DNA from: Caulobacteraceae bacterium
Lineage (GTDB): Bacteria; Pseudomonadota; Alphaproteobacteria; Caulobacterales; Caulobacteraceae
Length of the DNA: 64,000 nt
Direction of reading: 5' to 3'
Assembly: GCA_036494265.1 (NCBI GenBank)
Contig: DASXOP010000057.1
Location: 10,539-74,538, forward strand
Positions 1 to 64,000 of this stretch are shown here, piece by piece. Positions within the stretch are counted from its first letter, which is position 1. Each line of letters starts with the position of its first letter. Under the pieces are notes generated by a model. The model did no database searches, had not been told where the DNA came from, and saw nothing but the letters and a program-made list of their open reading frames with translations. The position numbers and the translations under genes are program-made.

Positions 1-124
1 CCGCGCCCAGCTGGACCGCAAACAGGCTGGCAGGGCTGCCGCAGACGCTTTCTTCAGCAAGCCAGGCTAGACCTCGCGGATGCGGCGAGATGGTTAGTAG
101 ATAGGAAATCCGGCATAGGTAGTA

Positions 125-724
125 ATGGCGGTCGAGGCTGGCACAGGGGTTGCAGCCGCGGAGGCGACGACGGGAATATGTCCGTCGCTCGACAACAGGG
201 TTGGAGACGTCATGGGCGAGATGGGACAGGAGGCCGCACAGCTGTGGCAGACCGAAGCCATTTCCGGGTTCGCCCGGTCTGAACTCTTCGACCGCACCTT
301 CCAGGAGGGCATGGACCTCGTGGAAGAGACCGCCGGCTATCTCGACGGCGCCGGCCGACAGGATTCCAAGCTGCTCTCGCGCAGCGCCGCGCTCTCGTAC
401 GCGGCCGAGAGCATGCGCCTCACCACCCGCCTGATGCAGGTCGCCTCGTGGCTCTTGGTCCAGCGCGCCGTGCGCGAAGGCGACATGGCCCCCGAGGCCG
501 CCCTCGACGCCAGTTACCGCCTGGGCGCCGAGCCCGATCCCGACCGCGGCGACGCCGAACCGCTGCCAGGCCCGCTGGCCGCACTCCTTGCCCGTTCCGA
601 GCGCCTGTTCGACCGCGTCCGCCACCTCGATGCGCGCATGTACGCCGAAGCCTGCGGCGAGGTTCAACCCCCGCACCCGGTGCTCTCGCAGATGGAACGG
701 TTGAAGGACGCGTTCGGGCTTTGA
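125..724 (+). CDS. DUF1465-family protein (RcdA-like, regulator of CtrA degradation type)
   Basis: The ORF translation contains FQEGMDLVEETAGYLDG and SMRLTTRLMQVASWLLVQRAV. I recognise this as the core of DUF1465/RcdA proteins of Caulobacter-type alphaproteobacteria. The true start may be the internal ATG at 212. Confidence 0.7.
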   Translation: MAVEAGTGVAAAEATTGICPSLDNRVGDVMGEMGQEAAQLWQTEAISGFARSELFDRTFQEGMDLVEETAGYLDGAGRQDSKLLSRSAALSYAAESMRLTTRLMQVASWLLVQRAVREGDMAPEAALDASYRLGAEPDPDRGDAEPLPGPLAALLARSERLFDRVRHLDARMYAEACGEVQPPHPVLSQMERLKDAFGL

Positions 725-771
725 GCGTCGCCGCGCTCAATTTTCCCAGCTAATTCAAATGCATAATTAGT

Positions 772-870
772 GTCATCCCGGAAGACGCGAAGCGGCTATC
801 CGGGACCTACTTCAACGATTGCGCTAAGGAGATCCCGGCTCCGCCACTGCGTGGCTGCGGCCAGGATGAC
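772..870. repeat. Palindromic intergenic element with GTCATCC...GGATGAC ends
   Basis: Arms gtcatcccggaagacgcgaagcggctatccgggac (772-806) and gatcccggctccgccactgcgtggctgcggccaggatgac (831-870) are imperfect inverted copies. Each arm holds its own CCCGG/CCGGG hairpin. It lies between the convergent DUF1465 and rpmE genes. Confidence 0.55.
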
Positions 871-915
871 AACGATAGGGAAGCTGACGACGATCCAGGG
901 ATCGTCCCGCGAACC

Positions 916-1140
916 CTACTTCTTCAGGAAGCCGCCGTACTTGGCCGAGAAGCGCGAAATGCGGCCGCCGCGGTCGAGCAGGGTCGAGTTGCCGCCGGTC
1001 CACGCTGGGTGGGTCTTCGGATCGATGTCCAGGTTCAGCGTCGCGCCTTCCTTGCCGTAGGTAGAGCGCGTCTGATAGGTCGTGCCGTCCGTCATCACCA
1101 CGGTGATCGTGTGATAGTCGGGATGCGTATCTTGCTTCAC
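916..1140 (-). CDS. rpmE: 50S ribosomal protein L31
   Basis: 74-aa [53 protein letters not shown]...[11 protein letters not shown] is typical L31 and lacks the zinc-binding Cys motif. Confidence 0.97.
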
Positions 1141-1251
1141 GGGTCCCTCGTACCAGATGAGCGCGGATAGGAATGGCGTCCCGCCGTTTGCGGGAGGCGC
1201 GCCTATACATCAGAGGCGCCGGAAAACGCAAGACGTGAGGTTGGCGCGGGC

Positions 1252-3096
1252 ATGACGAGTGAAGCCGCTCCGGGGCGGCCGGGCGCGGGCCAATTGCTGG
1301 CCGCCGAGATGTACGCCGCCGCCGAGCGCCGTGAACGTCGCCGCGATCTGAAGCCGTTGCGCGCGCTGACGCCTTACCTGCGCGCCCACTGGAAGGACGC
1401 GCTGGCCTCGGCGATCTTCCTCGTGGTGTCCTCCAGCGCCAGCCTCGTGCTGCCGCTGATCCTGCGCCTCCTGATCGACAAAGGCGTCTCCGCCCACACC
1501 AGCACGGCGCTCGGCCACTATTTCCTGATCGCCGCGGCCGACGCCGGCGTGCTGGCGGTGGCGACCGCCGGACGGTTCTTCTTCATCACCCGCCTGGGTG
1601 AGCGCGTCGTCGCCGACCTGCGCCAGCAACTCTATCGCCAGGTGATGGCGCTGGATCAGGCGTTCTTCCTCACCACCCGCACCGGCGAGGTGCTCTCACG
1701 GCTCACCACCGACATGACCATCGTCGAGAACATGGTCGGCTCGTCGGTCTCTGTGGCGCTGCGCAACGCCTTCACCTTTGTCGGCGCCTTCGCCTGGCTG
1801 GTCTGGCTCAGCCCTGGTTACACCGGCTTGGTCGTGCTGGTCGGCGCGGTGGTGATCGTGCCGTTGTTCGTCGTCGGCCGGATCGTGCGGCGGCTTTCGG
1901 CCAGCGCGCAGGAGCGGTTCGCCGAGGCGGTGGCCTACGCCGGCGAGACCCTCGACGGGCTCGACACCATCCAGGCGTTCGGCCGCGAGCGCTCGGCCGA
2001 TGCGCGCTTTTCCGGCGCGGTCGAGGCCGCCTTCCGCGCTTCGGTCGCCCGGATCACCGCCCGCGCGGTGATGACGTCGCTGGTGATGGTGCTGCTCTTC
2101 GGCGGCATTGGCTTCGTGCTGTGGCGCGCCGCGCTCGCCAGCTTCGTCGCCCACGATCCGCACATGACCGGGGGCGTGCTCCTGCAGTTCGTGCTGCTGG
2201 CGGTGTTCGCCGGCGGCTCGGTCGGCGCGCTGGGCGAGACCTGGGGCGATATCCAGAAGACCTCCGGCGCGATGGAGCGGATCAGCGAGATCCTGACCGC
2301 TCGCCCCGCCATCGCCGCGCCCGCCTCGCCGACGCCGCTGCCGTCGTCGCCGCGCGGCGAGATCGCGTTCGAGGCGGTCACCTTCGCCTACCCCGGCCGC
2401 CCCGGCTTGCCGGCGCTAAGCGGTTTCAGCCTGGCGGTGAAGCCGGGCGAGCGGGTCGCCCTGGTCGGGCCCTCCGGCGCCGGCAAGAGCACGGTCTTCC
2501 GCCTGCTGCTGCGCTTCTACGATCCGCTGAGCGGCGCCGTGCGTCTGGACGGCGTCGCGCTCACCGATTGCGACCCGGCCGAGGCGCGCGCCCGCATCGC
2601 CCTGGTCTCGCAGGACGCACCGCTGTTCTCCGGCTCGACGCTCGACAACCTGCGCTTCGGCCGCGAGGACGCCACCGTCGATGAGCTCAAGAGCGCCGCC
2701 CGCGCCGCCGAGGCCGAGGGCTTCGTCGAGGCGCTGCCTCAGGGCTTCGACACCCCGCTCGGCGAGCGCGGCAAGACCCTCTCCGGCGGTCAGCGCCAAC
2801 GCCTCGCCATCGCCCGCGCCCTGGTCCGCGGCGCCCCGATCCTGCTGCTCGACGAGGCCACCAGCGCCCTCGACGCCGAGAACGAGCGCCTGGTTCAGCG
2901 CGCGCTCGCCGACGCCATGCAGGGCCGCACCACCCTGGTCATCGCCCATCGCCTCGCCACCGTCCTCGCCGCCGACCGCATCGTGGTGATGGACGAAGGC
3001 CGGGCGGTGGAGGAGGGGACCCACGCCGAACTGATGGCTCGCGCCGGCCTCTACGCCCGGCTGGCCGAGCTGCAGTTCGGGCTGCAGGCGGCCTGA
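1252..3096 (+). CDS. ABC exporter, fused transmembrane and ATPase domains (ABCB/MsbA-like)
   Basis: The N-terminal half has multiple hydrophobic helices. The C-terminal half has Walker A GPSGAGKST, signature LSGGQRQRLAIARA and Walker B ILLLDEATSALD. Confidence 0.92.
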   Translation: MTSEAAPGRPGAGQLLAAEMYAAAERRERRRDLKPLRALTPYLRAHWKDALASAIFLVVSSSASLVLPLILRLLIDKGVSAHTSTALGHYFLIAAADAGVLAVATAGRFFFITRLGERVVADLRQQLYRQVMALDQAFFLTTRTGEVLSRLTTDMTIVENMVGSSVSVALRNAFTFVGAFAWLVWLSPGYTGLVVLVGAVVIVPLFVVGRIVRRLSASAQERFAEAVAYAGETLDGLDTIQAFGRERSADARFSGAVEAAFRASVARITARAVMTSLVMVLLFGGIGFVLWRAALASFVAHDPHMTGGVLLQFVLLAVFAGGSVGALGETWGDIQKTSGAMERISEILTARPAIAAPASPTPLPSSPRGEIAFEAVTFAYPGRPGLPALSGFSLAVKPGERVALVGPSGAGKSTVFRLLLRFYDPLSGAVRLDGVALTDCDPAEARARIALVSQDAPLFSGSTLDNLRFGREDATVDELKSAARAAEAEGFVEALPQGFDTPLGERGKTLSGGQRQRLAIARALVRGAPILLLDEATSALDAENERLVQRALADAMQGRTTLVIAHRLATVLAADRIVVMDEGRAVEEGTHAELMARAGLYARLAELQFGLQAA

Positions 3097-3118
3097 GCGC
3101 AAACCGAAGCCGCCGTGC

Positions 3119-3143
3119 GGCCCGGCTAGTTTCTGGCCGGGCC
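3119..3143. terminator. Possible bidirectional hairpin between convergent genes
   Basis: ggcccggc (3119-3126) pairs with gccgggcc (3136-3143) around a 9-nt loop. It spans the stop codon of the minus-strand gene, 23 nt after the ABC gene stop. There is no clear U-tract. Confidence 0.3.
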
Positions 3144-3785
3144 CGGTGCGCCCGTGTCCCTGGCCTGCAGGACCGCGGCGCGCCACTCACGCATGAAGAG
3201 GATGGTGACTGCGATGGCCGCGATTGGCGCCGTTGCGGCCGCGGCGAGCTCCACCAGCGGCGTCGTCATATGCAGATAGGATAGAACCGACATGACGATG
3301 AAGGCCGGCGCCCCGACGTAGAGGTAGTTGTAGGGACCGCTGAACCGGCCGATCCGCGCGAAGTGGGCGAGATGGGGCTCGCGCGACGCCTGCCATAGAT
3401 TGATCCGGACGGCGCAGACCGCGAGCAGGTTCCAGCTGGCCGCCACCAGGAACCAAGCGGCCGCGTCATGCCGCCCGACCAGCGCATTCGACGGAATGGT
3501 GATCAGGACGAGCACGGCGTCGAGCGTGTCCCAAACCGTCGGCAGCCGCTGTTTGACGAGCCCCAGGTGCGAATAGGTGACCCACGCCGCCAGGGCGGCC
3601 AAGGTGTTGCCCAGCACCTGGCACCAGGTCCGGCAGGCCTCGATCGTCAGCGGCCAGAGGTTCATCCTCGCGTGCATCTCGGAGAACAGGTCGGAGAGAA
3701 CGAGGCCGACCAGGACGCTGACGAGGGTCAGATAGAGCGACGGGAACTGCCTCGCGACCCGCGCCTCCAGGTCGTCGTCCATCAT
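3126..3785 (-). CDS. Hypothetical polytopic membrane protein
   Basis: 219-aa ORF with about six hydrophobic segments and coding-like composition. No recognisable family motif. Confidence 0.55.
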   Translation of the reverse strand: MMDDDLEARVARQFPSLYLTLVSVLVGLVLSDLFSEMHARMNLWPLTIEACRTWCQVLGNTLAALAAWVTYSHLGLVKQRLPTVWDTLDAVLVLITIPSNALVGRHDAAAWFLVAASWNLLAVCAVRINLWQASREPHLAHFARIGRFSGPYNYLYVGAPAFIVMSVLSYLHMTTPLVELAAAATAPIAAIAVTILFMREWRAAVLQARDTGAPGPARN

Positions 3786-3892
3786 GCGTCGCCCCCGACC
3801 TTAGCGCCGCCAGATGTAGCGCATTTCCTGATCGCTGTGTTCGTGACGTCTCGCATGCCAATGAGTTCGGCGGCCCAGCCGCGAGCGGCCTC

Positions 3893-4612
3893 TCAGTGGC
3901 TGATTGCAGCCCTTACCCCGCCCCGCTTGGGGATACCGGCGACGGGGCTGAGGCCGAGCCAGGCCGACATCGAGTCGGCGAGACTGCGGTTGCCGGTGAA
4001 GAGCAAGGCGCCGGCCGCCTCCCGGTCCCTGACGGTCGCGAGGCCGAGCCAGATCGAGATCATCGTGGGCAGGTCGGTGGCTACGTAGAGATCGATGTCC
4101 GCGCCGGGGTCATCGTGGCAGATCTCCGCGCGCGCCTCCCGCTCGAAGACGATCCACCAGCGTGCTTTCGACGCTGCCTGATCCCGGTACTGGATGCTCA
4201 CGACGCTAGGTCGGTGCGGCGCGAGGTCCGGGCGGATCCGCTGCTGCATCTGCCACATCAGATTGTCGACGCTCGCATTGTCCAGCGTCGCCTTCTCCTC
4301 GATCCAGGCCTGGCCCCATGCGCCGAAGGCTTGGATCACCGGGCCCAAAGCCCAGCCGGCTTCGGTGAGCACGTATTCATAGAGTTCGCCGCCCTTGCGT
4401 TGCGGCGTTCTCACCACGATCCCGGCGTCCTCCAGTTCGCGCAGCCGTTGAGACAGCAGCGCCGGCGACATCCGCGGGACGCCGCGACGCAGATCGTTGA
4501 ACCGGGCTGGTCCCTCCAGCAGCTCGCGGATCAGCAGCATGGTCCAGCGGGTGCACAGGACCTCCGCCGTCATCGCTACCGGGCAGTACTGGCCATACCG
4601 CACCGCAACCAT
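3893..4612 (-). CDS. HxlR-family winged-helix transcriptional regulator with about 120-aa C-terminal extension
   Basis: YGQYCPVAMTAEVLCTRWTMLLIRELLEGPARFNDLRRGVPRMSPALLSQRLRELEDAGIV is the HxlR signature. The start is taken at the ATG at 4612 (MVAVRYGQYCP), because the longer ORF adds an Arg-rich leader. Confidence 0.85.
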   Translation of the reverse strand: MVAVRYGQYCPVAMTAEVLCTRWTMLLIRELLEGPARFNDLRRGVPRMSPALLSQRLRELEDAGIVVRTPQRKGGELYEYVLTEAGWALGPVIQAFGAWGQAWIEEKATLDNASVDNLMWQMQQRIRPDLAPHRPSVVSIQYRDQAASKARWWIVFEREARAEICHDDPGADIDLYVATDLPTMISIWLGLATVRDREAAGALLFTGNRSLADSMSAWLGLSPVAGIPKRGGVRAAISH

Positions 4613-4809
4613 CGTATTGCCTCCTCGAATACGTCGCCGAAGGTAGGCAGTCCGCTCTGCTACGGCCAGTTCAGATTCTGTACCAGTGCGGTTCAAATTC
4701 TGAACCGGCCGGCTTCACTTACTGAACTGGATGACGCGCCGACCCCTGGGCACACGTTCGCGCTCGTCGGGTGGGACCAAGGTCCTCGCCCGCACCAGGG
4801 AGATGCGTG

Positions 4810-5517
4810 ATGAAGAACTTCCTCTGCACCGTCAGTGCTGTGGTGGCGTTGACGGCGATCGGAACAGCGTCCCACGCGGGCACGACCGCCTTTTCGTTCA
4901 ACGGCGGCCCGTTCAGCGGCAGCGGGACCCTGACCTACGCGCCTGATGTGTCGCCGACCGACCCGAACCCTCTGTGCGGCCAATCCGGTCAGAATGCATG
5001 TCGCGCCGATCCGGTCGGCGCGGACGCCATAACCAGCATCACCGGAACATTTTCGGACTCCAACCTCGGCATATCTAATGCCGCGATCACGGGACTCGTG
5101 CCCGTCAGCCCGGCCAACGAGCACGATCCCGTCTTCGACCCCCTGGTGCCCAGCAGCCTCAGTTTCGTGGGTCCTCTGAGCTACAACAACCTGTTCTTCC
5201 CGAATGGCTCGCCCATCGATTGCGACTATCCGTTTTCCGGCACCTATCTGGACGTCTTCGGGGCTGCGTTCACCATCGCCGGCGGCGATACTGTGGTCTT
5301 CTGGGGCGACGGCGCGGAGCCCGTCCTGGGCCGGACCTACGGCGTCGGCGTCACCGACGGCGTGAAGACGCTCGACTATCAGTTCGATGGCGTCAGCGCG
5401 ACGCCGAGCATTCCAGAACCATCGACCTGGGCGCTTATGCTGCTCGGCCTCATCGGGCTGGGCGGCGCGATGCGTTTTGCGCGGCGCGAAAGGGCAACAG
5501 CCTCGTTCCTCGGTTAG
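4810..5517 (+). CDS. Secreted protein with C-terminal PEP-CTERM (PEPxxWA-type) sorting domain
   Basis: It has the signal peptide MKNFLCTVSAVVALTAIGTASHA. The C-terminus IPEPSTWALMLLGLIGLGGAMRFARRER gives a PEP motif, a TM helix and a basic tail. Confidence 0.8.
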   Translation: MKNFLCTVSAVVALTAIGTASHAGTTAFSFNGGPFSGSGTLTYAPDVSPTDPNPLCGQSGQNACRADPVGADAITSITGTFSDSNLGISNAAITGLVPVSPANEHDPVFDPLVPSSLSFVGPLSYNNLFFPNGSPIDCDYPFSGTYLDVFGAAFTIAGGDTVVFWGDGAEPVLGRTYGVGVTDGVKTLDYQFDGVSATPSIPEPSTWALMLLGLIGLGGAMRFARRERATASFLG

Positions 5518-5702
5518 TGCTCCCTGGCGGCGACGACCGTCAGGTCGTCTTTGCCTCATCGCGAAGTGGAGGGCGGCTCGCGGTCGTCGAAAGCGCTGAT
5601 GCGCAGCCGGACCGTGCATAGGTCTCGAGGCGCCTGAACGACGACCCTCGGCCCGTCGGTCGGATAGTATCCGCCCGACTCAAACTCTCTGTGGGGCCGA
5701 CC

Positions 5703-6290
5703 ATGTCGTTTTCCAACATCGCCGCGATCGGCAACCTCGTCAGCGGCGTGGCGGTGCTCGTTTCGCTGGTGCTGCTCTACTCCCAGCTCCGCCAGCTGAC
5801 CGCTCAGGTCAGGCAAACCGACAGATACCAGCAGACGCTCGTCAAACAGGCTCGCACGAGCCGGTTCATGGAGGTGAACGCGCGTCTGACCGATCCTGAG
5901 TTTGCGGACGTCTACCTGCGGATCATGACCAACGCCGACGACCTCACCCTCGCCGATTGGTCCCGCTTCACCGCGCACGCCCGAACGATATTTCAGAACG
6001 GCGAGGATACGTTCTCGCAGCATCGCCGCGGGTTGCTGCATCAGGACGACTACGAGGGCTTCGTCATGTCCCTCGATGCGACGTTCCGCAGTCCGGCGCT
6101 TCGGGTCGCCTGGATGCTGGTTCGCAAGATGTTTCCCGCGCCCTACATGACGTTCGTCGACAAGATCGTCGCCGGAACCTCCGCCGTCCGGCTCGATCGC
6201 AACGCGCTCGCAAGCTGGAAGCAAGACATGGCCGCGGAGCTCGCAGCGGCTGACAAGCTATCGCCAACGGTCCGATCGACAGCGACCTAA
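5703..6290 (+). CDS. Hypothetical N-terminally membrane-anchored protein
   Basis: ATG at 5703 (MSFSNIAAIGNLVSGVAVLVSLVLLYSQL) gives one TM helix followed by about 165 aa of soluble sequence. No family recognised. GC is somewhat lower than in the flanks. Confidence 0.5.
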   Translation: MSFSNIAAIGNLVSGVAVLVSLVLLYSQLRQLTAQVRQTDRYQQTLVKQARTSRFMEVNARLTDPEFADVYLRIMTNADDLTLADWSRFTAHARTIFQNGEDTFSQHRRGLLHQDDYEGFVMSLDATFRSPALRVAWMLVRKMFPAPYMTFVDKIVAGTSAVRLDRNALASWKQDMAAELAAADKLSPTVRSTAT

Positions 6291-6295
6291 TGTCC

Positions 6296-6449
6296 CGATT
6301 CCGAAGTTCGCCTGTGCTTGTGGCAGGCGAGGACGAACTTCGGAATCGATCAGGACACTAGCAAGTACAAATCTCTAGTGTGCTTTCTTGGATCTGAAGT
6401 TCGCACCAGACACGACCCAGAACCCGGCGAACTTCAGATCCAGCACACT
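6296..6449. other. Cluster of three interlocking hairpins sharing GAAGTTCGC / GCGAACTTC repeats (candidate structured RNA or protein-binding array)
   Basis: Hairpin A spans 6296-6348: cgattccgaagttcg pairs with cgaacttcggaatcg, and there is an inner cctg/cagg pair. Hairpin B pairs 6355-6361 with 6375-6381 (acactag/ctagtgt). Hairpin C pairs 6377-6404 with 6427-6449 (agtgtgct..ggatctgaagttcgc / gcgaacttcagatccagcacact). B and C compete for 6377-6381. Confidence 0.5.
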
Positions 6450-6611
6450 CGGATCGACGGCACGTTCGCCAAGAGATTGGTCGAGCGACAGACAACACCC
6501 GCGAACGGTGACGGCCGAAGGGGGTTTGTCGCGCAAATTCGCCCGGCCCAGAGGATACGCAACGGTCTTTGCCCCTCGCGGCCCAGGGTTTACTCTCGCT
6601 GAGAGTACGGG

Positions 6612-6896
6612 ATGGAAGCCATGAGTGACGCTGTCGGCCCCGGCGATCTGGTTCTGTGCGTCAACGCCGCGCCTAACCACGCGACGGGAAGGCCGGTGCC
6701 CCTGCAAGCCGGGGAGACCTACCGGGTCGTCTCGGTGATGGAGTTCGGCTGTCCTTGCGGCCGTTCCGACGCTTTGCTGGATGTGGGCATCGACTTCGGC
6801 TGGTGCCAGACGCGCTTCCGTCTCCTGCCCAAGCCCAAAGCCGAGGCCAGGACGCGCAAGGTGGCTGCGCCCAAGGAGAAAGAGACGGTTCGCTAG
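6612..6896 (+). CDS. Hypothetical small protein
   Basis: 94-aa ORF with plausible composition (GDLVLCVNAAPNHATGRPVPLQAGETYRVVSV...) and a Lys-rich tail. No family recognised. Confidence 0.4.
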   Translation: MEAMSDAVGPGDLVLCVNAAPNHATGRPVPLQAGETYRVVSVMEFGCPCGRSDALLDVGIDFGWCQTRFRLLPKPKAEARTRKVAAPKEKETVR

Positions 6897-7056
6897 AGAG
6901 CCGGCTGCGACGTCGGCCATTGCGCCGCCCTCGCGAGATGCGCTTCCAACCCGCCGGCTACCTGCCTAGTCTGACGGCGACCGGCGGCGTGCACCGCTGA
7001 TTGGGGCGAACGTCGCTGCCAGCGACGCGCTAAGGTGGCGGGGCGGGCGGGAACAA

Positions 7057-7800
7057 ATGTCGACTGTGGCTCTGCGCGCGCAGGCTGACCGCAAGGTCAC
7101 GCTGGTCTGGATACTGGCGATCTGGACCCTCGTCCTGTTTGGCTTCGGGGCGGATGTATCGCGGTTCCTGCACGAGGCGCCGGCGCCGCCGCCCATCCTG
7201 GTGCTCCACGGCGCGTTCAGCGTCACGTGGCTGGGCCTGGTGTCGACGCAGGTCTTGCTGGCCGAGACGGGTGGCGTCCGGCTGCACCGCCGATTGGGCT
7301 GGTACGTGATCGCCATCTCGGCGGCGATGGTTCCGCTCGGGGTGGTCGCCGCCTTGGTCGACATGACCCGGCAGGTCGGCCATCCCGGCTACGCGCCGCA
7401 GTTCCTGGGTGAGGAGTTTCAGGACATCTTCGCCTTCGCGGTCTGCACCGTCGCCGCGGTGCTGACGCGCAAGACCCGCGCCGATCACAGCCGCTTCATG
7501 GTGCTGGCGGCGATAGCGCTGGCCGACGTCGGGCCTGGACGCATCGCGACCAACCTCGTCGCCACCGGCGCGCCGACCAGTCCGCTGGCGGTCTGGCTGA
7601 CGTTCTACTGGGGCACCGCCCTGCTGCTGATCGCCATGGTCGCCTGGGACCTGATCCGGCATCGCCGCGTCACGCGCTCGGTGATGCTGGGCGCCGCGCT
7701 GCTCTGGAGCGGCGAGGCGATCGTCTCGGTGCTCTACTTCGTGCCGGCGTGGCAATCGGCGATGGCCGGACTGGTGCGGGCCTGGGGCTGGGCAGGATAG
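7057..7800 (+). CDS. Hypothetical polytopic membrane protein
   Basis: 247-aa ORF with about seven hydrophobic helices. No family recognised. Confidence 0.6.
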   Translation: MSTVALRAQADRKVTLVWILAIWTLVLFGFGADVSRFLHEAPAPPPILVLHGAFSVTWLGLVSTQVLLAETGGVRLHRRLGWYVIAISAAMVPLGVVAALVDMTRQVGHPGYAPQFLGEEFQDIFAFAVCTVAAVLTRKTRADHSRFMVLAAIALADVGPGRIATNLVATGAPTSPLAVWLTFYWGTALLLIAMVAWDLIRHRRVTRSVMLGAALLWSGEAIVSVLYFVPAWQSAMAGLVRAWGWAG

Positions 7801-7811
7801 GCGCCTGCCGC

Positions 7812-8579
7812 ATGGACGAGACCGAAGAGCTGATCCGGCTTTGTGTGCGGGCGCTGGCCGCGCAGATGATCGCCGCGCCTGGGGCCGAGCTGCACATGAC
7901 GCAGACTTGCATCCTGGGGCTGACCGACGAGCCGCAGGCCGACTTCAACCGGCTGATCCTGGGCGCGGGTCCCGACGCCGAGGACTTCCTCGTTCGGTCG
8001 GTGGCGCGGGCGAAAGAACGCGGGCGGCCGCTCTCGGCGGTCATGAGTCCCCGGACGGCCGAAGCCCTGGCGACGGTCCTGGCGCGGCTGGGTCTCACCC
8101 GCGTCGGCGCCGCGCCGCTCATGGTGTTGCGCGCGGACGTCCCCGTTGAGCCAACACACCCCACGAAGATCGTCCGCGCGCTCGGCCCGGAGCTGGTTGG
8201 CATCGCCGGCGATCTGATCGCCGCCGCGTTCGGCACGCCGCGGGATGTGATCGCCCGCTGCATCGACGCGGGCGTCACCGCGACCGCGGGCGTGGAGACC
8301 TACATCGCGTGGGGCGACGAAGGGCCGATGTGCACGGCCTCCGTGACCTCCACCGGCGACACCGGCGCGATCACGCTGATGGCCACCCCGCCTGAGCACC
8401 AGCGCAAGGGCGTCGGCCGTGCCCTGCTGAGCCAGGTGATCGTCGACTATCGCCGCCGCGGCATGAAGCGCTTCCACCTGGGGTCCACCGACGCGGGGCG
8501 GCGGCTCTATGAAAGCCTGGGCTTCGATCTTGTCGCCGACCTCCCGGCCTGGCGGTTGGAAGAGCCTGGCCCAGCCTGA
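7812..8579 (+). CDS. GNAT-family N-acetyltransferase
   Basis: The C-terminal acetyl-CoA binding motif is HQRKGVGRALLSQVIVDYRRRGMKRFHLGSTDAGRRLYESLGF. The start is taken at the ATG at 7812 (MDETEELIRL). Confidence 0.8.
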   Translation: MDETEELIRLCVRALAAQMIAAPGAELHMTQTCILGLTDEPQADFNRLILGAGPDAEDFLVRSVARAKERGRPLSAVMSPRTAEALATVLARLGLTRVGAAPLMVLRADVPVEPTHPTKIVRALGPELVGIAGDLIAAAFGTPRDVIARCIDAGVTATAGVETYIAWGDEGPMCTASVTSTGDTGAITLMATPPEHQRKGVGRALLSQVIVDYRRRGMKRFHLGSTDAGRRLYESLGFDLVADLPAWRLEEPGPA

Positions 8580-8627
8580 CGCCGCTTTGACGTAGCGGAG
8601 CCCGACGCCGGACCCTATTGAGCGGCC

Positions 8628-9527
8628 ATGACGAGCGAAGCGGTCCGCACCCTCGAACCTGCCACCGACGTGTCCGTCACGCCGGACTTGGCGTGCGCGC
8701 TGCTGCGGCTTCAGCATCCGGACCTCGCCGACCGACCGATCACCTTGCTCGATGCCGGCTGGGACAACGTCATGCTGCGCCTGGGCGACGACCTGGCGCT
8801 GCGGATGCCCTGCCGGGCCACGGCGGCTTCGCTGATCCTGAACGAGCAGGCCTGGCTGCCAGTGCTGGCGCCCGCACTGCCGCTGCCAATTCCAACCCCG
8901 GTGCGCGTCGGCGGTCCGGCGCTGGGCTATCCCTACGCCTGGAGCGTGACGCCGTTCATCGAAGGTGAGCCCGCGGACCTCGCGCCGCCGGACCGGCACC
9001 AGGGCGAGCGCCTCGCGACGTTCCTGAAAGCGCTGCATCGGCCCGCGCCGGACAACGCGCCCCTGAACCCCTACCGCGGCGTCCCACTCGGCAACCGCGC
9101 GGAGGTGTTCGAGGCCCGCCTGGCGGTAGCCGAGCTCGCGCGCGGCGCTATGCCAGACGTGCGGCAGGCGTGGGCGTCGGCCTTGGCGGCGCCGATCGAT
9201 ACGCCGCGCACCTGGCTGCACGGTGACCTGCACGGCCGCAACGTGCTGACCAGGGACGGCCGCCTCGCCGCGGTGATCGACTGGGGCGACCTGACCGCTG
9301 GCGACCCGGCCTGCGATCTCGCGAGCGTCTGGATGTTGTTGCCGGACCCGGCGGCGCGCGCCGACGCGCTGGCCGCCTACGCACCCACGCCCGCCACGAT
9401 CGCCCGCGCCCGCGGCTGGGCGGCGCTAATGGGCGTGACGCTCGCCTCGATCACCAACAACCCCCGCATGCCAGCGATGGGCCTGGGCACGATCGCGCGG
9501 CTGGCGGCGGATGGTGGGGCGTCGTGA
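8628..9527 (+). CDS. Aminoglycoside-phosphotransferase-fold (APH family) kinase
   Basis: It carries the catalytic-loop and Mg-binding motifs WLHGDLHGRNVL and VIDWGDLTAGDPACDLA. Confidence 0.85.
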   Translation: MTSEAVRTLEPATDVSVTPDLACALLRLQHPDLADRPITLLDAGWDNVMLRLGDDLALRMPCRATAASLILNEQAWLPVLAPALPLPIPTPVRVGGPALGYPYAWSVTPFIEGEPADLAPPDRHQGERLATFLKALHRPAPDNAPLNPYRGVPLGNRAEVFEARLAVAELARGAMPDVRQAWASALAAPIDTPRTWLHGDLHGRNVLTRDGRLAAVIDWGDLTAGDPACDLASVWMLLPDPAARADALAAYAPTPATIARARGWAALMGVTLASITNNPRMPAMGLGTIARLAADGGAS

Positions 9528-9554
9528 GGCGAAGTTAGTCATAGCCTCAGCCGA

Positions 9555-10187
9555 GTGGCTCGCTGCCATTCGGCAAGACGTTCCCTTCGCGCTAAAGTGG
9601 GCCTGACGGCAGCATCGAGGCGGATAGTGCGGCAAGTTCTGGCGACGATCACCGCCCTCTCGCTATCCGTCGCCTGGGTCGCCAACGCTCAGACTTCAAC
9701 AGGAGCGTCTTCCTCTGCACCTGTCGCCTCAGACCCGACCGCCGTTGTGGAGCTTGCTTGCGTTGGTCAGCGTGGCGCGTCGATCAAGCTACGCAGGCCG
9801 GGACTGAAGCCTATCGTTCTCGACCTCGACGGCGGAGATTCCTGCGGCGGGGACGGCCACTACGGCTCGCCGGGCACTTTCGCGATCATAGGCCCCAGTC
9901 AAGCTGGAGTTCGTACTCAAAATTGTGCCGCCTTTCGAGTTCAGTCGGCAAAGCTGAAGCCGTCGGCGACGTCCGAGGCCGAGGTCGCGAGCGTCCGCGC
10001 TGGTCCGTTCGAGATCACCGATTGGGCGCGCTTTTTCCACCTGAAGAACGCGGAGGGCAGACAAGCGGCGGGGAGCTGGGTCCGGCAAACGCTAGCCGTC
10101 GTGAGGCCTTGCTGGGAAATCTCCGACGATGACTTGAAGCCGAGTATCGTCAGCCGTCTATACGGCGCGCTTGGAATGCAGCCCTGA
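9555..10187 (+). CDS. Hypothetical secreted protein
   Basis: It has a signal-like segment VLATITALSLSVAWVANAQ. The real start is probably internal, for example the GTG near 9628. No family recognised. Confidence 0.45.
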   Translation: MARCHSARRSLRAKVGLTAASRRIVRQVLATITALSLSVAWVANAQTSTGASSSAPVASDPTAVVELACVGQRGASIKLRRPGLKPIVLDLDGGDSCGGDGHYGSPGTFAIIGPSQAGVRTQNCAAFRVQSAKLKPSATSEAEVASVRAGPFEITDWARFFHLKNAEGRQAAGSWVRQTLAVVRPCWEISDDDLKPSIVSRLYGALGMQP

Positions 10188-10227
10188 CAACCGAACCGAC
10201 GATTTGCCGATCTCTGCACCTCCGCCC

Positions 10228-10812
10228 CTACGCTGCGCTCCGCTCCATCCGCCTCATCACCGCCCGCGCTTCGCCCGCTTTCGCCGCGTCGTTGAAGGCC
10301 GCGCCTTCGTGGCGGAGGAGCCAGCGTTTGCGGTCGAGGCCGCCGCCGAAACCGGTAAGGGACCCGTTGGCGCCGATCACGCGATGGCAGGGGATCACGA
10401 TCGGCACCGGGTTGGCGCCGTTGGCCAGGCCCACGGCGCGCACCGCCTTGGGCGAGCCGATCGCCTGGGCGAGCTGGGCGTAGCTCCAGGTCTCGCCAAC
10501 CGGGATCGTGGTCAGCGCGGTCCAGACCTTGCGCTGGAACGCGGTGCCGCCGGTGGTCCAGGGCACGGCCTTCAGCGCCTGCCGGTCGCCGGCGAAATAG
10601 CGCTCGAACGCCGCGCGGATCGGCGCGGGGACTTCGCCGAACGCGGCCGGGGCGGCGCCGTACTGCTTGCGCAGCAGCCGGCGCATCTCGGCCTCGTCGT
10701 TCCAGAACTCGACGGCGCAGAGCCGGCCCTCGGCGTCGGCGGCGACCAGGATCGGGCCGATCGGGGTTTCGAGAGATTGCAGGGTGATGGCGTCAGGCGG
10801 CGTTGCGGGCAT
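10228..10812 (-). CDS. ogt: Methylated-DNA--protein-cysteine methyltransferase
   Basis: It has the active site IPCHRVIGANGSLTGFGGGLDRKRWLLRHEG. The start at the ATG at 10812 (MPATPPDAITLQSLETPIG) overlaps the upstream ada-alkA gene by 20 nt. Confidence 0.93.
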   Translation of the reverse strand: MPATPPDAITLQSLETPIGPILVAADAEGRLCAVEFWNDEAEMRRLLRKQYGAAPAAFGEVPAPIRAAFERYFAGDRQALKAVPWTTGGTAFQRKVWTALTTIPVGETWSYAQLAQAIGSPKAVRAVGLANGANPVPIVIPCHRVIGANGSLTGFGGGLDRKRWLLRHEGAAFNDAAKAGEARAVMRRMERSAA

Positions 10813-12304
10813 CGGGCATTTCCTTCGGAGCGTGCGTCTGGTGGGGCTGCGCCTCGGACGACCAGAGGTGCAACGCGGCATAGGCGCGCCAGGGCCGCCA
10901 GGCCTCGGCGCGGGCGGAGAGTTCGGCCGGGGTGGGCCGCTTGCCGGTCTCGTCGGCCAAGGCGCGCATCAGGCCGATGTCGGCGGCGGGGAAGGCGTCC
11001 GGCTCGCGCAGTTCGCGCATGGCGATGTATTGCGCGGTCCATTCGCCGATGCCCGGCAGCGCCTTCAGCGCCGCGATCGCTTCCTCAAGCGTGCGTTTGG
11101 CCCCGAAGATCAGCGGGTCGGCGGCGACCGCGTCGGTCATCGCCGAGAGCGCGGCGGCCCTGGAGCGGGGCATGCCCAGCGCCGCGAAGTCCGCGCCGAC
11201 CAGTTGCTGCGGCGTCGGGAAGACATGGGTCAGCCCCTCGGACGCCAGCGCTTCGGGCAGCGGCTGGCCGTAGCGGTCGACCAGTTTGGCGGCGAGGCCG
11301 CGGGCGGCGATGACGGTGATCTGCTGGCCGAGGATGGCGCGGATCGCCAGCTCAAAGCCGTCCCAGGCGCCAGGCACCCTGAGGCCCGGCCGCGCGGCGA
11401 CCATCGACGCCAACGCCGGGTCCTTGGCCAAGTGCTCGCCGATCGCCACCGGATCGGCGGCGAGGTCGAACACCCGGCGCACGCGGGCGATGATCGCTGG
11501 CAGGGCGCTGATCTTCGGGAACCGCACGGTCACCTGCAGCCGGTGCTTGGTCGCCGGTTCGACCCGGATGACGCCGACCTGGCCGCCGATGCCGAGGCTG
11601 CGCTCGTAGCGGCCAGCCTCGACGCGTTCGATCTTCGGGATCGCGCGCAGCGCCAGGAACCCCAGCATCGCGTCCCAGTCGTACGGGGGGCGGTAGGGGA
11701 GAGAGAGCAGCACCGCCTCGCCCTGGCCGGCCGGCTCGTCTGCGCCGCCGAGGCGACGCAGGCTCGCCGGCGGCCGGTCATAGAGCTGCTGGAAGGTCTC
11801 GTTGAAGCGGCGCACGCTGCCAAAGCCGGACGCCATCGCCACCTCCGCCATCGGCAGCCGGGTCTCGTGGATCAGCTGCTTGGCCAGGAGCACGCGCCGG
11901 GTCTGGGCAACCGCGATCGGCGAGGCGCCGAGGTGTTTGCGGAACAGCCGCCGCAGCTGGCGCTCGCCGACGCCCAGCCGGTCGGCCAGGCCCTCGACGT
12001 CATCGTCGTCGAGCGCGCCGGCCTCGATCAGGCTGAGCGCGCGGGAGACCGTGTTCGAGGCGCCGCGCCAGGCCGCGAGATCGGGCGAGGTCTCCGGCCG
12101 GCACCGCAGGCAGGGCCGGAAGCCGGCGCTCTGGGCGCCTGCCGCGGTGGGGTAGAAGCGCACGTTCTCGCGCTTCGGCGTGCGCGCCGGGCAGATTGGC
12201 CGGCAGTAGATGCCAGTCGTCTTCACCCCAACGAACAGCCGCCCGTCGAAGCGGGCGTCGCGGGTGGTCAGGGCGCGGTAGCAGGCGTCGTCATCCATAT
12301 CCAT
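10793..12304 (-). CDS. Ada N-terminal Zn domain / AraC HTH fused to DNA-3-methyladenine glycosylase II (AdaA-AlkA fusion)
   Basis: The N-terminus FVGVKTTGIYCRPICPAR...GFRPCLRCRPE matches the Ada methylphosphotriester domain. This is followed by an AraC-type HTH (VAMASGFGSVRRFNETF) and an HhH-GPD glycosylase region (LKALPGIGEWTAQYIAMR). Confidence 0.9.
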   Translation of the reverse strand: MDMDDDACYRALTTRDARFDGRLFVGVKTTGIYCRPICPARTPKRENVRFYPTAAGAQSAGFRPCLRCRPETSPDLAAWRGASNTVSRALSLIEAGALDDDDVEGLADRLGVGERQLRRLFRKHLGASPIAVAQTRRVLLAKQLIHETRLPMAEVAMASGFGSVRRFNETFQQLYDRPPASLRRLGGADEPAGQGEAVLLSLPYRPPYDWDAMLGFLALRAIPKIERVEAGRYERSLGIGGQVGVIRVEPATKHRLQVTVRFPKISALPAIIARVRRVFDLAADPVAIGEHLAKDPALASMVAARPGLRVPGAWDGFELAIRAILGQQITVIAARGLAAKLVDRYGQPLPEALASEGLTHVFPTPQQLVGADFAALGMPRSRAAALSAMTDAVAADPLIFGAKRTLEEAIAALKALPGIGEWTAQYIAMRELREPDAFPAADIGLMRALADETGKRPTPAELSARAEAWRPWRAYAALHLWSSEAQPHQTHAPKEMPDARNAA

Positions 12305-12353
12305 GACGCGAAGATGGGGTGCGCGCGCCCGGAAGTCTCGCGGTTTTCGGACC

Positions 12354-13436
12354 TCAACCGCCGCGTCGGGCGCGGCCTTCGGCGATGGCGTCGATCACCG
12401 CCTTGCGCGCCCGCACAGCATCGTCGGCCTGGTCGGTGGCGACGCCGTCGAGCCCGTCGGCGAAGAGCGCGATCAGCAGCTTGTCGAGGTCGCCGCGGGC
12501 GCTGGGGTGCTTGTCGCCGCTGCGCAGCGCCGGCGGCAGGAAGGCGTTCTGGGCCCGGGCGGTGCGCGAGAATACCTTGAGGCCCGCGTTGTGGGCGTCG
12601 AGGGCCAGGGTGGTCGGAGCCGGGAACACGGCGGCGGCGGGGTCGAGCAGCAGGTCCTGGTCCGGCGTGATCGCTTCGGCATAGCCGCGCACATCGCTGA
12701 GCGTCGGCAGCGCCGGGCCGACCGGGTCGTCATGTGCGCTCTGCTCGATCACCAGCATCCGCCGTACCTGCGAGAGCTGCCCGAACGTCCGCAGCGCGTC
12801 TGGTTCCGACGCCTGCACCCATACGGCCGCTGCCGGGGCGACATATCCGCCCGTGGTCAGGTCGCCGGCCAGGCGGCCGACCGTATCCAGGCCCTGCGCC
12901 TGGAAGTACGCCGGCCGCATCAGCCGCGCGCAGACGCCGACCGTGCGGGCGGTCCGCACACAGCCGTCGCGGGCCAGCTGCAGCACGTCGCTTAGCGCGA
13001 GCAGTGGCTCCTTGCCGGCGTACTTGGCGTTGCCGGGCCGCAGCGCCGGCTGCGCCTCGCGGCAGAAGAGGGTGCGCAGCTCGTCGAGAGTGAAGTCCTC
13101 CGCGAACCAGCCGCTGACCTCGGCGCCGTCGATGGTCTTGGTGGTCTTGCGGTCGGCGAAGTTGGGTCGCGCGGCAATGTCGGTGCTGGCGGAAAGCTCG
13201 TTGTCGCGCCTGGCGACCAGCGCGCCTTCCTTGGTCGGGACCAGGTTCACCTGGATGAAGTCGCAGCCCTGGGTGATCGCCAGGTCGAGGGCGGAGCGGG
13301 TATCCTCGATCCGATCCGACGCCGCGCCGCCCTCGGCGACGATCGCGGCGGCCTGGACTTGATCCGCCCAAGCGAAACGCGGCGCGGCCAGACCCGCGGC
13401 GGTCAGCGCGGCGAAGCTGCGGCGGGTGAGGCTCAG
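12354..13436 (-). CDS. Periplasmic glycerophosphodiester-phosphodiesterase-fold (GlpQ-like) protein with a Tat-type signal
   Basis: The body aligns by eye with GlpQ (DFTLDELRTL, GVATDQADDAV). The ORF-track start at 13250 is an internal GTG (FIQ-V-NLVPTKEG). The frame stays open upstream and encodes LSLTRRSFAALTAAGLAAPRFAWA. No ATG, GTG or TTG occurs there, so I place the start at the CTG at 13436. Confidence 0.75.
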   Translation of the reverse strand: MSLTRRSFAALTAAGLAAPRFAWADQVQAAAIVAEGGAASDRIEDTRSALDLAITQGCDFIQVNLVPTKEGALVARRDNELSASTDIAARPNFADRKTTKTIDGAEVSGWFAEDFTLDELRTLFCREAQPALRPGNAKYAGKEPLLALSDVLQLARDGCVRTARTVGVCARLMRPAYFQAQGLDTVGRLAGDLTTGGYVAPAAAVWVQASEPDALRTFGQLSQVRRMLVIEQSAHDDPVGPALPTLSDVRGYAEAITPDQDLLLDPAAAVFPAPTTLALDAHNAGLKVFSRTARAQNAFLPPALRSGDKHPSARGDLDKLLIALFADGLDGVATDQADDAVRARKAVIDAIAEGRARRGG

Positions 13437-14227
13437 GCGGCGGCCCGCAGCCGCTCCAAGAGCTGGCCGTGGAGGCTCGAATTGGCTGCGCAGATCGAAC
13501 CTCCGCTCAACATGGTCTCGCCCCCATCGGCGTCGGTGACCATGCCGCCAGCTTCGCTGACCAGCAAGAGCCCGGCGGCCACATCCCAGGTGCCGAGGTC
13601 GCGCTCCCAGAAGCCGTCGAACCGTCCCGCCGCGACCCAGGCCAGGTCCAGCGCCGCCGCGCCGTAGCGGCGCACACCCGCGACGCGTTGGGTGACCTGA
13701 TGCAGCTCCTTCAGGAACTTGCCGTGCTGGCCGTGGCCGAGGAACGGGATGCCGGTCGCGATCACCGACTCATCGAGCCGTGAGCGGGCCGAGACCCTGA
13801 GGCGCTTGTCGTTCATGAACGCGCCGCGCCCGCGCTCGGCCCAGAAGAGGTCGTGGGTCACTGGATTGTAGGTCACGCCGGCGACCACCTGGCCCTCGCG
13901 CTCCAGCGCCACGTTGATCGCGAAGTGCGGGATCGCGTGCAGGAAGTTGGTGGTGCCGTCGAGCGGGTCGACGATCCAGCGGTGGGTCTTGTCGCTACCC
14001 GGAATCTCTCCGCGTTCCTCGCAAAGGAAGCCGTAACCAGGCCGAACCTTGGACAGTTCCTCGAACAGCGTCTGCTCCGCCTTCAGGTCGGCTGAACTTA
14101 CGAAATCCGCCACGCCTTTCTTCGACACCTGCAGCTCCGCCACCTCGCCGAAATCGCGGGTCAGGCCGCGCGCGGTCTTGCGCACGGCGTCGATCATAAC
14201 TTTCAGCAGGGCCGACGGCGTGGTCAT
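13433..14227 (-). CDS. suhB: Inositol monophosphatase family protein
   Basis: Family motifs are present: WIVDPLDGTTNFLHAIPHF and the C-terminal WDVAAG. The start is taken at the ATG at 14227 (MTTPSALLKVMIDAVRK). Confidence 0.9.
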   Translation of the reverse strand: MTTPSALLKVMIDAVRKTARGLTRDFGEVAELQVSKKGVADFVSSADLKAEQTLFEELSKVRPGYGFLCEERGEIPGSDKTHRWIVDPLDGTTNFLHAIPHFAINVALEREGQVVAGVTYNPVTHDLFWAERGRGAFMNDKRLRVSARSRLDESVIATGIPFLGHGQHGKFLKELHQVTQRVAGVRRYGAAALDLAWVAAGRFDGFWERDLGTWDVAAGLLLVSEAGGMVTDADGGETMLSGGSICAANSSLHGQLLERLRAAA

Positions 14228-14445
14228 GAAGCTTTCGGGGCGCGGGGAGAGCGGCGCGGCGGAACCTAGCGACGGCGTCTGCGCTGCGCAAGGAAACCAG
14301 GAAGTGTCAGCAGCCCGCGCCGGAGTTCGCCGGATTACAGACATTTAACGTCTCGCGGGCAACGGCTCCGGTAGTGTCGCCGCCCGAACAGCGTTCCTCC
14401 ACAAACCTAAGCCATTCAAGCTGTTAGGAGGGGTTACACTCCGTC

Positions 14446-15345
14446 ATGCCGGATCGCGGCCCTCCCTTTGCGGCGTTGCGCGCCCTCGAGGCGGCCTGCC
14501 GGCTGAAAAGCTACAGCGCGGCCGGCGAGGAGCTCGGCGTCACCCATAGCGCGATCAGCCAGTCGATGCGGCGGCTGGAAGGCGCTTATGGCCAGAAGCT
14601 GTTCCACCGCCAGGGCCTCGGCATGGAGCCCACGGCCGCCGCGATCTCGCTCTCGGTCGCCTATCGCCAGGCCGCCCGCATCGTCGCTGACGCCTCCGAG
14701 GCGCTGAAGCTGCAGAACGCCGAGCCGGCGCTGGTGATCTCGACTTTGCCCAGCGTGGCGCGGCTGTGGTTCGGGCCCAGGCTCAAGCGGCTGCGCGAAT
14801 GCCTGCCCGACCTCGCCGTCGAAGTCCGCACCAGCCGCGACCTCGCCAACCTCGAGACCGACGGCGTCGATCTGGCGATGCGCTTCGGCTACGGCGACTG
14901 GCCGAGGCTGCGCGTCGAGCCGCTGTTCGACGAAATCGCGTTCCCAGTCTGCAGCCCGGAGTTCCTCGCTCGCCATCCGATGATCAGCGACACCGCGATC
15001 GGCCGCGCGCCGCTGATCCTGGAGGACAACGACATGTGGCCGGCCTGGTTCGCCGCCGCCGGCGTCGCCGGGCCGGCCACGCTGCGGGGCCTCACCTTCG
15101 ACGACGCCGCGCTGGTGATCGAGGCGGCAGCGGCAGGCCTGGGCGTCGCGCTGGTCCGCCGCCTGCATGCCGACGAGGCGCTGGAATCGCGCCGCCTGGT
15201 GCGCATCTCCGCCACCGAGGTCAAGACCCCTTACCGTTGCTACCTGGTCTGGCGCGACGACAACCCCCGCAGCCCCGCCATCCGCCGCTTCGCCGACTGG
15301 ATATTGGCCGAGTTCGGCAGGGCAGGGCTGCTGGAAGCGGCGTAG
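14446..15345 (+). CDS. LysR-family transcriptional regulator (GcvA-like)
   Basis: It has the N-terminal HTH FAALRALEAACRLKSYSAAGEELGVTHSAISQSMRRLE plus a LysR substrate-binding domain. It is divergent from the suhB-like gene. Confidence 0.9.
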   Translation: MPDRGPPFAALRALEAACRLKSYSAAGEELGVTHSAISQSMRRLEGAYGQKLFHRQGLGMEPTAAAISLSVAYRQAARIVADASEALKLQNAEPALVISTLPSVARLWFGPRLKRLRECLPDLAVEVRTSRDLANLETDGVDLAMRFGYGDWPRLRVEPLFDEIAFPVCSPEFLARHPMISDTAIGRAPLILEDNDMWPAWFAAAGVAGPATLRGLTFDDAALVIEAAAAGLGVALVRRLHADEALESRRLVRISATEVKTPYRCYLVWRDDNPRSPAIRRFADWILAEFGRAGLLEAA

Positions 15346-15548
15346 GGGGTTGTCGCGGTGTCGCGCCCCCTCCGTCATCGCCCCGGACAAGTCCGGGCCG
15401 CTGACACCTCCCCCGCATCGCTGCGCTCGCATGGGAGGAGCGACGCCAGGCCTTTCTTCTCCTCCACTGCGAGCCCGAAGGGCGATGCGGGGGAGGCGGA
15501 TCGGCGCGCTACCAGCGCGACGAGACGGAGGGGGCGCTGCAGCCTCAG
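15346..15548. repeat. GC-rich palindromic intergenic element (GCTGACACCTCCCC / GACGGAGGGGGCGC subfamily)
   Basis: The left end gcgccccctccgtc is mirrored by gacggagggggcgc on the right. Internally it carries gctgacacctcccccgcatcgc and gcgatgcgggggagg. It is related to the element at 29001-29087. Confidence 0.55.
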
Positions 15549-16073
15549 CTAGTTCCCCACCCGCCCCGCCAGCCCCACCCCAATCGCCGCGTTGAACGCC
15601 GCCACGGCCGCGCTGGGCCCCTCGGGTGACGCCCACACCGCCGCCGACGCCGCGATGAAATCCGCGCCGGCCGCTGCCAGCGCCCCGCAGTTGGCCGGCG
15701 TGATCCCGCCGATGGCGACGCAGGGCGTCAGCATCATCTCCTGCCAGATCTCCAGGATCTCCGGATCGGCGCGGGTCTTGGCGTCCTTGGTCGTGGTCGG
15801 GAAGAAGGCGCCGAACGCGACGTAGTCGGCGCCGGCTTCCGAGGCGTCCATCGCCAGGTGGCGACTGTCGTGGCAGGTGACGCCGACGATCCGGTTCTGC
15901 CCCACCGCGCGCCGCGCCTCGGCATAGGGCGCGTCGTCCTGGCCGACGTGGACGCCGTCGCAGCCGAAGCGGTCGGCGAGGTCCGGCCGGTCGTTGAGGA
16001 TCAGCGGCACGCCGTGCGGCTTCAGCAGCGGCGCGATCGCCTGTACGGCGGCCTCGATCGCCGCCTCGTCCAC
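15549..16073 (-). CDS. thiE: Thiamine-phosphate synthase
   Basis: The C-terminal part is typical ThiE ([24 protein letters not shown]). The coordinates use the first canonical start (GTG at 16073). The conserved N-terminus ([13 protein letters not shown]...FQLRLK) is encoded in frame upstream, up to about 16190, without any ATG, GTG or TTG. Confidence 0.85.
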
Positions 16074-16204
16074 ATCCTTCAGCCGCAGCTGAAACGCGCC
16101 GACATCGCCACCCTCCAGCGCCGCAGCCAGCGCGCGGCCAAACCCGGCCAGATCGTCCAGCGCTGGCGGGCTGATCAGATAGAGGCGGCAGTCGGGCGAG
16201 GCGG

Positions 16205-17296
16205 CTACTCCGCCGCCTGAGCGGCTTTGGCGGCGCCGAAGCGGGGCGAGAGCTCGCCGGCCGCGTAGCGCTTGGCCATCGCGGACATCGGGATCGGCTT
16301 GATCTTGCCCGCGTTGCCGGCGGTGCCGAACTCCTGGAACCGCGCGCGGCAGACCGCGGTCATCGCGTCCATCGCCGGCTTGAGATACTTGCGCGGGTCG
16401 AACTCGCCGGGGTTCTCGGCGAGCACCTTCCGGATCGCCCCGGTCATGGCCATGCGGTTGTCGGTGTCGATATTGATCTTGCGCACGCCGTGCTTGATGC
16501 CGCGCTGGATCTCTTCCACCGGCACGCCCCAGGTCTGGGGCATCTCGCCGCCGTATTTGTTGATCACGTCCTGCAGGTCCTGCGGCACCGACGACGAGCC
16601 GTGCATCACCAGGTGGGTGTTGGGCAGCCGCCGGTGGATCTCCTCGATCACCCCCATTGCCAGCACCGCGCCGTCCGGTTTGCGGCTGAACTTATAGGCG
16701 CCGTGGCTGGTGCCCATGGCGATCGCGAGCGCGTCGACCTCGGTGGCGCGGACGAAGTCCACCGCCTGATCCGGATCGGTCAGCAGCTGTGAGTGGTCGA
16801 GCTTGCCCTCGAAGCCGTGGCCGTCTTCCTTCTCGCCCATGCCGGTCTCGAGGCTGCCCAGCACACCGAGCTCGCCTTCCACCGAGGCGCCGACCCAGTG
16901 CGCCATCTCGGTGACGCCCCGGGTGACGGTGACGTTGTAGTCGTAGTCCGACGGGGTCTTGCCATCGCCCTTCAGCGAGCCGTCCATCATCACGCTGGAG
17001 AAGCCGTACTGGATCGCCGTGGCGCACGTGGCTTCGTTGTTGCCGTGGTCCTGGTGCATCACCACCGGGATGTCCGGATAGAGCTCGATCAGCCCGTCGA
17101 TCAGCTTGGCCAGCACGATGTCGTTGGCGTACTGGCGCGCGCCGCGGCTGGCCTGAATGATCACCGGCGCCTTCTCGGCGTCGGCGGCGGCCATGATAGC
17201 GAGGCCCTGCTCCATGTCGTTGATGTTGAAGGCGGGAACGCCGTAGCCGTGCTCGGCAGCGTGATCCAGCAACTGGCGAAGCGTGATGCGAGCCAT
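16205..17296 (-). CDS. fba: Fructose-bisphosphate aldolase, class II
   Basis: [54 protein letters not shown] is typical class II FBA. The start is taken at the ATG at 17296. Confidence 0.95.
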
Positions 17297-17322
17297 TTTT
17301 GGCCTCTCTCCGTACCTTAAGG

Positions 17323-18519
17323 CTAGCCCTGGCTCTTCAGCGCCTCGACGCCTGGCAGGGTCTTGCCTTCCATCCATTCAAGGAACGCGCCGCCAGCGGT
17401 CGAGACGAACGTGAAGTCGTCCGCCGCCTTCGCCGCGTTGAGGGCCGCCACCGTATCACCGCCGCCCGCGACCGCCACCAGTTTCCCGGCCTTGGCCAGC
17501 GCCGCGGCGTGATGCGCCGCCTCCACCGTTCCCTTGTCGAACGGCGGAACCTCGAAGACGCCCAGCGGCCCGTTCCAGATCAGCGTCTTGGCGCTGTCCA
17601 TCGCCTTGCATAGCCGCGCGACCGTCTTCGGCCCGGCGTCGAGGATGCGCTCGTCCTCGTCGATCGCGCCAAGTTCGCGCACTCTCGCCGCTGCGCCCGG
17701 CTGCGGCTGCTCGGCGACGACGATGTCGATCGGCAGCAGCAGCTCGCAGCCGCGCTTCTCGGCGAAGGCCATGATTCCCTTGGCGGTGTCGGCGAGGTCT
17801 TTCTCGCAATAGGACGCCGCGACGTCCCAGCCTTGGGCATAGAGGAAGGTGTTGGCCATGCCGCCGCCGATCGCCAGCTGGTCCAGCTTGAGCACCAGAT
17901 TGTGCAGCAGATCGAGCTTGGTCGAGACCTTGGAGCCGCCGACGATGCCCAGCACCGGCCGCTTCGGCGATCCCAGCGCGGCGTCCAGCGCAGTCAGCTC
18001 GCGCTCCATCGCCGCGCCGGCGTAGGCTGGCAGCAGGTGGGCCAGCGCCGCGGTCGAGGCGTGCGCCCGGTGCGAGGTCGAGAACGCATCATCGACGTAG
18101 AGATCGCCATTCGCGGCCAGCGCCTTGGCGAAGTCCGGATCGTTGGCCTCTTCGCCGGCGTGATAGCGCAAGTTCTGCAGTAGCAGCACGTCGCCGGGCT
18201 TCATGGCGTTCACCGCCGCGGCCGCCGTCTCGCCGACGCAGTCCTCGGCGAAGGCCACTGGTGCGCCGAGCAGCTTGGCCAGGGGCTCGACCACCGGTTT
18301 CAGGCTCATCGACGGCACGCGCTTGCCCTTGGGCCGGTCGAAGTGGCTGAGTAGGATCACCTTCGCGCCGCCGCCCCGCAGCCGCTCGATCGTCGGCAGC
18401 GCCACGCGCAGCCGGGTGTCGTCGGTGACCGCGCCGTCGTGGAGCGGCACGTTGAAGTCCTCACGCACCAGCACGCGCTTGCCGCTGACGTCGACGCCGC
18501 TCAGAGTCCGGAAAGTCAT
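17323..18519 (-). CDS. pgk: Phosphoglycerate kinase
   Basis: [26 protein letters not shown]...[11 protein letters not shown]...GGGDT. The start is taken at the ATG at 18519. Confidence 0.97.
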
Positions 18520-18527
18520 GCGCAGTT

Positions 18528-18661
18528 CCCCGCCCCCTTGCGGGGCGGGGCTAGGGGTGGGGGTGTCAGCTCGATGTCGGGAGAGGAAGCCGCCAACCGC
18601 CCTTGGGGCCGAGACCGAGCTGACACCCCCATCCCCGACCCTTCCCCGCAAGGGGGAAGGG
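18528..18661. repeat. Palindromic element inserted between gap and pgk (hairpin plus GTGTCAGC family)
   Basis: The left arm is ccccgcccccttgcggggcggggctaggggtgggggtgtcagctcg. The reverse complement of the right arm is cccttcccccttgcggggaagggtcggggatgggggtgtcagctcg. These roughly 46-bp arms are highly similar and lie about 42 bp apart. Confidence 0.7.
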
Positions 18662-18676
18662 AGAAGCGATCCCGCA

Positions 18677-19687
18677 TCAACCCAGCTTGCCGAGTTCGAG
18701 CGCTACGTCGGCCATGCGGGTCGAGAAGCCCCACTCGTTGTCGTACCAGCTCAGCACCCGCACCAGGCCGCCATCGACCACCTGGGTCAGCGGCCGCGCC
18801 ACCGTCGACGAGGCGGCGTTGTGGTTCATATCGACCGAGACCAGCGGCTCGTCGATGGTGGCCAGGATGCCGCGCAGCGGGCCGCTCGCCGCCGCCTTGG
18901 CGAAGGCCTCGTTGACCTCCTCCTTGGTCGTATTGCGACTGGGCACGATCTTGAGGTCGATCATCGAGACATTGGGCGTCGGCACCCGGATCGCGCCGCC
19001 GTCGAACTTGCCGGTCAGCTCCGGGATCACCTGCCCGATCGCCTTGGCCGCGCCGGTCGAGGTCGGGATCATCGAGAGCGCCGCGGCGCGGGCCCGGTAG
19101 AGGTCCGAGTGCAGCGCGTCCTGCGTCGGCTGGTCGCCGGTGTAGGCGTGCACGGTGGTCATGTAGCCGCGCTCTATGCCGACTGTGTCGAGCAGCACCT
19201 TGGCCACCGGGGCCAGGCAGTTGGTGGTGCACGAGCCGTTGGAGACCACCTGGTCGGCGCCCGTCAGGGTCTCGTGGTTGACGCCGTAGACGATGGTCTT
19301 GTCGGCCCCGTCGCAAGGCGCCGAGACCAGCACCCGCTTGGCGCCGGCCGCCAGGTGGGCGCTCGCGGTCTCCTTCTTGGTGAAGAAGCCGGTGCACTCC
19401 ATCACCACATCGACGCCCAGCGCCTTGTGCGGCAGCTGCGACGGATCGCGGATGGCGGTCCACTTGATCTTGCCGAGGCCGACGTCGATCGAGTCGTCCT
19501 CGACGGTGACGGTTCCGGGGAACCGGCCGTGCACCGAGTCGTAGCGCAGCAGGTGGGCGAAGGTGGTCAGCGACCCCAGGTCGTTGATCGCCACGACCTC
19601 GATGTCGCGCCGGGCGAATTCGACCATCGAGCGCAGAACCAGCCGCCCGATCCGGCCAAATCCATTGATAGCGACGCGCACGGGCAT
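18677..19687 (-). CDS. gap: Glyceraldehyde-3-phosphate dehydrogenase
   Basis: MPVRVAINGFGRIGRLV plus the catalytic SCTTNCLAP. The start is taken at the ATG at 19687. Confidence 0.97.
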   Translation of the reverse strand: MPVRVAINGFGRIGRLVLRSMVEFARRDIEVVAINDLGSLTTFAHLLRYDSVHGRFPGTVTVEDDSIDVGLGKIKWTAIRDPSQLPHKALGVDVVMECTGFFTKKETASAHLAAGAKRVLVSAPCDGADKTIVYGVNHETLTGADQVVSNGSCTTNCLAPVAKVLLDTVGIERGYMTTVHAYTGDQPTQDALHSDLYRARAAALSMIPTSTGAAKAIGQVIPELTGKFDGGAIRVPTPNVSMIDLKIVPSRNTTKEEVNEAFAKAAASGPLRGILATIDEPLVSVDMNHNAASSTVARPLTQVVDGGLVRVLSWYDNEWGFSTRMADVALELGKLG

Positions 19688-19817
19688 GCGGGGCGGTCCT
19701 TGTTCGGTTTTCGTGTGGCGGCGGTTTTTGGGGCGGGGCGGCGCGAAGTCAAGCCTTCGGGCCGCCCGCGGGTTCCCACCCGGGGGCGACAGCAGCGAAA
19801 TCCGATACCATCGGACC

Positions 19818-21068
19818 ATGGCCGGGGGCGATGACGGGCGAATCGGAGCGGGCAGGGTGGCGAGGCGCGGCGCCAGCCTGGCGCTCGGCCTCGTGGTCAT
19901 GGCTGGGCTGGTTAACTACGTCGACCGGGTGACGCTCTCGGTCGCCGGACCGACCATCGCCGCCGAGCTGCACCTGAGCCCGAGCCAGATGGGGTTGCTG
20001 CTCTCGGCGTTCCTCTGGGCCTACGCCCTGGCGCAGGCGCCGGCCGGGACGTTGATCGACCGCGTCGGGCCGAGGCCCTTGCTAGCCGGCGCGATGCTGC
20101 TCTGGTCGGCCGCCCAGGCCGCGACCGGCTTCGCCGCCAGCCTGCCGCAACTGATCGCCGCGCGGCTGGCGCTGGGTCTCGGCGAGGCGCCGCAGTTCCC
20201 GGTCGGCGCGCGGGTGGTGCGCGGCTGGTTCGCAGCCAAGGACCGGGGCCTCGCGACCGGCGTCTTCAACTCGGTCTCGACCCTCGGGCCGGCGCTGGCC
20301 CCGCCGATCGTTGTGGCGCTGATCCTCGCGGTCGGCTGGCGCGGCGCCTTCATCGCCACCGGCCTCGCGGGCGTCGTCGTGGCGCTGATCTGGCTTGCGT
20401 TCTACCGAGACCCGGCCGCGCCGTCCGTTGAGGAAGCAGCCGCCGCGCCCACGCCCTGGTCGGCGCTGCTGGCCCAGCCGACCCTCTGGGCGATGGCGCT
20501 GGGCAACGCCGGCTCGGGCTACATGAACTGGTTCTACGCCGCCTGGCTGCCCGGCTACCTGCAGAGCGCGCGCCATCTCACCCTGCCGCAGACCGGCTGG
20601 GCGGCCTCGGTCCCCTACCTCTTCGGCTTCGCCGGCAGCCTCGCCGGCGGCTGGTTCTGCGATCGCCTCGCCGCCCGTGGCCTCTCTCCGATCGCCAGCC
20701 GCAAGGTCCCGATCGTCGCTGGCCTCGCCATCGGCGCGGCCTTCACCGGCCTCACCATCGCCGCCCCGACCAGTCTCGCCGCCGTGGCCGCCATCGCCGT
20801 CGCCCTCTTCTGCGCCAACGCCGCCGGCGCTTCGATTTGGGCGCTAGCGGTGGTTGCCGCGCCGCGCGGGGCGGTGGCGAGGGTCGGTGCAGTGCAAAAC
20901 GTCGGCGGCCTCCTCGGCGGCGCCCTCGCCCCGATCGTCACCGGCATCTCGGTCGAAGCGACCCACTCGTTCGTGGCCGCCCTCGCCACCACCGCTGTCG
21001 CGGCCCTAGGCGGCGCGGCGGTCTATCTCGCTGCGGTGCGGCGGCCGCTGCTTCTCTACGAGCGTTGA
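19818..21068 (+). CDS. MFS transporter
   Basis: It has about 12 hydrophobic helices and the MFS loop motif GTLIDRVGPR. The start is taken at the ATG at 19818. It is divergent from gap. Confidence 0.88.
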   Translation: MAGGDDGRIGAGRVARRGASLALGLVVMAGLVNYVDRVTLSVAGPTIAAELHLSPSQMGLLLSAFLWAYALAQAPAGTLIDRVGPRPLLAGAMLLWSAAQAATGFAASLPQLIAARLALGLGEAPQFPVGARVVRGWFAAKDRGLATGVFNSVSTLGPALAPPIVVALILAVGWRGAFIATGLAGVVVALIWLAFYRDPAAPSVEEAAAAPTPWSALLAQPTLWAMALGNAGSGYMNWFYAAWLPGYLQSARHLTLPQTGWAASVPYLFGFAGSLAGGWFCDRLAARGLSPIASRKVPIVAGLAIGAAFTGLTIAAPTSLAAVAAIAVALFCANAAGASIWALAVVAAPRGAVARVGAVQNVGGLLGGALAPIVTGISVEATHSFVAALATTAVAALGGAAVYLAAVRRPLLLYER

Positions 21069-21123
21069 GCGGCGACCACCGGCAAGCAGATCACCAACAG
21101 CGGTCGGCGTGACGGTCTCAAGG

Positions 21124-21648
21124 TTACCCCGCGGCGAACATCCGGTTGCAGAGCGCGCCCAGCTTGTCGGAGGTCGCCCCGGCCGTTGCGCTCGGTGGCC
21201 CCGAGGCGCCGATCCGGCAGAGCTTGCCGCCTTTGCTGGCGATGAGTTGGTGGACGGCTATCTGCCACGCCGCCGCGTCGCCGACGCCGCCGAGCGGCGC
21301 GTAACGGCCGGGCATTTGCGGACTGGTGGCGAGATCCACGCTCTCCCGGCCGATGGTGGAGGTGACGGTCACCGTCAGCTTTGCGAAGGTCGCGGTCTCG
21401 AACTCGCAAGTGTTCGCCAAGCCCGCGATAGTCTTCTGCGATGTCACGGCCTCGCCCAGGATCGCCTCGGCGTCGGCCTTGCTCACCAGGCCCCACTCGC
21501 AGGGGTTGCCGTGCAGCGCGACCGCCGGCGTGATCGGCCCGCCGCCGCCAGGCCCGCCGTCGGTGTCCGTCGCCGGCTTGCCGCAGGCCTCGAGCGCGGA
21601 CAACAACATCACCAGCGCCAGAGCGCCTCTCAGCCGGATGAGCATCAC
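21124..21648 (-). CDS. Putative lipoprotein
   Basis: It has a lipobox (LLSALEAC) after a signal peptide, and conserved-looking Cys pairs. No confident family call. Confidence 0.6.
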   Translation of the reverse strand: MMLIRLRGALALVMLLSALEACGKPATDTDGGPGGGGPITPAVALHGNPCEWGLVSKADAEAILGEAVTSQKTIAGLANTCEFETATFAKLTVTVTSTIGRESVDLATSPQMPGRYAPLGGVGDAAAWQIAVHQLIASKGGKLCRIGASGPPSATAGATSDKLGALCNRMFAAG

Positions 21649-21676
21649 CCCTCCTACGACCTAACCCGCGCGCCGA

Positions 21677-22177
21677 CTACAGCGCCGCCACCACCGGCTT
21701 GTACGCCGCTCGCGCCGCCATGAAGGTCTCGAACGGAAAGCCGATCGGGGCGCCGGCTAGGGCGGCGGCCAGCATCGCCAGGTGAGCCTCCCAGCCGGCG
21801 CAGGCCTTGCCGGGGTCTTCGGGGGTGGGGGTCTTCACCGTGACGGTCAGGACCGCGCCCGCGCCGCTGGCCGCCACCTCCCAACGCACCGGCCGGAGCG
21901 GCTCGCCCGGCTGGCTCCAGGAGAACTCGACCAGTCGGCCAGCCTCGGCGGCGGTCACCTCGCTGTCGATCACCGCGCCGCTGTCGGCGAAATCGAGCCT
22001 CGCCTTGCCGCCGACGCTGGTTTCGATCCGACCCGGCGCCAGCCACGTGGCCATCGACGCCGGTTCGATCATCACCCGCCACAGGTCCGAAGCCGTTGCA
22101 TCAAACGTCCGCGTCAACACGCCGGTCACGAACGCCCCATCGCGCCTGAACACCGCCCCGAACTCAGCCTCGCTCAT
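21677..22177 (-). CDS. SRPBCC / AHSA1-like domain protein
   Basis: The 166-aa product starts at the ATG at 22177 (MSEAEFGAVFRRDGAFVTGVLTRTFDATASDLWRVM...). It resembles activator-of-Hsp90-ATPase/SRPBCC small-ligand binding proteins. The longer ORF-track version adds an Arg/Gly-rich artefact. Confidence 0.75.
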   Translation of the reverse strand: MSEAEFGAVFRRDGAFVTGVLTRTFDATASDLWRVMIEPASMATWLAPGRIETSVGGKARLDFADSGAVIDSEVTAAEAGRLVEFSWSQPGEPLRPVRWEVAASGAGAVLTVTVKTPTPEDPGKACAGWEAHLAMLAAALAGAPIGFPFETFMAARAAYKPVVAAL

Positions 22178-22665
22178 CGCAATATCTCCACCAACAGGAC
22201 CCAGGCGTCGATCACCGCCAGGATGAACACCGCCACCGTTCCGCCAACCAGCCAGCCGACGCCGTCGCCGCCAGCGGCGAACAGCGCCGCCCCAGCCAGA
22301 AACGGCGCGATCTGCACCTGGCCCAGCACCGTCTGCACCGGCGCCTCGTGATCTGGCCGGCCATGGGTTCGCCGCGCGATGTGGGATTGCAGCGCCGCGC
22401 GGATCTGCAGCGACCACGCGGCCAGGCCGAACACCGCGACCTCGGCGCCGAAGAGCCGGCCGGGTTGCGGCGCCAGCGCGCAGAGGCTCGTCACCAGGAT
22501 CAGCATCAGCGCGCTCAGCGCAGCCGCGCCGCGAGGGGCCAGGTGGTCGTATTTGAGGATCTCGCGGATATTCACCGACAGCGCGACGAAGATCAGCCCG
22601 ACCAGCGCGCCGGACGCCCCAGCCGCGGCGGTAAAGAACCCCTGCCACTGCGCGGCGACGATCAT
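22174..22665 (-). CDS. Hypothetical membrane protein
   Basis: 163 aa with about five TM helices. Its stop overlaps the downstream ATG (ATGA at 22174-22177), which suggests coupling with the SRPBCC gene. Confidence 0.55.
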   Translation of the reverse strand: MIVAAQWQGFFTAAAGASGALVGLIFVALSVNIREILKYDHLAPRGAAALSALMLILVTSLCALAPQPGRLFGAEVAVFGLAAWSLQIRAALQSHIARRTHGRPDHEAPVQTVLGQVQIAPFLAGAALFAAGGDGVGWLVGGTVAVFILAVIDAWVLLVEILR

Positions 22666-22706
22666 GCGAGGAGCTTAGCCTGGGACATCGTTGCGCGGAT
22701 AGAACC

Positions 22707-22837
22707 CCTCACTTCACCTCTCCCCACTCTTCGGTGGTGAGAGGGCTACCGATAGGTGATGGCAGCGGATGGATGGTGAAGCCGCCGCTCGCTCTTCGTA
22801 GCCCTCTCCCACGGCAGTGGGAGAGGTGAGGTGAGGG
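22707..22837. repeat. Palindromic intergenic element (CCTCAC...GTGAGG ends)
   Basis: cctcacttcacctctccccactcttcggtggtgagagggctac is mirrored by gtagccctctcccacggcagtgggagaggtgaggtgaggg. Confidence 0.6.
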
Positions 22838-22849
22838 CCGTGGAGGCTG

Positions 22850-24019
22850 CTAGAGTGCGTCTACCGCCGCCTCCGACATGCCGGCTTCCAGCAGCACCTC
22901 GCGGGTGTGCTGGCCGAGGTCGGGGGCCGGGCGTTGCGGCTCGATCTCCAGGCCGGGGAAGCGGATCGGGGTCGCCGGCGCTTCGAACGCGCCGCCAAAC
23001 CGGTCCGGCGTCACCACGAAGCAGCCAGCGTCGCGCACCTGCGGGTCGATGGTCAGGTCGTCGAGCGTGGACATCGGCGCCGAGATCACGTCGGCGTCGG
23101 CCAGGCGCTGCTTGGCCTCGGCCAGGGTGAGCTTCAGGAACGCCGCGTCGACCTTGGCGCGCAGCTCGCGGGTGATCTCCAGGTCGCCGATCGGGATCTG
23201 GTAGCGGGGCTCTGCCAGCACCCACTCCATGTCGATCGCTTTCATCACCCCGGGAAAGCAGGTCGGGCCACGCGGCGCGATGCAGATGTAGCGGTCATCG
23301 GAGGTGCGGAAGTAGCCGGAGATCGCGCTTGGCCGCTCGCTCCGCGGCTGGGCGGTGGTCGCCTCGCCGTAGCGCAGATGGATCGAGGTGTCCCAGCCCA
23401 GCGCGTAGACGCCGGCGCGGATCAGCGAGGCCTCCACCAGCCGGCCCTTGCCGGTTTGCGCCCGCTCGTGCACGGCGGCCAGCACGCCCGACAGCGTCGC
23501 CAGCGCGGTGACGTGGTCGCCGAAGCCGGGGCGGCAGGTAAACGGCTCCACGTCCGGCGGGATGGTCGAGGCGGCGATGCCGCTGCGGGTCCAGAACCCG
23601 GTCAGGTCGAACGCCGGCATGTCGATCTCGTCGCCGACCAGGCCGAATCCGGTGACGCTGGCGTAGATCAGGTGCGGCAGCTCGTCCTTGACGCTGTCGT
23701 AGTCGATCCGCCCGCGCTTCAGGCCGCCGGGCCGCAGGTTGGTGACGAAGACGTCGGCGGTCTTCAGCAGCTCGATCAGCGCCGAGCGCCCCGCCGGCGT
23801 GCCGGTGTCGAGCACGATGCCGCGCTTGCCGCGGTTCTCCATCGAGAAGATCGGGTTGCCGGGAATTTCCTCGGTGTCAGGGTAGAACCGGCGGATCGCG
23901 TCGCCCTCGGCGCTCTCCACCTTGATCACGTCGGCGCCCCACTCGGCCATGATCATCGCGCACCCCGGCGCGGCGATCCAGGTCGACATCTCCACCACCT
24001 TCAACCCTTGCAGCAGCAT
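22850..24019 (-). CDS. Family III CoA-transferase (CaiB/BaiF type)
   Basis: The N-terminus LQGLKVVEMSTWIAAPGCAMIMAEWGADVIKVE and the overall length are typical of the family. Confidence 0.92.
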   Translation of the reverse strand: MLLQGLKVVEMSTWIAAPGCAMIMAEWGADVIKVESAEGDAIRRFYPDTEEIPGNPIFSMENRGKRGIVLDTGTPAGRSALIELLKTADVFVTNLRPGGLKRGRIDYDSVKDELPHLIYASVTGFGLVGDEIDMPAFDLTGFWTRSGIAASTIPPDVEPFTCRPGFGDHVTALATLSGVLAAVHERAQTGKGRLVEASLIRAGVYALGWDTSIHLRYGEATTAQPRSERPSAISGYFRTSDDRYICIAPRGPTCFPGVMKAIDMEWVLAEPRYQIPIGDLEITRELRAKVDAAFLKLTLAEAKQRLADADVISAPMSTLDDLTIDPQVRDAGCFVVTPDRFGGAFEAPATPIRFPGLEIEPQRPAPDLGQHTREVLLEAGMSEAAVDAL

Positions 24020-24103
24020 CCCTGCGCCTCCGTTCCTGTCACTCGGTGGCGACCTTAGCGCAGGGCGGCGTCAGGAGTCAGGGGTGACTATTCCTCACCC
24101 GTA

Positions 24104-24136
24104 GGGGGAGGGGGACCACGAAGTGGTGGAGGGGGG
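24104..24136. repeat. Solo copy of the GGGGAGGGGGACCACGAAGTGGTGGAGGGG repeat
   Basis: This is a near-exact match to the units at 33024, 33120 (reverse orientation) and 55954. Confidence 0.65.
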
Positions 24137-24174
24137 CCGCCGCCCCCCGGATGTGAGGGGTCGCGTCGGATGCC

Positions 24175-24354
24175 TCAGCCGCGATGCCAGTGGCCGGGGT
24201 AGTAGCGCAAACGGTGCTGTGAGCAGTGGCCGTGCTTCGCATGACCGCACGGCTTGTGCGCCGCCGACGGCCCGATGGTCGTGTGAGGCGCGGCGATGGC
24301 GGCCCCGGAAGAAAGACCGAGCGCGGCGATCGCCGCCAGCATCATGAGCCGCAT
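24175..24354 (-). CDS. Possible small secreted His/Cys-rich peptide (59 aa)
   Basis: It is not in the ORF track because it is under 60 aa. The translation is MRLMMLAAIAALGLSSGAAIAAPHTTIGPSAAHKPCGHAKHGHCSQHRLRYYPGHWHRG, i.e. a signal peptide followed by a 38-aa mature part with 7 His and 2 Cys. Confidence 0.35.
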   Translation of the reverse strand: MRLMMLAAIAALGLSSGAAIAAPHTTIGPSAAHKPCGHAKHGHCSQHRLRYYPGHWHRG

Positions 24355-24431
24355 CGGATATCTCCCGCGAAGGCCGTCTCTCGCTCGCCGCCAACCTTAA
24401 CCTTAGCGTGCGGGTGCGCAAGCGTACCCAC

Positions 24432-24635
24432 TCAAATCGTCACCTCCACCCGCCGCCCGCCGCAGAGCGCGCACTTCGCCCGCCGGCGGATCGCGTTCGG
24501 CGTCGCGCCCATGCCCCACACGCGCCAAGCTTCGGCGCGCGGAAACGTCGCCGCGTGTCCGCACCCGCCGCACGTCACCGTCAGCACGTCGGCCGGGCTG
24601 TTCATGATCCGGCCTAGCGTCTCGATCTGTGGCAT
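24432..24635 (-). CDS. Small zinc-ribbon-like protein (67 aa)
   Basis: MPQIETLGRIMNSPADVLTVTCGGCGHAATFPRAEAWRVWGMGATPNAIRRRAKCALCGGRRVEVTI carries two CxxC pairs. It lies directly downstream of the GNAT gene. Confidence 0.45.
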   Translation of the reverse strand: MPQIETLGRIMNSPADVLTVTCGGCGHAATFPRAEAWRVWGMGATPNAIRRRAKCALCGGRRVEVTI

Positions 24636-24667
24636 GTTCGTGATTTGTTCACGAAGCTGCGGAGCTG

Positions 24668-25162
24668 TCAAAGCGGCTTGACCAGGCGGGGCTCGCGCAG
24701 CGGCATGCCGCGAAAGTCTGACTCCTTCACGAACCCGTCGCGCCGATAGCCGGCCGCCTCGTAGACGGCGATGGCCCGGGTGTTCTGTTCGTGGGTGTAG
24801 AGGAACACCTCGCGGCAGCCCGCGGCGCGCAGGATCGCGTGCCCCGCCTCCAGCAAGGCCCGCCCGACGCCGCGGCCCGCCTGCCGGGGATCGACGAACA
24901 ACAGGTAGAGCTCGCCCTCCGCCGGATGCACGGCGACGAAGCCGACGACGTCGTCCGCCTCGTCCACCGCGACCAGCATCGCATTCGGCGGCGCATGATC
25001 GGCGACGTCCTTGTCCCACTCTTCGGGCGGAAACATCGGCGTCTGCGCCAGCTCGCCCATGTAGCTCCAGTTCTTGCGCACCGCGGCGTCGAACACCCGC
25101 CCGATGGCTTGCGCGTCGTCGGCGGTGGCGCGCCGGATGGAGATATTGGGCGCGTTGCTCAC
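24668..25162 (-). CDS. GNAT-family N-acetyltransferase
   Basis: IRRATADDAQAIGRVF...VDPRQAGRGVGRALLEAGHAILRAAGCREVFLYTHEQNTRAIAVYEAAGY. The start is placed at the GTG at 25162, because the longer ORF runs into a repeat element. Confidence 0.85.
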   Translation of the reverse strand: MSNAPNISIRRATADDAQAIGRVFDAAVRKNWSYMGELAQTPMFPPEEWDKDVADHAPPNAMLVAVDEADDVVGFVAVHPAEGELYLLFVDPRQAGRGVGRALLEAGHAILRAAGCREVFLYTHEQNTRAIAVYEAAGYRRDGFVKESDFRGMPLREPRLVKPL

Positions 25163-25184
25163 CTGTTTCGCCCGCGCTCCCCAT

Positions 25185-25282
25185 CTCAAAACCCGCTCAC
25201 CCCGGCGAACGCCGGGGCCTAGGCAGACCGAAGTTGAAGAGGACCACAAAGCTCACCAAGGCGCTACGAAGTCCACGAAGAG
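25185..25282. repeat. Left-half copy of the CACGAAG-rich MITE-like element
   Basis: ctcaaaacccgctcaccccggcgaacgccggggcctaggcagaccgaagttgaagaggaccacaaagctcac... is nearly identical to 25802-25899. It forms a direct repeat flanking the 25379-25660 gene. Confidence 0.65.
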
Positions 25283-25378
25283 CGACAGGCCATCTAACGT
25301 GAGAGAGCGAGGAGCACCCAGGCTTCCCAGGTCCCCCGTCGGGGCATAGCCTCGTTTCAACCAAGGGAGCGAAACCAT

Positions 25379-25660
25379 ATGCGCAGCTTGATCCTCGCCG
25401 CGGTTGCGGCGCTCAGCCTTAGCGGACCCGTCCGAGCGTTCGACATCGAGCAACGTCCGTACCTGGACAGCAGTGGCCGCTGTCACGCCGCCGATGGCCA
25501 GCTCACCTACCAGCGGCTCTGCACAGCGACCAAATCCCCGATGTGTAGGGTCGGCGTCAGCAAGGCGTGCGGCCCGACGTGCATCCCGCTCAACCGAGCC
25601 TGCCACATCGCCGGCGCCAATCCGGGCACGGTTCACGGCCCGGTCGGGCCCGGCGGCTAG
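25379..25660 (+). CDS. Small secreted Cys-rich protein (93 aa)
   Basis: It has the signal peptide MRSLILAAVAALSLSGPVRA and a mature part with six Cys (GRCH, RLCT, PMCR, KACGPTCIPLNRACH). A ribosome-binding-like aagggag lies upstream. Confidence 0.5.
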   Translation: MRSLILAAVAALSLSGPVRAFDIEQRPYLDSSGRCHAADGQLTYQRLCTATKSPMCRVGVSKACGPTCIPLNRACHIAGANPGTVHGPVGPGG

Positions 25661-25801
25661 GGGGCTATTGTCCACCGCCTAGGCTTCTCGTCGCCACAAC
25701 CGCGGCGCCGCACCCCCGCTCGCTCGCCCGAGCGTCGGCGGGCGCACGTCCGATCGAGATCACGGGCATGTCGCTCATCTGCCGCTCCCGCGCCCCTCAC
25801 C

Positions 25802-26028
25802 CTCAAAACCCGCTCACCCCGGCGAACGCCGGGGCCCAGGCAGGCCGAAGTCGAAGAGGACCACAAAGCTCACGAAGTCGCCACGAAGCCCACGAAGAGA
25901 TCGTCGCCGATCCAACCAAGCTCTTCCCTTCCTTCGTGCTCTTGGTGTGCTTGGTGGCGAGACCTAAACCCCGCGGCCGCCCCAGCCCAAACTCCTGCCT
26001 GGGTCCGACGTGCGTCGGGATGAGCGGG
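25802..26028. mobile_element. Complete MITE-like palindromic element (no transposase)
   Basis: The left end is cccgctcaccccggcgaacgccggggcccaggcagg. The right end is cctgcctgggtccgacgtgcgtcgggatgagcggg. The internal mirrored blocks are accacaaagctcacgaagtcgccacgaagcccacgaagag and ctcttcccttccttcgtgctcttggtgtgcttggtgg. The element at 41105-41297 has the same architecture. Confidence 0.65.
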
Positions 26029-26102
26029 TGGGTGGGGAGATTGGGGTTGCCGGACTCCGAAGCTTCAGTTCAACTGAAGATCAACCGGGGGACGTTTCCA
26101 GC

Positions 26103-26984
26103 GTGGTTCATGTTGGCCGTCATACGAGCCGTTGGGGCGCATACGCTGCAGGTGGAATAGTCGCCGCCGCCCTGGGGGGCGCTGCCCTGGCGGAGCCACC
26201 AGCGCCTCGTTACGGGGTCGGCAGCAGCCCAGAGCAACGCGACAGCGCGCCCCCCACTAGCGACCCCCAGCGTAACCAGCGCGGTTCCCCAAACGCGCCC
26301 CTGTTCTTCGAAAAGGTAAGCGCCTCAGAAGATAAGTCCCGGGCCGCACAAGACGCCCAAAAAGAAAGCCATGAGTATTCGAGCGAAGAATTGACTAACA
26401 AGATCGCCCTTGGTGCGCTTGTGGCTGCTTTTCTCCAGTTCGTTGCCTTGATCATTACTGTATTCGTGATGCGGAGCGCCGCCAGAAGGCAATTCCGCGC
26501 TTACTGCGGGCCGATTGAATTTCGTACCCACCTTCCGCACTTGGGCGACCCCACCTTCGAAGTGCCTGATCCAGCGCCTCCGAATTATGTCTTTACTCAC
26601 TACATCATTTGCACCGTCCAGAATTTCGGAACCACTCCAGCTTTTGATCTCAACGTAGTAATGAATTGGCAACCGGTCACACCTTTTGGCTCTTCCATGC
26701 CGGAGGAGTTCGAATATCCAGATCAGCGCAAAATTATGCAGGATGGAGGAACAGTAGTTGATCCGGGGCAGACGTTTCCGGCCCTCATCGTTGTTAACCC
26801 CGTTGCCGGGTTCCGCGAGGCCAAGGCGAAGCGTGCGACACTCTACCTTTACGGAAATATCGATTACACAGATGCGTTCAAGCGTCGGTGGCGTCGTACC
26901 TTCTGTGTGACATGGGAACCGTGGAATCCCGTAGGACTGCAGTTCATCCCCTATCGGACCCACAACGATGAGAAGCGCATATAA
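26103..26984 (+). CDS. Hypothetical protein in a low-GC islet (signal-like N-terminus plus internal TM helix)
   Basis: The start is proposed at the GTG at 26103 (VHVGRHTSRWGAYAAGGIVAAALGGAALA). The protein has a TM helix IALGALVAAFLQFVALIITVFVM and a roughly 190-aa C-terminal domain of no recognised family. The DNA is visibly A/T-richer than its surroundings. Confidence 0.5.
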   Translation: MVHVGRHTSRWGAYAAGGIVAAALGGAALAEPPAPRYGVGSSPEQRDSAPPTSDPQRNQRGSPNAPLFFEKVSASEDKSRAAQDAQKESHEYSSEELTNKIALGALVAAFLQFVALIITVFVMRSAARRQFRAYCGPIEFRTHLPHLGDPTFEVPDPAPPNYVFTHYIICTVQNFGTTPAFDLNVVMNWQPVTPFGSSMPEEFEYPDQRKIMQDGGTVVDPGQTFPALIVVNPVAGFREAKAKRATLYLYGNIDYTDAFKRRWRRTFCVTWEPWNPVGLQFIPYRTHNDEKRI

Positions 26985-27188
26985 TACGGTCACTGCGGTC
27001 AGACGCCCACTGCGCGCCTCCCAACCAGTCTAGCCCCCTCATAGGTGGTCGGCGAGGAGTCGGGGCAGTGCTGAACCTACGCCCCCAACCCCGACCATTA
27101 CCGCGAATTATCTTTCCCCCCGGCCGCCCCCGCGCCACAAATCCCGCGCACCCAGGGCCTCCCCATGCCCGCCTGGATATCCTGACGC

Positions 27189-29000
27189 GTGATTGGACTC
27201 GTCCTCGCCGTTTCGCTGGCGCTGCCGGCTGTCGATGTGCCTCAGCTGCCGCCGATCACCCGCGATCCGCAGGTGACGTTCGTCGATCACAACGGGGCTG
27301 TCATCGGCGTGCGCGGCGGGCGCTATGCGGCGCCGGTCGATATCGCCAAGCTGCCGGCCTACGTGCCCGCCGCCTTCGTCGCCATCGAGGATCGGCGGTT
27401 CTATGAGCACAACGGCTACGACCTGATTGGCATCGCCCGGGCGATCGCCACCGACGTCGGCGCCGGGCACGCCACCCAGGGCGCCTCGACCATCACCCAG
27501 CAGCTGGCGAAGAACCTGTTCCTCTCGTCCGACCGCACGCTGGAGCGCAAGGGCACGGAGCTGATCTACGCGGTCGAGCTGGAACAGACCTATTCGAAGC
27601 AACAGATCCTCGGGCTTTACCTTTCCAGGGTCTACTTCGGCTCTGGCGCCTACGGCATCGAGGCGGCGGCGCGGCGCTACTTCGGGGTGTCGGCCGAGAA
27701 GCTGACCATCCGCGAGGCGGCGATGCTGGCGGCGATCATGAAGTCGCCCACCGAGTACGATCCCGCCGAGCAGCCGGAGCGCTCGGCCGAGCGCACCAAG
27801 CTGGTGCTTGACGCGATGGTCGAGACCGGCGCGATCACCGATGCGCAGGCCGCCAAGGCGCTGGAAAGCTCGCCCAAGGTGTTCAAGTCGGCGCCGGACG
27901 AGGCCTCGCAGTACTTTGTCGACTGGGTGAACGCTCAGTTCAAGCAAATGGGGCCGCCGAAGCTCGACCTGATCGTCGAGACCACGCTCGACGCCCGCGA
28001 CGAAGCCGCCGCCGACGCAGCCGCCAAGGACACGCTGGCCAAATACGCCAAGGCCCACGTCGAGCAGGCGGCGTTGGTCTCGCTCGATCCGGTCGGGCGG
28101 GTACGGGCGCTGATCGGCGGGGCCAACTACGCGGCCTCGAGCTACAACCGGGCGGTCGATGCGCGCCGCCAGGCCGGCTCGTCGTGGAAGCCGTTCGTCT
28201 ATCTCACCGCGCTCGAGGCCGGGCGCACGCCGGAGACGCCCGTGGTCGACCAGCCGGTGACCATCGACGGCTGGTCTCCCCACAACTTCGAGCCGGAGTT
28301 CCTGGGGCCGATCACGCTGCAGGAGGCGCTGGTCAAGTCGATCAACACCGTCGCGGCGGCGGTCGCCGACGAGGTTGGCCGGCCGAACGTCGCGGCCACC
28401 GCCCAGCGGCTCGGCATCGCCACCCCGATCAGCACCGACCCGGCGATGGCGCTCGGCGCCAGCCTGGTCACGCCGCTGCAGATGGCCCAGGCCTACGACG
28501 CCTTCTCCAACGGCGGCGCGCGGGTGCAGCCCTGGACGATCGAGCGCATCCGCACCGGACTGACCGGCCGGGTGATCTGGACCCATCCGCCGCCGACCAC
28601 CCAGCCCACCATCGGCAACCCGCCGCTGGGCGAGCTCGACCAGATGCTGCGCCAGGTGCTGGTCTCGGGCACCGGGGTGAAGGCGCAGATCCCCGGCTAT
28701 GACCTCGCGGGCAAGACCGGCACCACGTCGGACTTCAGGGACGCCTGGTTCTGCGGCTTCACCGGCGGGCGCACCACCGTGGTCTGGATGGGCCGCGACG
28801 ACAACTCACCGATGCGCGGCATCACCGGCGGCTCGGCCCCGGCGGAGTTCTGGAAGGCGTTCATGCGCGTAGCGCTGAAGCACAGCCCCGTCACCGCCAT
28901 CCCGCCAGGCCCGCCCGCGCCAGCGGTGGCGCCACCGAGCCTCTTCGCGCCGACGCCGCCGCCCGAGCCGGACACCAACGCGATCTCCCCGCAGGAATAA
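27189..29000 (+). CDS. Class A penicillin-binding protein (GT51 glycosyltransferase plus transpeptidase)
   Basis: The GT51 motifs are EDRRFYEHNG and GASTITQQLAKN. The transpeptidase motifs are SSWKP (SxxK), SIN and KTGTT. It has a Pro-rich C-terminal tail. Confidence 0.93.
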   Translation: MIGLVLAVSLALPAVDVPQLPPITRDPQVTFVDHNGAVIGVRGGRYAAPVDIAKLPAYVPAAFVAIEDRRFYEHNGYDLIGIARAIATDVGAGHATQGASTITQQLAKNLFLSSDRTLERKGTELIYAVELEQTYSKQQILGLYLSRVYFGSGAYGIEAAARRYFGVSAEKLTIREAAMLAAIMKSPTEYDPAEQPERSAERTKLVLDAMVETGAITDAQAAKALESSPKVFKSAPDEASQYFVDWVNAQFKQMGPPKLDLIVETTLDARDEAAADAAAKDTLAKYAKAHVEQAALVSLDPVGRVRALIGGANYAASSYNRAVDARRQAGSSWKPFVYLTALEAGRTPETPVVDQPVTIDGWSPHNFEPEFLGPITLQEALVKSINTVAAAVADEVGRPNVAATAQRLGIATPISTDPAMALGASLVTPLQMAQAYDAFSNGGARVQPWTIERIRTGLTGRVIWTHPPPTTQPTIGNPPLGELDQMLRQVLVSGTGVKAQIPGYDLAGKTGTTSDFRDAWFCGFTGGRTTVVWMGRDDNSPMRGITGGSAPAEFWKAFMRVALKHSPVTAIPPGPPAPAVAPPSLFAPTPPPEPDTNAISPQE

Positions 29001-29087
29001 CCCTTCTCCTCCACCGCCCGCAGAGGCGGGGGGAGGTGTCGCGGCGGGCGCAGCCCGGCGTGACGGAGGGGGCGCAGAGCCCTCCCG
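29001..29087. repeat. GC-rich intergenic element related to 15346-15548
   Basis: It contains gggggaggtgtcgcggcg and gtgacggagggggcgcagagcc, which match motifs of the 15346-15548 element. It lies between convergent genes. Confidence 0.45.
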
Positions 29088-30782
29088 CTACGCCGCCGCC
29101 GCGGCGTCCAGCGTTTCGCGCAGTTCGCGCTTGAGGAACTTGCCGCTGGCGTTGCGGGGCAGGTTCTCGGTCATGAACCAGATGTAGCGGGGGATCTTGT
29201 GGCGGGCGAGGTGGTTCGCGCAGTGGGCGCGCATCTCGTCGGCGGTGAGCGCCGCGCCCGGACGCAAGACGATCGCCGCCGCCACTTCCTCGCCCAGCCT
29301 CGCGTCCGGCACGCCGAAGACGCAGCATTCGGCGATCGCCGGGTGGTGGTACATGGCGGCCTCGACCTCGGCGCAATAGACGTTCTCGCCGCCGCGCAGC
29401 ACCATGTCCTTCTTGCGGTCGACGATGAAGATGAAGCCGTCCTCGTCGATCCGCGCCACGTCGCCGGTGTGCAGCCAGCCGTCGGTGATGCTTTCGGCGG
29501 TGGCCTCGGCGCGGTTGAGGTAACCCTTGATCACCGAGGCGCCGCGCACCCAGAGTTCGCCGGTCTCGCCGGGGCCAACCTCATTGCCGTCGTCGTCGAC
29601 GCACTTGGTCTCGAACGTCGGCATCGCCGGGCCGACGCTGGCGGGTTTGTCGACATAGAAGTCGCCGCCGACCGCGGTGATGATCCCGCAGGTTTCGGTC
29701 ATGCCGTAGCCGGTGTTGGGCCGGGCGGTGGCGACCTCGGCGTCGATCTTGGCCACCAGGTCGGGCGGCAGCTGGGCGCCGCCGCCGCCGAGCGAGCCCA
29801 GGCTGGAGGTGTCGGTGGTGGCGAAGTCCGGATGGGTCAGCACCTCGCGGGCCATCACCGGCACGCCGCTCATCGCCGTCACCCGCTCGCGCTCGATCAG
29901 CCGCAGCGCCTCGCCGGCGTCCCAGCGGTACATCAAGACCAGCGTGCCGCCGCCTGCGGTCACGGCATAGGCGCCGCAGTTGTTGGCGGTGACGTGGAAG
30001 AGCGGCGTGGTCAGCAGCGACACGGGGATCGGCACCTCGGCGGGCGCGGCCTCCCCGGTCGAAGCCTGCGTGGCCAGCGTCTGCGCCTGGCCGGCGAAGC
30101 CCATGTTCATCAGGTTGTTGATGCAGCCGCGGTGGGTGAGCTGCGCGCCCTTGGGGAAGCCGGTGGTGCCCGAGGTGTAGAAGATGCAGGCGTCGGCGTC
30201 GGGATCGACCTGGATGTCGGGCATTGCGCCGACCTTGGCGATCACCTCGGACCACGGGATCACGCCGGCCGGCAGCGTCTCGGCGCGTACGCCGACCAGC
30301 TTGGTCGCCGCGGCGGTTTCGGGCCGCTCGAAGATGCGGTCCAGACGGTCGGAGTCGGCGAACACCACCTTCGGCTCGGAGTCCTTGAGGGCGTAAGCCA
30401 CTTCGTCGGCGACCCACCAGGCGTTCATGCCCACCACCGCGACGCCGATCGAGAGCGCGGCCCAGTAGATCAGCATCCATTCAGGAAAGTTGCGCATGGC
30501 GATGCCGATGCGGTCGCCGGGCTTCACCCCTTTCACCAGCAGCCAGTTGGCGATCGAGGCGGTGAGCTTATGCGCCTCGGCGTAGCTGATGCGCTCGTCC
30601 TGGTAGACCAGGTAGGTGCGGTCGGCGAACGCGGCGGTGGAGAGCCAGAGCTCGCGCACGCTCGGAATCGCGTTCTTGTAGGTGCGGATCGGCACGCCGC
30701 CGACCTCGACCGTGGCCACCTCGAACGGCGCCCCCGGTGCGATCAACGTTCCCCAAACCTGCCGCAGCGCTTCGTAATGCAT
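29088..30782 (-). CDS. AMP-dependent acyl-CoA synthetase/ligase
   Basis: AMP-binding motifs are present: YTSGTTGFPKGAQLTH, GYGMTETCG, and WLHTGDVARIDEDGFIFIVDRKKD. The start is taken at the ATG at 30782 (MHYEALRQVWG). Confidence 0.93.
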   Translation of the reverse strand: MHYEALRQVWGTLIAPGAPFEVATVEVGGVPIRTYKNAIPSVRELWLSTAAFADRTYLVYQDERISYAEAHKLTASIANWLLVKGVKPGDRIGIAMRNFPEWMLIYWAALSIGVAVVGMNAWWVADEVAYALKDSEPKVVFADSDRLDRIFERPETAAATKLVGVRAETLPAGVIPWSEVIAKVGAMPDIQVDPDADACIFYTSGTTGFPKGAQLTHRGCINNLMNMGFAGQAQTLATQASTGEAAPAEVPIPVSLLTTPLFHVTANNCGAYAVTAGGGTLVLMYRWDAGEALRLIERERVTAMSGVPVMAREVLTHPDFATTDTSSLGSLGGGGAQLPPDLVAKIDAEVATARPNTGYGMTETCGIITAVGGDFYVDKPASVGPAMPTFETKCVDDDGNEVGPGETGELWVRGASVIKGYLNRAEATAESITDGWLHTGDVARIDEDGFIFIVDRKKDMVLRGGENVYCAEVEAAMYHHPAIAECCVFGVPDARLGEEVAAAIVLRPGAALTADEMRAHCANHLARHKIPRYIWFMTENLPRNASGKFLKRELRETLDAAAAA

Positions 30783-30894
30783 CGTCAGTTCCACTCCCGC
30801 GCCACGTGGGACGCCGCTATCGTTCGGGGTCTTATAGATGATCGGCCGTCGGGGAAGTGAAGGGCCGCTGTTTGCCTTACGTTTCCACTGCATC

Positions 30895-31016
30895 CGTCAT
30901 GGCCGGGCGTCAGTCCCGGCCACCCATGAACGCCGTCGTTCGAGTGGCCGTGCTCCAGCACGGCCATGGCTCAATTCGTGTTCATGGGTCCCCGGGACTG
31001 ACGCCCGGGGATGACG
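30895..31016. repeat. Palindromic element with CGTCATSSCCGGGCGTCAGTCCCGG ends
   Basis: The left arm is cgtcatggccgggcgtcagtcccggccacccatgaac. The right arm gttcatgggtccccgggactgacgcccggggatgacg is its imperfect reverse complement. A central hairpin pairs ggccgtgc with gcacggcc. Confidence 0.65.
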
Positions 31017-31042
31017 GGAGTTGGAGGTAATCGGGACGTGAT

Positions 31043-32113
31043 CTACCGCCCCGCGTGCAGCGCCGCGAGCGCCGCTTCAGCGCGTTCCACGGTGCCGGAG
31101 TTGTCCGAGCTGGCGTCGTGGGCGCCGATGCCGTCGAGGTTTCGCTTGAACACCCCTTGGCCGATCGACGCCAGGCGGAAGGCCGAGAAGGCGAGGTAGA
31201 AGTTGAGGTCGTCGATGTGGTCGCGGCCGGTGCGTCGGCAATAGGCGGCGACGAACGCCTCCCGGGTCGGGATGCCCGACGTGGCGAAGTCTACCCCCAC
31301 CAGCGAGCCCCAGGTCACCGACTTGGAATCCCACAGCATGCAGATGTAGCCGAGGTCGGCGAGCGGGTGGCCGAGGGTGGAGAGTTCCCAGTCGAGCAGG
31401 GCGATCACCCGGGGCTCGGTCGGGTGAAACATCATGTTCTCTGGCCGGTAGTCGCCGTGGGCGATGGTGGTGGTCTCGTCGGCGGGCGTGCGCGCCGGCA
31501 GTTCGGCGATCAGCCGCTCCATCGCCTCGATGTGCTGGGTCTCGGCGCCGCGATACTGCTTGGTCCAGCGGTCGAGCTGGCGGGCGTAGTAGTTGCCGGG
31601 CCGGCCGTAGTCGCCAAGCCCGATCGCCTGGTAGTCAACCTGGTGCAGCCGGGCGAGCACGGCGTTCACGTCATCGTAGATCGCCGCGTGCTCTGCGGGG
31701 TCCAGGCCGGGCAGCCGCGCATCGCGAAAGATCCGGCCCTCCATGAAGTCCATCACGTAGAACGTGGTGCCGATGACGCTTTCGTCGGTGCAGAGCGCGC
31801 GCATCTTCGGCACCGGGAAGTCCACCGTGCCCAACGCCTTCATCACCCGGTATTCGCGGTCGACCTGGTGAGCGCTGGCCAAGAGCTGGCCGGGCGGCTT
31901 CTTGCGCAGCACCAGCCGCTGGTCGCCCGAGGTGACCAGGAAGGTCGGGTTGGAGGCGCCGCCGTGGAACTGGCGCACCTCGATCGCGCCGCCGACGCCC
32001 TCGACGTTCTCGCGCAGCCAGGTCGTCAGCCTGGCTTCGTCGAACCGATGGTTGGCGCGCACCTCGCCGACATTGGTCGGCAGCGGGGAGGGGGTCGGGC
32101 TCGGATCGGCCAT
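31043..32113 (-). CDS. Phosphotransferase-family (APH-fold) kinase of the type associated with acyl-CoA metabolism
   Basis: FHGGASNPTFLV, IAHGDYRPENMMF and ALLDWELSTLGHPLADL are the kinase-fold catalytic motifs. Confidence 0.85.
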   Translation of the reverse strand: MADPSPTPSPLPTNVGEVRANHRFDEARLTTWLRENVEGVGGAIEVRQFHGGASNPTFLVTSGDQRLVLRKKPPGQLLASAHQVDREYRVMKALGTVDFPVPKMRALCTDESVIGTTFYVMDFMEGRIFRDARLPGLDPAEHAAIYDDVNAVLARLHQVDYQAIGLGDYGRPGNYYARQLDRWTKQYRGAETQHIEAMERLIAELPARTPADETTTIAHGDYRPENMMFHPTEPRVIALLDWELSTLGHPLADLGYICMLWDSKSVTWGSLVGVDFATSGIPTREAFVAAYCRRTGRDHIDDLNFYLAFSAFRLASIGQGVFKRNLDGIGAHDASSDNSGTVERAEAALAALHAGR

Positions 32114-32201
32114 TGCTTTCCCTGGAGTATCCGGGCGTCAATCTCACCCAGAGCAAGCCGTAACACGCTGACGAGGCGGCAGGCCAAGAGGAGAGGCGCC
32201 C

Positions 32202-33002
32202 ATGATCGCGATCCAGGACTTCACCTGCACGCTCTACCAGGTGAAAGACCACATCTGCCGCATCACGCTGAACCGCCCCGAACGACGCAACGCGCTGAAC
32301 CCGCGCGCTTACGGCGAGATCGAGTGGGCGTTCCGGCACGCCGAGAACGATCCCGAGGTGCGCTGCGTGATCGTCACAGGCGCCGATCCTTCGTTCTGCT
32401 CCGGCGAGGACGTCAAGGAGATGATGACCGGCGAGGTACGTCCGGAACCGGCGACCGTGCGGGTCAAGTTCGAGCCCACGCCGGCGGCGATGGCGGTCAT
32501 CGAGTGCGACAAGCCGGTGATCGCGGCTGTGAACGGCCCGGCGGTCGGCTGGGGGATGGAGTTGGCGCTCTACGCCGATATCCGCATCGTCTCGGAGAAG
32601 GCGATCTTCGCTGAGCTCTTCATCAAGCGCGGCCTGGTCTGCGACGTCGGTGGGTTCTGGAAGCTGCCGGCGCTGGTCGGTTACGCCAAGGCGGCCGAGC
32701 TGCTCTTCACCGGCGAGCCGGTGAACGCCCGCGACGCGGTGAAAATCGGCCTCGCCTCCCAGATCACCGCCCACCAGGACGTCGTGCGCGCCGCCGAGCA
32801 CCTCGCCGCCCGTATCGCGGTCAACCCGCCGCTGGCGCTGCGGGCAATGAAGCAAGGGCTGCGCAAGGCCGCGCCGGGCGATCCGCGCGAGATCGGCGCG
32901 TGGGCGATCGAAACCATCTACCGCCTCTTCGCCACCGAAGATCACCGCGAAGGGGTCGCCAGCTTCCTGGAAAAGCGCCCGCCTGTGTTCGTGGGGCGGT
33001 GA
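32202..33002 (+). CDS. Enoyl-CoA hydratase/isomerase (crotonase) family protein
   Basis: ITLNRPERRNAL...VIVTGADPSFCSGEDV...AAVNGPAVGWGMELALYADIRI is the crotonase signature. Confidence 0.92.
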   Translation: MIAIQDFTCTLYQVKDHICRITLNRPERRNALNPRAYGEIEWAFRHAENDPEVRCVIVTGADPSFCSGEDVKEMMTGEVRPEPATVRVKFEPTPAAMAVIECDKPVIAAVNGPAVGWGMELALYADIRIVSEKAIFAELFIKRGLVCDVGGFWKLPALVGYAKAAELLFTGEPVNARDAVKIGLASQITAHQDVVRAAEHLAARIAVNPPLALRAMKQGLRKAAPGDPREIGAWAIETIYRLFATEDHREGVASFLEKRPPVFVGR

Positions 33003-33023
33003 AATCCTTCTCCTCCCCCAAAC

Positions 33024-33167
33024 GGGGGAGGGGGACCACGAAGTGGTGGAGGGGCCTCGCCGCCGCGAGCCCTCTGAGGTCGGCCTCCTACAGTCTGAAG
33101 TTCGGGGGGCGGCTACTTGCCCCTCCACCACTTCGTGGTCCCCCTCCCCTGCTGCGCAGGGGAGGGG
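33024..33167. repeat. Inverted pair of the GGGGAGGGGGACCACGAAGTGGTGGAGGGG repeat plus terminal hairpin
   Basis: The unit at 33024-33054 and its exact reverse complement cccctccaccacttcgtggtccccctcccc at 33120-33149 are separated by about 65 bp. They are followed by cccctcccc-tgctgcgca-ggggagggg. Confidence 0.75.
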
Positions 33168-33171
33168 ACTC

Positions 33172-34179
33172 CTACTCCGCGGCGAACGCGAGCACCTTCC
33201 CGGCGGTGTAGCTGGACTTCTGAGCCAGCTCCGCCTTCGCCGCTTCGTACTCATCCGCCAGCCGCGCCACCAACTCGCCCGCAGTCGGCACGTGCTTGAC
33301 CGCGCCGATGCCCTGGCCGCAGCCCCAGATATCGCGCCAGGCCTTGGCCTTTTGGTTGCCGCCGGAGCCGAAGTTCATCTTCGACGGATCGGCGGTGGGC
33401 AGGTCGTCCGGGTCGAGGCCGGCGGCCAGGATCGAGGGGCGCAAGTAGTTGCCGTGCACCCCGGTGAAGAGGTTGGTGTAGACGATGTCGTCGCAGCGGC
33501 TGGCCACGATCATGTTCTTGTAGCCCTCTGCCGCCCGCGCTTCCTGGGTGGCGATGAAGGCCGAGCCGACGTAGGCGAGGTCCGCGCCCATCGCCTGCGC
33601 CGACAGCACCGCGCGGCCATTGGCGATCGCGCCGGATAGCGCGATCGGGCCGTCGAACCACTCGCGCAGTTCCTGGATGAAGGCGAATGGCGACAGCTTG
33701 CCGGCATGGCCGCCCGCGCCGGCCGCGACCGGGATCAGGCCATCGGCGCCTTTCTCGACCGCCTTGCGGGCGAAGACGTCATTGATCACGTCGTGCAGCA
33801 CCACGCCGCCCCAGCTGTGGGCGGCGGCGTTGACGTCCTCGCGGGCGCCCAGCGAGGTGATCATCACCGGAACCTTGTACTTGGCGCAGAGCTCCACATC
33901 CTGCTCGAGCCGGTCGTTGGTCTTGTGCACGATCTGGTTCACCGCGAAGGGCGCCGAGGGTGCCTCGGGGTGGGCGCGATCGTAGTCGGCGAGGGTCTCG
34001 GTGATCTCGGCCAGCCACTCGTCCAGCTGCGAGATCGGCCGCGCATTCAGCGCCGGGAACGAGCCGACAATGCCGGCCTTGCACTGCGCGATCACCAGTT
34101 CCGGGCCGGAAATGATGAACAGCGGCGAGCCGATCACCGGCAGGCGAAGGCGGTCACGCAGGACGGGAGGAAGGGACAT
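33172..34179 (-). CDS. Nitronate monooxygenase (NMO / 2-nitropropane dioxygenase family)
   Basis: The N-terminus LPVIGSPLFIISGPELVIAQCKAGIVGSFP and GADGLIPVAAGAGGHAG are typical of the FMN-dependent NMO/FabK-like fold. Confidence 0.9.
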   Translation of the reverse strand: MSLPPVLRDRLRLPVIGSPLFIISGPELVIAQCKAGIVGSFPALNARPISQLDEWLAEITETLADYDRAHPEAPSAPFAVNQIVHKTNDRLEQDVELCAKYKVPVMITSLGAREDVNAAAHSWGGVVLHDVINDVFARKAVEKGADGLIPVAAGAGGHAGKLSPFAFIQELREWFDGPIALSGAIANGRAVLSAQAMGADLAYVGSAFIATQEARAAEGYKNMIVASRCDDIVYTNLFTGVHGNYLRPSILAAGLDPDDLPTADPSKMNFGSGGNQKAKAWRDIWGCGQGIGAVKHVPTAGELVARLADEYEAAKAELAQKSSYTAGKVLAFAAE

Positions 34180-34242
34180 CAGGAGCGGCTCCAGGATCGG
34201 TCGGTTGCTTGCGTTCCATCACAATAAGCGTACGGTGTAAAC

Positions 34243-34848
34243 ATGGAAATCGCTCTAAAGGCCAAGCGCGCAAGGTCTGCCGACGCCCGCGGCGAGGTGC
34301 GCGGCCGGCTCTGCGAGGCAGCGACCAAGCTGTTCCTGGAGGAAGGCGAAGCGGCGCTCTCGATGCGGCGGCTGGCGGCAGAGGTCGGCTGCAGTCCGAT
34401 GGCGCCCTATCGCCACTTCGCCGACAAGGAAGCGCTGATCGCCGCGATCCGCGCGGCGACCTACGACCGCCTGGCCGACGCGCTCGAGGGGGTGGAGAAA
34501 GACGCCCGCCACCGCGCGGCCGACGTCGGCGAGGCCTATGTCCGCTTCGCCCGCGAGAACCCGACCGCCTACAAGCTGATGTTCGACCTGACGCAGCCGA
34601 ACGAGGCCGCCTATCCCGAACTCGCCGCCGCATCGGCGCGAGCCCGAGGCTCGATGAACGGCTATGTCTACGAGCTGGTTGAGGCCGGCGTCCTGGTCGG
34701 CGACCCGGTTGAGCTCGGCTACGTGTTCTGGGCCGCGATCCATGGGTTGGTGGTGTTGGAACTGGCTGGCCGCATCCCGGCCGACCCTGGCTTCGATCGG
34801 CTGCGACGCATCACGATGGGCGGTCTGATGCGTGGGTTCAGGCCCTAG
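34243..34848 (+). CDS. TetR-family transcriptional regulator
   Basis: It has the N-terminal HTH AATKLFLEEGEAALSMRRLAAEVGCSPMAPYRHF. It is divergent from the NMO gene. Confidence 0.9.
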   Translation: MEIALKAKRARSADARGEVRGRLCEAATKLFLEEGEAALSMRRLAAEVGCSPMAPYRHFADKEALIAAIRAATYDRLADALEGVEKDARHRAADVGEAYVRFARENPTAYKLMFDLTQPNEAAYPELAAASARARGSMNGYVYELVEAGVLVGDPVELGYVFWAAIHGLVVLELAGRIPADPGFDRLRRITMGGLMRGFRP

Positions 34849-35130
34849 CTTGGGGTATTCAGACGCGGCTCAAGCCATGGTTGAGTTGCGTGGCCGACAA
34901 CTATCCGAACGTGACGAATACTTTGATGTCCGAGTCGGATGCGACAATTTGAACTAGGCCAGGCCGCGCCTTCGGAGATCGAATTCCAGAAACATCTTTT
35001 AAGGCCGCGCTAAGCTTTTGAATTCATATTAACCGCTGCTTCATTCAGTCACCGCGCAGCGATTGCGGCAGTAGCGCATCGCTCCCGCGCGGAGCTTAAG
35101 CTTACCGGTGAACGCTCAGGAGATGGCGTC
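34849..35130 (+). promoter_or_regulatory. Unusually AT-rich 282-bp leader/promoter region upstream of the receiver gene
   Basis: By eye this is the most A/T-rich intergenic stretch in the window. It contains TTAA-N7-CTAA (34999-35013), TTAACC (35029-35034) and a hairpin at 35052-35092 (ccgcgcagcgat/atcgct-ccc-gcgcgg). A GGAG lies 8 nt before the ATG at 35131. Confidence 0.35.
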
Positions 35131-35523
35131 ATGCCATGCGCTCTGGTGGTCGATGACCACTTTCACAACGTCAAACTGCTCGAAGCACAACTAATGATCG
35201 CCTCGTTCGACGTGATGACCGCCCTCAGCGGCGAGGAAGCGCTGTCGAAACTGGAAGAGCGTAAGCCCGACATCATCCTGCTCGACATCATGATGCCCAA
35301 CATGGACGGCTTCGAGGTCTGCCGCCGTGTCCGCGCCAACCCTGAGACAGCTGACATCCCGGTCGTCATGGTCACAGCGCTCGACAAGCAGATCGACCGG
35401 GTGATGGCCAGCGACGTTGGCGCCGATGAGTTCTTCACCAAGCCGGTCGAGGACCACCTGCTGATGCAGGCCATTCGGCTGCTGATCAAGAAAAAGGACG
35501 CGCCCTCGGCGGCGGCGTCCTAG
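35131..35523 (+). CDS. Single-domain response regulator (receiver only, PleD-D1-like)
   Basis: It has the acidic pair VVDD, the phospho-acceptor Asp in DIILLDIMMPNMDG, the conserved T in VMVTA and the conserved K in FFTKP. There is no output domain. Confidence 0.93.
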   Translation: MPCALVVDDHFHNVKLLEAQLMIASFDVMTALSGEEALSKLEERKPDIILLDIMMPNMDGFEVCRRVRANPETADIPVVMVTALDKQIDRVMASDVGADEFFTKPVEDHLLMQAIRLLIKKKDAPSAAAS

Positions 35524-35607
35524 CGCCGTCGGCCAGAACATGCGACCGGCGATTTCCGCCGTTTCGTTTAACCATATCTACGGTGATGGCGCGGTAGCCT
35601 AAGTCCG

Positions 35608-36516
35608 ATGTTCACGCTGCATCATCAGACGCGCGGCAAACCTTCGCCTCTGGCCCGGTATTCGGAGACCTTGGGCGAGCTGATGCTGCGTCGGCATACC
35701 GAGCTGGCCATGCTGGCTGCCAACGCCGAGTCCGAGCTCGCCAACCGCGCCAAATCCGCGCTCCTCGGCACCATGAGCCACGAGCTCAGAACGCCGCTCA
35801 ACGCCATCATCGGCTTCTCCGACCTGATCAAGCAGATGAAGTCCGACGACGAGACCGCCGCCAAGAGCGCGGAGTACGCGGTCTACATTTCCGACGCCGG
35901 TCGCCACCTACTGGCCGTGGTGTCGGACATCCTCGACATCTCGAAAATCGAGAGCGGCACGTTCGCGCTCGATCTGGAATTTTGCTCGATCGCCCAGCTG
36001 ATCGGCGAGTCGCTGCCGCTGGTGTCCGGCCGCATCGAGGAGAAGGCGCAGCGGCTCGAAGTGCGCATCGAGCGCAACATCCCGAAGCTCAACGTCGATG
36101 GCCGCCGGATCAAGCAGATCATCATCAACCTGCTCTCCAACGCCTGTAAGTTCACCCAGACCGAAGGCCGCATCCTGCTGGTCGCCCGCGCCAACAAGGA
36201 TGGCGGCGCGACGGTGGCGGTGGTCGACGACGGCATCGGCATGTCGCAGGACCAGATCGCCGTGGCGCTGACCGCCTTCGGCCAGGTGCAGTCGTACCTG
36301 TCGCGCACTGAGGAAGGCACCGGGCTCGGGCTGCCGATCGCCCGTGGTTTGGCGCGCCAACATGGCGGCGATCTCTATGTCGAGAGCGAGCCGGGCGAGG
36401 GGACGACCGTGGTGCTCACCCTGCCGGGCCCCCGCGCCGACGCTCAAGGCGCCGCGACGGCGGGTGGAGGTGAGCGACGCAAGCCCCGGCGTCCAGCGCA
36501 CTCTGTGAAGGAGTGA
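35608..36516 (+). CDS. Soluble histidine kinase (HisKA plus HATPase_c) without a recognisable sensor domain
   Basis: The motifs are H-box MSHELRTPLNAI, N-box IIINLLSNACKF, G1 VDDGIGM and G2 GTGLGLPI. Only about 50 aa precede the H-box, and there is no TM helix. Confidence 0.92.
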   Translation: MFTLHHQTRGKPSPLARYSETLGELMLRRHTELAMLAANAESELANRAKSALLGTMSHELRTPLNAIIGFSDLIKQMKSDDETAAKSAEYAVYISDAGRHLLAVVSDILDISKIESGTFALDLEFCSIAQLIGESLPLVSGRIEEKAQRLEVRIERNIPKLNVDGRRIKQIIINLLSNACKFTQTEGRILLVARANKDGGATVAVVDDGIGMSQDQIAVALTAFGQVQSYLSRTEEGTGLGLPIARGLARQHGGDLYVESEPGEGTTVVLTLPGPRADAQGAATAGGGERRKPRRPAHSVKE

Positions 36517-36520
36517 TCCG

Positions 36521-38242
36521 GTGAACCAACCCCTCAGGGAGCCGCCGATCATCGCCCACTCGGTCGCGACGCCACCCGACGTCGACGATCGGGTGCGGAT
36601 CGGCCATGTGGTCTCGGTGTCCGGCTCGCACGTCGTCGCCGTGCTCGAGCGCCCCGAAGACCCCGAAGCGCGAGAGGCGGCGCCCCGAGTGCAGGTCGGC
36701 GGCGTGGTCCGCGTCCAGACGCCGGCGTCGGCGGTGGTGGGCGTAATTTCGGCAATCAGCGCGCCGATGCCGGAAATGGCCGGCAAGCGCTACGACATCG
36801 GCCTCATCGAAGTGAACCTGACCGGGCAGATCGTCGAACAGAGCGGTGAGCCGGTGTTCCGCCAGGGCGTGACCTCGCTGCCCAGCCTCGGCGACGGGGT
36901 GCTGATGGCCGACCGGCAAGACCTCAACTGCATCTTCGCGCCGCCGAACACCAACAGCATCAAGATTGGGACGTTGTCGCAGGACAGCGCGGTGCCCGCG
37001 CGGTTGATGACCGACGATCTGCTGCGCAAGCACTTCATCGTCGTCGGCAGCACGGGCTCGGGCAAATCCTGCGCCCTGACCTGCATCCTGCAGCGGCTGC
37101 TGGAGGCGAAGAAGAGCGCCCACGTCGTCATCCTCGACGTTCACAACGAATATGCCACCGCGTTCGGCGACCTGGTCGAGCGGATCACGCTGAACGAGTT
37201 CAACCTGCCGCTCTGGATGCTCAACTTCCGTGAGCTTTGCGCGGCGCTGACGAGCGACGACGGCGGCGACGACGAGGTGGAAATCCTCAACGACGGCATC
37301 CTCTTCGCCAAGAAACGCTACGCCGAGGCCGCCGCCGGCCGCGCCTCGCTGCTCACCCGCCGCGCCGACAACATGATCATCACCGCTGACACGCCCGCGC
37401 CGTTCCGCGTGTCGGATATCATCGGCTTCATCCAGAACGAGCTCGGCAAGCTCGAGCGCACCCACATGATCGCGCCCTATCGCCGGCTGAAGGCACGGCT
37501 GGAGATGCTGGCGGTCGACCAGCGCTACAATTTCATGTTCGGCAGCCTCACGGTCGAGGACACCATGACCGACGTGCTGGGGCGCCTCTTCCGCATCCCC
37601 AACGACGGGCGGCCGATCAGCGTGATCGATCTTTCGACCGTGCCGCACGAGATCCTCGACGTGGTGATCTCGGTGATCTCGCGGCTGGCGTTCGATCTGG
37701 CGGTCTGGAGCAAGGGCGGCCTGCCCATGCTGATCGTCTGCGAAGAGGCGCACCGCTACGTGCCGGCCGATGGCGACGACAAGTTCATCCCCACCCGCAC
37801 GGCGCTTGGCCGCATCGCCAAGGAGGGCCGCAAGTACGGTATCTCGCTGGCGCTGGTGACGCAGCGACCGTCGGAGCTCGACGCCACCATCCTCTCGCAA
37901 TGCAGCACCGCCATCGCGCTCCGGCTCTCGAGTGAGAAAGACCAGCAGGTTATCCGCGGCAGCACCTACGAGGGCGCCGTCGATCTGATCGACTTCCTGC
38001 CGCTGCTTGCCGACCGCGAGGCGATCGTGCTCGGCCAAGCGACGGCGATGCCGATGCGGATCATGATCGACGACCTGCGCGGCGGCGACCTGCCGCAATA
38101 CCGCGCGCCGGGTCTGGCCGAGACGCCCGACACCGGCCCGATGGACCGCCGCGCCCTCGACGCGATCGTCTCCCGCTGGCGCACCACCGGCCGCGACCGC
38201 GCCCCGGAACCACCGCCGCAGCCCGGACCGCTGCCGGTTTAG
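36521..38242 (+). CDS. HerA/FtsK-clade ATPase (DUF87 / HerA-like)
   Basis: It has a beta-barrel-like N-terminus (IGHVVSVSGSHVVAVLE...VGGVVRVQ...VVGVISAI). The motifs are Walker A VVGSTGSGKSC, Walker B MLIVCEEAHRYVP, and GRKYGISLALVTQRPSELD. The GTG start lies 4 nt after the kinase stop. Confidence 0.88.
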   Translation: MNQPLREPPIIAHSVATPPDVDDRVRIGHVVSVSGSHVVAVLERPEDPEAREAAPRVQVGGVVRVQTPASAVVGVISAISAPMPEMAGKRYDIGLIEVNLTGQIVEQSGEPVFRQGVTSLPSLGDGVLMADRQDLNCIFAPPNTNSIKIGTLSQDSAVPARLMTDDLLRKHFIVVGSTGSGKSCALTCILQRLLEAKKSAHVVILDVHNEYATAFGDLVERITLNEFNLPLWMLNFRELCAALTSDDGGDDEVEILNDGILFAKKRYAEAAAGRASLLTRRADNMIITADTPAPFRVSDIIGFIQNELGKLERTHMIAPYRRLKARLEMLAVDQRYNFMFGSLTVEDTMTDVLGRLFRIPNDGRPISVIDLSTVPHEILDVVISVISRLAFDLAVWSKGGLPMLIVCEEAHRYVPADGDDKFIPTRTALGRIAKEGRKYGISLALVTQRPSELDATILSQCSTAIALRLSSEKDQQVIRGSTYEGAVDLIDFLPLLADREAIVLGQATAMPMRIMIDDLRGGDLPQYRAPGLAETPDTGPMDRRALDAIVSRWRTTGRDRAPEPPPQPGPLPV

Positions 38243-38253
38243 ACAAGAAGTAT

Positions 38254-38430
38254 CCCTCTCCCCGCCTGCGGGGAGAGGCCAGGTGAGGGGGCTCGGCGCG
38301 AAGCGCCGAGCGCGCGGCAGCGCCACTGACGCCTACGGCGCCAGCTCATCGCCTCCGGCGACGAGCCCCCTCACCCGTCCGACCGCTGCGCGCTCGGCTG
38401 ACCTCTCCCCTCTCTTCGGGGGGAGAGGGA
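38254..38430. repeat. Palindromic intergenic element (CCCTCTCCCC hairpins plus GGTCAGC)
   Basis: ccctctccccgcctgcggggagaggccaggtgagggggctcg on the left pairs with gagccccctcaccc ... gctgacctctcccctctcttcggggggagaggg on the right. It closes the herA-like gene. Confidence 0.6.
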
Positions 38431-38439
38431 TAAGCGGGG

Positions 38440-39477
38440 CTATGCCGCCGCCCGTGGCACCGAGGCGGCGCGGATATCCCGAGGCGTCTGGGCTTCGGCG
38501 CCTAGCGCGCCAATCACCGCCTGCGACTCATAGGGCGCCTCCAGCGCGGCGATCTCGTCGGCGCTGAGCGGGCTTTCGACCGCGGCGAGCGGCGCGTCGA
38601 GGTGGTGGGCCTTGGTCACCCCCAGGATCGGCGCAGTGACCGCGGGTTTCGACAGCATCCAGGCGAGGGCGACCTGGGCCGGCGGCTCGCCGCGTTCTGC
38701 CGCCACCTTGTCGAGCGCTTCCAGCACCGCCTGGTCGGCCGGCCGGTTGAAGCGCGCGTCGGCGCCGGCGGACTTCGAGCGCGTGGTGCCCGCCTTGCGG
38801 TTGCCGGCGAGCACCCCGCCCGCCAACGGGCTCCAGGGGATCAGGCCGACGCCTTCCTCGAGGCACAGCGGGTTCATCTCGCGCTCTTCCTCCCGGTAGA
38901 GCAGGTTGTAGTGGTTCTGCATCATCGAGAACCGGGTCGCGCCCTTGTGGTCGGCGCGGTGCAGGTACTTGGAGAACTGGTAGGCGAACATCGAGCTGGC
39001 GCCGATGTAGAGCGCCTTGCCGGACTTCACGACCTCGTCCAGCGCCTCGATCGTCTCCTCCATCGGCGTGTGATAGTCGAACCGGTGGATCTGATAGAGG
39101 TCGACGTAGTCCATCTGCAGGCGCTGCAGGCTGGCGTCGATCGACTGCATGATGTGCTTGCGCGAGAGGCCGCCGCGGTTCGGCCCGCGCCCCATCGGAA
39201 TGAACACCTTGGTGGCGACGACGCTCTCGTCGCGCCGTACCGCGAGCTCCTTCAGGCCGCGCCCGAGGATCTCCTCGCTCTGGCCGCGCGAATAGACGTC
39301 GGCGGTGTCGAAGAAGTTGATCCCGGCTTCCACCGCCTTGCGCATGATCGGCAGGCTGGCGTCTTCGTTGAGGGTCCAGTCGGCCATGCCGCCAAAGCTC
39401 ATGCAGCCGAGGCACAGCTTCGAGACCTGGGTCCCGGTCGATCCCATCCGCACATACTTCATGGTCGTCTCTCCCAC
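38440..39477 (-). CDS. Aldo/keto reductase
   Basis: MKYVRMGSTGTQVSKLCLGCMSFGG...INFFDTADVYSRGQSEEILG is the typical AKR N-terminus. The alternative start is the ATG at 39462. Confidence 0.92.
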   Translation of the reverse strand: MGETTMKYVRMGSTGTQVSKLCLGCMSFGGMADWTLNEDASLPIMRKAVEAGINFFDTADVYSRGQSEEILGRGLKELAVRRDESVVATKVFIPMGRGPNRGGLSRKHIMQSIDASLQRLQMDYVDLYQIHRFDYHTPMEETIEALDEVVKSGKALYIGASSMFAYQFSKYLHRADHKGATRFSMMQNHYNLLYREEEREMNPLCLEEGVGLIPWSPLAGGVLAGNRKAGTTRSKSAGADARFNRPADQAVLEALDKVAAERGEPPAQVALAWMLSKPAVTAPILGVTKAHHLDAPLAAVESPLSADEIAALEAPYESQAVIGALGAEAQTPRDIRAASVPRAAA

Positions 39478-39625
39478 GCTTCTTCAGGTTGGTTGGCGGT
39501 CGCTTAGCATTCAGGCGGCGGGGCCGGCCATCCACGGTTTCTGACGCCGCAGCGGAAGCCCGAAACGCGCGACGCCAGGGCCTCCATCTGGTAGGCCGTC
39601 CGACGCCAAAAGATGGAGGAACGCC

Positions 39626-41095
39626 ATGAACGTCGCCGAGGCCGTCAAGCTCATCAACATCAAGCACCTCGACAAGCTCTACATCGGCGGCGACTGGGTG
39701 ACGCCGTCCAGCGACGGCAAGATCGACGTCGTCTCGCCGGTGACTGAGGAGGTGATCTTCAGCGTCGCCGAAGCGCGCGAGCCGGACATGGACCGGGCGG
39801 TCGCCGCCGCCAGAGAGGCGTTCGACAAAGGTCCCTGGCCACGCCTGACCCACGGCGAGCGCGCCGGCTGGATGATCAAGCTCGGCGAAGCGCTGAAGGC
39901 GCGCAACGAAGAGCTCGGCCACGTCTGGACCAACCAGATCGGCGCCCTGCACTCGATCACCCGCAACTCTGGCAACGCCTCGGGCGGCACGTTCGCCCGC
40001 TATGCCGCCATGGCCGACACCTTCGAGTGGGAAGAGCCGCACACGCCAGGCGACAACCACGGTCGGGCGATGATCGTGCGCGAACCGGTCGGCGTCTGCG
40101 CCGCGGTGGTGCCGTGGAACAATCCGCTTGGCCTCGCCTGCGGCAAGCTCGCGCCTGGCTTCCTCGCCGGCTGCACCTTCGTGCTGAAGGCCTCGCCGGA
40201 GACGCCGCTCGATGCCTACATCCTCGCCGAAGCCGCCGAGTCCATCGGCCTGCCAGCCGGCGTGCTGAATGTGGTCGCCGCCCACCGCCCCGCCTCCGAG
40301 CACCTGATCCGCAACCCCGGCATCGACAAGGTTGCTTTCACCGGCTCGTCGGCGGCCGGCAAGCGCATCGCCTCGATCCTGGGCGAACGGATGGCGCGCT
40401 ACACCATGGAACTCGGCGGCAAGTCGGCGGCGATCGTGCTCGACGACTTTGGCACCGACGAGGCGGTGGCCAACCTCACCGGCAGCCTCTGCCGCCTCAG
40501 CGGCCAGGTCTGCGCGGCGCTGACCCGGGTGATCGTGCCGCGCGAGCGCCACGACGACTTCGTCGACAGCTTCTCGGCGGCGATGGCCAAGGTCCAACCC
40601 GGCGATCCCTACGACGCGGCCTCCAGCTACGGGCCGCTGGCGATGGAGCGCCAGTTGGAGCGGGTGCAGGGCTACATCGCCAAGGGCAAGGAAGAGGGCG
40701 CGCGGCTGGTCTATGGCGGCGGCCGTCCAGCGGGTCTCAACCGCGGCTACTATTTCGAGCCAACCCTCTTCGCCAACGTCGACAACAACATGGTGATCGC
40801 CCAGGAGGAGATCTTCGGCCCGGTGATCAGCCTGATCCCGTGTGATGGCGAGGAAGACGCGATCCGGATTGCCAACGAGACCGTCTACGGTCTCAACGGC
40901 GCGGTGCTCACCCACGACAACCAGCGCGCCTACAACGTCGCCCGCCAGGTCCGCGCCGGTAATGTCTCGCAGGGCCGCATGCGCATCGACTTCTCGATCG
41001 CGTTTGGTGGCTACAAGCAGTCGGGCGTCGGCCGCGAGGGTGGCCGGGAGGGCCTGCTGCCCTACCTCGAACCCAAGACGTTGATGCTGGACTGA
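39626..41095 (+). CDS. NAD(P)-dependent aldehyde dehydrogenase
   Basis: It has VAFTGSSAAGKRI, MELGGKSAAIV and the catalytic Cys region GQVCAALTRVIV. Confidence 0.94.
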   Translation: MNVAEAVKLINIKHLDKLYIGGDWVTPSSDGKIDVVSPVTEEVIFSVAEAREPDMDRAVAAAREAFDKGPWPRLTHGERAGWMIKLGEALKARNEELGHVWTNQIGALHSITRNSGNASGGTFARYAAMADTFEWEEPHTPGDNHGRAMIVREPVGVCAAVVPWNNPLGLACGKLAPGFLAGCTFVLKASPETPLDAYILAEAAESIGLPAGVLNVVAAHRPASEHLIRNPGIDKVAFTGSSAAGKRIASILGERMARYTMELGGKSAAIVLDDFGTDEAVANLTGSLCRLSGQVCAALTRVIVPRERHDDFVDSFSAAMAKVQPGDPYDAASSYGPLAMERQLERVQGYIAKGKEEGARLVYGGGRPAGLNRGYYFEPTLFANVDNNMVIAQEEIFGPVISLIPCDGEEDAIRIANETVYGLNGAVLTHDNQRAYNVARQVRAGNVSQGRMRIDFSIAFGGYKQSGVGREGGREGLLPYLEPKTLMLD

Positions 41096-41104
41096 CTTGA
41101 GTCG

Positions 41105-41297
41105 CTCTTCCCCGCGAAAGCGGGGACCCAGGTTTTTGACCACGAACCTCACGAACCCCACGAACGGTTCGGCGCCAACCCTAGATTGGTCTGATCTTGT
41201 TCGTGAAGTTCGTGAGGTTCGTGGTCATGTCTTGAACTCATCCGACCTAGCGACCCTCTCGGAAAAACGCCTGGGTCCCCGCTTTCGCGGGGAAGAG
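41105..41297. mobile_element. MITE-like palindromic element (same family as 25802-26028)
   Basis: The ends are ctcttccccgcgaaagcggggacccagg and cctgggtccccgctttcgcggggaagag. The internal mirrored blocks are gaccacgaacctcacgaaccccacgaac and gttcgtgaagttcgtgaggttcgtggtc. Confidence 0.7.
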
Positions 41298-41308
41298 CGG
41301 GTTGGGTG

Positions 41309-43699
41309 CTATCCCGGCGTCAGATCGAGTTCGTCCCGCGCTGCGGCCGCCACGGCCGCGTCGGAGAACGCCAGGGGGAAGTAGTCGCCGGCGGCCCAGA
41401 GTGGGAAGAGGTCGCGGTAGTGGGCGCTGTAAGGGTCGCCGGACTGCCCGGGCATATTGACGGCGACGCTCTTGTCCCAGTCGCCGACGTCCATATCGAG
41501 CCGCACCGAAGCGCCGGAGATCGCCTGGTAGGTCATCGGGTTCCAGGTCGCCGCCGCCGGAGTCGAGGCCGAGCCGCGCACCTCCAGCGGACCCACGGTC
41601 AGCTGCCGCGCCAGCTCGGCGTCCGCGACGGCGGCCGCGGCGGGCGCGAAGAGCGCGTGGTGCATCGCTCCCCAACGCCACTGAGTCGGATCGGGGCCGA
41701 GCTTGCCACGCACCACCTTCACCGCGTCGCTCAGGCTGGAAAGCAGCACCTGATCGCGCGTCGGCCCAACGCTCTCTCCAGCTTCAAGGAAGCTCACCGC
41801 CGCATCGAGCGTGCCGCCGGCGAGGTTGGGCGGCGCCTTGGGCGCGTAAGCCGCGAAGAGTGCCGGGGTCAGGTGTTTCAGCACCCACTCCTCGTAGACC
41901 GCCGCCGCCGCGCTGCCGACGGTCTCGCGGCAGTCCCAATCCTTGATCAGCGAGAGCCCTAGCGCCGCGTCGGCGTCGGCCGAGGTCAACGGCGTCAGCA
42001 CCGCTTTCAACCGGCAGGCCTCGGGGCTGGTCGGGTCCATCTGCAGCGCCATCGAGTCGGCCAGGCTGACGTGGCCGTTGGCCGCCAGCACCTGATTGAT
42101 GCGAGTGATCCGGGATGGGTCGGACCACTCGAACCCGACCTTGCGCTCGGCCACTGGATAGCCGGCCGGCAGGTTCATCTCGTTGGCCGAGGCGAACCAG
42201 CCTTCCGCTGGGTTGTGCGCGCTGGGAAGCTGGCTCGCGGTGAGGAACCCCTTCCACTCGTAGCGCCCGTCGCCCGGGACCGGCAGCAGCCCGTCCCAGT
42301 TCGGCCGGATCGGCGCGCGGCCGGCGGCGATCCAGCCGATGTCGCCGGCGATGGAGGCGAAGATCATGTTCTCCGACGGCGCGCCCCACTGGCTCATGTC
42401 GCCGTAGAAGGTCGGCCAGTCCTTGGCGTCGTCGTACTCGATCGAGCCGAAGTAGGCGCTGGTGCCCGGCTGGGCCCAGACTGAGCGGATTGCATAGGCG
42501 TGCTTGCCGTCGTCGGAGATCTTCAGCACCGGGCCGTGGCGGGTGAACAGCAGCTCGGCGCCCTGCGCCGCCTCGCCCTTCACCGCGATGGTCTCGTGGA
42601 CCGCGGTCATGTCCTCCCAGCGCCCGCCGTAGCGGTACTGGCGCGGGTTGGCCGGGTTGAGATCGTAGACGTAGAGGTCTTCCTGATCGATCGCGAAGAT
42701 GGTCAGGCCGAAGGCGATCTGCGCGTTGTGGCCGACGGATACCCCTGGCAGCGCCGGTTCGCCCGCGCCGATCACGTCGAGCCCCGGGGCCTTCAGGTGC
42801 ACGACGTAGCGCAGCGAGGGCACGCCTAGCGTTCGATGCGGATCGTTGGCCAGGATCGGCCGGCCGGTCGAGGTGCGTGCGGCTGAGATCACCCAGTTGT
42901 TGGAACCCTCCGCCGTCGCGCGGTCCTCCATCTCGGCGAGGCGGCTGTCGTCCGCCTCGGCGACCATCGGCGCCGCGCCATGGAAAGCCACGTCGCGCGT
43001 GCCTAGCTCGTAGTCCTTCAGCACGTCTGCCGGGACAGCGCACGGATCGAGGCCGGCCGGGATTTTGGTGGTCCACGGCGGCTCCAGCTTATGGCGCAAG
43101 GTGTCGGCGGCGAGGCCGGCGGTGCAGGCCACCTTCGCCCGTTCGACCTCGGAGGTGGCGTTGCGGGTGAGAGCGTGGCTGCGGATGCGGACCACGTCCT
43201 CGGGCGCCCAGAGGTCGGGCTGGCTGGCGGTCAGCTTGAACTCGACCGGCAGCGGCAGGCGTCCGGTCCGCACCCCTGTCACATAGGCGTCGACACCGGC
43301 GACGAACGCCTCGGCCCGCGACTTCGCTTTCGACCCATAGGCCGCCCACTCGGCCGCCATGTCGCCGCGATAGAGGAAGAGGCGGGCGGCGCGGTCCTGG
43401 GCGACGTAGGCCGGTCCGAAACTGGCCGACAGCAGGCCCAAGCCCCGCTTGCGCCAAAGGTCGATCTGCCAGAGCCGGTCGCGCGACGCGTTCCAGCCTT
43501 GCAGGAAGAAGGCGTCACGCTCGGACGCCGCCTGTATGTGCGGCACGCCCCACTGGTCGATCAGGATCTTGGCAGGGCTCTGCAGGCCCGGCACGGTGAG
43601 CTGCGTGCGGCGCACCGCGCTGGAAGGATCGGCGTCGGCCGGCGAGCAGAGCCCTGCCGCCAGGGCGAGCGCGGTCAGCGCCGCGAGTGTCTTCCCCAT
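41309..43699 (-). CDS. Secreted penicillin-acylase-family Ntn hydrolase
   Basis: It has the signal peptide MGKTLAALTALALAAGLCSPADA. The beta-subunit N-terminal nucleophile context is EGSNNWVISAARTSTGRPILANDPH. Its length of 796 aa fits the family. Confidence 0.92.
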   Translation of the reverse strand: MGKTLAALTALALAAGLCSPADADPSSAVRRTQLTVPGLQSPAKILIDQWGVPHIQAASERDAFFLQGWNASRDRLWQIDLWRKRGLGLLSASFGPAYVAQDRAARLFLYRGDMAAEWAAYGSKAKSRAEAFVAGVDAYVTGVRTGRLPLPVEFKLTASQPDLWAPEDVVRIRSHALTRNATSEVERAKVACTAGLAADTLRHKLEPPWTTKIPAGLDPCAVPADVLKDYELGTRDVAFHGAAPMVAEADDSRLAEMEDRATAEGSNNWVISAARTSTGRPILANDPHRTLGVPSLRYVVHLKAPGLDVIGAGEPALPGVSVGHNAQIAFGLTIFAIDQEDLYVYDLNPANPRQYRYGGRWEDMTAVHETIAVKGEAAQGAELLFTRHGPVLKISDDGKHAYAIRSVWAQPGTSAYFGSIEYDDAKDWPTFYGDMSQWGAPSENMIFASIAGDIGWIAAGRAPIRPNWDGLLPVPGDGRYEWKGFLTASQLPSAHNPAEGWFASANEMNLPAGYPVAERKVGFEWSDPSRITRINQVLAANGHVSLADSMALQMDPTSPEACRLKAVLTPLTSADADAALGLSLIKDWDCRETVGSAAAAVYEEWVLKHLTPALFAAYAPKAPPNLAGGTLDAAVSFLEAGESVGPTRDQVLLSSLSDAVKVVRGKLGPDPTQWRWGAMHHALFAPAAAAVADAELARQLTVGPLEVRGSASTPAAATWNPMTYQAISGASVRLDMDVGDWDKSVAVNMPGQSGDPYSAHYRDLFPLWAAGDYFPLAFSDAAVAAAARDELDLTPG

Positions 43700-43708
43700 G
43701 ATCTCCCC

Positions 43709-45139
43709 TCATGTCGCGGCCTCGCCATAAGCGGCGCGTTTCCACGCGGCGAGCCGGCCTTCCGTTTCGTCTTTGCTGATCCGCGGCTCGAACGTCTGCT
43801 CGTAGCGGACGAAATCGCCGGTCTCATCCGCGCCCAGCAGGCCAACGCCCCGCGCCGCGCAAATCGCCGCGCCGCACGCCGTCGCCTCGCGGACGGCGTG
43901 GCGGCGAAGCGGTTGGCCCAGCAGGTCGGCCTGGATCTGCAGGAAGACGTCGCTGCCCGCGAGCCCGCCATCGACCCCCAGCGCGGGCGGCGGCGCTCGG
44001 CCGGCCAGCGCATGGACGTGGTCGAACACCTCCCGCGTCCGGAACGCGACGCCCTCCAGCGCCGCGCGGGCGATCTCAGCGCGGCCAGCGTTCAGGCTGA
44101 GCCCGCCGATGGCAGCGCGACGACTGGCGTCCCCGTGCGGTGCGCCAAGGCCCTGCAGCGCCGGCAGGAACCAGACGCCGCCCGCGTCCGTCGCGTTCGC
44201 CGCCAGCGCATCGAACTGTGCATTAGTACCCAGTCTCATAATGCTCCGAACCCAATCGAGCGCGGCGCCGGCGGTGTAGACCATGCCCTCCAGGCAGAAC
44301 CGCGCCTCGCCGCCGGCGAGCGACAACACGAACGGCGGAGCGGACATGTCCTTCAGGACCAGCTCCGGGCCGGTGCCAAGATCGAGGGTGGCCGAGGTGC
44401 CGTAAGTCACCTTCACCGCGCCGGTGTGGCCCCCGTGTGCGGTCAGCGCGGCTTGTTGGTCGGCGACGTCGGCGGCGATCGGCACGCGGCGGCCCAGCAC
44501 CGCTGGCGCGGTCTCGGCGATAGCGCCCCAGGTGTCGACCATGTGGGGGAACATCGCCGCGTCGAGGCCTTGATGCGCGATCAGAGCGGTGCTCCACCCC
44601 ATGGTGGAGAGGTCGAGGTAGCCGGTTGGCCAGGCCTGGCTGCGATCGGTGACGTGCGCAGCGCCGCCGCTCAGCCGCCAGATCAGGTAGCTGTCGATGT
44701 TCCCCCACGCGAGGCCATCCCGCCGACCAAGGCCGGCCACGATCTCTTCCAGCTTCGCGGCCGCTAGCTGAGGCGCGACGAAATAGCCTTCGCCGCGCAG
44801 CGAGGCCGCGCGGTCGACGCCGCGCAGGTCGCTCCACAGCACCAGCGGCGTCAACGGCCGGCCGGTCTCGCGATCCCAGACCACCGCGCTGGTGCGCTGG
44901 CTGGTGACGCCAATGGCGGCGAGGTCGTTTGCGGTTCGGTCGGCGGTGGCCAGCACGCCGCGCAACACCGCCAGCGTGGCGCGCCAGATCGCGGCCGGGT
45001 CCTGCTCCAGTCGCCCCGGCCCTGGCGAGACGGTGCGCAGTCGCCGCGCGGCCCAGCCTAGCATCCGCCCGTCGGGGCTGAAGAGGCCCGCGCCCAGTGA
45101 CGTGGTGCCGACGTCGAGCCCGAGCAGCAGCTCACCCAT
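43709..45139 (-). CDS. FGGY-family carbohydrate/polyol kinase
   Basis: The N-terminus LLGLDVGTTSLGAGLF and the C-terminal GGLAGSDVFLQIQADLLG are FGGY motifs. The substrate is not deducible. Confidence 0.9.
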   Translation of the reverse strand: MGELLLGLDVGTTSLGAGLFSPDGRMLGWAARRLRTVSPGPGRLEQDPAAIWRATLAVLRGVLATADRTANDLAAIGVTSQRTSAVVWDRETGRPLTPLVLWSDLRGVDRAASLRGEGYFVAPQLAAAKLEEIVAGLGRRDGLAWGNIDSYLIWRLSGGAAHVTDRSQAWPTGYLDLSTMGWSTALIAHQGLDAAMFPHMVDTWGAIAETAPAVLGRRVPIAADVADQQAALTAHGGHTGAVKVTYGTSATLDLGTGPELVLKDMSAPPFVLSLAGGEARFCLEGMVYTAGAALDWVRSIMRLGTNAQFDALAANATDAGGVWFLPALQGLGAPHGDASRRAAIGGLSLNAGRAEIARAALEGVAFRTREVFDHVHALAGRAPPPALGVDGGLAGSDVFLQIQADLLGQPLRRHAVREATACGAAICAARGVGLLGADETGDFVRYEQTFEPRISKDETEGRLAAWKRAAYGEAAT

Positions 45140-46529
45140 CGGGGATCAGCACGCCAGGGTTCATGATCCCATTCGGATCCAGCGCCGCTTTCACCCGGCG
45201 CAGCATCGCGACGCCGGTTTCGCCGAGTTCAGCGGCGAGCCAGTCGCGCCGCACCCGGCCGATGCCGTGATGGTGCGAGACGCTCCCACCCTGTCGGGCG
45301 GTGGACTCCATGATCCGCCGCCAGCCTTCGAGATAGGCCGGCTCCATCTGTTCCGTCGCCGACGTCTGGACGGCGAAGGTGAAGTAGAGATTGAGCCCGC
45401 TGCGGTAGACGTGGCTGGAGTGGGCCGAGCCGGCGATCAGCCCCTCGATCCCCTTCAGCGAGGCCACCGCGTCGTCGTAGATGTCGCCGATCCGCGACCA
45501 GTCGGCCGAGACCTCGACGGTGTCGACCACCAGCCCCCGCGACAGCAGCGCGTCCCAGCTGGGCACCGTATTGCGATGCCCGAACCAGCGGTCGACCACA
45601 TCGCCCGGCGCGCTGGCCACGCTGGCCTCAGCCGCCATCGCAGCCACCGCCGAGCGCTCCGCCTCAACCAGCGCCGCCGGACCTTCATGGGCGATCATGA
45701 TCAGGCAGGCTTTGGCGTCGGCCCACTGGCGGCCGCTCTCGCGTTCGTCGTACTGGCGCATCACCGGCGGGCGCCAGCCGCGCTGGACGATCTCGCGCTG
45801 AAGCTCGAAACCGGCGCGCATCGTCGGCGCCTCGAAGCAGCTCACCGCCTTGGCCTCCGGCGCCCGGCGCAGCGATAAGGTGACGCCGGTGATCACGCCG
45901 AGCGTCCCCTCCGAGCCCAGCATCAACTGTCGCAGATCCGGCCCAGCCGAGGCGCGCGGTCCCTTGCCGAGGGTGACGACATCGCCGCTCGGCAGCACCG
46001 CCTCGATCGAATGGACGATCTCCTCGATGTTGCCGTAGCCGGTCGAGAGCTGGCCGGAGGCGCGGGTCGCCACCCAGCCGCCGACCGTGCTCACCGCCAC
46101 CGACTGCGGCCAGTGGCCAATGGTCAGCCCTTGCGCGGCGACCGCCTCCTCGGCGGCGAGCCCGTTGTGGCCGGCGTCGAAGCTGGCCAGCAGATTGACC
46201 GGGTCGATCGAGCGCACGGCGGCCATGTCGCCCATGTCGAGCATGATCGCGTCAGGCGAGGCGATCACCCCGCCCACCACGCCGCTGCCGAGTCCGAACG
46301 GGATCACCGCGATGCGGCGATCGTTGGCGAACCGGAGCACCTGGCGCACGTCCTCAACGCTGCGCGGCCGCACCAGGGCGCCGGGGCGCGGCGCGGGCGT
46401 TCCGACCTTGTCGCGCACATGGCTGAGTGCCCAATAGTCGTGGCGGCGCGCGTCCAGCTGCGCCTCGTCGCGAACGATCCGGTCGGCGCCGATCGCCTGG
46501 GCCAGGGCGTCTAGGTCCGGCAGGCTCAT
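45132..46529 (-). CDS. FAD-linked oxidase, alkyl-DHAP-synthase-like (FAD_binding_4 family)
   Basis: VIPFGLGSGVVGG and STVGGWVATRASGQLSTGYGNIEEIVHSIEAVLPSG resemble the AGPS motif STRASGMKKNIYGNIEDLV, recalled from memory. The start at the ATG at 46529 overlaps the upstream TGA (ATGA). Confidence 0.88.
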   Translation of the reverse strand: MSLPDLDALAQAIGADRIVRDEAQLDARRHDYWALSHVRDKVGTPAPRPGALVRPRSVEDVRQVLRFANDRRIAVIPFGLGSGVVGGVIASPDAIMLDMGDMAAVRSIDPVNLLASFDAGHNGLAAEEAVAAQGLTIGHWPQSVAVSTVGGWVATRASGQLSTGYGNIEEIVHSIEAVLPSGDVVTLGKGPRASAGPDLRQLMLGSEGTLGVITGVTLSLRRAPEAKAVSCFEAPTMRAGFELQREIVQRGWRPPVMRQYDERESGRQWADAKACLIMIAHEGPAALVEAERSAVAAMAAEASVASAPGDVVDRWFGHRNTVPSWDALLSRGLVVDTVEVSADWSRIGDIYDDAVASLKGIEGLIAGSAHSSHVYRSGLNLYFTFAVQTSATEQMEPAYLEGWRRIMESTARQGGSVSHHHGIGRVRRDWLAAELGETGVAMLRRVKAALDPNGIMNPGVLIPDG

Positions 46530-48124
46530 ACCAGGGCGCTTTCGCGAAGGGCCGAGAGGTTGCGGTCGTGGATCGCGTGGCAGCCGGCGATCTGGCGCGC
46601 CTGTTCGGCGGCGTCCCAGCCGAGCAACGCCGCCATCGCCGTGGCCGCTGGGGCCAACGCGCCAAGGCCGCCGTCCTCGCCAAACCACGCCCTGGCGCTG
46701 CGCCGCACCCAGTAATCCTCCAGCGTCAGCGCGCCCTCGGCCAGCACCGCATGCCGCGCTTCAGCCGCGACATCGCCGCCGTCGGCCCCGACGGCTCCCG
46801 CTTCCGCACCGTAGAGCGAGATCAGCCGGTCGGCGGCGAGCGACGCCAGGCCGCCGACGCGCTCCAACGCCGTCCGCGCCGCAGCCACGTCGACATCGCC
46901 GCCGGGCAGTGCGACCTCAGCCGTGCGGCAAGGGGTGGGCTTGCGTCCCAACGCCTCTTCGATTCGGTCGACCACCCGCTCGGCCATCCGGCGATAGGCG
47001 GTGAGCTTGCCGCCGCCGATCGAGATCACCCCGGCCGACCCGACCCAGACTTCATCCTTGCGCGAAACCTCCGAGGCCGACTTGCCCGCCTCCGCCACCA
47101 GCGGCCGGACGCCCGACCAGGCCGAAGTGATGTCGCGATGTTCGAGCGGCGGCGTCGAGAAGCAGCGCGTGGCCGCCTCGATCAGGTAGTCGACGTCGGC
47201 TGGTTCGATCCGTGGCCACAGGTCGGCGCCTTCGTAGAACGCGTCGGTGGTGCCGATGTAGGTGGCGCGGCCCTTGGGCACGGCGAAGACGCTGCGGCGG
47301 TCGGCGGCGGGCATGATCACGGTGCGGTTCACCGGCAACCGCTCGCGGTCGACCACGATGTGCACGCCCTTGCTGAGCTGCAGCCGCGGCGGCGCGTCCG
47401 CATCCTCCAGCGCCCGCACCGCATCGACCCAAGGCCCAGCGGCGTTGACGATGACCTTGGCGAAGAGCCGCGCCCGCCGCCCGCTGTCGTCCGCCACGTC
47501 GAGCCCGGTCGCCCGACCACCATCGATCACGATCGCTGTTGCTCGGGCATGGTTCAGACACACCGCCCCGTGCGCCGCCGCCCCGCGAACATTGGCCAGC
47601 GTCAGCCGCGCATCGTCGGTCAGATATTCGGGGTAGGCGACCGCGCCGGCCAGGCCGTCAGCGGCGACGGCGGGTTCCCGCGACTGGAGGTCCGCCTGCG
47701 ACCAGACCTCGTGCTTGCGGCTCTTGGGCACGCCGCCCAGCTTCTCAAACGCCCAGAGCCCCGTGCGCAGCTTGGCGATAGTGGCCCCGGTGCGGGCCGG
47801 GATCACGAATGGCGTTTCGCAGGCCAGGTGCGGGGCGATCGCCTGCACCGCCTTGCGTTCTGACGCCGCCTCCCGCACCAGCGCCACGTCGCCCATGGGC
47901 AAGTAGCGCAGCCCGCCGTGGATCATCTTCGACGAGCGGCTTGACGTGCCTGACGCGAAGTCCTCCGCCTCGATCAACGCCACCGAGAGCCCCCGCATCG
48001 CCGCGTCGTAAGCGATGCCCGCCCCGGTGATCCCGGCGCCGATCACCGCCACGTCGAAGCGCGCGCCATCGATGGCGGCGAACAGCCGGTCGCGGTCACG
48101 CAGGTCGAGCTTGTCGTTCGGCAT
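46526..48124 (-). CDS. glpD: FAD-dependent glycerol-3-phosphate dehydrogenase family protein
   Basis: It has the dinucleotide-binding N-terminus FDVAVIGAGITGAGIAYDAAMRGLSVALIE and GlpD-like length. The start is taken at the ATG at 48124. The substrate could be another polyol phosphate. Confidence 0.88.
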   Translation of the reverse strand: MPNDKLDLRDRDRLFAAIDGARFDVAVIGAGITGAGIAYDAAMRGLSVALIEAEDFASGTSSRSSKMIHGGLRYLPMGDVALVREAASERKAVQAIAPHLACETPFVIPARTGATIAKLRTGLWAFEKLGGVPKSRKHEVWSQADLQSREPAVAADGLAGAVAYPEYLTDDARLTLANVRGAAAHGAVCLNHARATAIVIDGGRATGLDVADDSGRRARLFAKVIVNAAGPWVDAVRALEDADAPPRLQLSKGVHIVVDRERLPVNRTVIMPAADRRSVFAVPKGRATYIGTTDAFYEGADLWPRIEPADVDYLIEAATRCFSTPPLEHRDITSAWSGVRPLVAEAGKSASEVSRKDEVWVGSAGVISIGGGKLTAYRRMAERVVDRIEEALGRKPTPCRTAEVALPGGDVDVAAARTALERVGGLASLAADRLISLYGAEAGAVGADGGDVAAEARHAVLAEGALTLEDYWVRRSARAWFGEDGGLGALAPAATAMAALLGWDAAEQARQIAGCHAIHDRNLSALRESALV

Positions 48125-48153
48125 CCGGGCTCCGGTTTGGCCAGGCAGACTTA

Positions 48154-48777
48154 TCAGGCCGGTGAGGCTTCGCCCCACTCATTCCAACCGGCCCAGCGCG
48201 GCGTCTTCGGCAGGTACATCGTCTCCTTGCGCAGCACGTTGAAGCCGGCCGCCTCGATCGCGGCCGCCACGGGCCGGGTCAGATGGCAGCCGCCGGCTAT
48301 GTGCTTCCAGATCGGCTCGATCCGCCGTTGCCACCTCACCACCTCGGCGTCGGGGGCGAGGCCATGTTCGCAGAAGATCAGTCGGCCGCCGGGTTTCAAC
48401 ACCCGCCGCGCCTCGGCCAACGCAGCTGCCGGGTTCTGCACCGAGCAGAGGGTGAAGGTGCAGACGACGGTGTCGAAGTCGCCGGCATCGAACGGCAGCG
48501 CCTCGGCCCGTCCTTCGCTGATGTGGGGTGCAACTGGCGCCCCATCGCTCGCCACCTGCGCCATCTCGCGCAGCCGCTCCGATGGCTCCAGACCCTCCAG
48601 CCCAGAGACCGTGGCGGCGTCGTAGAACGGCAGGTTGAGGCCACCGCCCATGCCCAGCTCCAGCACCCGGCCGCTGGCGCCCGGCACCACCTTGGCGCGC
48701 TGACGCTCAATGGGGCGTGTGCCGCAGGCGCAGTTGATCAGCCACGGGACGACGCGGCGTTCATAGAGCGAGGTCAT
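48154..48777 (-). CDS. Class I SAM-dependent methyltransferase
   Basis: It has the SAM-binding motif RVLELGMGGGLN and the post-I/II motifs FDTVVCTFTLCSV and LKPGGRLIFCEH. The start is taken at the ATG at 48777 (MTSLYERR). Confidence 0.88.
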   Translation of the reverse strand: MTSLYERRVVPWLINCACGTRPIERQRAKVVPGASGRVLELGMGGGLNLPFYDAATVSGLEGLEPSERLREMAQVASDGAPVAPHISEGRAEALPFDAGDFDTVVCTFTLCSVQNPAAALAEARRVLKPGGRLIFCEHGLAPDAEVVRWQRRIEPIWKHIAGGCHLTRPVAAAIEAAGFNVLRKETMYLPKTPRWAGWNEWGEASPA

Positions 48778-48797
48778 GGCCGGCCCCCGCCGCGCCG

Positions 48798-50069
48798 CTA
48801 GGTCCGCTGCGGGATCACCACCGGCAGCGTCTCGTAGCCCTTGACGAACACCGAGTGGGTGCGGGTCGGCTCGCCGGCCAGTTCCACGGTCGGGAAGCGC
48901 TTCAGAATCTCTTCCCAGATGATCGTCAGCTGCAGCTCGGCGAGGCGATTGCCGACGCAGCGGTGGATGCCGAAGCCGAACGACAGGTGAGTGCGCGGCC
49001 GGGCCCGGTCGATGATGTAGTTGTCCGGATCGTCGATCACGCGTTCGTCGCGGTTGCCGCTGACGTACCACATGGCGACGTGGTCGCCCTCGCGAATGGT
49101 TTTGCCGCCGAGCTCGAAATCCTGCGTCGCGGTGCGGCGCATGTGCGCCAGCGGTGTCTGCCAGCGGATCGTCTCGGAGACCATCGACGGGATCAGCGCC
49201 GGGTTCTCGCGCAGCTTGGCATACTGCGCCGGGTGGCGGTTCAGCGCGTAGATCGACCCGGAAATCGTGTTCCGGGTGGTGTCGTTGCCGCCGATGATCA
49301 GCAGGCCGAGGTTGCCGTTGAAGGTGTTGACGTCCATGTCCCGCGTCGCCTGGCCGTGGGCCAGCATCGAGATCAGGTCGAACTTCGGCGGCTGATTTAC
49401 CCGCTCATTCCAGAGCTCGCGGAAAGTGGAGAAGCAGACGTCGAGCTCCTCGCGCTTGTGATCCCAGCTCTTCACCGGGCCGTGGCCTGGCGGGTTGGTC
49501 ATCATGTCCGACCAGTGGGTCAACTTGCGCCGCTCCTCGAACGGGAAGTCGAACAGGGTGGCGAGGGTCATCGCCGTCAGTTCCTTCGAGACCAGGTCGA
49601 CCCAATCGAAGGTTTCGCCGATCGGCAGTCCGTCGAGGATCACCCCAGCTCGCTCGCGGATCACCGGGGCCATCCGCTCCAGATTGGCGGGGGCCACGAC
49701 CGGGCTCACCGTCTTGCGCTGCTCGTCGTGGCGCGGCGGATCCATCGAGATGAAGCTCTGCCGCGTCGGACGCTTGGCCATCTCGGCTTTCGCCTCGAGC
49801 GATTGGAGCGTGATGCCGTCCTCCGACGAGAACACCTGGTGGTTGGTGTCTACCGCCATGATGTCGTTGTAGCGGGTGATCGACCAGTAGGGGCCGTAGT
49901 CGCTTTCCGGCGTGTAGTGGATCGGCGCCTCGGCGCGCAGCCGCTCGAACACCGGCCAGAACGCGTCGTTCTGGAAGTAGACCGGCTGGGCCGGGTTGAG
50001 GCTCTCCAGCGGCTCGGCGTAGGCCCTGGCCCTGGCCTCGTGCTTCAGGTCGATCGATCCGTCGCTCAT
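48798..50069 (-). CDS. Cytochrome P450
   Basis: It has the heme-ligand loop FGFGIHRCVGNRLA, the I-helix IIGGNDTTRN and ExxR (ETIRW). Confidence 0.95.
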   Translation of the reverse strand: MSDGSIDLKHEARARAYAEPLESLNPAQPVYFQNDAFWPVFERLRAEAPIHYTPESDYGPYWSITRYNDIMAVDTNHQVFSSEDGITLQSLEAKAEMAKRPTRQSFISMDPPRHDEQRKTVSPVVAPANLERMAPVIRERAGVILDGLPIGETFDWVDLVSKELTAMTLATLFDFPFEERRKLTHWSDMMTNPPGHGPVKSWDHKREELDVCFSTFRELWNERVNQPPKFDLISMLAHGQATRDMDVNTFNGNLGLLIIGGNDTTRNTISGSIYALNRHPAQYAKLRENPALIPSMVSETIRWQTPLAHMRRTATQDFELGGKTIREGDHVAMWYVSGNRDERVIDDPDNYIIDRARPRTHLSFGFGIHRCVGNRLAELQLTIIWEEILKRFPTVELAGEPTRTHSVFVKGYETLPVVIPQRT

Positions 50070-50417
50070 GAGCGGCCTCCCAAGCTGGGCTTTCGCCCTT
50101 ATCGTCGTTCACCTGACGATCCGTCCCTTTGCCGGCGATGTCAAAGGAAGAGGCTCGGGCTGTGTCTCCGTTGGATTTTCGGGCGAACGACGATTCTGAT
50201 AGGGTGCCCGGATGGCACGCGAGCGTGAGCCCTTCTTCAAGACGCCTTGGTGGTGGCCTTGGCAGCGAAGACGGTGGCGGCCCAAGGGGCGTCCGCCCTC
50301 CGGTGTTGTGGTAGCCCCTTCCCCCTCTGGCGGAGGGCTTAGCGGCGGCGCCGCGGTCAAGCCGATCTACGAGGATGAAGCTGCTTAGGTCTTAGGCGCT
50401 CTTCGGGGTGGGCGCGT

Positions 50418-50453
50418 CCTGCCTGGGTCCCGACGTTCGTCGGGATGAGCGGG
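50418..50453. repeat. Solo terminal fragment of the MITE-like family
   Basis: cctgcctgggtcccgacgttcgtcgggatgagcggg matches the right end of the element at 25993-26028. Confidence 0.5.
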
Positions 50454-50475
50454 GGAGTGGGGGTGCTGCGGGCGC

Positions 50476-52890
50476 TCAGCCGCCGCGCCGGCCCGCCGGG
50501 AACCAGAGTTCGTTGATAACGCCTGGGTCGTCGCGGAGGCGGACGTAGAGGTGGCCGGCGGTGGGGTGGGGGACGCTCAGGGTAAAGCCGGGGAAGCCTT
50601 CGGGCACCTTCACCGGGCGGTTGAACGAGGGATCGCCGGCCAGTTGGTCGATCAGGAAGAGGTTGGAGCCCTCGATGTCGCAGCCACCGGCTTCGCGGCA
50701 CTTCAGCGCCTTCAGCGCCGGGGTGCGGACCAGCGTCGCCAGCGGCTGCCACGGCCCGGCGTCACCGTCGTCGATCACCCGGTAGCGCAGCGGCCCGAAC
50801 GCCGAGGGGCCGAACGCCTTGGCGGTGTCGAGCCGGGCGACGGCGACCCGGCTGTCCTCCAAGGTGAGGCCGTCGCTGAGCGAGAGGGTGGTCGAGGCCG
50901 ACCCGTCGGCGCTCGCCACCTCGATCGTCTCCTGCGGCGAGAACGCCGCCGGCCGCCTCGCCCGCACCGAGAAGCTCAACACCGCGCCTTGGCGGACCTC
51001 GTCCGGCCCGTTCAGCCGGATCTCGATAGGGCTCTCCGCCGCCGCCGGCTGCACGCTCTTGCCGATCAGCGCGACACTCGGGCTGGGGCCGGCGACCGTC
51101 AGCTTCAGCGGCGGCGTGCGGCCATCGGCCAGCGCGACCTTGGCGGTGACCGCCGCGCCGGGGGGCAGCTTCTCGGCCCCGGCGGGATCGACCATCTCCA
51201 TCGCCAGCTCGTCGCCGCCATGTTCGGTGCTGAGCACCCCCGGCTTGAACGTAACGCCGTCGACCGTGAGCCCGGTCACCTGGTCGAGCCGAGTGCCCTT
51301 GAGCAGCCCCGAGGCGTCGCCGGCGTGGAAGGTGAAGCTGTCCAGCTTGCCGGCCTGGGCGAAGGCCTTGATCGGCACCTGGTCAGCGTCGCCGGCGCCG
51401 TATTGCTTGACCAGAAGGGTCAGCACGCCGGGGCTCTCGCCAGTCAGCGGCACGGTGACGGCGATGGCGTCGGGCCGTTCTGGCTTCCACTCGAGCGTCG
51501 TCGGCGGAGCGGCGCCGCGAACCAGGGCGACGCTCTCGACGCAGTCGGCGGCCTCGCCTTCCAGCCGCACGGCGTCGTCGCGGCCGACCACCAGCGCCTG
51601 ATCGTCGCCGCTCGCCAGCCGCCAGGGCGCCGGGCGGCTGGTCTGCAGGTGAAACTCCGGTCCGTCGAACGACTGGAAGCCCCAGTCGCCGTGCAGCGTG
51701 CCGTCGACGTCGTCGCCGAACTGGGCCGGATCGAACCCCTTCGCCGCCACGACGAAGCCGCCTTTCTCGGCGTCGGCGGTCACCGGCAGGTCGACCGTGT
51801 GGCCGTCCTTGGTCTTCAGCCGCAGGGTCATGTCGTGGGCGTAGCCAGTGGAGTAGACGAGGGGCGCGCCGTCGACCGGCAGCACGAGGTCGGTGCGCTC
51901 GGCGCAATAGGTCGCCTTCGGATCGACCGGCGACAGCGGCGGCGGCTGCGGCGGCTCGATCGCCGGCAGCGCGGCGACCAGCACGGAGAGCGGATCGTGA
52001 AACGACGGCGCGGTGTTGAGCACGAGCTGCATCCGCTCGCCGCGCTCCGTCGCCAGCGCCGGGATGTACTGGTATTTGGCGGTGTGCAGGCTATCCAGCA
52101 GCCGGGCGATATCCATCACCGCGGCGATGTAGGGGCTGTAGAGGCCGAAGTCGGCGTGTGGCGTGGCGCTGAGTTGGAAGGCCAGGTCGGCGGTGCTGCC
52201 GTTGGTCAGCGCCTCGACGATCGAGGCGCTGTGGCCATCGCTCAGCACCAGCGCGTCTTGGCCCTGCGCCAGGCAGGCCGCCTGCAGCTCGGCCATCTTG
52301 TCGAAGCAGTCGGTGTTGAGCTTGATCGTCAGGCTGCGGGCCAGCAGCGGGGTCACGGTCTTGAGCCGGTCCGGGTTGGAGGGTCCGCCGGCGCGGATCG
52401 CGGCCAGGAACGCATCCAGCCGCGAACGGTCGAGCGAGGCCTGGTTCAGGTCCTGCGAGGCGCGAACGAAGGCCCCTGGCTTGCCGCGCACGGCGTTGAC
52501 CAGGGTGGCGAAGTCGCCGCCGGTCTGCGGCGCCAGGAACACCAGCAGCTGCTGGGCGTCGGCCGGGACCGTGATGGTCAGGCCGCCGCCGGTCTTGCGG
52601 TCCCAGGTTTCGGCCTTGTGAAACCAGCTGGTCGGCGGCGGATTGGTCGCGCCGCGCAGAAAAGCGGCGACGAGCAAATAGTGGACCGACTGTCCGGGCG
52701 GCAGCTCCGCCCGAATGGTCAGCTGGTCGCCGACCGCCAGGTTGGGAACCTCCGAGACCGGCAACGTTGAGCCAGCATGGGTCACCTTCACCGTCAGCGT
52801 CGGCCCGGCCAGGTCGAACGGCGCGCTCTCGGCCAAGGCGGCGGCGGGCCACGACAGCAGCAGGATCAGGCAGAGGAGGCGGCGGGTCAC
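50476..52890 (-). CDS. Large secreted protein of unknown function (804 aa)
   Basis: It has the signal peptide MTRRLLCLILLLSWPAAALA. The long ORF has coding-like composition and beta-rich repetitive segments. No family recognised. Confidence 0.75.
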   Translation of the reverse strand: MTRRLLCLILLLSWPAAALAESAPFDLAGPTLTVKVTHAGSTLPVSEVPNLAVGDQLTIRAELPPGQSVHYLLVAAFLRGATNPPPTSWFHKAETWDRKTGGGLTITVPADAQQLLVFLAPQTGGDFATLVNAVRGKPGAFVRASQDLNQASLDRSRLDAFLAAIRAGGPSNPDRLKTVTPLLARSLTIKLNTDCFDKMAELQAACLAQGQDALVLSDGHSASIVEALTNGSTADLAFQLSATPHADFGLYSPYIAAVMDIARLLDSLHTAKYQYIPALATERGERMQLVLNTAPSFHDPLSVLVAALPAIEPPQPPPLSPVDPKATYCAERTDLVLPVDGAPLVYSTGYAHDMTLRLKTKDGHTVDLPVTADAEKGGFVVAAKGFDPAQFGDDVDGTLHGDWGFQSFDGPEFHLQTSRPAPWRLASGDDQALVVGRDDAVRLEGEAADCVESVALVRGAAPPTTLEWKPERPDAIAVTVPLTGESPGVLTLLVKQYGAGDADQVPIKAFAQAGKLDSFTFHAGDASGLLKGTRLDQVTGLTVDGVTFKPGVLSTEHGGDELAMEMVDPAGAEKLPPGAAVTAKVALADGRTPPLKLTVAGPSPSVALIGKSVQPAAAESPIEIRLNGPDEVRQGAVLSFSVRARRPAAFSPQETIEVASADGSASTTLSLSDGLTLEDSRVAVARLDTAKAFGPSAFGPLRYRVIDDGDAGPWQPLATLVRTPALKALKCREAGGCDIEGSNLFLIDQLAGDPSFNRPVKVPEGFPGFTLSVPHPTAGHLYVRLRDDPGVINELWFPAGRRGG

Positions 52891-53027
52891 GCCGGCCGCC
52901 TTACGGCCAACTTTGGGCGAGAACGTGGAGCGTCGCGGCTCTCGATCGGCCTCAACCGACCCCGAGCCACATTCGGCAAACCGTGCTATGCTGACGGTTC
53001 ACATCCAATCATTCAGCGGAGGGCGAC

Positions 53028-53138
53028 ATGCAGGCAGCGACCATGAACTCGAAGACGGTCTCCTCAACCCTTCGCAAGGTCATGACGCTGGATGCGATGC
53101 CTCAATCTGGGAGTACTGGCGCACGTCGACGCCGGTAA
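53028..53138 (+). promoter_or_regulatory. Candidate leader uORF (36 codons) overlapping the start of the ribosomal-protection-like gene
   Basis: GGAGGG at 53018-53023 is followed by the ATG at 53028. The translation is MQAATMNSKTVSSTLRKVMTLDAMPQSGSTGARRRR. The stop at 53136-53138 lies 47 nt into the main ORF, in another frame. Confidence 0.25.
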
Positions 53139-55029
53139 AACGAGCCTAACCGAGCGGCTGCTCTTCGCCGCTGGGGTCATCGACGCGGTCGGCAGCGTCG
53201 ATGCGGGCGACACGCAGACCGACACCCTCGCCCTCGAACGAGCCCGCGGCATCACCATCCGCGCCGCGGTGGTCTCGTTCGCGATCGGCGAGGTGACGGT
53301 CAACCTGATCGACACCCCCGGCCACCCCGACTTTATCGCCGAGGTCGAGCGGGTGCTGAGCCTGCTCGACGGCGCGGTGCTGGTGATCTCCGCGGTCGAG
53401 GGAGTGCAGGCGCAGACTCGGGTGCTCTACGGCGCGCTGCAGCGACTGGGCGTGCCGACGCTGATCTTCATCAACAAGATCGACCGCGCCGGAGCTCAGG
53501 ACGAGACCCTGCTGGCCAGGATCGCCGAGCGGCTCAGCCCGCGGATCGTGGCGATGGGCCGGGTCGAGGATCTCGGCCTGCGCCGGGCCCGGTTCATCCC
53601 GTTCGAGGCCGGCGACGGCGACTTCGCCTCGGCGCTGGCCGAACGCCTGGCCGACGGCGACGAGGCGATCATGGCCGACTTCGTGGCCGGCGCGCCGCCG
53701 GACTATCCGGCCTTGCGCCGAGCGCTGGCGACGCAGACCCAGGCCGGTCTCGTCCACCCCGTGTTCTTCGGCTCGGCGATCACCGGCGACGGCGTCGAGG
53801 CGATCAGCGCCGCGATCGCCGAGCTGCTGCCGGCGCCGCCGAGCGAGGAGGACGGGCCGCTGTCGGGCGCGGTGTTCAAGGTCGACCGAGGCCCGGCCGG
53901 CGAGCGCATCGCCTTCGCCCGGCTGTGGTCCGGCCGGATCGATTTGCGCGAACGGCTGCCGGTCCACGAAGACGACCGCCGGGTGACGCGCATCGAGGTG
54001 TTCGAGCGCGGCGCGACGCATCAGGTCCAGACCTTGCCCGCCGGCCGCATCGGCAAGCTCTGGGGCCTCGGCGACATCCGCATCGGCGACCCTCTGGGCG
54101 AGCCCAGGCGACGGATGCAGCGGCACTTTGCGCTGCCGACGCTGGAGACCGTGGTCAGGCCGGTGCGGCTCTCGGACAAGGGACGGCTCTACGCCGCGCT
54201 ATCCCAGCTCGCCGAGCAGGATCCGCTGATCGGCCTGCGCCAGGACGATCTGACCGGCCTGATCTACGTCTCGCTCTACGGCGAGGTGCAGAAGGAGGTG
54301 ATCCGCGACACCCTGGCCGCCGACTTCCGGCTGGAGGTAGAGTTCGCCGAGACGACGCCGATCTGCGTCGAGCGCTTGCTGGGGACGGGGGCGTCGCTGT
54401 GGGAACCGCCCTATCCGTTCATGGCCCGCGTCGGTCTGCGGGTCGATCCCGCCCCGCCCGGCGCTGGGGTCGAGTTCAAGCTCGAGGTCGACGTCGGTTC
54501 GCTGCCGGCGGCGTTCTTCAAGGCGGTCGAGGAGGGGGTGCGCGAGACGCTGCATCAGGGGCTGCTGGGCTGGAACGTGCCCGACGTCAGCGTCGCGATG
54601 ACCCACGTGATCCGCTACCGCCACTTCGCCACCAGCACCCCGTCGGACCATCGCCACCTTACCCCGCTGGCGCTGATGCAGGCGCTGAAGCGCGCCGGCA
54701 CGGTGGTCTGCGAGCCGATCGAGCGCTTCACCCTGACGGCGCCGGAGCACTGCCTGGGCAGCGTCCTACCCGAGCTTTCCAAGCTCGAGGTCGAGCTGCG
54801 CACCCAGGCCAGCGAAGGCCGCAACGCGGTGCTGGAAGGCGAGATCGCCGCCCACACCGTCCACGCCCTGCAGCTGCGCCTGGCCGGACTGACCGAAGGC
54901 GAGGGCGTGCTGGAGACCGCGTTCGACCACTACCGGCCGATCAGGGGCGAGCCGCCGGTGCGTCCGCGCACCGACGCCAACCCGCTGAACCGCAAGGAGT
55001 ACCTGACCAATCTGGCGCGGCGGCTGTAA
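53092..55029 (+). CDS. Tet(M)/Tet(O)/OtrA-type ribosomal protection protein homologue (EF-G-like translational GTPase)
   Basis: The N-terminus is LNLGVLAHVDAGKTSLTERLL...GSVDAGDTQTDTLALERARGITI...NLIDTPGHPDFIAEVERVLSLLDGAVLVISAVEGVQAQTRVLY...IFINKIDRAGA. The protein is collinear with Tet(M) as I recall it, down to the C-terminal EPPVRPRTDANPLNRKEYL. Its 645 aa compare with about 640 aa for Tet(M). Confidence 0.88.
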   Translation: MRCLNLGVLAHVDAGKTSLTERLLFAAGVIDAVGSVDAGDTQTDTLALERARGITIRAAVVSFAIGEVTVNLIDTPGHPDFIAEVERVLSLLDGAVLVISAVEGVQAQTRVLYGALQRLGVPTLIFINKIDRAGAQDETLLARIAERLSPRIVAMGRVEDLGLRRARFIPFEAGDGDFASALAERLADGDEAIMADFVAGAPPDYPALRRALATQTQAGLVHPVFFGSAITGDGVEAISAAIAELLPAPPSEEDGPLSGAVFKVDRGPAGERIAFARLWSGRIDLRERLPVHEDDRRVTRIEVFERGATHQVQTLPAGRIGKLWGLGDIRIGDPLGEPRRRMQRHFALPTLETVVRPVRLSDKGRLYAALSQLAEQDPLIGLRQDDLTGLIYVSLYGEVQKEVIRDTLAADFRLEVEFAETTPICVERLLGTGASLWEPPYPFMARVGLRVDPAPPGAGVEFKLEVDVGSLPAAFFKAVEEGVRETLHQGLLGWNVPDVSVAMTHVIRYRHFATSTPSDHRHLTPLALMQALKRAGTVVCEPIERFTLTAPEHCLGSVLPELSKLEVELRTQASEGRNAVLEGEIAAHTVHALQLRLAGLTEGEGVLETAFDHYRPIRGEPPVRPRTDANPLNRKEYLTNLARRL

Positions 55030-55151
55030 GCGGTCGAATTCGGCCGCGGGGTGGACGCGACGTCACCGCGATTTCCCCGTGACGTGCGACGAGGGAGGCG
55101 TACCATCCGCTCAAATTGGGCCGGCTGAGCGATGGCCCACGGGAGGATGAG

Positions 55152-55721
55152 ATGTCCGACGAGCGCATGCAGTACACCGGCGTGAACCACGTCGCCCTGG
55201 TGGCCCGCGACATGGCCGAGACGGTCGACTTCTACGAGAACGTGCTGGAAATGCCGTTGGTGAAGACCATCGACTTCCCCGGTGGTCGCGGCCAGCACTT
55301 CTTCTTCGACTGCGGCGCCGGCGCGCTGATCGCCTTCTTCTGGTTCCCTGATGCGCCGCCCGCCGCGCCGGGCATCGCCTCGATGCATGAGGACATCCGC
55401 GCCAATGGCGCCATGACCGCCCATGCCTCGATGAACCACCTGGCGATCAGCATCCCGGTCGAGAAGTTCGACGACTACGCCGCCCGGCTGAAGCGCAAGG
55501 GCGTGAAGCTCTATGTGATCAACCACGACGACTCGCCGGCCGGCGCCGCCGCTGAGATGCACGACGGGGTCTGGATCCGCTCGATGTATTTCCGCGACCC
55601 CAACGGCATCCACATGGAGCTGGCCGCGCTCACCCGGGCCTTCCGCCCCGACGACGTCGCCCACGCCCCAGTCGACGCCAAGGGCGTGCCCGTCCCGAGC
55701 AAGACGCCCGAGCTGGTCTGA
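55152..55721 (+). CDS. VOC-family (glyoxalase/bleomycin-resistance/dioxygenase) protein
   Basis: GVNHVALVARDMAETVDFYENVLEMPLV and MNHLAISIP match the family. The start is taken at the ATG at 55152, preceded by GGGAGGA. Confidence 0.88.
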   Translation: MSDERMQYTGVNHVALVARDMAETVDFYENVLEMPLVKTIDFPGGRGQHFFFDCGAGALIAFFWFPDAPPAAPGIASMHEDIRANGAMTAHASMNHLAISIPVEKFDDYAARLKRKGVKLYVINHDDSPAGAAAEMHDGVWIRSMYFRDPNGIHMELAALTRAFRPDDVAHAPVDAKGVPVPSKTPELV

Positions 55722-55747
55722 GCGCGAGCACTCCTCCCAATGCGACC

Positions 55748-55906
55748 ATGTTCTTTGGCCTCATCGCAATCTGCGGAGCCTGGGTCCTCTCGGGCTTTGG
55801 CGCGCTTTTAGCGCCGGAAGAATACTCGCCCGTGACGGAACGACTTGGCTCAGCCGTGGACCGCCCCCGCGAGTGGTGGAGAGGGCCTCTTCGGCGCTTC
55901 GCGTGA
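55748..55906 (+). CDS. Possible small membrane protein (52 aa)
   Basis: It is not in the ORF track. The translation MFFGLIAICGAWVLSGFGALLAPEEYSPVTERLGSAVDRPREWWRGPLRRFA gives one TM helix. The evidence is weak. Confidence 0.25.
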   Translation: MFFGLIAICGAWVLSGFGALLAPEEYSPVTERLGSAVDRPREWWRGPLRRFA

Positions 55907-55953
55907 CTTCCCCCAAGGGGCAAGAGAGTGTGCTTACTATCTCCTCCCCTTCA

Positions 55954-55983
55954 GGGGAGGGGGACCACGAAGTGGTGGAGGGG
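55954..55983. repeat. Solo copy of the GGGGAGGGGGACCACGAAGTGGTGGAGGGG repeat
   Basis: It is an exact match to the unit at 33025-33054 and is preceded by the small hairpin cctcccc-ttca-ggggagg. Confidence 0.65.
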
Positions 55984-56036
55984 CCCGCCGCGCCGCAGTA
56001 CCGGCCGGTTAGCGCCTCGACCGGGAGGACCATCCG

Positions 56037-57482
56037 ATGAGCGAACCCAAGGCGCACGACGCGGCCTCGATGCAGGCGGTACTGGCCAAGCAAAAGGCCG
56101 CCCATCTGCGCGACGGTCCGCCCAGCGCCGAGAAACGCGCCGAGTGGCTGGACCGCTGCATCGGCCTCCTCGTCGACAAGCGCGGCGAGCTGGAGCGGGC
56201 GATGGGGCAGGATTTCGGCTCGCGCTCGCCGAAAGCCACCGCCTTCGCCGACATCGCCTCTTCGATCGGCCCGCTGCAGCACGCCAAGGCCAACCTGCGC
56301 AAATGGATGAAGCCGGAGCGGCGCAAGACCACCCCGGCCATCCTGGGCATCCTCGGCGCCAAAGCCGAGCTCAGGTTCCAGCCCAAAGGCGTCGTCGGCG
56401 TGATCAGCCCGTGGAACTTCCCGGTCAACCTCACCTTCACCCCGCTCGCCGGCATTCTTGCCGCCGGCAACCGGGTGATGATCAAGCCGTCGGAGTTCAC
56501 CCCGGCGACGTCGGAGCTGATGGCGACGATGTTCGGCGGCGTCTTCTCCGAGGAGGAGATCGCGGTGATCACCGGCGGGCCCGACGTCGGCCAGGCCTTC
56601 TCCAGCCTGGCGTTCGACCACCTGCTCTTCACCGGCGCCACCGGCGTCGCCCGCCACGTGATGAAGGCCGCGGCCGAGAACCTGGTCCCCGTCACGCTGG
56701 AGCTCGGCGGCAAGAGCCCGGTGATCATCGGCCGGTCCGCCGACATGTCCACCGCCGCGGCGCGGATCATGAACGGCAAGACCCTCAACGCGGGCCAGAT
56801 CTGCCTCGCGCCGGACTATGTGCTGGCGCCGAAGGAGAACCTGGAGAGCTTTATCGGCGAAGCCGAAGGCGCCGTGCGGCGGATGTTCCCGACCCTGAAG
56901 GACAACCCCGACTACACCGCGGTGATCGCCCAGCGGCACTACGACCGGATCATGGGCCACATCGCCGACGCCAAGGCCAAGGGCGCCCGGGTGATCGAGA
57001 TCAAGCCGGACGACGAGGACCTGACCCAGCAGGAGCACCGCAAGATCGCGCCCACTCTGATCATCGATCCCACCGACGATATGACGGTGATGCAGGAGGA
57101 AATCTTCGGGCCGGTGCTGCCGGTGAAGACCTACCACGGCGTCGACGACGCGATCGCCTACGTCAACGCCCACGACCGCCCGCTCGGGCTCTACTATTTT
57201 GGCGACGATGCGGCCGAGCGCGAGAAGGTGCTGACCGGCACGACGTCAGGCGGGGTCACGGTCAACGACGTGGTGTTCCACGTGGCGCAGGAAGAACTGC
57301 CGTTCGGGGGCGTCGGGCCGTCGGGCATGGGCAGCTACCACGGCGTCGACGGTTTCCGCGAGTTCAGCCACCGCAAAGCGATCTTTACTCAGATGAAGAA
57401 GGATATCGGGCCGCTGCTGCAGATGCGCCCGCCCTACGGCCCGGCGATTCGTAAGTACCTCGACGGCGCTATCAAGCGTTAG
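56037..57482 (+). CDS. Aldehyde dehydrogenase (ALDH3/coniferyl-aldehyde-dehydrogenase-like)
   Basis: It has ISPWNFPVNL, LELGGKSPVII, the catalytic Cys in NAGQICLAPDYVL, and EEIFGPVLPV. Confidence 0.94.
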   Translation: MSEPKAHDAASMQAVLAKQKAAHLRDGPPSAEKRAEWLDRCIGLLVDKRGELERAMGQDFGSRSPKATAFADIASSIGPLQHAKANLRKWMKPERRKTTPAILGILGAKAELRFQPKGVVGVISPWNFPVNLTFTPLAGILAAGNRVMIKPSEFTPATSELMATMFGGVFSEEEIAVITGGPDVGQAFSSLAFDHLLFTGATGVARHVMKAAAENLVPVTLELGGKSPVIIGRSADMSTAAARIMNGKTLNAGQICLAPDYVLAPKENLESFIGEAEGAVRRMFPTLKDNPDYTAVIAQRHYDRIMGHIADAKAKGARVIEIKPDDEDLTQQEHRKIAPTLIIDPTDDMTVMQEEIFGPVLPVKTYHGVDDAIAYVNAHDRPLGLYYFGDDAAEREKVLTGTTSGGVTVNDVVFHVAQEELPFGGVGPSGMGSYHGVDGFREFSHRKAIFTQMKKDIGPLLQMRPPYGPAIRKYLDGAIKR

Positions 57483-57642
57483 CATAAGCCGGTCGCCGCC
57501 TGCCCGTAAAATAGACAGTCGGCGCCTCGGTGCGAGCGTAGGGGTTCCTTGGCGACAAATCGGCAGATCGTCACAGGGTGGTTGGGTTGCTGTGCCATGG
57601 TCGCGCTCTAGCGTGACGCCCAAACGGCTCTGAGGGGACCAA

Positions 57643-58845
57643 ATGAGACAACTATTGTTCGTGGGCGTCGCTTCGGTGGCGCTGCTCGGCGGCGCGGCTA
57701 TGGCTCAGCCCGCGACCGAGGACTGGTCCGGCCCCTACGTCGGCGGCGAGTTCGGCGGCGTCTGGCAGACCGATAAGCAGAGCGAGACGACGGCGCTCGT
57801 GCCGCCGTTCACCGGCCACGCCCAGGTCAACAACAGCGCAGGCGATGCCGGCGGCTTCGTCGGCTACAACTTCCAGCACGAACGGGCCGTCTTCGGCATC
57901 GAAGGCGACTACGAGGTCTCGGGGCTGGCTAAGACCGACATCTGCTTCACCGAGGACGCCGGCGCCGGCAACGCCAACCCGGGCGCCTGTTTCCCCGGCT
58001 CCGGCACCCTGACCAACCCGCAGGGCTACGCGTTCCGCGACCGGCAGTACTGGGACGCTTCGGTGCGCGGCAAGCTCGGCATTCTCGTCGGCAAGTCGCT
58101 GCTCTACGTCGAGGGCGGCTATGCGACTGACCGCTTCGAGACCGAATATTCGACCACCTTCGCCGGCGCCGTGCCCGGCCGTCAGATGTTCTCCGGCAAC
58201 ATGAACGGCTATACGGTCGGCGCCGGCATCGACATGAAGTTCGCGCCGCATTGGCGGGCGGGCATCGAGTATCGCTACGACGACCTCGGCGCGCGCAGCG
58301 ACAACATCAACTTGGCCGGCAGTTTCTGGAACGGGTACGCGGACAAGCATCAGCTGAAGGACAGCGCGATCAAGTTCCGCATCATCTACGCCTTCAACGA
58401 AAACGCGGCGCCGCCTCCGCCGCCGCCTCCACCCCCACCGCCGCCTCCACCGCCGCCGCCTCCCCCACCGCCTCCTCCGCCGCCCCCGCCGCCTCCCCCG
58501 TCCAAGGACGTGAAGGCGTTCATCGTCTACTTCCCGTTCGATCAGTACGTGCTGACCCCGGACGCGCAGTCGGTGGTGACCGAAGCGGCTCAGTACGCGA
58601 CCGGCGAGGAAGTCTCCAACCACGTCGGCGTCGTCGGCCACACCGACACCTCCGGCTCCGTCGCCTACAACATGCGGCTCTCGGAACGCCGGGCCAAAGC
58701 CACCGCCGACCAACTGGTCGCCGATGGTGTCAGCCAGCAAGTCCTCGACGTCAGCTGGAAGGGCAAGAGCGAGCCCGCCGTGCAAACCGGAGACGGGGTC
58801 AAGGAACCCTTGAACCGCCGCGCGGTGATCACGGTCAACTTCTAG
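57643..58845 (+). CDS. Outer-membrane protein: N-terminal beta-barrel, poly-proline linker, C-terminal OmpA domain
   Basis: It has the signal peptide MRQLLFVGVASVALLGGAAMA and a barrel ending in an aromatic residue (KFRIIYAF). A run of 30 prolines follows. The OmpA_C motifs are GHTDTSGSVAYNMRLSERRA and NRRAVI. Confidence 0.9.
   Translation: MRQLLFVGVASVALLGGAAMAQPATEDWSGPYVGGEFGGVWQTDKQSETTALVPPFTGHAQVNNSAGDAGGFVGYNFQHERAVFGIEGDYEVSGLAKTDICFTEDAGAGNANPGACFPGSGTLTNPQGYAFRDRQYWDASVRGKLGILVGKSLLYVEGGYATDRFETEYSTTFAGAVPGRQMFSGNMNGYTVGAGIDMKFAPHWRAGIEYRYDDLGARSDNINLAGSFWNGYADKHQLKDSAIKFRIIYAFNENAAPPPPPPPPPPPPPPPPPPPPPPPPPPPPPPSKDVKAFIVYFPFDQYVLTPDAQSVVTEAAQYATGEEVSNHVGVVGHTDTSGSVAYNMRLSERRAKATADQLVADGVSQQVLDVSWKGKSEPAVQTGDGVKEPLNRRAVITVNF
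58411..58500 (+). repeat. Run of 30 consecutive proline codons (CCG/CCT/CCC/CCA mix)
   Basis: Read directly from the sequence: ccgcctccgccgccgcctccacccccaccgccgcctccaccgccgccgcctcccccaccgcctcctccgccgcccccgccgcctcccccg. Confidence 0.95.
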
Positions 58846-58856
58846 CCTTCAGCGCC

Positions 58857-59008
58857 CCTTCTCCCCTTGCGGGAGAAGGTGGCCCCGAAGGGGTCGGATG
58901 AGGGATATCGCGATCTCTGCGGCTGATCTCTTGCGGCCCTAGTCGTCGACGCGCGTCGACCCCTCATCCGTCAGCTCCGCTGACACCTTCTCCCGCAAGG
59001 GGAGAAGG
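58857..59008. repeat. Palindromic element (CCTTCTCCCCTTGCGGGAGAAGGTG family)
   Basis: The left arm is ccttctccccttgcgggagaaggtggccccgaaggggtcggatgaggg. The reverse complement of the right arm is ccttctccccttgcgggagaaggtgtcagcggagctgacggatgagggg. The first 25 nt of the two arms are identical. Confidence 0.7.
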
Positions 59009-59016
59009 AGCAGCAC

Positions 59017-59487
59017 CTACACCGGCAGCGCCGTCGTGTACTTCACCTGGCTGAGTGCGAAGTGGGAGGCGGCCGTGGCGATGGTGGGGTGGCGCAGGAG
59101 CTCTCGCATCAGGAACCGCTCGTAGTCGGCGACGTCGCGCACCACCACGCGGACCAAATAGTCCCACTCGCCGGACATGGCGAAGCATTCGGCGATCTCC
59201 TCGCTGCTCTGCACGAACGCCTCGAACTTGGCCCGCTCCTCGACCGCGTGCGATCGCATCCGCAGCTGGCAGATCACGCTGACCCCGCGGCCGACCTTTT
59301 GCGGATCGACCAGACGCACCGCGCCCTTCAGTACGCCGGCTTCCTCCAGCGCCCGCACCCGCCGCCACACCGACGCGGCCGAGGCCCCGACCTGCTCGGC
59401 GAGCGTGGCCTGGCTCTGATCCGCATTGGCTTGCAGCGCATGCAGCAGCCGTCGATCGATGTCATCGAGTTGAACGGATTCGCTCAC
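59017..59487 (-). CDS. Lrp/AsnC-family transcriptional regulator
   Basis: LDDIDRRLLHALQANADQSQATLAEQVGASAASVWRRVRALEEAGVL is followed by the RAM/ACT-like domain. The start is taken at the GTG at 59487. It is divergent from phhA. Confidence 0.92.
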   Translation of the reverse strand: MSESVQLDDIDRRLLHALQANADQSQATLAEQVGASAASVWRRVRALEEAGVLKGAVRLVDPQKVGRGVSVICQLRMRSHAVEERAKFEAFVQSSEEIAECFAMSGEWDYLVRVVVRDVADYERFLMRELLRHPTIATAASHFALSQVKYTTALPV

Positions 59488-59583
59488 TTGATCGCCTGAA
59501 TATGAACTGTGGAACGCAAGATATCCCGAAACGCCGCGAGAATTGAACGGAAATCGCGGTCGGATCGTTCTAGATTCACCGTC

Positions 59584-60405
59584 ATGGCTTTCCCCGCGTC
59601 CATTCCCGCCGACGATTGGACCATCCCGCAGGACTGGGCCTCGTTCACGCCCGCCGAACACGCCCTGTGGGACCGCTTGTTCCAGCGGCAGTCCGACCTG
59701 CTGGCCAACCGCGCCGTGCCGGCGTTCCTCAACGGCCTCGATGTGCTGCACCTCTCCAAGCCTGGCATCCCGGATTTCGCCGAGCTCTCCGAGCGCCTGA
59801 CTAAGCTGACCGGCTGGAGCGTCGTCGCGGTGCCCGGGCTGGTGCCGGACGAAGTCTTCTTCGATCACCTGGCGCACCGCCGCTTCGTCGCCGGTCGCTT
59901 CATCCGCCGGCCCGACCAGATCGACTACCTCGAAGAGCCAGACGTGTTCCACGACGTCTTCGGCCACGTGCCCTTGCTGGCCGACCCGGTGTTCGCCGAC
60001 TACATGCAGGCCTACGGCGAAGGTGGCCTACGCGCCGCCCGACTGGGCGCGATCGAGCGGCTGGCTCGCGTCTATTGGCACACCGTCGAGTTCGGCCTGA
60101 TCCGCACCGGCCAGGGCCTGCGCATCTACGGCGCCGGCATCGTCTCCAGCCACGGCGAGAGCCTCTACTCGCTGGAGAGCGCGAAGCCGCCGCGCGTGGC
60201 GTTCGACCTGAAGCGGGTCATGCGCACCCGCTACGAGATCGACGACTTCCAGCCACTCTACTTCGTGATCGACCGGTTCGAGGATCTGTTGACACAGACC
60301 CTGGAGACCGACTTCGCCCCGCTCTACCTTGAGCTGGCGAGCACGACCGACATCGCGCCAGGCGAGGTGATCGCCGACGACGCCCTGATTGGGAGCCAGC
60401 CATGA
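59584..60405 (+). CDS. phhA: Phenylalanine 4-hydroxylase
   Basis: It has the iron-binding region PDVFHDVFGHVPLLADPVFADYMQAYG and EFGLIRT. The start is taken at the ATG at 59584. Confidence 0.95.
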   Translation: MAFPASIPADDWTIPQDWASFTPAEHALWDRLFQRQSDLLANRAVPAFLNGLDVLHLSKPGIPDFAELSERLTKLTGWSVVAVPGLVPDEVFFDHLAHRRFVAGRFIRRPDQIDYLEEPDVFHDVFGHVPLLADPVFADYMQAYGEGGLRAARLGAIERLARVYWHTVEFGLIRTGQGLRIYGAGIVSSHGESLYSLESAKPPRVAFDLKRVMRTRYEIDDFQPLYFVIDRFEDLLTQTLETDFAPLYLELASTTDIAPGEVIADDALIGSQP

Positions 60406-61478
60406 GCGACCTCTTCGACAATCCGCTGGGCACGGACGGGTTCGAGTTCGTCGAGTTCACCTCGCCCGAGCCGGAGCGCCTGCAGAACCTGTTCGAGCTG
60501 ATGGGCTTCGTCGCCGTCGGCAAGCACCGGTCCAAGAACGTGCTGCGCTTCGCCCAGGGCGACATCAACTTTCTGCTCAACATGGAGCCGGCCGGCCAGC
60601 CCGCTGACTTCCGCGCCGTACACGGACCATCGGCCAACGCCATGGCGTTCCGGGTCAAGGACGCCGGCCAGGCGCTGAAGTTGGCGGTCGAACGCGGAGC
60701 CAAGCCAGTGACCGGGCCGGTGGGGCCAATGGAGCTCAACATCCCGGCTATCGAAGGGATCGGTGGCTCTAACCTTTATCTGGTCGATCGCTACGGCGCC
60801 GAGGCGATCTATGACGTCGATTTCCGGCCGCTGCCTGGCGCGACCCCAAAGGCCAAGGGCCTTGGCCTCACCGCGATCGATCATCTCACCCACAATCTCC
60901 ACCGTGGACGGATGGATCACTGGGCGGCGTTCTACGAGCAGATCTTCAACTTCCGCGAAATCCGCCACTTCGACATCGAGGGCAAGCAGACTGGGCTCTT
61001 CTCGCGCGCCATGACCAGCCCGGACGGCAAGATCCGCATCCCGCTGAACGAGAGCCGCGATGCTCACTCGCAGATCGAGGAGTTCCTGAAAGACTACGGC
61101 GGCGAAGGCATCCAGCACATCGCGCTCTCGACCGAGGACATCTACCGCACGGTCGAGACGATGCGAGAGGCGGGGGTGAAGTTCCAGGACACGGTGGAGG
61201 CCTACTACGAGGGCGTCGATGCGCGGTTGCCCGGTCACGGCGAGAGCCTGCAACGCCTACGCGCCGACCGCATCCTGATCGACGGCGGCCCCAGCGAGGG
61301 GCAGGGGCTGCTGCTGCAGATCTTCACCGAAAACATGATCGGCCCGATCTTCTTCGAGATCATCCAGCGCAAGGGCAACGAGGGTTTCGGCGAAGGCAAT
61401 TTCAAGGCCCTGTTCGAGTCGATCGAGCTCGATCAGGTGCGCCGCGGCGTGCTGCCGGCCCAGGCGCCGCAATCATGA
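60402..61478 (+). CDS. hppD: 4-hydroxyphenylpyruvate dioxygenase
   Basis: It has NPLGTDGFEFVEF, IDHLTHNL, GIQHIAL and LLLQIFTENMIGPIFFEIIQRKGNEGFGEGNFKALFESIE. There is an ATGA overlap with phhA. Confidence 0.96.
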   Translation: MSDLFDNPLGTDGFEFVEFTSPEPERLQNLFELMGFVAVGKHRSKNVLRFAQGDINFLLNMEPAGQPADFRAVHGPSANAMAFRVKDAGQALKLAVERGAKPVTGPVGPMELNIPAIEGIGGSNLYLVDRYGAEAIYDVDFRPLPGATPKAKGLGLTAIDHLTHNLHRGRMDHWAAFYEQIFNFREIRHFDIEGKQTGLFSRAMTSPDGKIRIPLNESRDAHSQIEEFLKDYGGEGIQHIALSTEDIYRTVETMREAGVKFQDTVEAYYEGVDARLPGHGESLQRLRADRILIDGGPSEGQGLLLQIFTENMIGPIFFEIIQRKGNEGFGEGNFKALFESIELDQVRRGVLPAQAPQS

Positions 61479-62620
61479 GCGAGCATCGCTGGCTGCCGGT
61501 CCGCGGCGCCGAGGGCCGCCACTCGCGACAGGCTCATGCCGACATGCCAGAGGGCACCTTCGAGCGAGAGATGTCGAAGGAGGGTTTCTTCGGCCCCGCC
61601 GCCTTCTTCCACCACCCGCGCCCGCCGACCGGCTGGACCAGCTTCGAGGGGCCGCTGCGCCCACGCGCCTTCAACCTCGCCGCGCTCAACGCCGCGCCCG
61701 CCTCGCCGTGGGACGCGCCGAAGGTGCTGGCCAACGCGGCGATGGAGCTGCGGTTCTGGAAGCTGGCGTCGCCGATGCCAGCGCTCGCCCGCAACGCCGA
61801 TGGCGACACCCTGCTCTTCGTCCACCAGGGCGCGGGCGACCTCTTCTGCGATTTCGGCCGCATCGCGTTCGTCCCGGGCGACTACCTCTACCTGCCGCGC
61901 GGAACCATGTGGCGGCTGGCCCCCGGGGGCGCCGCTGCGTTCCTGCTGATCGAAGCGACCAACACCCACTTCACCTTGCCCGAGCGCGGCGTCCTCGGCC
62001 CTCACGCGATCTTCGATCCGGCGATGCTCGACACGCCTGCGATGGACGAGGCCTTCCGCGCTCACCAGGCCGAGGCCGGCGAGGTTCGGGTGGAGGTGAA
62101 GAAGCGCGGGCAGGTCTCGATCGTGACCTATCCGTACAACCCTCTCGACGCGGTCGGCTGGCACGGCGACCTCGCGCCAGTGCGGCTCAACGTGCGCGAT
62201 ATCCGGCCGGTCTCGAGCCACCGCTACCACATCCCGCCCTCGGTCCACGCCACCTTCGCGTCCGACCGGTTCGTGGTCTGCACCTTCGCCCCTCGGCCGT
62301 TCGAGACCGATCCCGGCGCGCTCAAGGTGCCATTCTTCCACAACAACGACGACTACGACGAGGTGCTGTTTTACCACGCCGGCGACTTCTTCAGCCGCGA
62401 CAACATCGATGCCGGCATGCTCACCTTCCACCCGTCCGGCTTCACCCACGGGCCGCACCCGAAGGCGCTGAAATCCATGCTGGTTCAGTCGAAACCGGCG
62501 ACGGACGAGTATGCGGTAATGATCGACGCCCGCGACCCGCTCGACGTCTGCGAGGGCGTCGAAGCGGTCGAGAACACGCGCTATGTGGAAAGCTGGAAAG
62601 GCGCATCTGGCGCTGGCTAG
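61475..62620 (+). CDS. hmgA: Homogentisate 1,2-dioxygenase, short (about 380-aa) type
   Basis: The position after hppD with an ATGA overlap supports the call. So do the cupin-like core and an N-terminus (EGFFGPAAFFHHPRPPT) resembling the short Firmicute-type HGO I recall. Confidence is lower than for phhA and hppD. Confidence 0.8.
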   Translation: MSEHRWLPVRGAEGRHSRQAHADMPEGTFEREMSKEGFFGPAAFFHHPRPPTGWTSFEGPLRPRAFNLAALNAAPASPWDAPKVLANAAMELRFWKLASPMPALARNADGDTLLFVHQGAGDLFCDFGRIAFVPGDYLYLPRGTMWRLAPGGAAAFLLIEATNTHFTLPERGVLGPHAIFDPAMLDTPAMDEAFRAHQAEAGEVRVEVKKRGQVSIVTYPYNPLDAVGWHGDLAPVRLNVRDIRPVSSHRYHIPPSVHATFASDRFVVCTFAPRPFETDPGALKVPFFHNNDDYDEVLFYHAGDFFSRDNIDAGMLTFHPSGFTHGPHPKALKSMLVQSKPATDEYAVMIDARDPLDVCEGVEAVENTRYVESWKGASGAG

Positions 62621-62734
62621 CCCCTCCACCGCTTCGCGGTCCCCCTCCCCTGCTGCGCAGGGGAGGATATCGCAGCCGTGCAGGCGCTTCTCCTCCACCA
62701 AACGGTGGAGGGGGACCGCGGAGCGGTGGAGGGG
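62621..62734. repeat. Inverted pair of a variant of the CCCCTCCACC..GGTCCCCCTCCCC repeat
   Basis: The left copy is cccctccaccgcttcgcggtccccctcccc (62621-62650), followed by tgctgcgcaggggagg. The inverted copy is ggtggagggggaccgcggagcggtggagggg (62704-62734). Confidence 0.7.
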
Positions 62735-62899
62735 CGCCGCGCGCTCGGAGGAAAACGCTGCCCTGCGACCAAACGCGAGGCGCCATTCGCGGGGTAAGGG
62801 CGCCATGATCCGGACGTAGACGCGTGGTCTTCAACAGTCGCTTAGCCCTTCCGTCCCATAGTCGCGGGCCAGGATGTCCATTTTGCCTAGGCGGTCCGC

Positions 62900-63652
62900 G
62901 TGAGCGACTTCAGCCGAGACGTATTGGCTAGGCGGCCGCCGCCGAAGGCCCGTCGTCGCGCGGCCGGCCTGGCGCTGAGCTTTGCCGCCCATGCCGTGAT
63001 CGTCGGGCTGGTGATCACCACCTGGCGTGCGCCGCCGCAGGCGTTCGAGGTCCAGCCGATCGCCGTGGAGCTGATCCAGCCGCCGCCGCCCCCGCCGCCA
63101 CCTCCTCCGCCGCCGCAACCCTCGACGCCCAAGGCTGTCGCACACCTGCAGACGCCGAAGCCGCCGGCCGCCCACAATCTCGTCCTCCATCGCACGCCAA
63201 AGCCGCCGGCCGAGGTCGCGACCTTGGCGATGGCGCCGACCAAGACCGCCGTCAGCGGCGATGAACTCAGCGAGGCCCAGATCGCCGGCGCCTCCAGCGG
63301 CGGCGGCGGCGGAGCCGGCGGCTCAGGCCGCGGCTGCGACATGGCCGGCCGGCTGCAAGGCGCGCTGCGCAAGGATGAGCTGGTGCGGACCGCGGTCTCT
63401 GGCCTCGGCGGCAAGGCCGTGATGGTCTGGAACGGCGACTGGGTGCAGCACGACGGGCAGGACGGCCGCGGTCTCGCCGCCGTCCGCGAGGCGATCATGT
63501 GGGAGGTAGCGTTCGCGCCTGCCGCCTGCCGCGCGGAGCCGGTGCATGGTCTGGTGCTGCTATCGTTGAACGGTCCCGGCGCGCCCCGCCTGGCGGTCGG
63601 CTCCGGCGACTGGCGCTGGTCCGATCTGCTCGGCACGCGCTACAGCCGCTAA
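62900..63652 (+). CDS. Membrane-anchored proline-rich protein (TonB-like N-terminal architecture, non-TonB C-terminus)
   Basis: It starts at the GTG at 62900. It has the TM helix LALSFAAHAVIVGLVITTW, a run of 12 prolines plus PKPP repeats, and a Gly-rich segment. The C-terminal domain of about 100 aa has no recognised motif. Confidence 0.6.
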   Translation: MSDFSRDVLARRPPPKARRRAAGLALSFAAHAVIVGLVITTWRAPPQAFEVQPIAVELIQPPPPPPPPPPPPQPSTPKAVAHLQTPKPPAAHNLVLHRTPKPPAEVATLAMAPTKTAVSGDELSEAQIAGASSGGGGGAGGSGRGCDMAGRLQGALRKDELVRTAVSGLGGKAVMVWNGDWVQHDGQDGRGLAAVREAIMWEVAFAPAACRAEPVHGLVLLSLNGPGAPRLAVGSGDWRWSDLLGTRYSR

Positions 63653-63723
63653 AACCACCCTTAATACGGAAAAGGGGCCGCCCTCGCGAGCAGCCCCATT
63701 CCCCACTCCCGCGTGTTGCCTAG

Positions 63724-64000
63724 TTAGGCCAGCACGATCACGACGACGCGGCGGTTTTGCGCCCGGCCGTCGCGGGTGGTGTTGGGCGCCACCGGCGAAT
63801 CCGGACCGTAAGAAATGGTCGCCATCCGGTTAAGGGCCACGCCCTGTTCGTTCATGTACCGACGCACGGCCTCGGCGCGCTCTTCGCCGAGATGGTCGTT
63901 GAGAGGCTTCGGGCCGGTATTATCGGTGTGGCCCTGGATCTCCAGGTAGACGTTACGGTTGTCCGACTTCAGCTTGGTCGCGAAGTCGGCCAGGCGGGTC
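63724..64000 (-). CDS. OmpA/MotB-domain protein, C-terminal part (gene continues beyond the window)
   Basis: The reverse-strand translation is ...VYLEIQGHTDNTGPKPLNDHLGEERAEAVRRYMNEQGVALNRMATISYGPDSPVAPNTTRDGRAQNRRVVVIVLA, ending at the TAA at 63724-63726. Confidence 0.85.
   Translation of the reverse strand, partial: TRLADFATKLKSDNRNVYLEIQGHTDNTGPKPLNDHLGEERAEAVRRYMNEQGVALNRMATISYGPDSPVAPNTTRDGRAQNRRVVVIVLA

Follow-up and report, generated by a model that had tools for sequence, protein, structure and literature searches.

A six-gene cluster of a Caulobacteraceae bacterium is a composite built on a conserved module of a GlpD-family dehydrogenase, an AGPS-like flavoprotein and a kinase

Introduction

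Several described systems act on glycerol, related polyols or glyceryl ethers. In the canonical glpK-glpD system of E. coli and Bacillus, a kinase acts first and a FAD-dependent glycerol-3-phosphate (G3P) dehydrogenase follows, and a pairing of FGGY kinase with GlpD-like enzyme is also the logic of erythritol catabolism. Alkyl-DHAP synthase (alkylglycerone-phosphate synthase, AGPS, EC 2.5.1.26), known from eukaryotes and from Myxococcus xanthus (MXAN_1676), takes 1-alkanols, the products of CYP153 enzymes, as co-substrate, and its N-terminal domain supplies the gating helix of the lipid tunnel. The ether-lipid pathways of eukaryotes and M. xanthus use a fatty-acyl reductase and an acyltransferase (PMC13012113). 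Alkylglycerol salvage through the ACAD10 kinase domain is entered by phosphorylation of 1-O-alkylglycerol, and prokaryotic 1-O-alkylglycerol kinases exist as well, with active homologues that co-occur with AGPS homologues (bioRxiv 10.1101/2025.09.10.675409).

Here we describe a gene cluster from a 64,000-nucleotide stretch of Caulobacteraceae DNA (the window). Its core, a trio of genes for a GlpD-like dehydrogenase, an AGPS-like flavoprotein and a kinase, recurs across many bacterial phyla, and we found no published description of such a module in the literature.

Results and discussion

Six tightly packed genes lie on the minus strand

The original prediction had placed six tightly packed, co-directional genes on the minus strand, running from 50069 down to 41309. 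The cluster and its borders are as follows:

50070..50475, strand not assigned: 406-nt intergenic region upstream of the P450 gene, where the transcription unit probably starts
48798..50069, minus: CYP153-family cytochrome P450 (alkane/alkyl terminal hydroxylase type), 423 aa (Pfam p450)
48154..48777, minus: class I SAM-dependent methyltransferase, 207 aa (Pfam Methyltransf_11/23/25)
46526..48124, minus: GlpD-family FAD-dependent glycerol-3-phosphate-type dehydrogenase, 532 aa, module gene 1 (Pfam DAO and DAO_C)
45132..46529, minus: AGPS-like (alkyl-DHAP-synthase-like) flavoprotein, 465 aa, module gene 2 (Pfam FAD_binding_4 and FAD-oxidase_C)
43709..45139, minus: FGGY kinase resembling glycerol kinase, its glycerol pocket remodelled, 476 aa, module gene 3 (Pfam FGGY_N and FGGY_C)
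41309..43699, minus: signal-peptide-bearing Ntn-hydrolase of the penicillin/cephalosporin-acylase family, D-succinylase-like, 796 aa (Pfam Penicil_amidase, 634 bits)
41261..41292, minus: hairpin CCCCGCGAAAGCGGGG followed by a T-run, a possible terminator past the last gene (sequence reading)

This layout was confirmed both by direct reading of the sequence, which gave junctions from P450 to acylase of 20 nt, 29 nt, a 4-nt overlap (ATGA), an 8-nt overlap and 9 nt, and by an independent gene call of the source metagenome contig, which returned the same six products with identical lengths. The Pfam domains of the six ORFs agree with the predicted labels, and GC3 is uniform (0.86-0.92). A consensus scan revealed no terminator-like sites on the minus strand in the gaps between the six genes; the same scan missed the hairpin at 41261-41292 because its T-run begins 8 nt past the stem. 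Between 41309 and 52890 the minus strand has no other long gap than the 406-nt region, which gave neither a sigma-70 consensus match nor an Rfam match. From the spacing we infer that the six genes may constitute one operon, in which the P450, methyltransferase and acylase genes are probably co-transcribed with the trio.

The 465-aa flavoprotein is AGPS-like

The FAD_binding_4 protein had been predicted to resemble AGPS, and four lines of evidence support this. Its sequence scores higher against AGPS (188 bits for 2uuu, 174 bits for 4bby) than against glycolate oxidase (122 bits), and the GGWVATRASGQLSTGYGNIEEIV stretch, on which the original prediction was based, aligns with an AGPS stretch. 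R258, Y375 and H419-421 align to AGPS R419, Y578 and H615-617. The AF2 model (pLDDT 90.3) places mammalian AGPS on top in Foldseek, at a TMq of 0.91 against 0.83-0.85 for D-lactate dehydrogenase, and in a neighbour-joining tree the protein falls within the radiation of His-His-His (HHH) type proteins, outside the GlcD type. Thus, it neither clusters with the GlcD or D-lactate dehydrogenase clades nor lacks the AGPS residues, and is AGPS-like rather than GlcD-like or D-lactate-dehydrogenase-like.

It needs to be mentioned that the N-terminal domain of eukaryotic AGPS, of roughly 120-200 residues, is absent from the 465-aa protein, and since this is the domain that carries the gating helix, it cannot be taken for granted that the substrate is a lipid. 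Fe-S CCG proteins, a PfkB sugar kinase or a Cof-type phosphatase are found fused to, or next to, some HHH-type homologues, a hint that parts of the family may work in redox reactions or on soluble sugar phosphates.

The dehydrogenase keeps the GlpD residues, and half of the aligned glycerol-pocket positions of the kinase are replaced

The GlpD-like protein has GlpD 3da1 as its best solved relative (341 bits) and lies below the NCBIfam GlpD equivalog cut-off (308.5 vs 360). The positions aligned to E. coli GlpD R54, H233, R317 and R332 are invariant in 43/43 AGPS-linked GlpD-like proteins, and that aligned to K354 is kept in 42 of the 43. With these equivalents unchanged, plain G3P may be the substrate of this enzyme.

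The kinase is most similar, among solved proteins, to glycerol kinase 2dpn (292 bits), and scores 331 bits against the NCBIfam GlpK model, whose cut-off is 590. In its glycerol pocket R83, W103 and D245 are kept, while E84 is replaced by T, Y135 by Q and F270 by T. We compared 21 trio-type kinases, defined by an adjoining AGPS-like gene of HHH type and a GlpD-family gene in the vicinity; the same three of six aligned positions are replaced in every one (E84 by T, A, S or G; Y135 by Q, N, L or T; F270 by T, A, M or I). The 8-nt overlap of the kinase gene with the AGPS-like stop codon is retained at 13/14 such Caulobacterales junctions; the AGPS-like gene itself overlaps the GlpD stop by the 4-nt ATGA.

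The trio is conserved across phyla, with interchangeable partners

A survey of the triad showed it to be co-conserved far beyond chance: a GlpD-family neighbour was present at 36/70 HHH-type loci and at 1/23 GEHG/NDHH-type loci, counts that are uncorrected for shared ancestry. Also without such correction, 15/23 close and 33/83 diverse loci have a GlpD-family gene next to the AGPS-like one. Such pairs come from Caulobacterales, Myxococcota, Binatia, Acidimicrobiia, Bacteroidota, Mycobacterium, Nocardia, Streptomyces and Rhodococcus. Sequence identity drops in parallel for the three genes (71/72/64% in L004, 49/51/38% in L018, 38/39/35% in L019).

The third gene always encodes a kinase, whose type is interchangeable between non-homologous families: FGGY in Caulobacterales, Myxococcota, Acidimicrobiia and Bacteroidales, a DAGK_cat+YegS_C lipid kinase in Mycobacterium, Streptomyces, Rhodococcus and Saprospiraceae, and DegV+FakA at locus L066. 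The dehydrogenase can be swapped as well, for a GlpA-like DAO+Fer2_BFD / Pyr_redox_2 / DUF1667 set at L066 and for Pyr_redox_2 / DUF1667 at L080. Lipid-type neighbours include acyl-CoA dehydrogenases at five loci and an alpha/beta hydrolase at L031. The flanks of the Caulobacterales trio are sugar- or polyol-like (aldo-keto reductase, SDR, GFO/IDH/MocA, 2-keto-3-deoxygalactonate kinase and aldolase, alpha-galactosidase). Fatty-acyl reductase and DHAP acyltransferase genes were not observed in the vicinity of any locus. The six-gene cluster is a composite, with a conserved, mobile module of GlpD-family dehydrogenase, AGPS-like flavoenzyme and kinase as its core.

The P450, methyltransferase and acylase are neighbours of the module

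In most Caulobacterales that carry the trio, and wherever it was found in other phyla, none of these three genes accompanies it. Of the six genes predicted to belong together, the trio proved to be co-conserved, while this co-conservation does not extend to the P450, methyltransferase and acylase. Only in the closest trio-bearing relatives (L002, L020 and L022) is the P450 directly upstream of the GlpD-like gene, its stop codon 4-6 nt from the GlpD start and with no methyltransferase between; the acylase of L002 and L020 lies 5-6 kb from the trio. L111, L118, L123 and L127 have the P450 with acylase and/or methyltransferase and no trio, the acylase being beside the P450 or methyltransferase in L111, L118 and L122. 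Across the other Caulobacteraceae, the arrangements without a trio within 6 kb are P450-acylase-methyltransferase, P450-methyltransferase and methyltransferase-acylase. Judged from these sequence comparisons, the three genes are lineage-specific neighbours outside the conserved module.

The best solved relatives of the P450 are of CYP153 type (6hqg, 592 bits; CYP153A7 3rwl, 542 bits). CYP153 operons typically hold a ferredoxin and a ferredoxin reductase, whereas this P450 has none adjacent, and no ferredoxin or reductase gene was found among the 36 window ORFs scanned. The methyltransferase, located in this lineage between the P450 and the trio, gave weak sub-threshold NCBIfam matches only, and its homologues (45-78% identity) are widespread across Alphaproteobacteria in unrelated contexts. 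The acylase, whose N-terminus MGKTLAALTALALAAGLCSPADA resembles a signal peptide, had been suggested for assay on N-acyl-homoserine lactones (AHLs) and other N-acyl compounds. An AHL acylase is not supported: its best solved relative is D-succinylase 7eby (751 bits), with beta-chain alignments that begin at Ser266 of GSNNW and a conserved Ser nucleophile, while PvdQ-type AHL acylases reach only about 45 bits.

Possible roles of the trio

Our preferred reading, which we hold tentatively and at somewhat less than an even chance, is that the trio handles a 1-substituted glycerol, in ether-lipid formation, salvage or cleavage. The FGGY kinase, with its replaced pocket residues, would phosphorylate the free primary hydroxyl of a 1-O-substituted (alkyl- or acyl-) glycerol, and the GlpD-like enzyme would then oxidise C2 to give a 1-substituted dihydroxyacetone phosphate. 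The AGPS-like enzyme would exchange or release the C1 substituent via AGPS-type covalent chemistry at flavin N5. This last step might run in either direction. On one hand, acyl-DHAP and a fatty alcohol could yield alkyl-DHAP and a fatty acid (ether formation). On the other hand, a fatty alcohol could be released from alkyl-DHAP to leave DHAP (ether-lipid salvage or cleavage), although AGPS chemistry would be harder to drive towards ether cleavage than in the direction known for it. The CYP153 P450 would make 1-alkanols and is not part of the conserved pathway.

There are two other readings of the trio. That it is a variant operon for catabolism of glycerol or a glycerol-releasing compound, in which the kinase is a glycerol kinase, the GlpD-like enzyme makes DHAP and the AGPS-like protein has an unrelated or minor accessory role, would agree with the best matches of the two enzymes, with the conserved GlpD positions, with the sugar-type genes (alpha-galactosidase and galactonate pathway included) flanking the trio in L003, L009 and L010, and with the glycolytic genes and GDPD gene elsewhere in the window. 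We nevertheless consider it unlikely, as both enzymes stay under their equivalog cut-offs and every trio-type kinase has the replaced pocket; this is no canonical glpK-glpD operon, and the original prediction was right that it does not look like plain glycerol catabolism. Moreover, other phyla exchange the kinase for DAGK-type lipid kinases or FakA/DegV, none of which, to our knowledge, phosphorylates free glycerol, and the strictly co-inherited, translationally coupled AGPS-like gene would be left unexplained. An erythritol-type (EryA/EryB) pathway for soluble polyol or ketose phosphates, in which the AGPS-like protein would be a redox or isomerising flavoenzyme whose substrate is a small phosphorylated ketose and not a lipid, appears improbable as well. 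It would fit the FGGY and GlpD-like pairing, the AKR, SDR and GFO/IDH/MocA neighbours in Caulobacterales, the fusions of AGPS-like domains to PfkB kinase, Cof-type HAD phosphatase and Fe-S CCG domains, and the missing N-terminal domain. However, no EryC/TpiB/RpiB-type partners were seen at the Caulobacterales flanks inspected, the flavoprotein keeps the AGPS-aligned Arg/Tyr/His-His-His set and has no dehydrogenase GEHG site, and it is paired with lipid or fatty-acid kinases in actinomycetes, Saprospiraceae and L066.

The original prediction had also joined all six genes into a single pathway dealing with a modified glycerol, an ether lipid or an N-acyl compound, with the P450, methyltransferase and secreted acylase as obligatory members. 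This reading has in its favour the shared direction, junctions of at most 29 nt, uniform composition, a CYP153 gene adjoining the trio in four related genomes and the supply of the AGPS co-substrate that such an enzyme offers. Still, gene order is fluid, relatives combine these three genes without the trio, the trio mostly occurs without them, and the acylase is predicted to be exported while the trio proteins show no signal peptide. We thus regard the six-gene pathway as unsupported and very unlikely; the 1-substituted-glycerol reading concerns the trio alone.

Comparison with known systems

The trio follows the order of chemistry of canonical glpK-glpD, and its kinase and GlpD-like protein are clear members of those families; it differs in sub-threshold equivalog scores for both, in the replacement of E84, Y135 and F270, and in the added, translationally coupled AGPS-like gene; the window cluster contains no glpF-type gene.

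An actinomycete locus, found in Mycobacterium sp. (L038), Rhodococcus (L057) and Streptomyces (L044, L047, L048 and L055), shares the pairing of GlpD-like with HHH-type AGPS-like protein and a kinase as the third member. Its order is GlpD-like, TetR, AGPS-like flavoprotein, DAG-kinase-family lipid kinase; its genes are divergent with the TetR regulator between, its kinase is DAGK_cat+YegS_C instead of FGGY, and GlpD position 270 is Leu instead of Thr. We take this locus to correspond to M. tuberculosis glpD1/Rv2249c, Rv2250c, Rv2250A-Rv2251 and Rv2252, and found no functional study of its AGPS-like flavoprotein in the literature.

The step that we propose for the kinase matches the entry step of ACAD10 salvage. 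However, the ACAD10-type kinase has an APH fold, and that salvage bypasses AGPS and has no GlpD-type oxidation. An ACAD11-kinase-like APH gene is located in the window at 31043-32137. Alkylglycerol monooxygenase (AGMO) would share a substrate class with the trio if the latter cleaves glyceryl ethers, but it is a pterin- and O2-dependent membrane enzyme, whereas the trio would use phosphorylation, oxidation and flavin-N5 chemistry.

AGPS itself is the best sequence and structural match of the flavoprotein, with the same two-domain VAO-type fold and the aligned Arg, Tyr and His-His-His kept. The flavoprotein is shorter (465 aa vs 584-658 aa in solved AGPS chains, the N-terminal domain being missing) and its clade is separate from AGPS in the tree. 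It is paired with a GlpD-like enzyme and a kinase, where the eukaryotic and M. xanthus AGPS pathways have a fatty-acyl reductase and an acyltransferase.

The six genes are tightly packed and might be co-transcribed

The window holding the cluster has about 69% G+C; its source is a metagenome contig of soil type, 222 kb long, from a Caulobacteraceae bacterium. The six ORFs run head-to-tail on the minus strand, an independent gene call of the source contig gives the same result, and Pfam agrees with all six labels:

48798-50069, minus strand, P450 (ORF, Pfam)
48154-48777, minus strand, methyltransferase (ORF, Pfam)
46526-48124, minus strand, GlpD-like protein (ORF, Pfam)
45132-46529, minus strand, FAD_binding_4 protein, AGPS-like, 465 aa (ORF, Pfam)
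43709-45139, minus strand, FGGY kinase (ORF, Pfam)
41309-43699, minus strand, penicillin-amidase-family protein, the acylase (ORF, Pfam)
41261-41292, minus strand, hairpin and T-run, 3' of the acylase gene, the last one

The junctions are, in order, 20 nt, 29 nt, a 4-nt ATGA overlap, an 8-nt overlap and 9 nt. A consensus scan found no minus-strand terminator-like site in the gaps between the six genes, and their codon-position G+C is uniform. All of this bears out the original prediction of six tightly packed co-directional genes, and, judging from spacing alone, their co-transcription is plausible. A 406-nt gap lies 5' of the P450 gene, the first of the six. Promoter and terminator consensus scans returned nothing exceeding the shuffled background, and Rfam gave zero matches in the entire window.

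The flavoprotein looks like the catalytic core of AGPS

The 465-aa flavoprotein consists of FAD_binding_4 and FAD-oxidase_C (Pfam). Against solved structures, its best scores were obtained for alkylglycerone-phosphate synthase (AGPS) from Dictyostelium (188 bits) and guinea pig (174 bits), with lower values for glycolate oxidase (122 bits), D-lactate dehydrogenase (116 bits) and D-2-hydroxyglutarate dehydrogenase (99 bits); on the NCBIfam GlcD model it reached 160 bits, the cut-off being 568. Residues R258, Y375 and H419-H421 align to AGPS Arg419, Tyr578 and His615-His616-His617 (guinea-pig numbering), which we take to be active-site residues, and the AGPS mutant structures R419H and Y578F were among the PDB matches of the fold search. 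The same columns hold Glu, a gap and GEHG in E. coli GlcD and GlcD-type homologues; where E. coli GlcD has SGEHGIG the window protein has SHHHGIG, which does not match the pattern GEHG[IV]G.

The AlphaFold2 model of the flavoprotein (pLDDT 90.3) had mammalian AGPS as its best Foldseek match, at a TM-score of 0.91 normalised by the query and only 0.78 normalised by the target (rmsd about 2.6 Å), with D-lactate dehydrogenases at 0.83-0.85. In a neighbour-joining tree with E. coli GlcD as root and no bootstrap, the protein fell within the radiation bearing the HHH motif, in a GlpD/FGGY-linked clade separate from that of Dictyostelium and guinea-pig AGPS. A GlcD or D-lactate dehydrogenase identity was discarded by score, motif, fold and tree. 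The original prediction had called the flavoprotein AGPS-like, and four lines (sequence, aligned residues, fold and tree) agree with this. The AGPS N-terminal domain is absent, the alignments beginning at residue 127 of the Dictyostelium and 206 of the guinea-pig enzyme. As far as sequence and the predicted model go, the protein looks like the AGPS catalytic core, and we do not class it as an AGPS orthologue. Neither a fatty-acyl-CoA reductase nor a DHAP acyltransferase was present among the annotated neighbours in the window or at related loci.

Other members of this family vary in architecture and motif. Four proteins from the representative search (P0161, P0184, P0158 and P0126) are fusions of an HHH-type AGPS-like domain to a PfkB sugar kinase, a Cof-type HAD phosphatase, a Fer4_8+CCG iron-sulfur module or a second FAD_binding_4 domain. 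In the NDHH subfamily (loci L059, L067, L068, L072 and L078 of the compared genomes), N-[DE]-H-H replaces S-H-H-H, with the Arg and Tyr kept. Its genes never adjoin GlpD (0/5 of these loci); an FGGY kinase is near in three of the five (L059, L068, L072), with Fe-S, KduI/IolB-like or SDR genes, a company that looks like sugar-acid metabolism.

The GlpD-like, AGPS-like and kinase genes recur together across phyla

The close-relative protein search gave near-identical Caulobacteraceae proteins only; diversity was drawn from the representative search and a profile-based scan, which yielded 80 diverse loci. The order GlpD-like, AGPS-like, FGGY is kept by close relatives (23 genome loci) across the Caulobacterales and is identical in a Myxococcota MAG (L018); an Acidimicrobiales MAG (L019) has it likewise, plus one small extra gene, and a truncated Pseudomonadales contig (L017) carries a GlpD-like and then an AGPS-like gene. 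Sequence identities of all three genes drop in parallel across relatives. The flavoprotein's nearest 50%-cluster representative, at 44% identity, lies within the same trio; another, at 38%, adjoins a GlpD-like gene.

In 33 of the 83 loci L025-L107 the AGPS-like gene has a GlpD-family gene next to it, among others in Binatia, Acidimicrobiia, Bacteroidales, Saprospiraceae, Mycobacterium, Nocardia, Streptomyces, Kitasatospora, Rhodococcus and Frankiaceae. The association follows the motif: 36/70 HHH-motif loci have a GlpD-family neighbour, versus 1/23 of the GEHG and NDHH loci (Fisher p = 4e-5, uncorrected for phylogeny). The triad picked out in the original prediction is found again across phyla. 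Full-text literature searches turned up no account of the trio or the GlpD/AGPS-like pairing; the only relevant reports were the myxobacterial AGPS work and a preprint on the ACAD10 alkylglycerol kinase (bioRxiv 10.1101/2025.09.10.675409). As far as that literature goes, the conserved GlpD-like/AGPS-like/kinase module is undescribed.

Both partners of the AGPS-like gene undergo non-orthologous replacement

The third gene is always a kinase, and its family varies by lineage. It is an FGGY kinase in Caulobacterales, Myxococcota, Acidimicrobiia and one Bacteroidales MAG, and a DAGK_cat + YegS_C lipid kinase in Mycobacterium, Streptomyces, Spirillospora, Rhodococcus and one Saprospiraceae MAG. In seven actinomycete loci a TetR gene stands between divergent GlpD-like and AGPS-like genes; the layout GlpD-like/TetR/AGPS-like/lipid kinase is presumably that of M. 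tuberculosis glpD1-Rv2250c-Rv2251-Rv2252. At L066 (uncultured bacterium, 4416-12171) the AGPS-like gene lies between a GlpA-like set (DAO+Fer2_BFD, Pyr_redox_2 and DUF1667), a different kind of glycerol-3-phosphate (G3P) dehydrogenase, and DegV + FakA, a fatty-acid kinase system. The order in an Oscillospiraceae MAG (L080) is Pyr_redox_2, DUF1667, FGGY, AGPS-like. Acyl-CoA dehydrogenase genes flank the GlpD/AGPS-like pair in five loci of differing lineages.

The strongest argument that a kinase, a G3P-type dehydrogenase and the AGPS-like enzyme constitute a functional module is that both partners change to non-orthologous proteins while the AGPS-like gene stays constant. The lipid kinases, the Fak system and the acyl-CoA dehydrogenases point towards glycerolipids.

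One kinase-like neighbour (c12, at L070 and L076), considered as an ACAD10-type kinase, proved to be a Hanks-type Ser/Thr protein kinase instead (Pkinase, 164 bits). In an Asgard archaeal MAG (Promethearchaeota, L031, 6347-13113), five co-directional genes encode an unknown 492-aa protein, an AGPS-like HHH flavoprotein, a GlpC-like Fe-S CCG protein, an FGGY kinase and an alpha/beta hydrolase.

The P450, methyltransferase and acylase probably belong to a fluid cluster

The P450 matches solved CYP153-type P450s over its full length (592, 542 for CYP153A7, and 531 bits), by which it is assigned to the CYP153 type; a scan of 36 window ORFs revealed no redox partner for it. The acylase belongs to the Ntn-hydrolase penicillin/cephalosporin acylase family, with a Penicil_amidase domain (634 bits), and is closest to D-succinylase (751 bits), the beta chains aligning from the nucleophile Ser266 of GSNNW; its hydrophobic N-terminus, ending in ADA, is signal-peptide-like as judged by eye. 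Its reading as an AHL acylase was not supported, with 62 bits on the PvdQ model (cut-off 950) and about 45 bits against solved PvdQ chains. The methyltransferase is a generic class I enzyme, and a recent foreign origin for it was discarded, as its GC3 of 0.86 is like that of its neighbours.

A methyltransferase-based scan (80 loci) revealed several arrangements of these three genes in related Caulobacteraceae with no trio within 6 kb. The order is P450-acylase-methyltransferase in L118 (acylase-methyltransferase gap of 8 nt) and, with one extra gene, in L111; P450-methyltransferase occurs in L123 and L127, likewise in L120 and L124, where about 770 nt separate the two genes, and methyltransferase-acylase in L122. 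In the closest trio-bearing relatives (L002, L020, L022) the P450 stop is 4-6 nt from the GlpD-like start, the methyltransferase is absent there and the acylase is 5-6 kb off. In all remaining lineages the trio comes without P450, methyltransferase or acylase. Because the flanking genes are found without the trio, and the trio without them elsewhere, the cluster is best read as a trio module within a fluid P450/methyltransferase/acylase cluster, not as a six-step pathway. The AGPS lead of the original prediction, which joined all six genes in one modified-glycerol, ether-lipid or N-acyl pathway, stands; its pathway boundary was drawn too wide. The three flanking genes are not co-conserved with the trio and should not be taken to act in one pathway with it.

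An 804-aa ORF (50476-52890, minus strand) is directly upstream of the P450 gene and co-directional with it; it has a signal-peptide-like N-terminus, no Pfam match and no counterpart at related loci L001-L023. Divergent from it is the gene of an EF-G-like GTPase paralogue of 645 aa (53092-55029, plus strand), in which all five EF-G domains are present. Next come a glyoxalase-family gene (55116-55721) and an aldehyde dehydrogenase gene (56013-57482); the counterpart of the latter lies just upstream of the P450 in L002 and L020.

The kinase, and probably the dehydrogenase, differ from housekeeping GlpK and GlpD

On the NCBIfam GlpK model the FGGY kinase scored 331 bits, below the cut-off of 590. 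We checked positions R83, E84, W103, Y135, D245 and F270 in the E. coli GlpK sequence (mature numbering); these six are presumably its glycerol ligands. The window kinase keeps R83, W103 and D245 and has E84 replaced by T, Y135 by Q and F270 by T. In 21/21 kinases that adjoin an HHH-type AGPS-like gene and have a GlpD-family gene close by, R83, W103 and the catalytic D245 are retained, with E84 changed to T/A/S/G, Y135 to Q/N/L/T and F270 to T/A/M/I. As the replacements are mostly smaller or non-aromatic, the glycerol pocket has been remodelled and is probably roomier, which would fit a substituent-bearing glycerol.

The GlpD-like protein likewise fell below the cut-offs of two NCBIfam GlpD models (308.5 bits for 360, and 288 for 352). 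All residues aligned to E. coli GlpD R54, H233, T270, R317, R332 and K354 are kept in it, and since those aligned to R54, H233, R317, R332 and K354 are among them, the enzyme would still act on a G3P-type head. Judged by these scores and alignments, the kinase is not a housekeeping GlpK, and the dehydrogenase is probably not a housekeeping GlpD. The Thr270 column is Leu or Val in 18 of 43 GlpD-like proteins, including 4/4 of the DAGK-linked examples listed (L038, L044, L057, L061), and Thr in all FGGY-linked ones listed; it is a possible specificity marker.

A proposed three-step route for a substituted glycerol

AGPS chemistry requires a C2 ketone and a C3 phosphate on a three-carbon unit, whose C1 substituent is exchanged via a flavin-N5 adduct. 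Because a kinase and a G3P-type dehydrogenase would turn a 1-substituted glycerol into such a substrate, we propose that the kinase may phosphorylate an alkyl- or acyl-glycerol, the dehydrogenase may oxidise C2, and the AGPS-like enzyme may exchange or release the C1 substituent. In one direction, the last step would form an ether from acyl-DHAP and a fatty alcohol, which in this lineage the neighbouring CYP153 could provide. In the other, a fatty alcohol would be freed from alkyl-DHAP, amounting to ether-lipid salvage or cleavage. There is a precedent for phosphorylation of alkylglycerols in AGPS-bearing bacteria: the long-sought 1-O-alkylglycerol kinase has been reported to be the APH-type kinase domain of ACAD10, with active homologues in prokaryotes, and the domain is encoded in 55% of AGPS-containing organisms (2025-26 preprint, bioRxiv 10.1101/2025.09.10.675409).

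With the AGPS N-terminal domain missing, the C1 substituent may be other than a lipid one; the sugar- or polyol-type flanks of the trio in Caulobacterales point in the same direction, and so, in other family members, do the fusions to PfkB, HAD and Fe-S domains. The substrate might be a soluble polyol- or ketose-phosphate, a less likely but live alternative; for a route of the erythritol type (EryA/EryB), no EryC/TpiB/RpiB-type isomerase genes occur in the window cluster or the annotated related loci. Of equal likelihood is a plain glycerol operon in which the flavoprotein would be an accessory. The boldest version of the three-step route, quite improbable in our estimate, is that the module is a widespread bacterial way of dismantling or remodelling glyceryl-ether lipids, independent of O2 and pterin, and a second ether-cleaving system besides AGMO. 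Alkylglycerol would then pass through 1-alkyl-G3P and 1-alkyl-DHAP to DHAP (or acyl-DHAP) and fatty alcohol, with AGPS chemistry running toward release or exchange in a module that spans Caulobacterales to Mycobacterium.

Other genes of the window

About 9 kb from the AGPS-like cluster is an APH-family kinase closely resembling the ACAD10/11 kinase domain (3dxp, 385 bits; ACAD11 8v3v, 279 bits; HGD...N and DWE motifs). Its companions make up a CoA-type cluster of acyl-CoA synthetase, enoyl-CoA-hydratase-like, TetR-like and family III CoA-transferase genes:

31043-32137, minus strand, APH-family kinase
29088-30896, minus strand, companion gene
32172-33002, plus strand, companion gene
34228-34848, plus strand, companion gene
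22850-24070, minus strand, companion gene

According to a recent report, kinases of the ACAD10/11 type phosphorylate both 1-O-alkylglycerols and 4-hydroxyacyl-CoAs.

A HerA/DUF87-type ATPase gene (36521-38242, plus strand) follows a histidine kinase gene (35608-36516, plus strand) after a 5-nt gap, and a response regulator lies just upstream on the source contig; such a pairing is unusual. Two minus-strand genes (10793-12394 and 12354-13769) encode an Ada-AraC-AlkA fusion, that is a methylation-damage regulator with a glycosylase, beside a protein with a weak match to GDPD, glycerophosphodiester phosphodiesterase. An inositol-monophosphatase-family gene is at 13433-14344.

Significance and comparison with known systems

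Bacterial AGPS homologues are labelled 'alkyldihydroxyacetonephosphate synthase' by thousands, and in the papers that were found, only the Myxococcus one is tied to a function. Many of these homologues, a large share, are accompanied by a G3P-type dehydrogenase and a kinase of swapped, non-homologous families, which gives a concrete, testable three-step hypothesis for these proteins. Ether lipids are about one fifth of animal phospholipids (bioRxiv 10.1101/2025.09.10.675409). If the module makes, salvages or cleaves them, it would explain ether-lipid handling by bacteria other than myxobacteria, including mycobacteria on host lipids; it would also bear on the fate of ether lipids serving as environmental biomarkers, and offer a new reaction context for non-redox flavin catalysis.

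Among known systems, AGPS shares FAD_binding_4, FAD-oxidase_C and the Arg/Tyr/His-His-His set with the window flavoprotein, but not its N-terminal domain. E. coli GlpK differs from the window kinase, which is under the equivalog cut-off, at E84, Y135 and F270 and agrees with it at R83, W103 and D245; the GlpD-like protein is under its equivalog cut-offs as well, yet its residues aligned to the E. coli GlpD substrate site are conserved. The erythritol EryA/EryB pathway shares the pair of FGGY kinase and GlpD-like enzyme, whereas its isomerases were not found in the window cluster or the annotated related loci, and the FAD_binding_4 enzyme, which is not part of that pathway, is extra.
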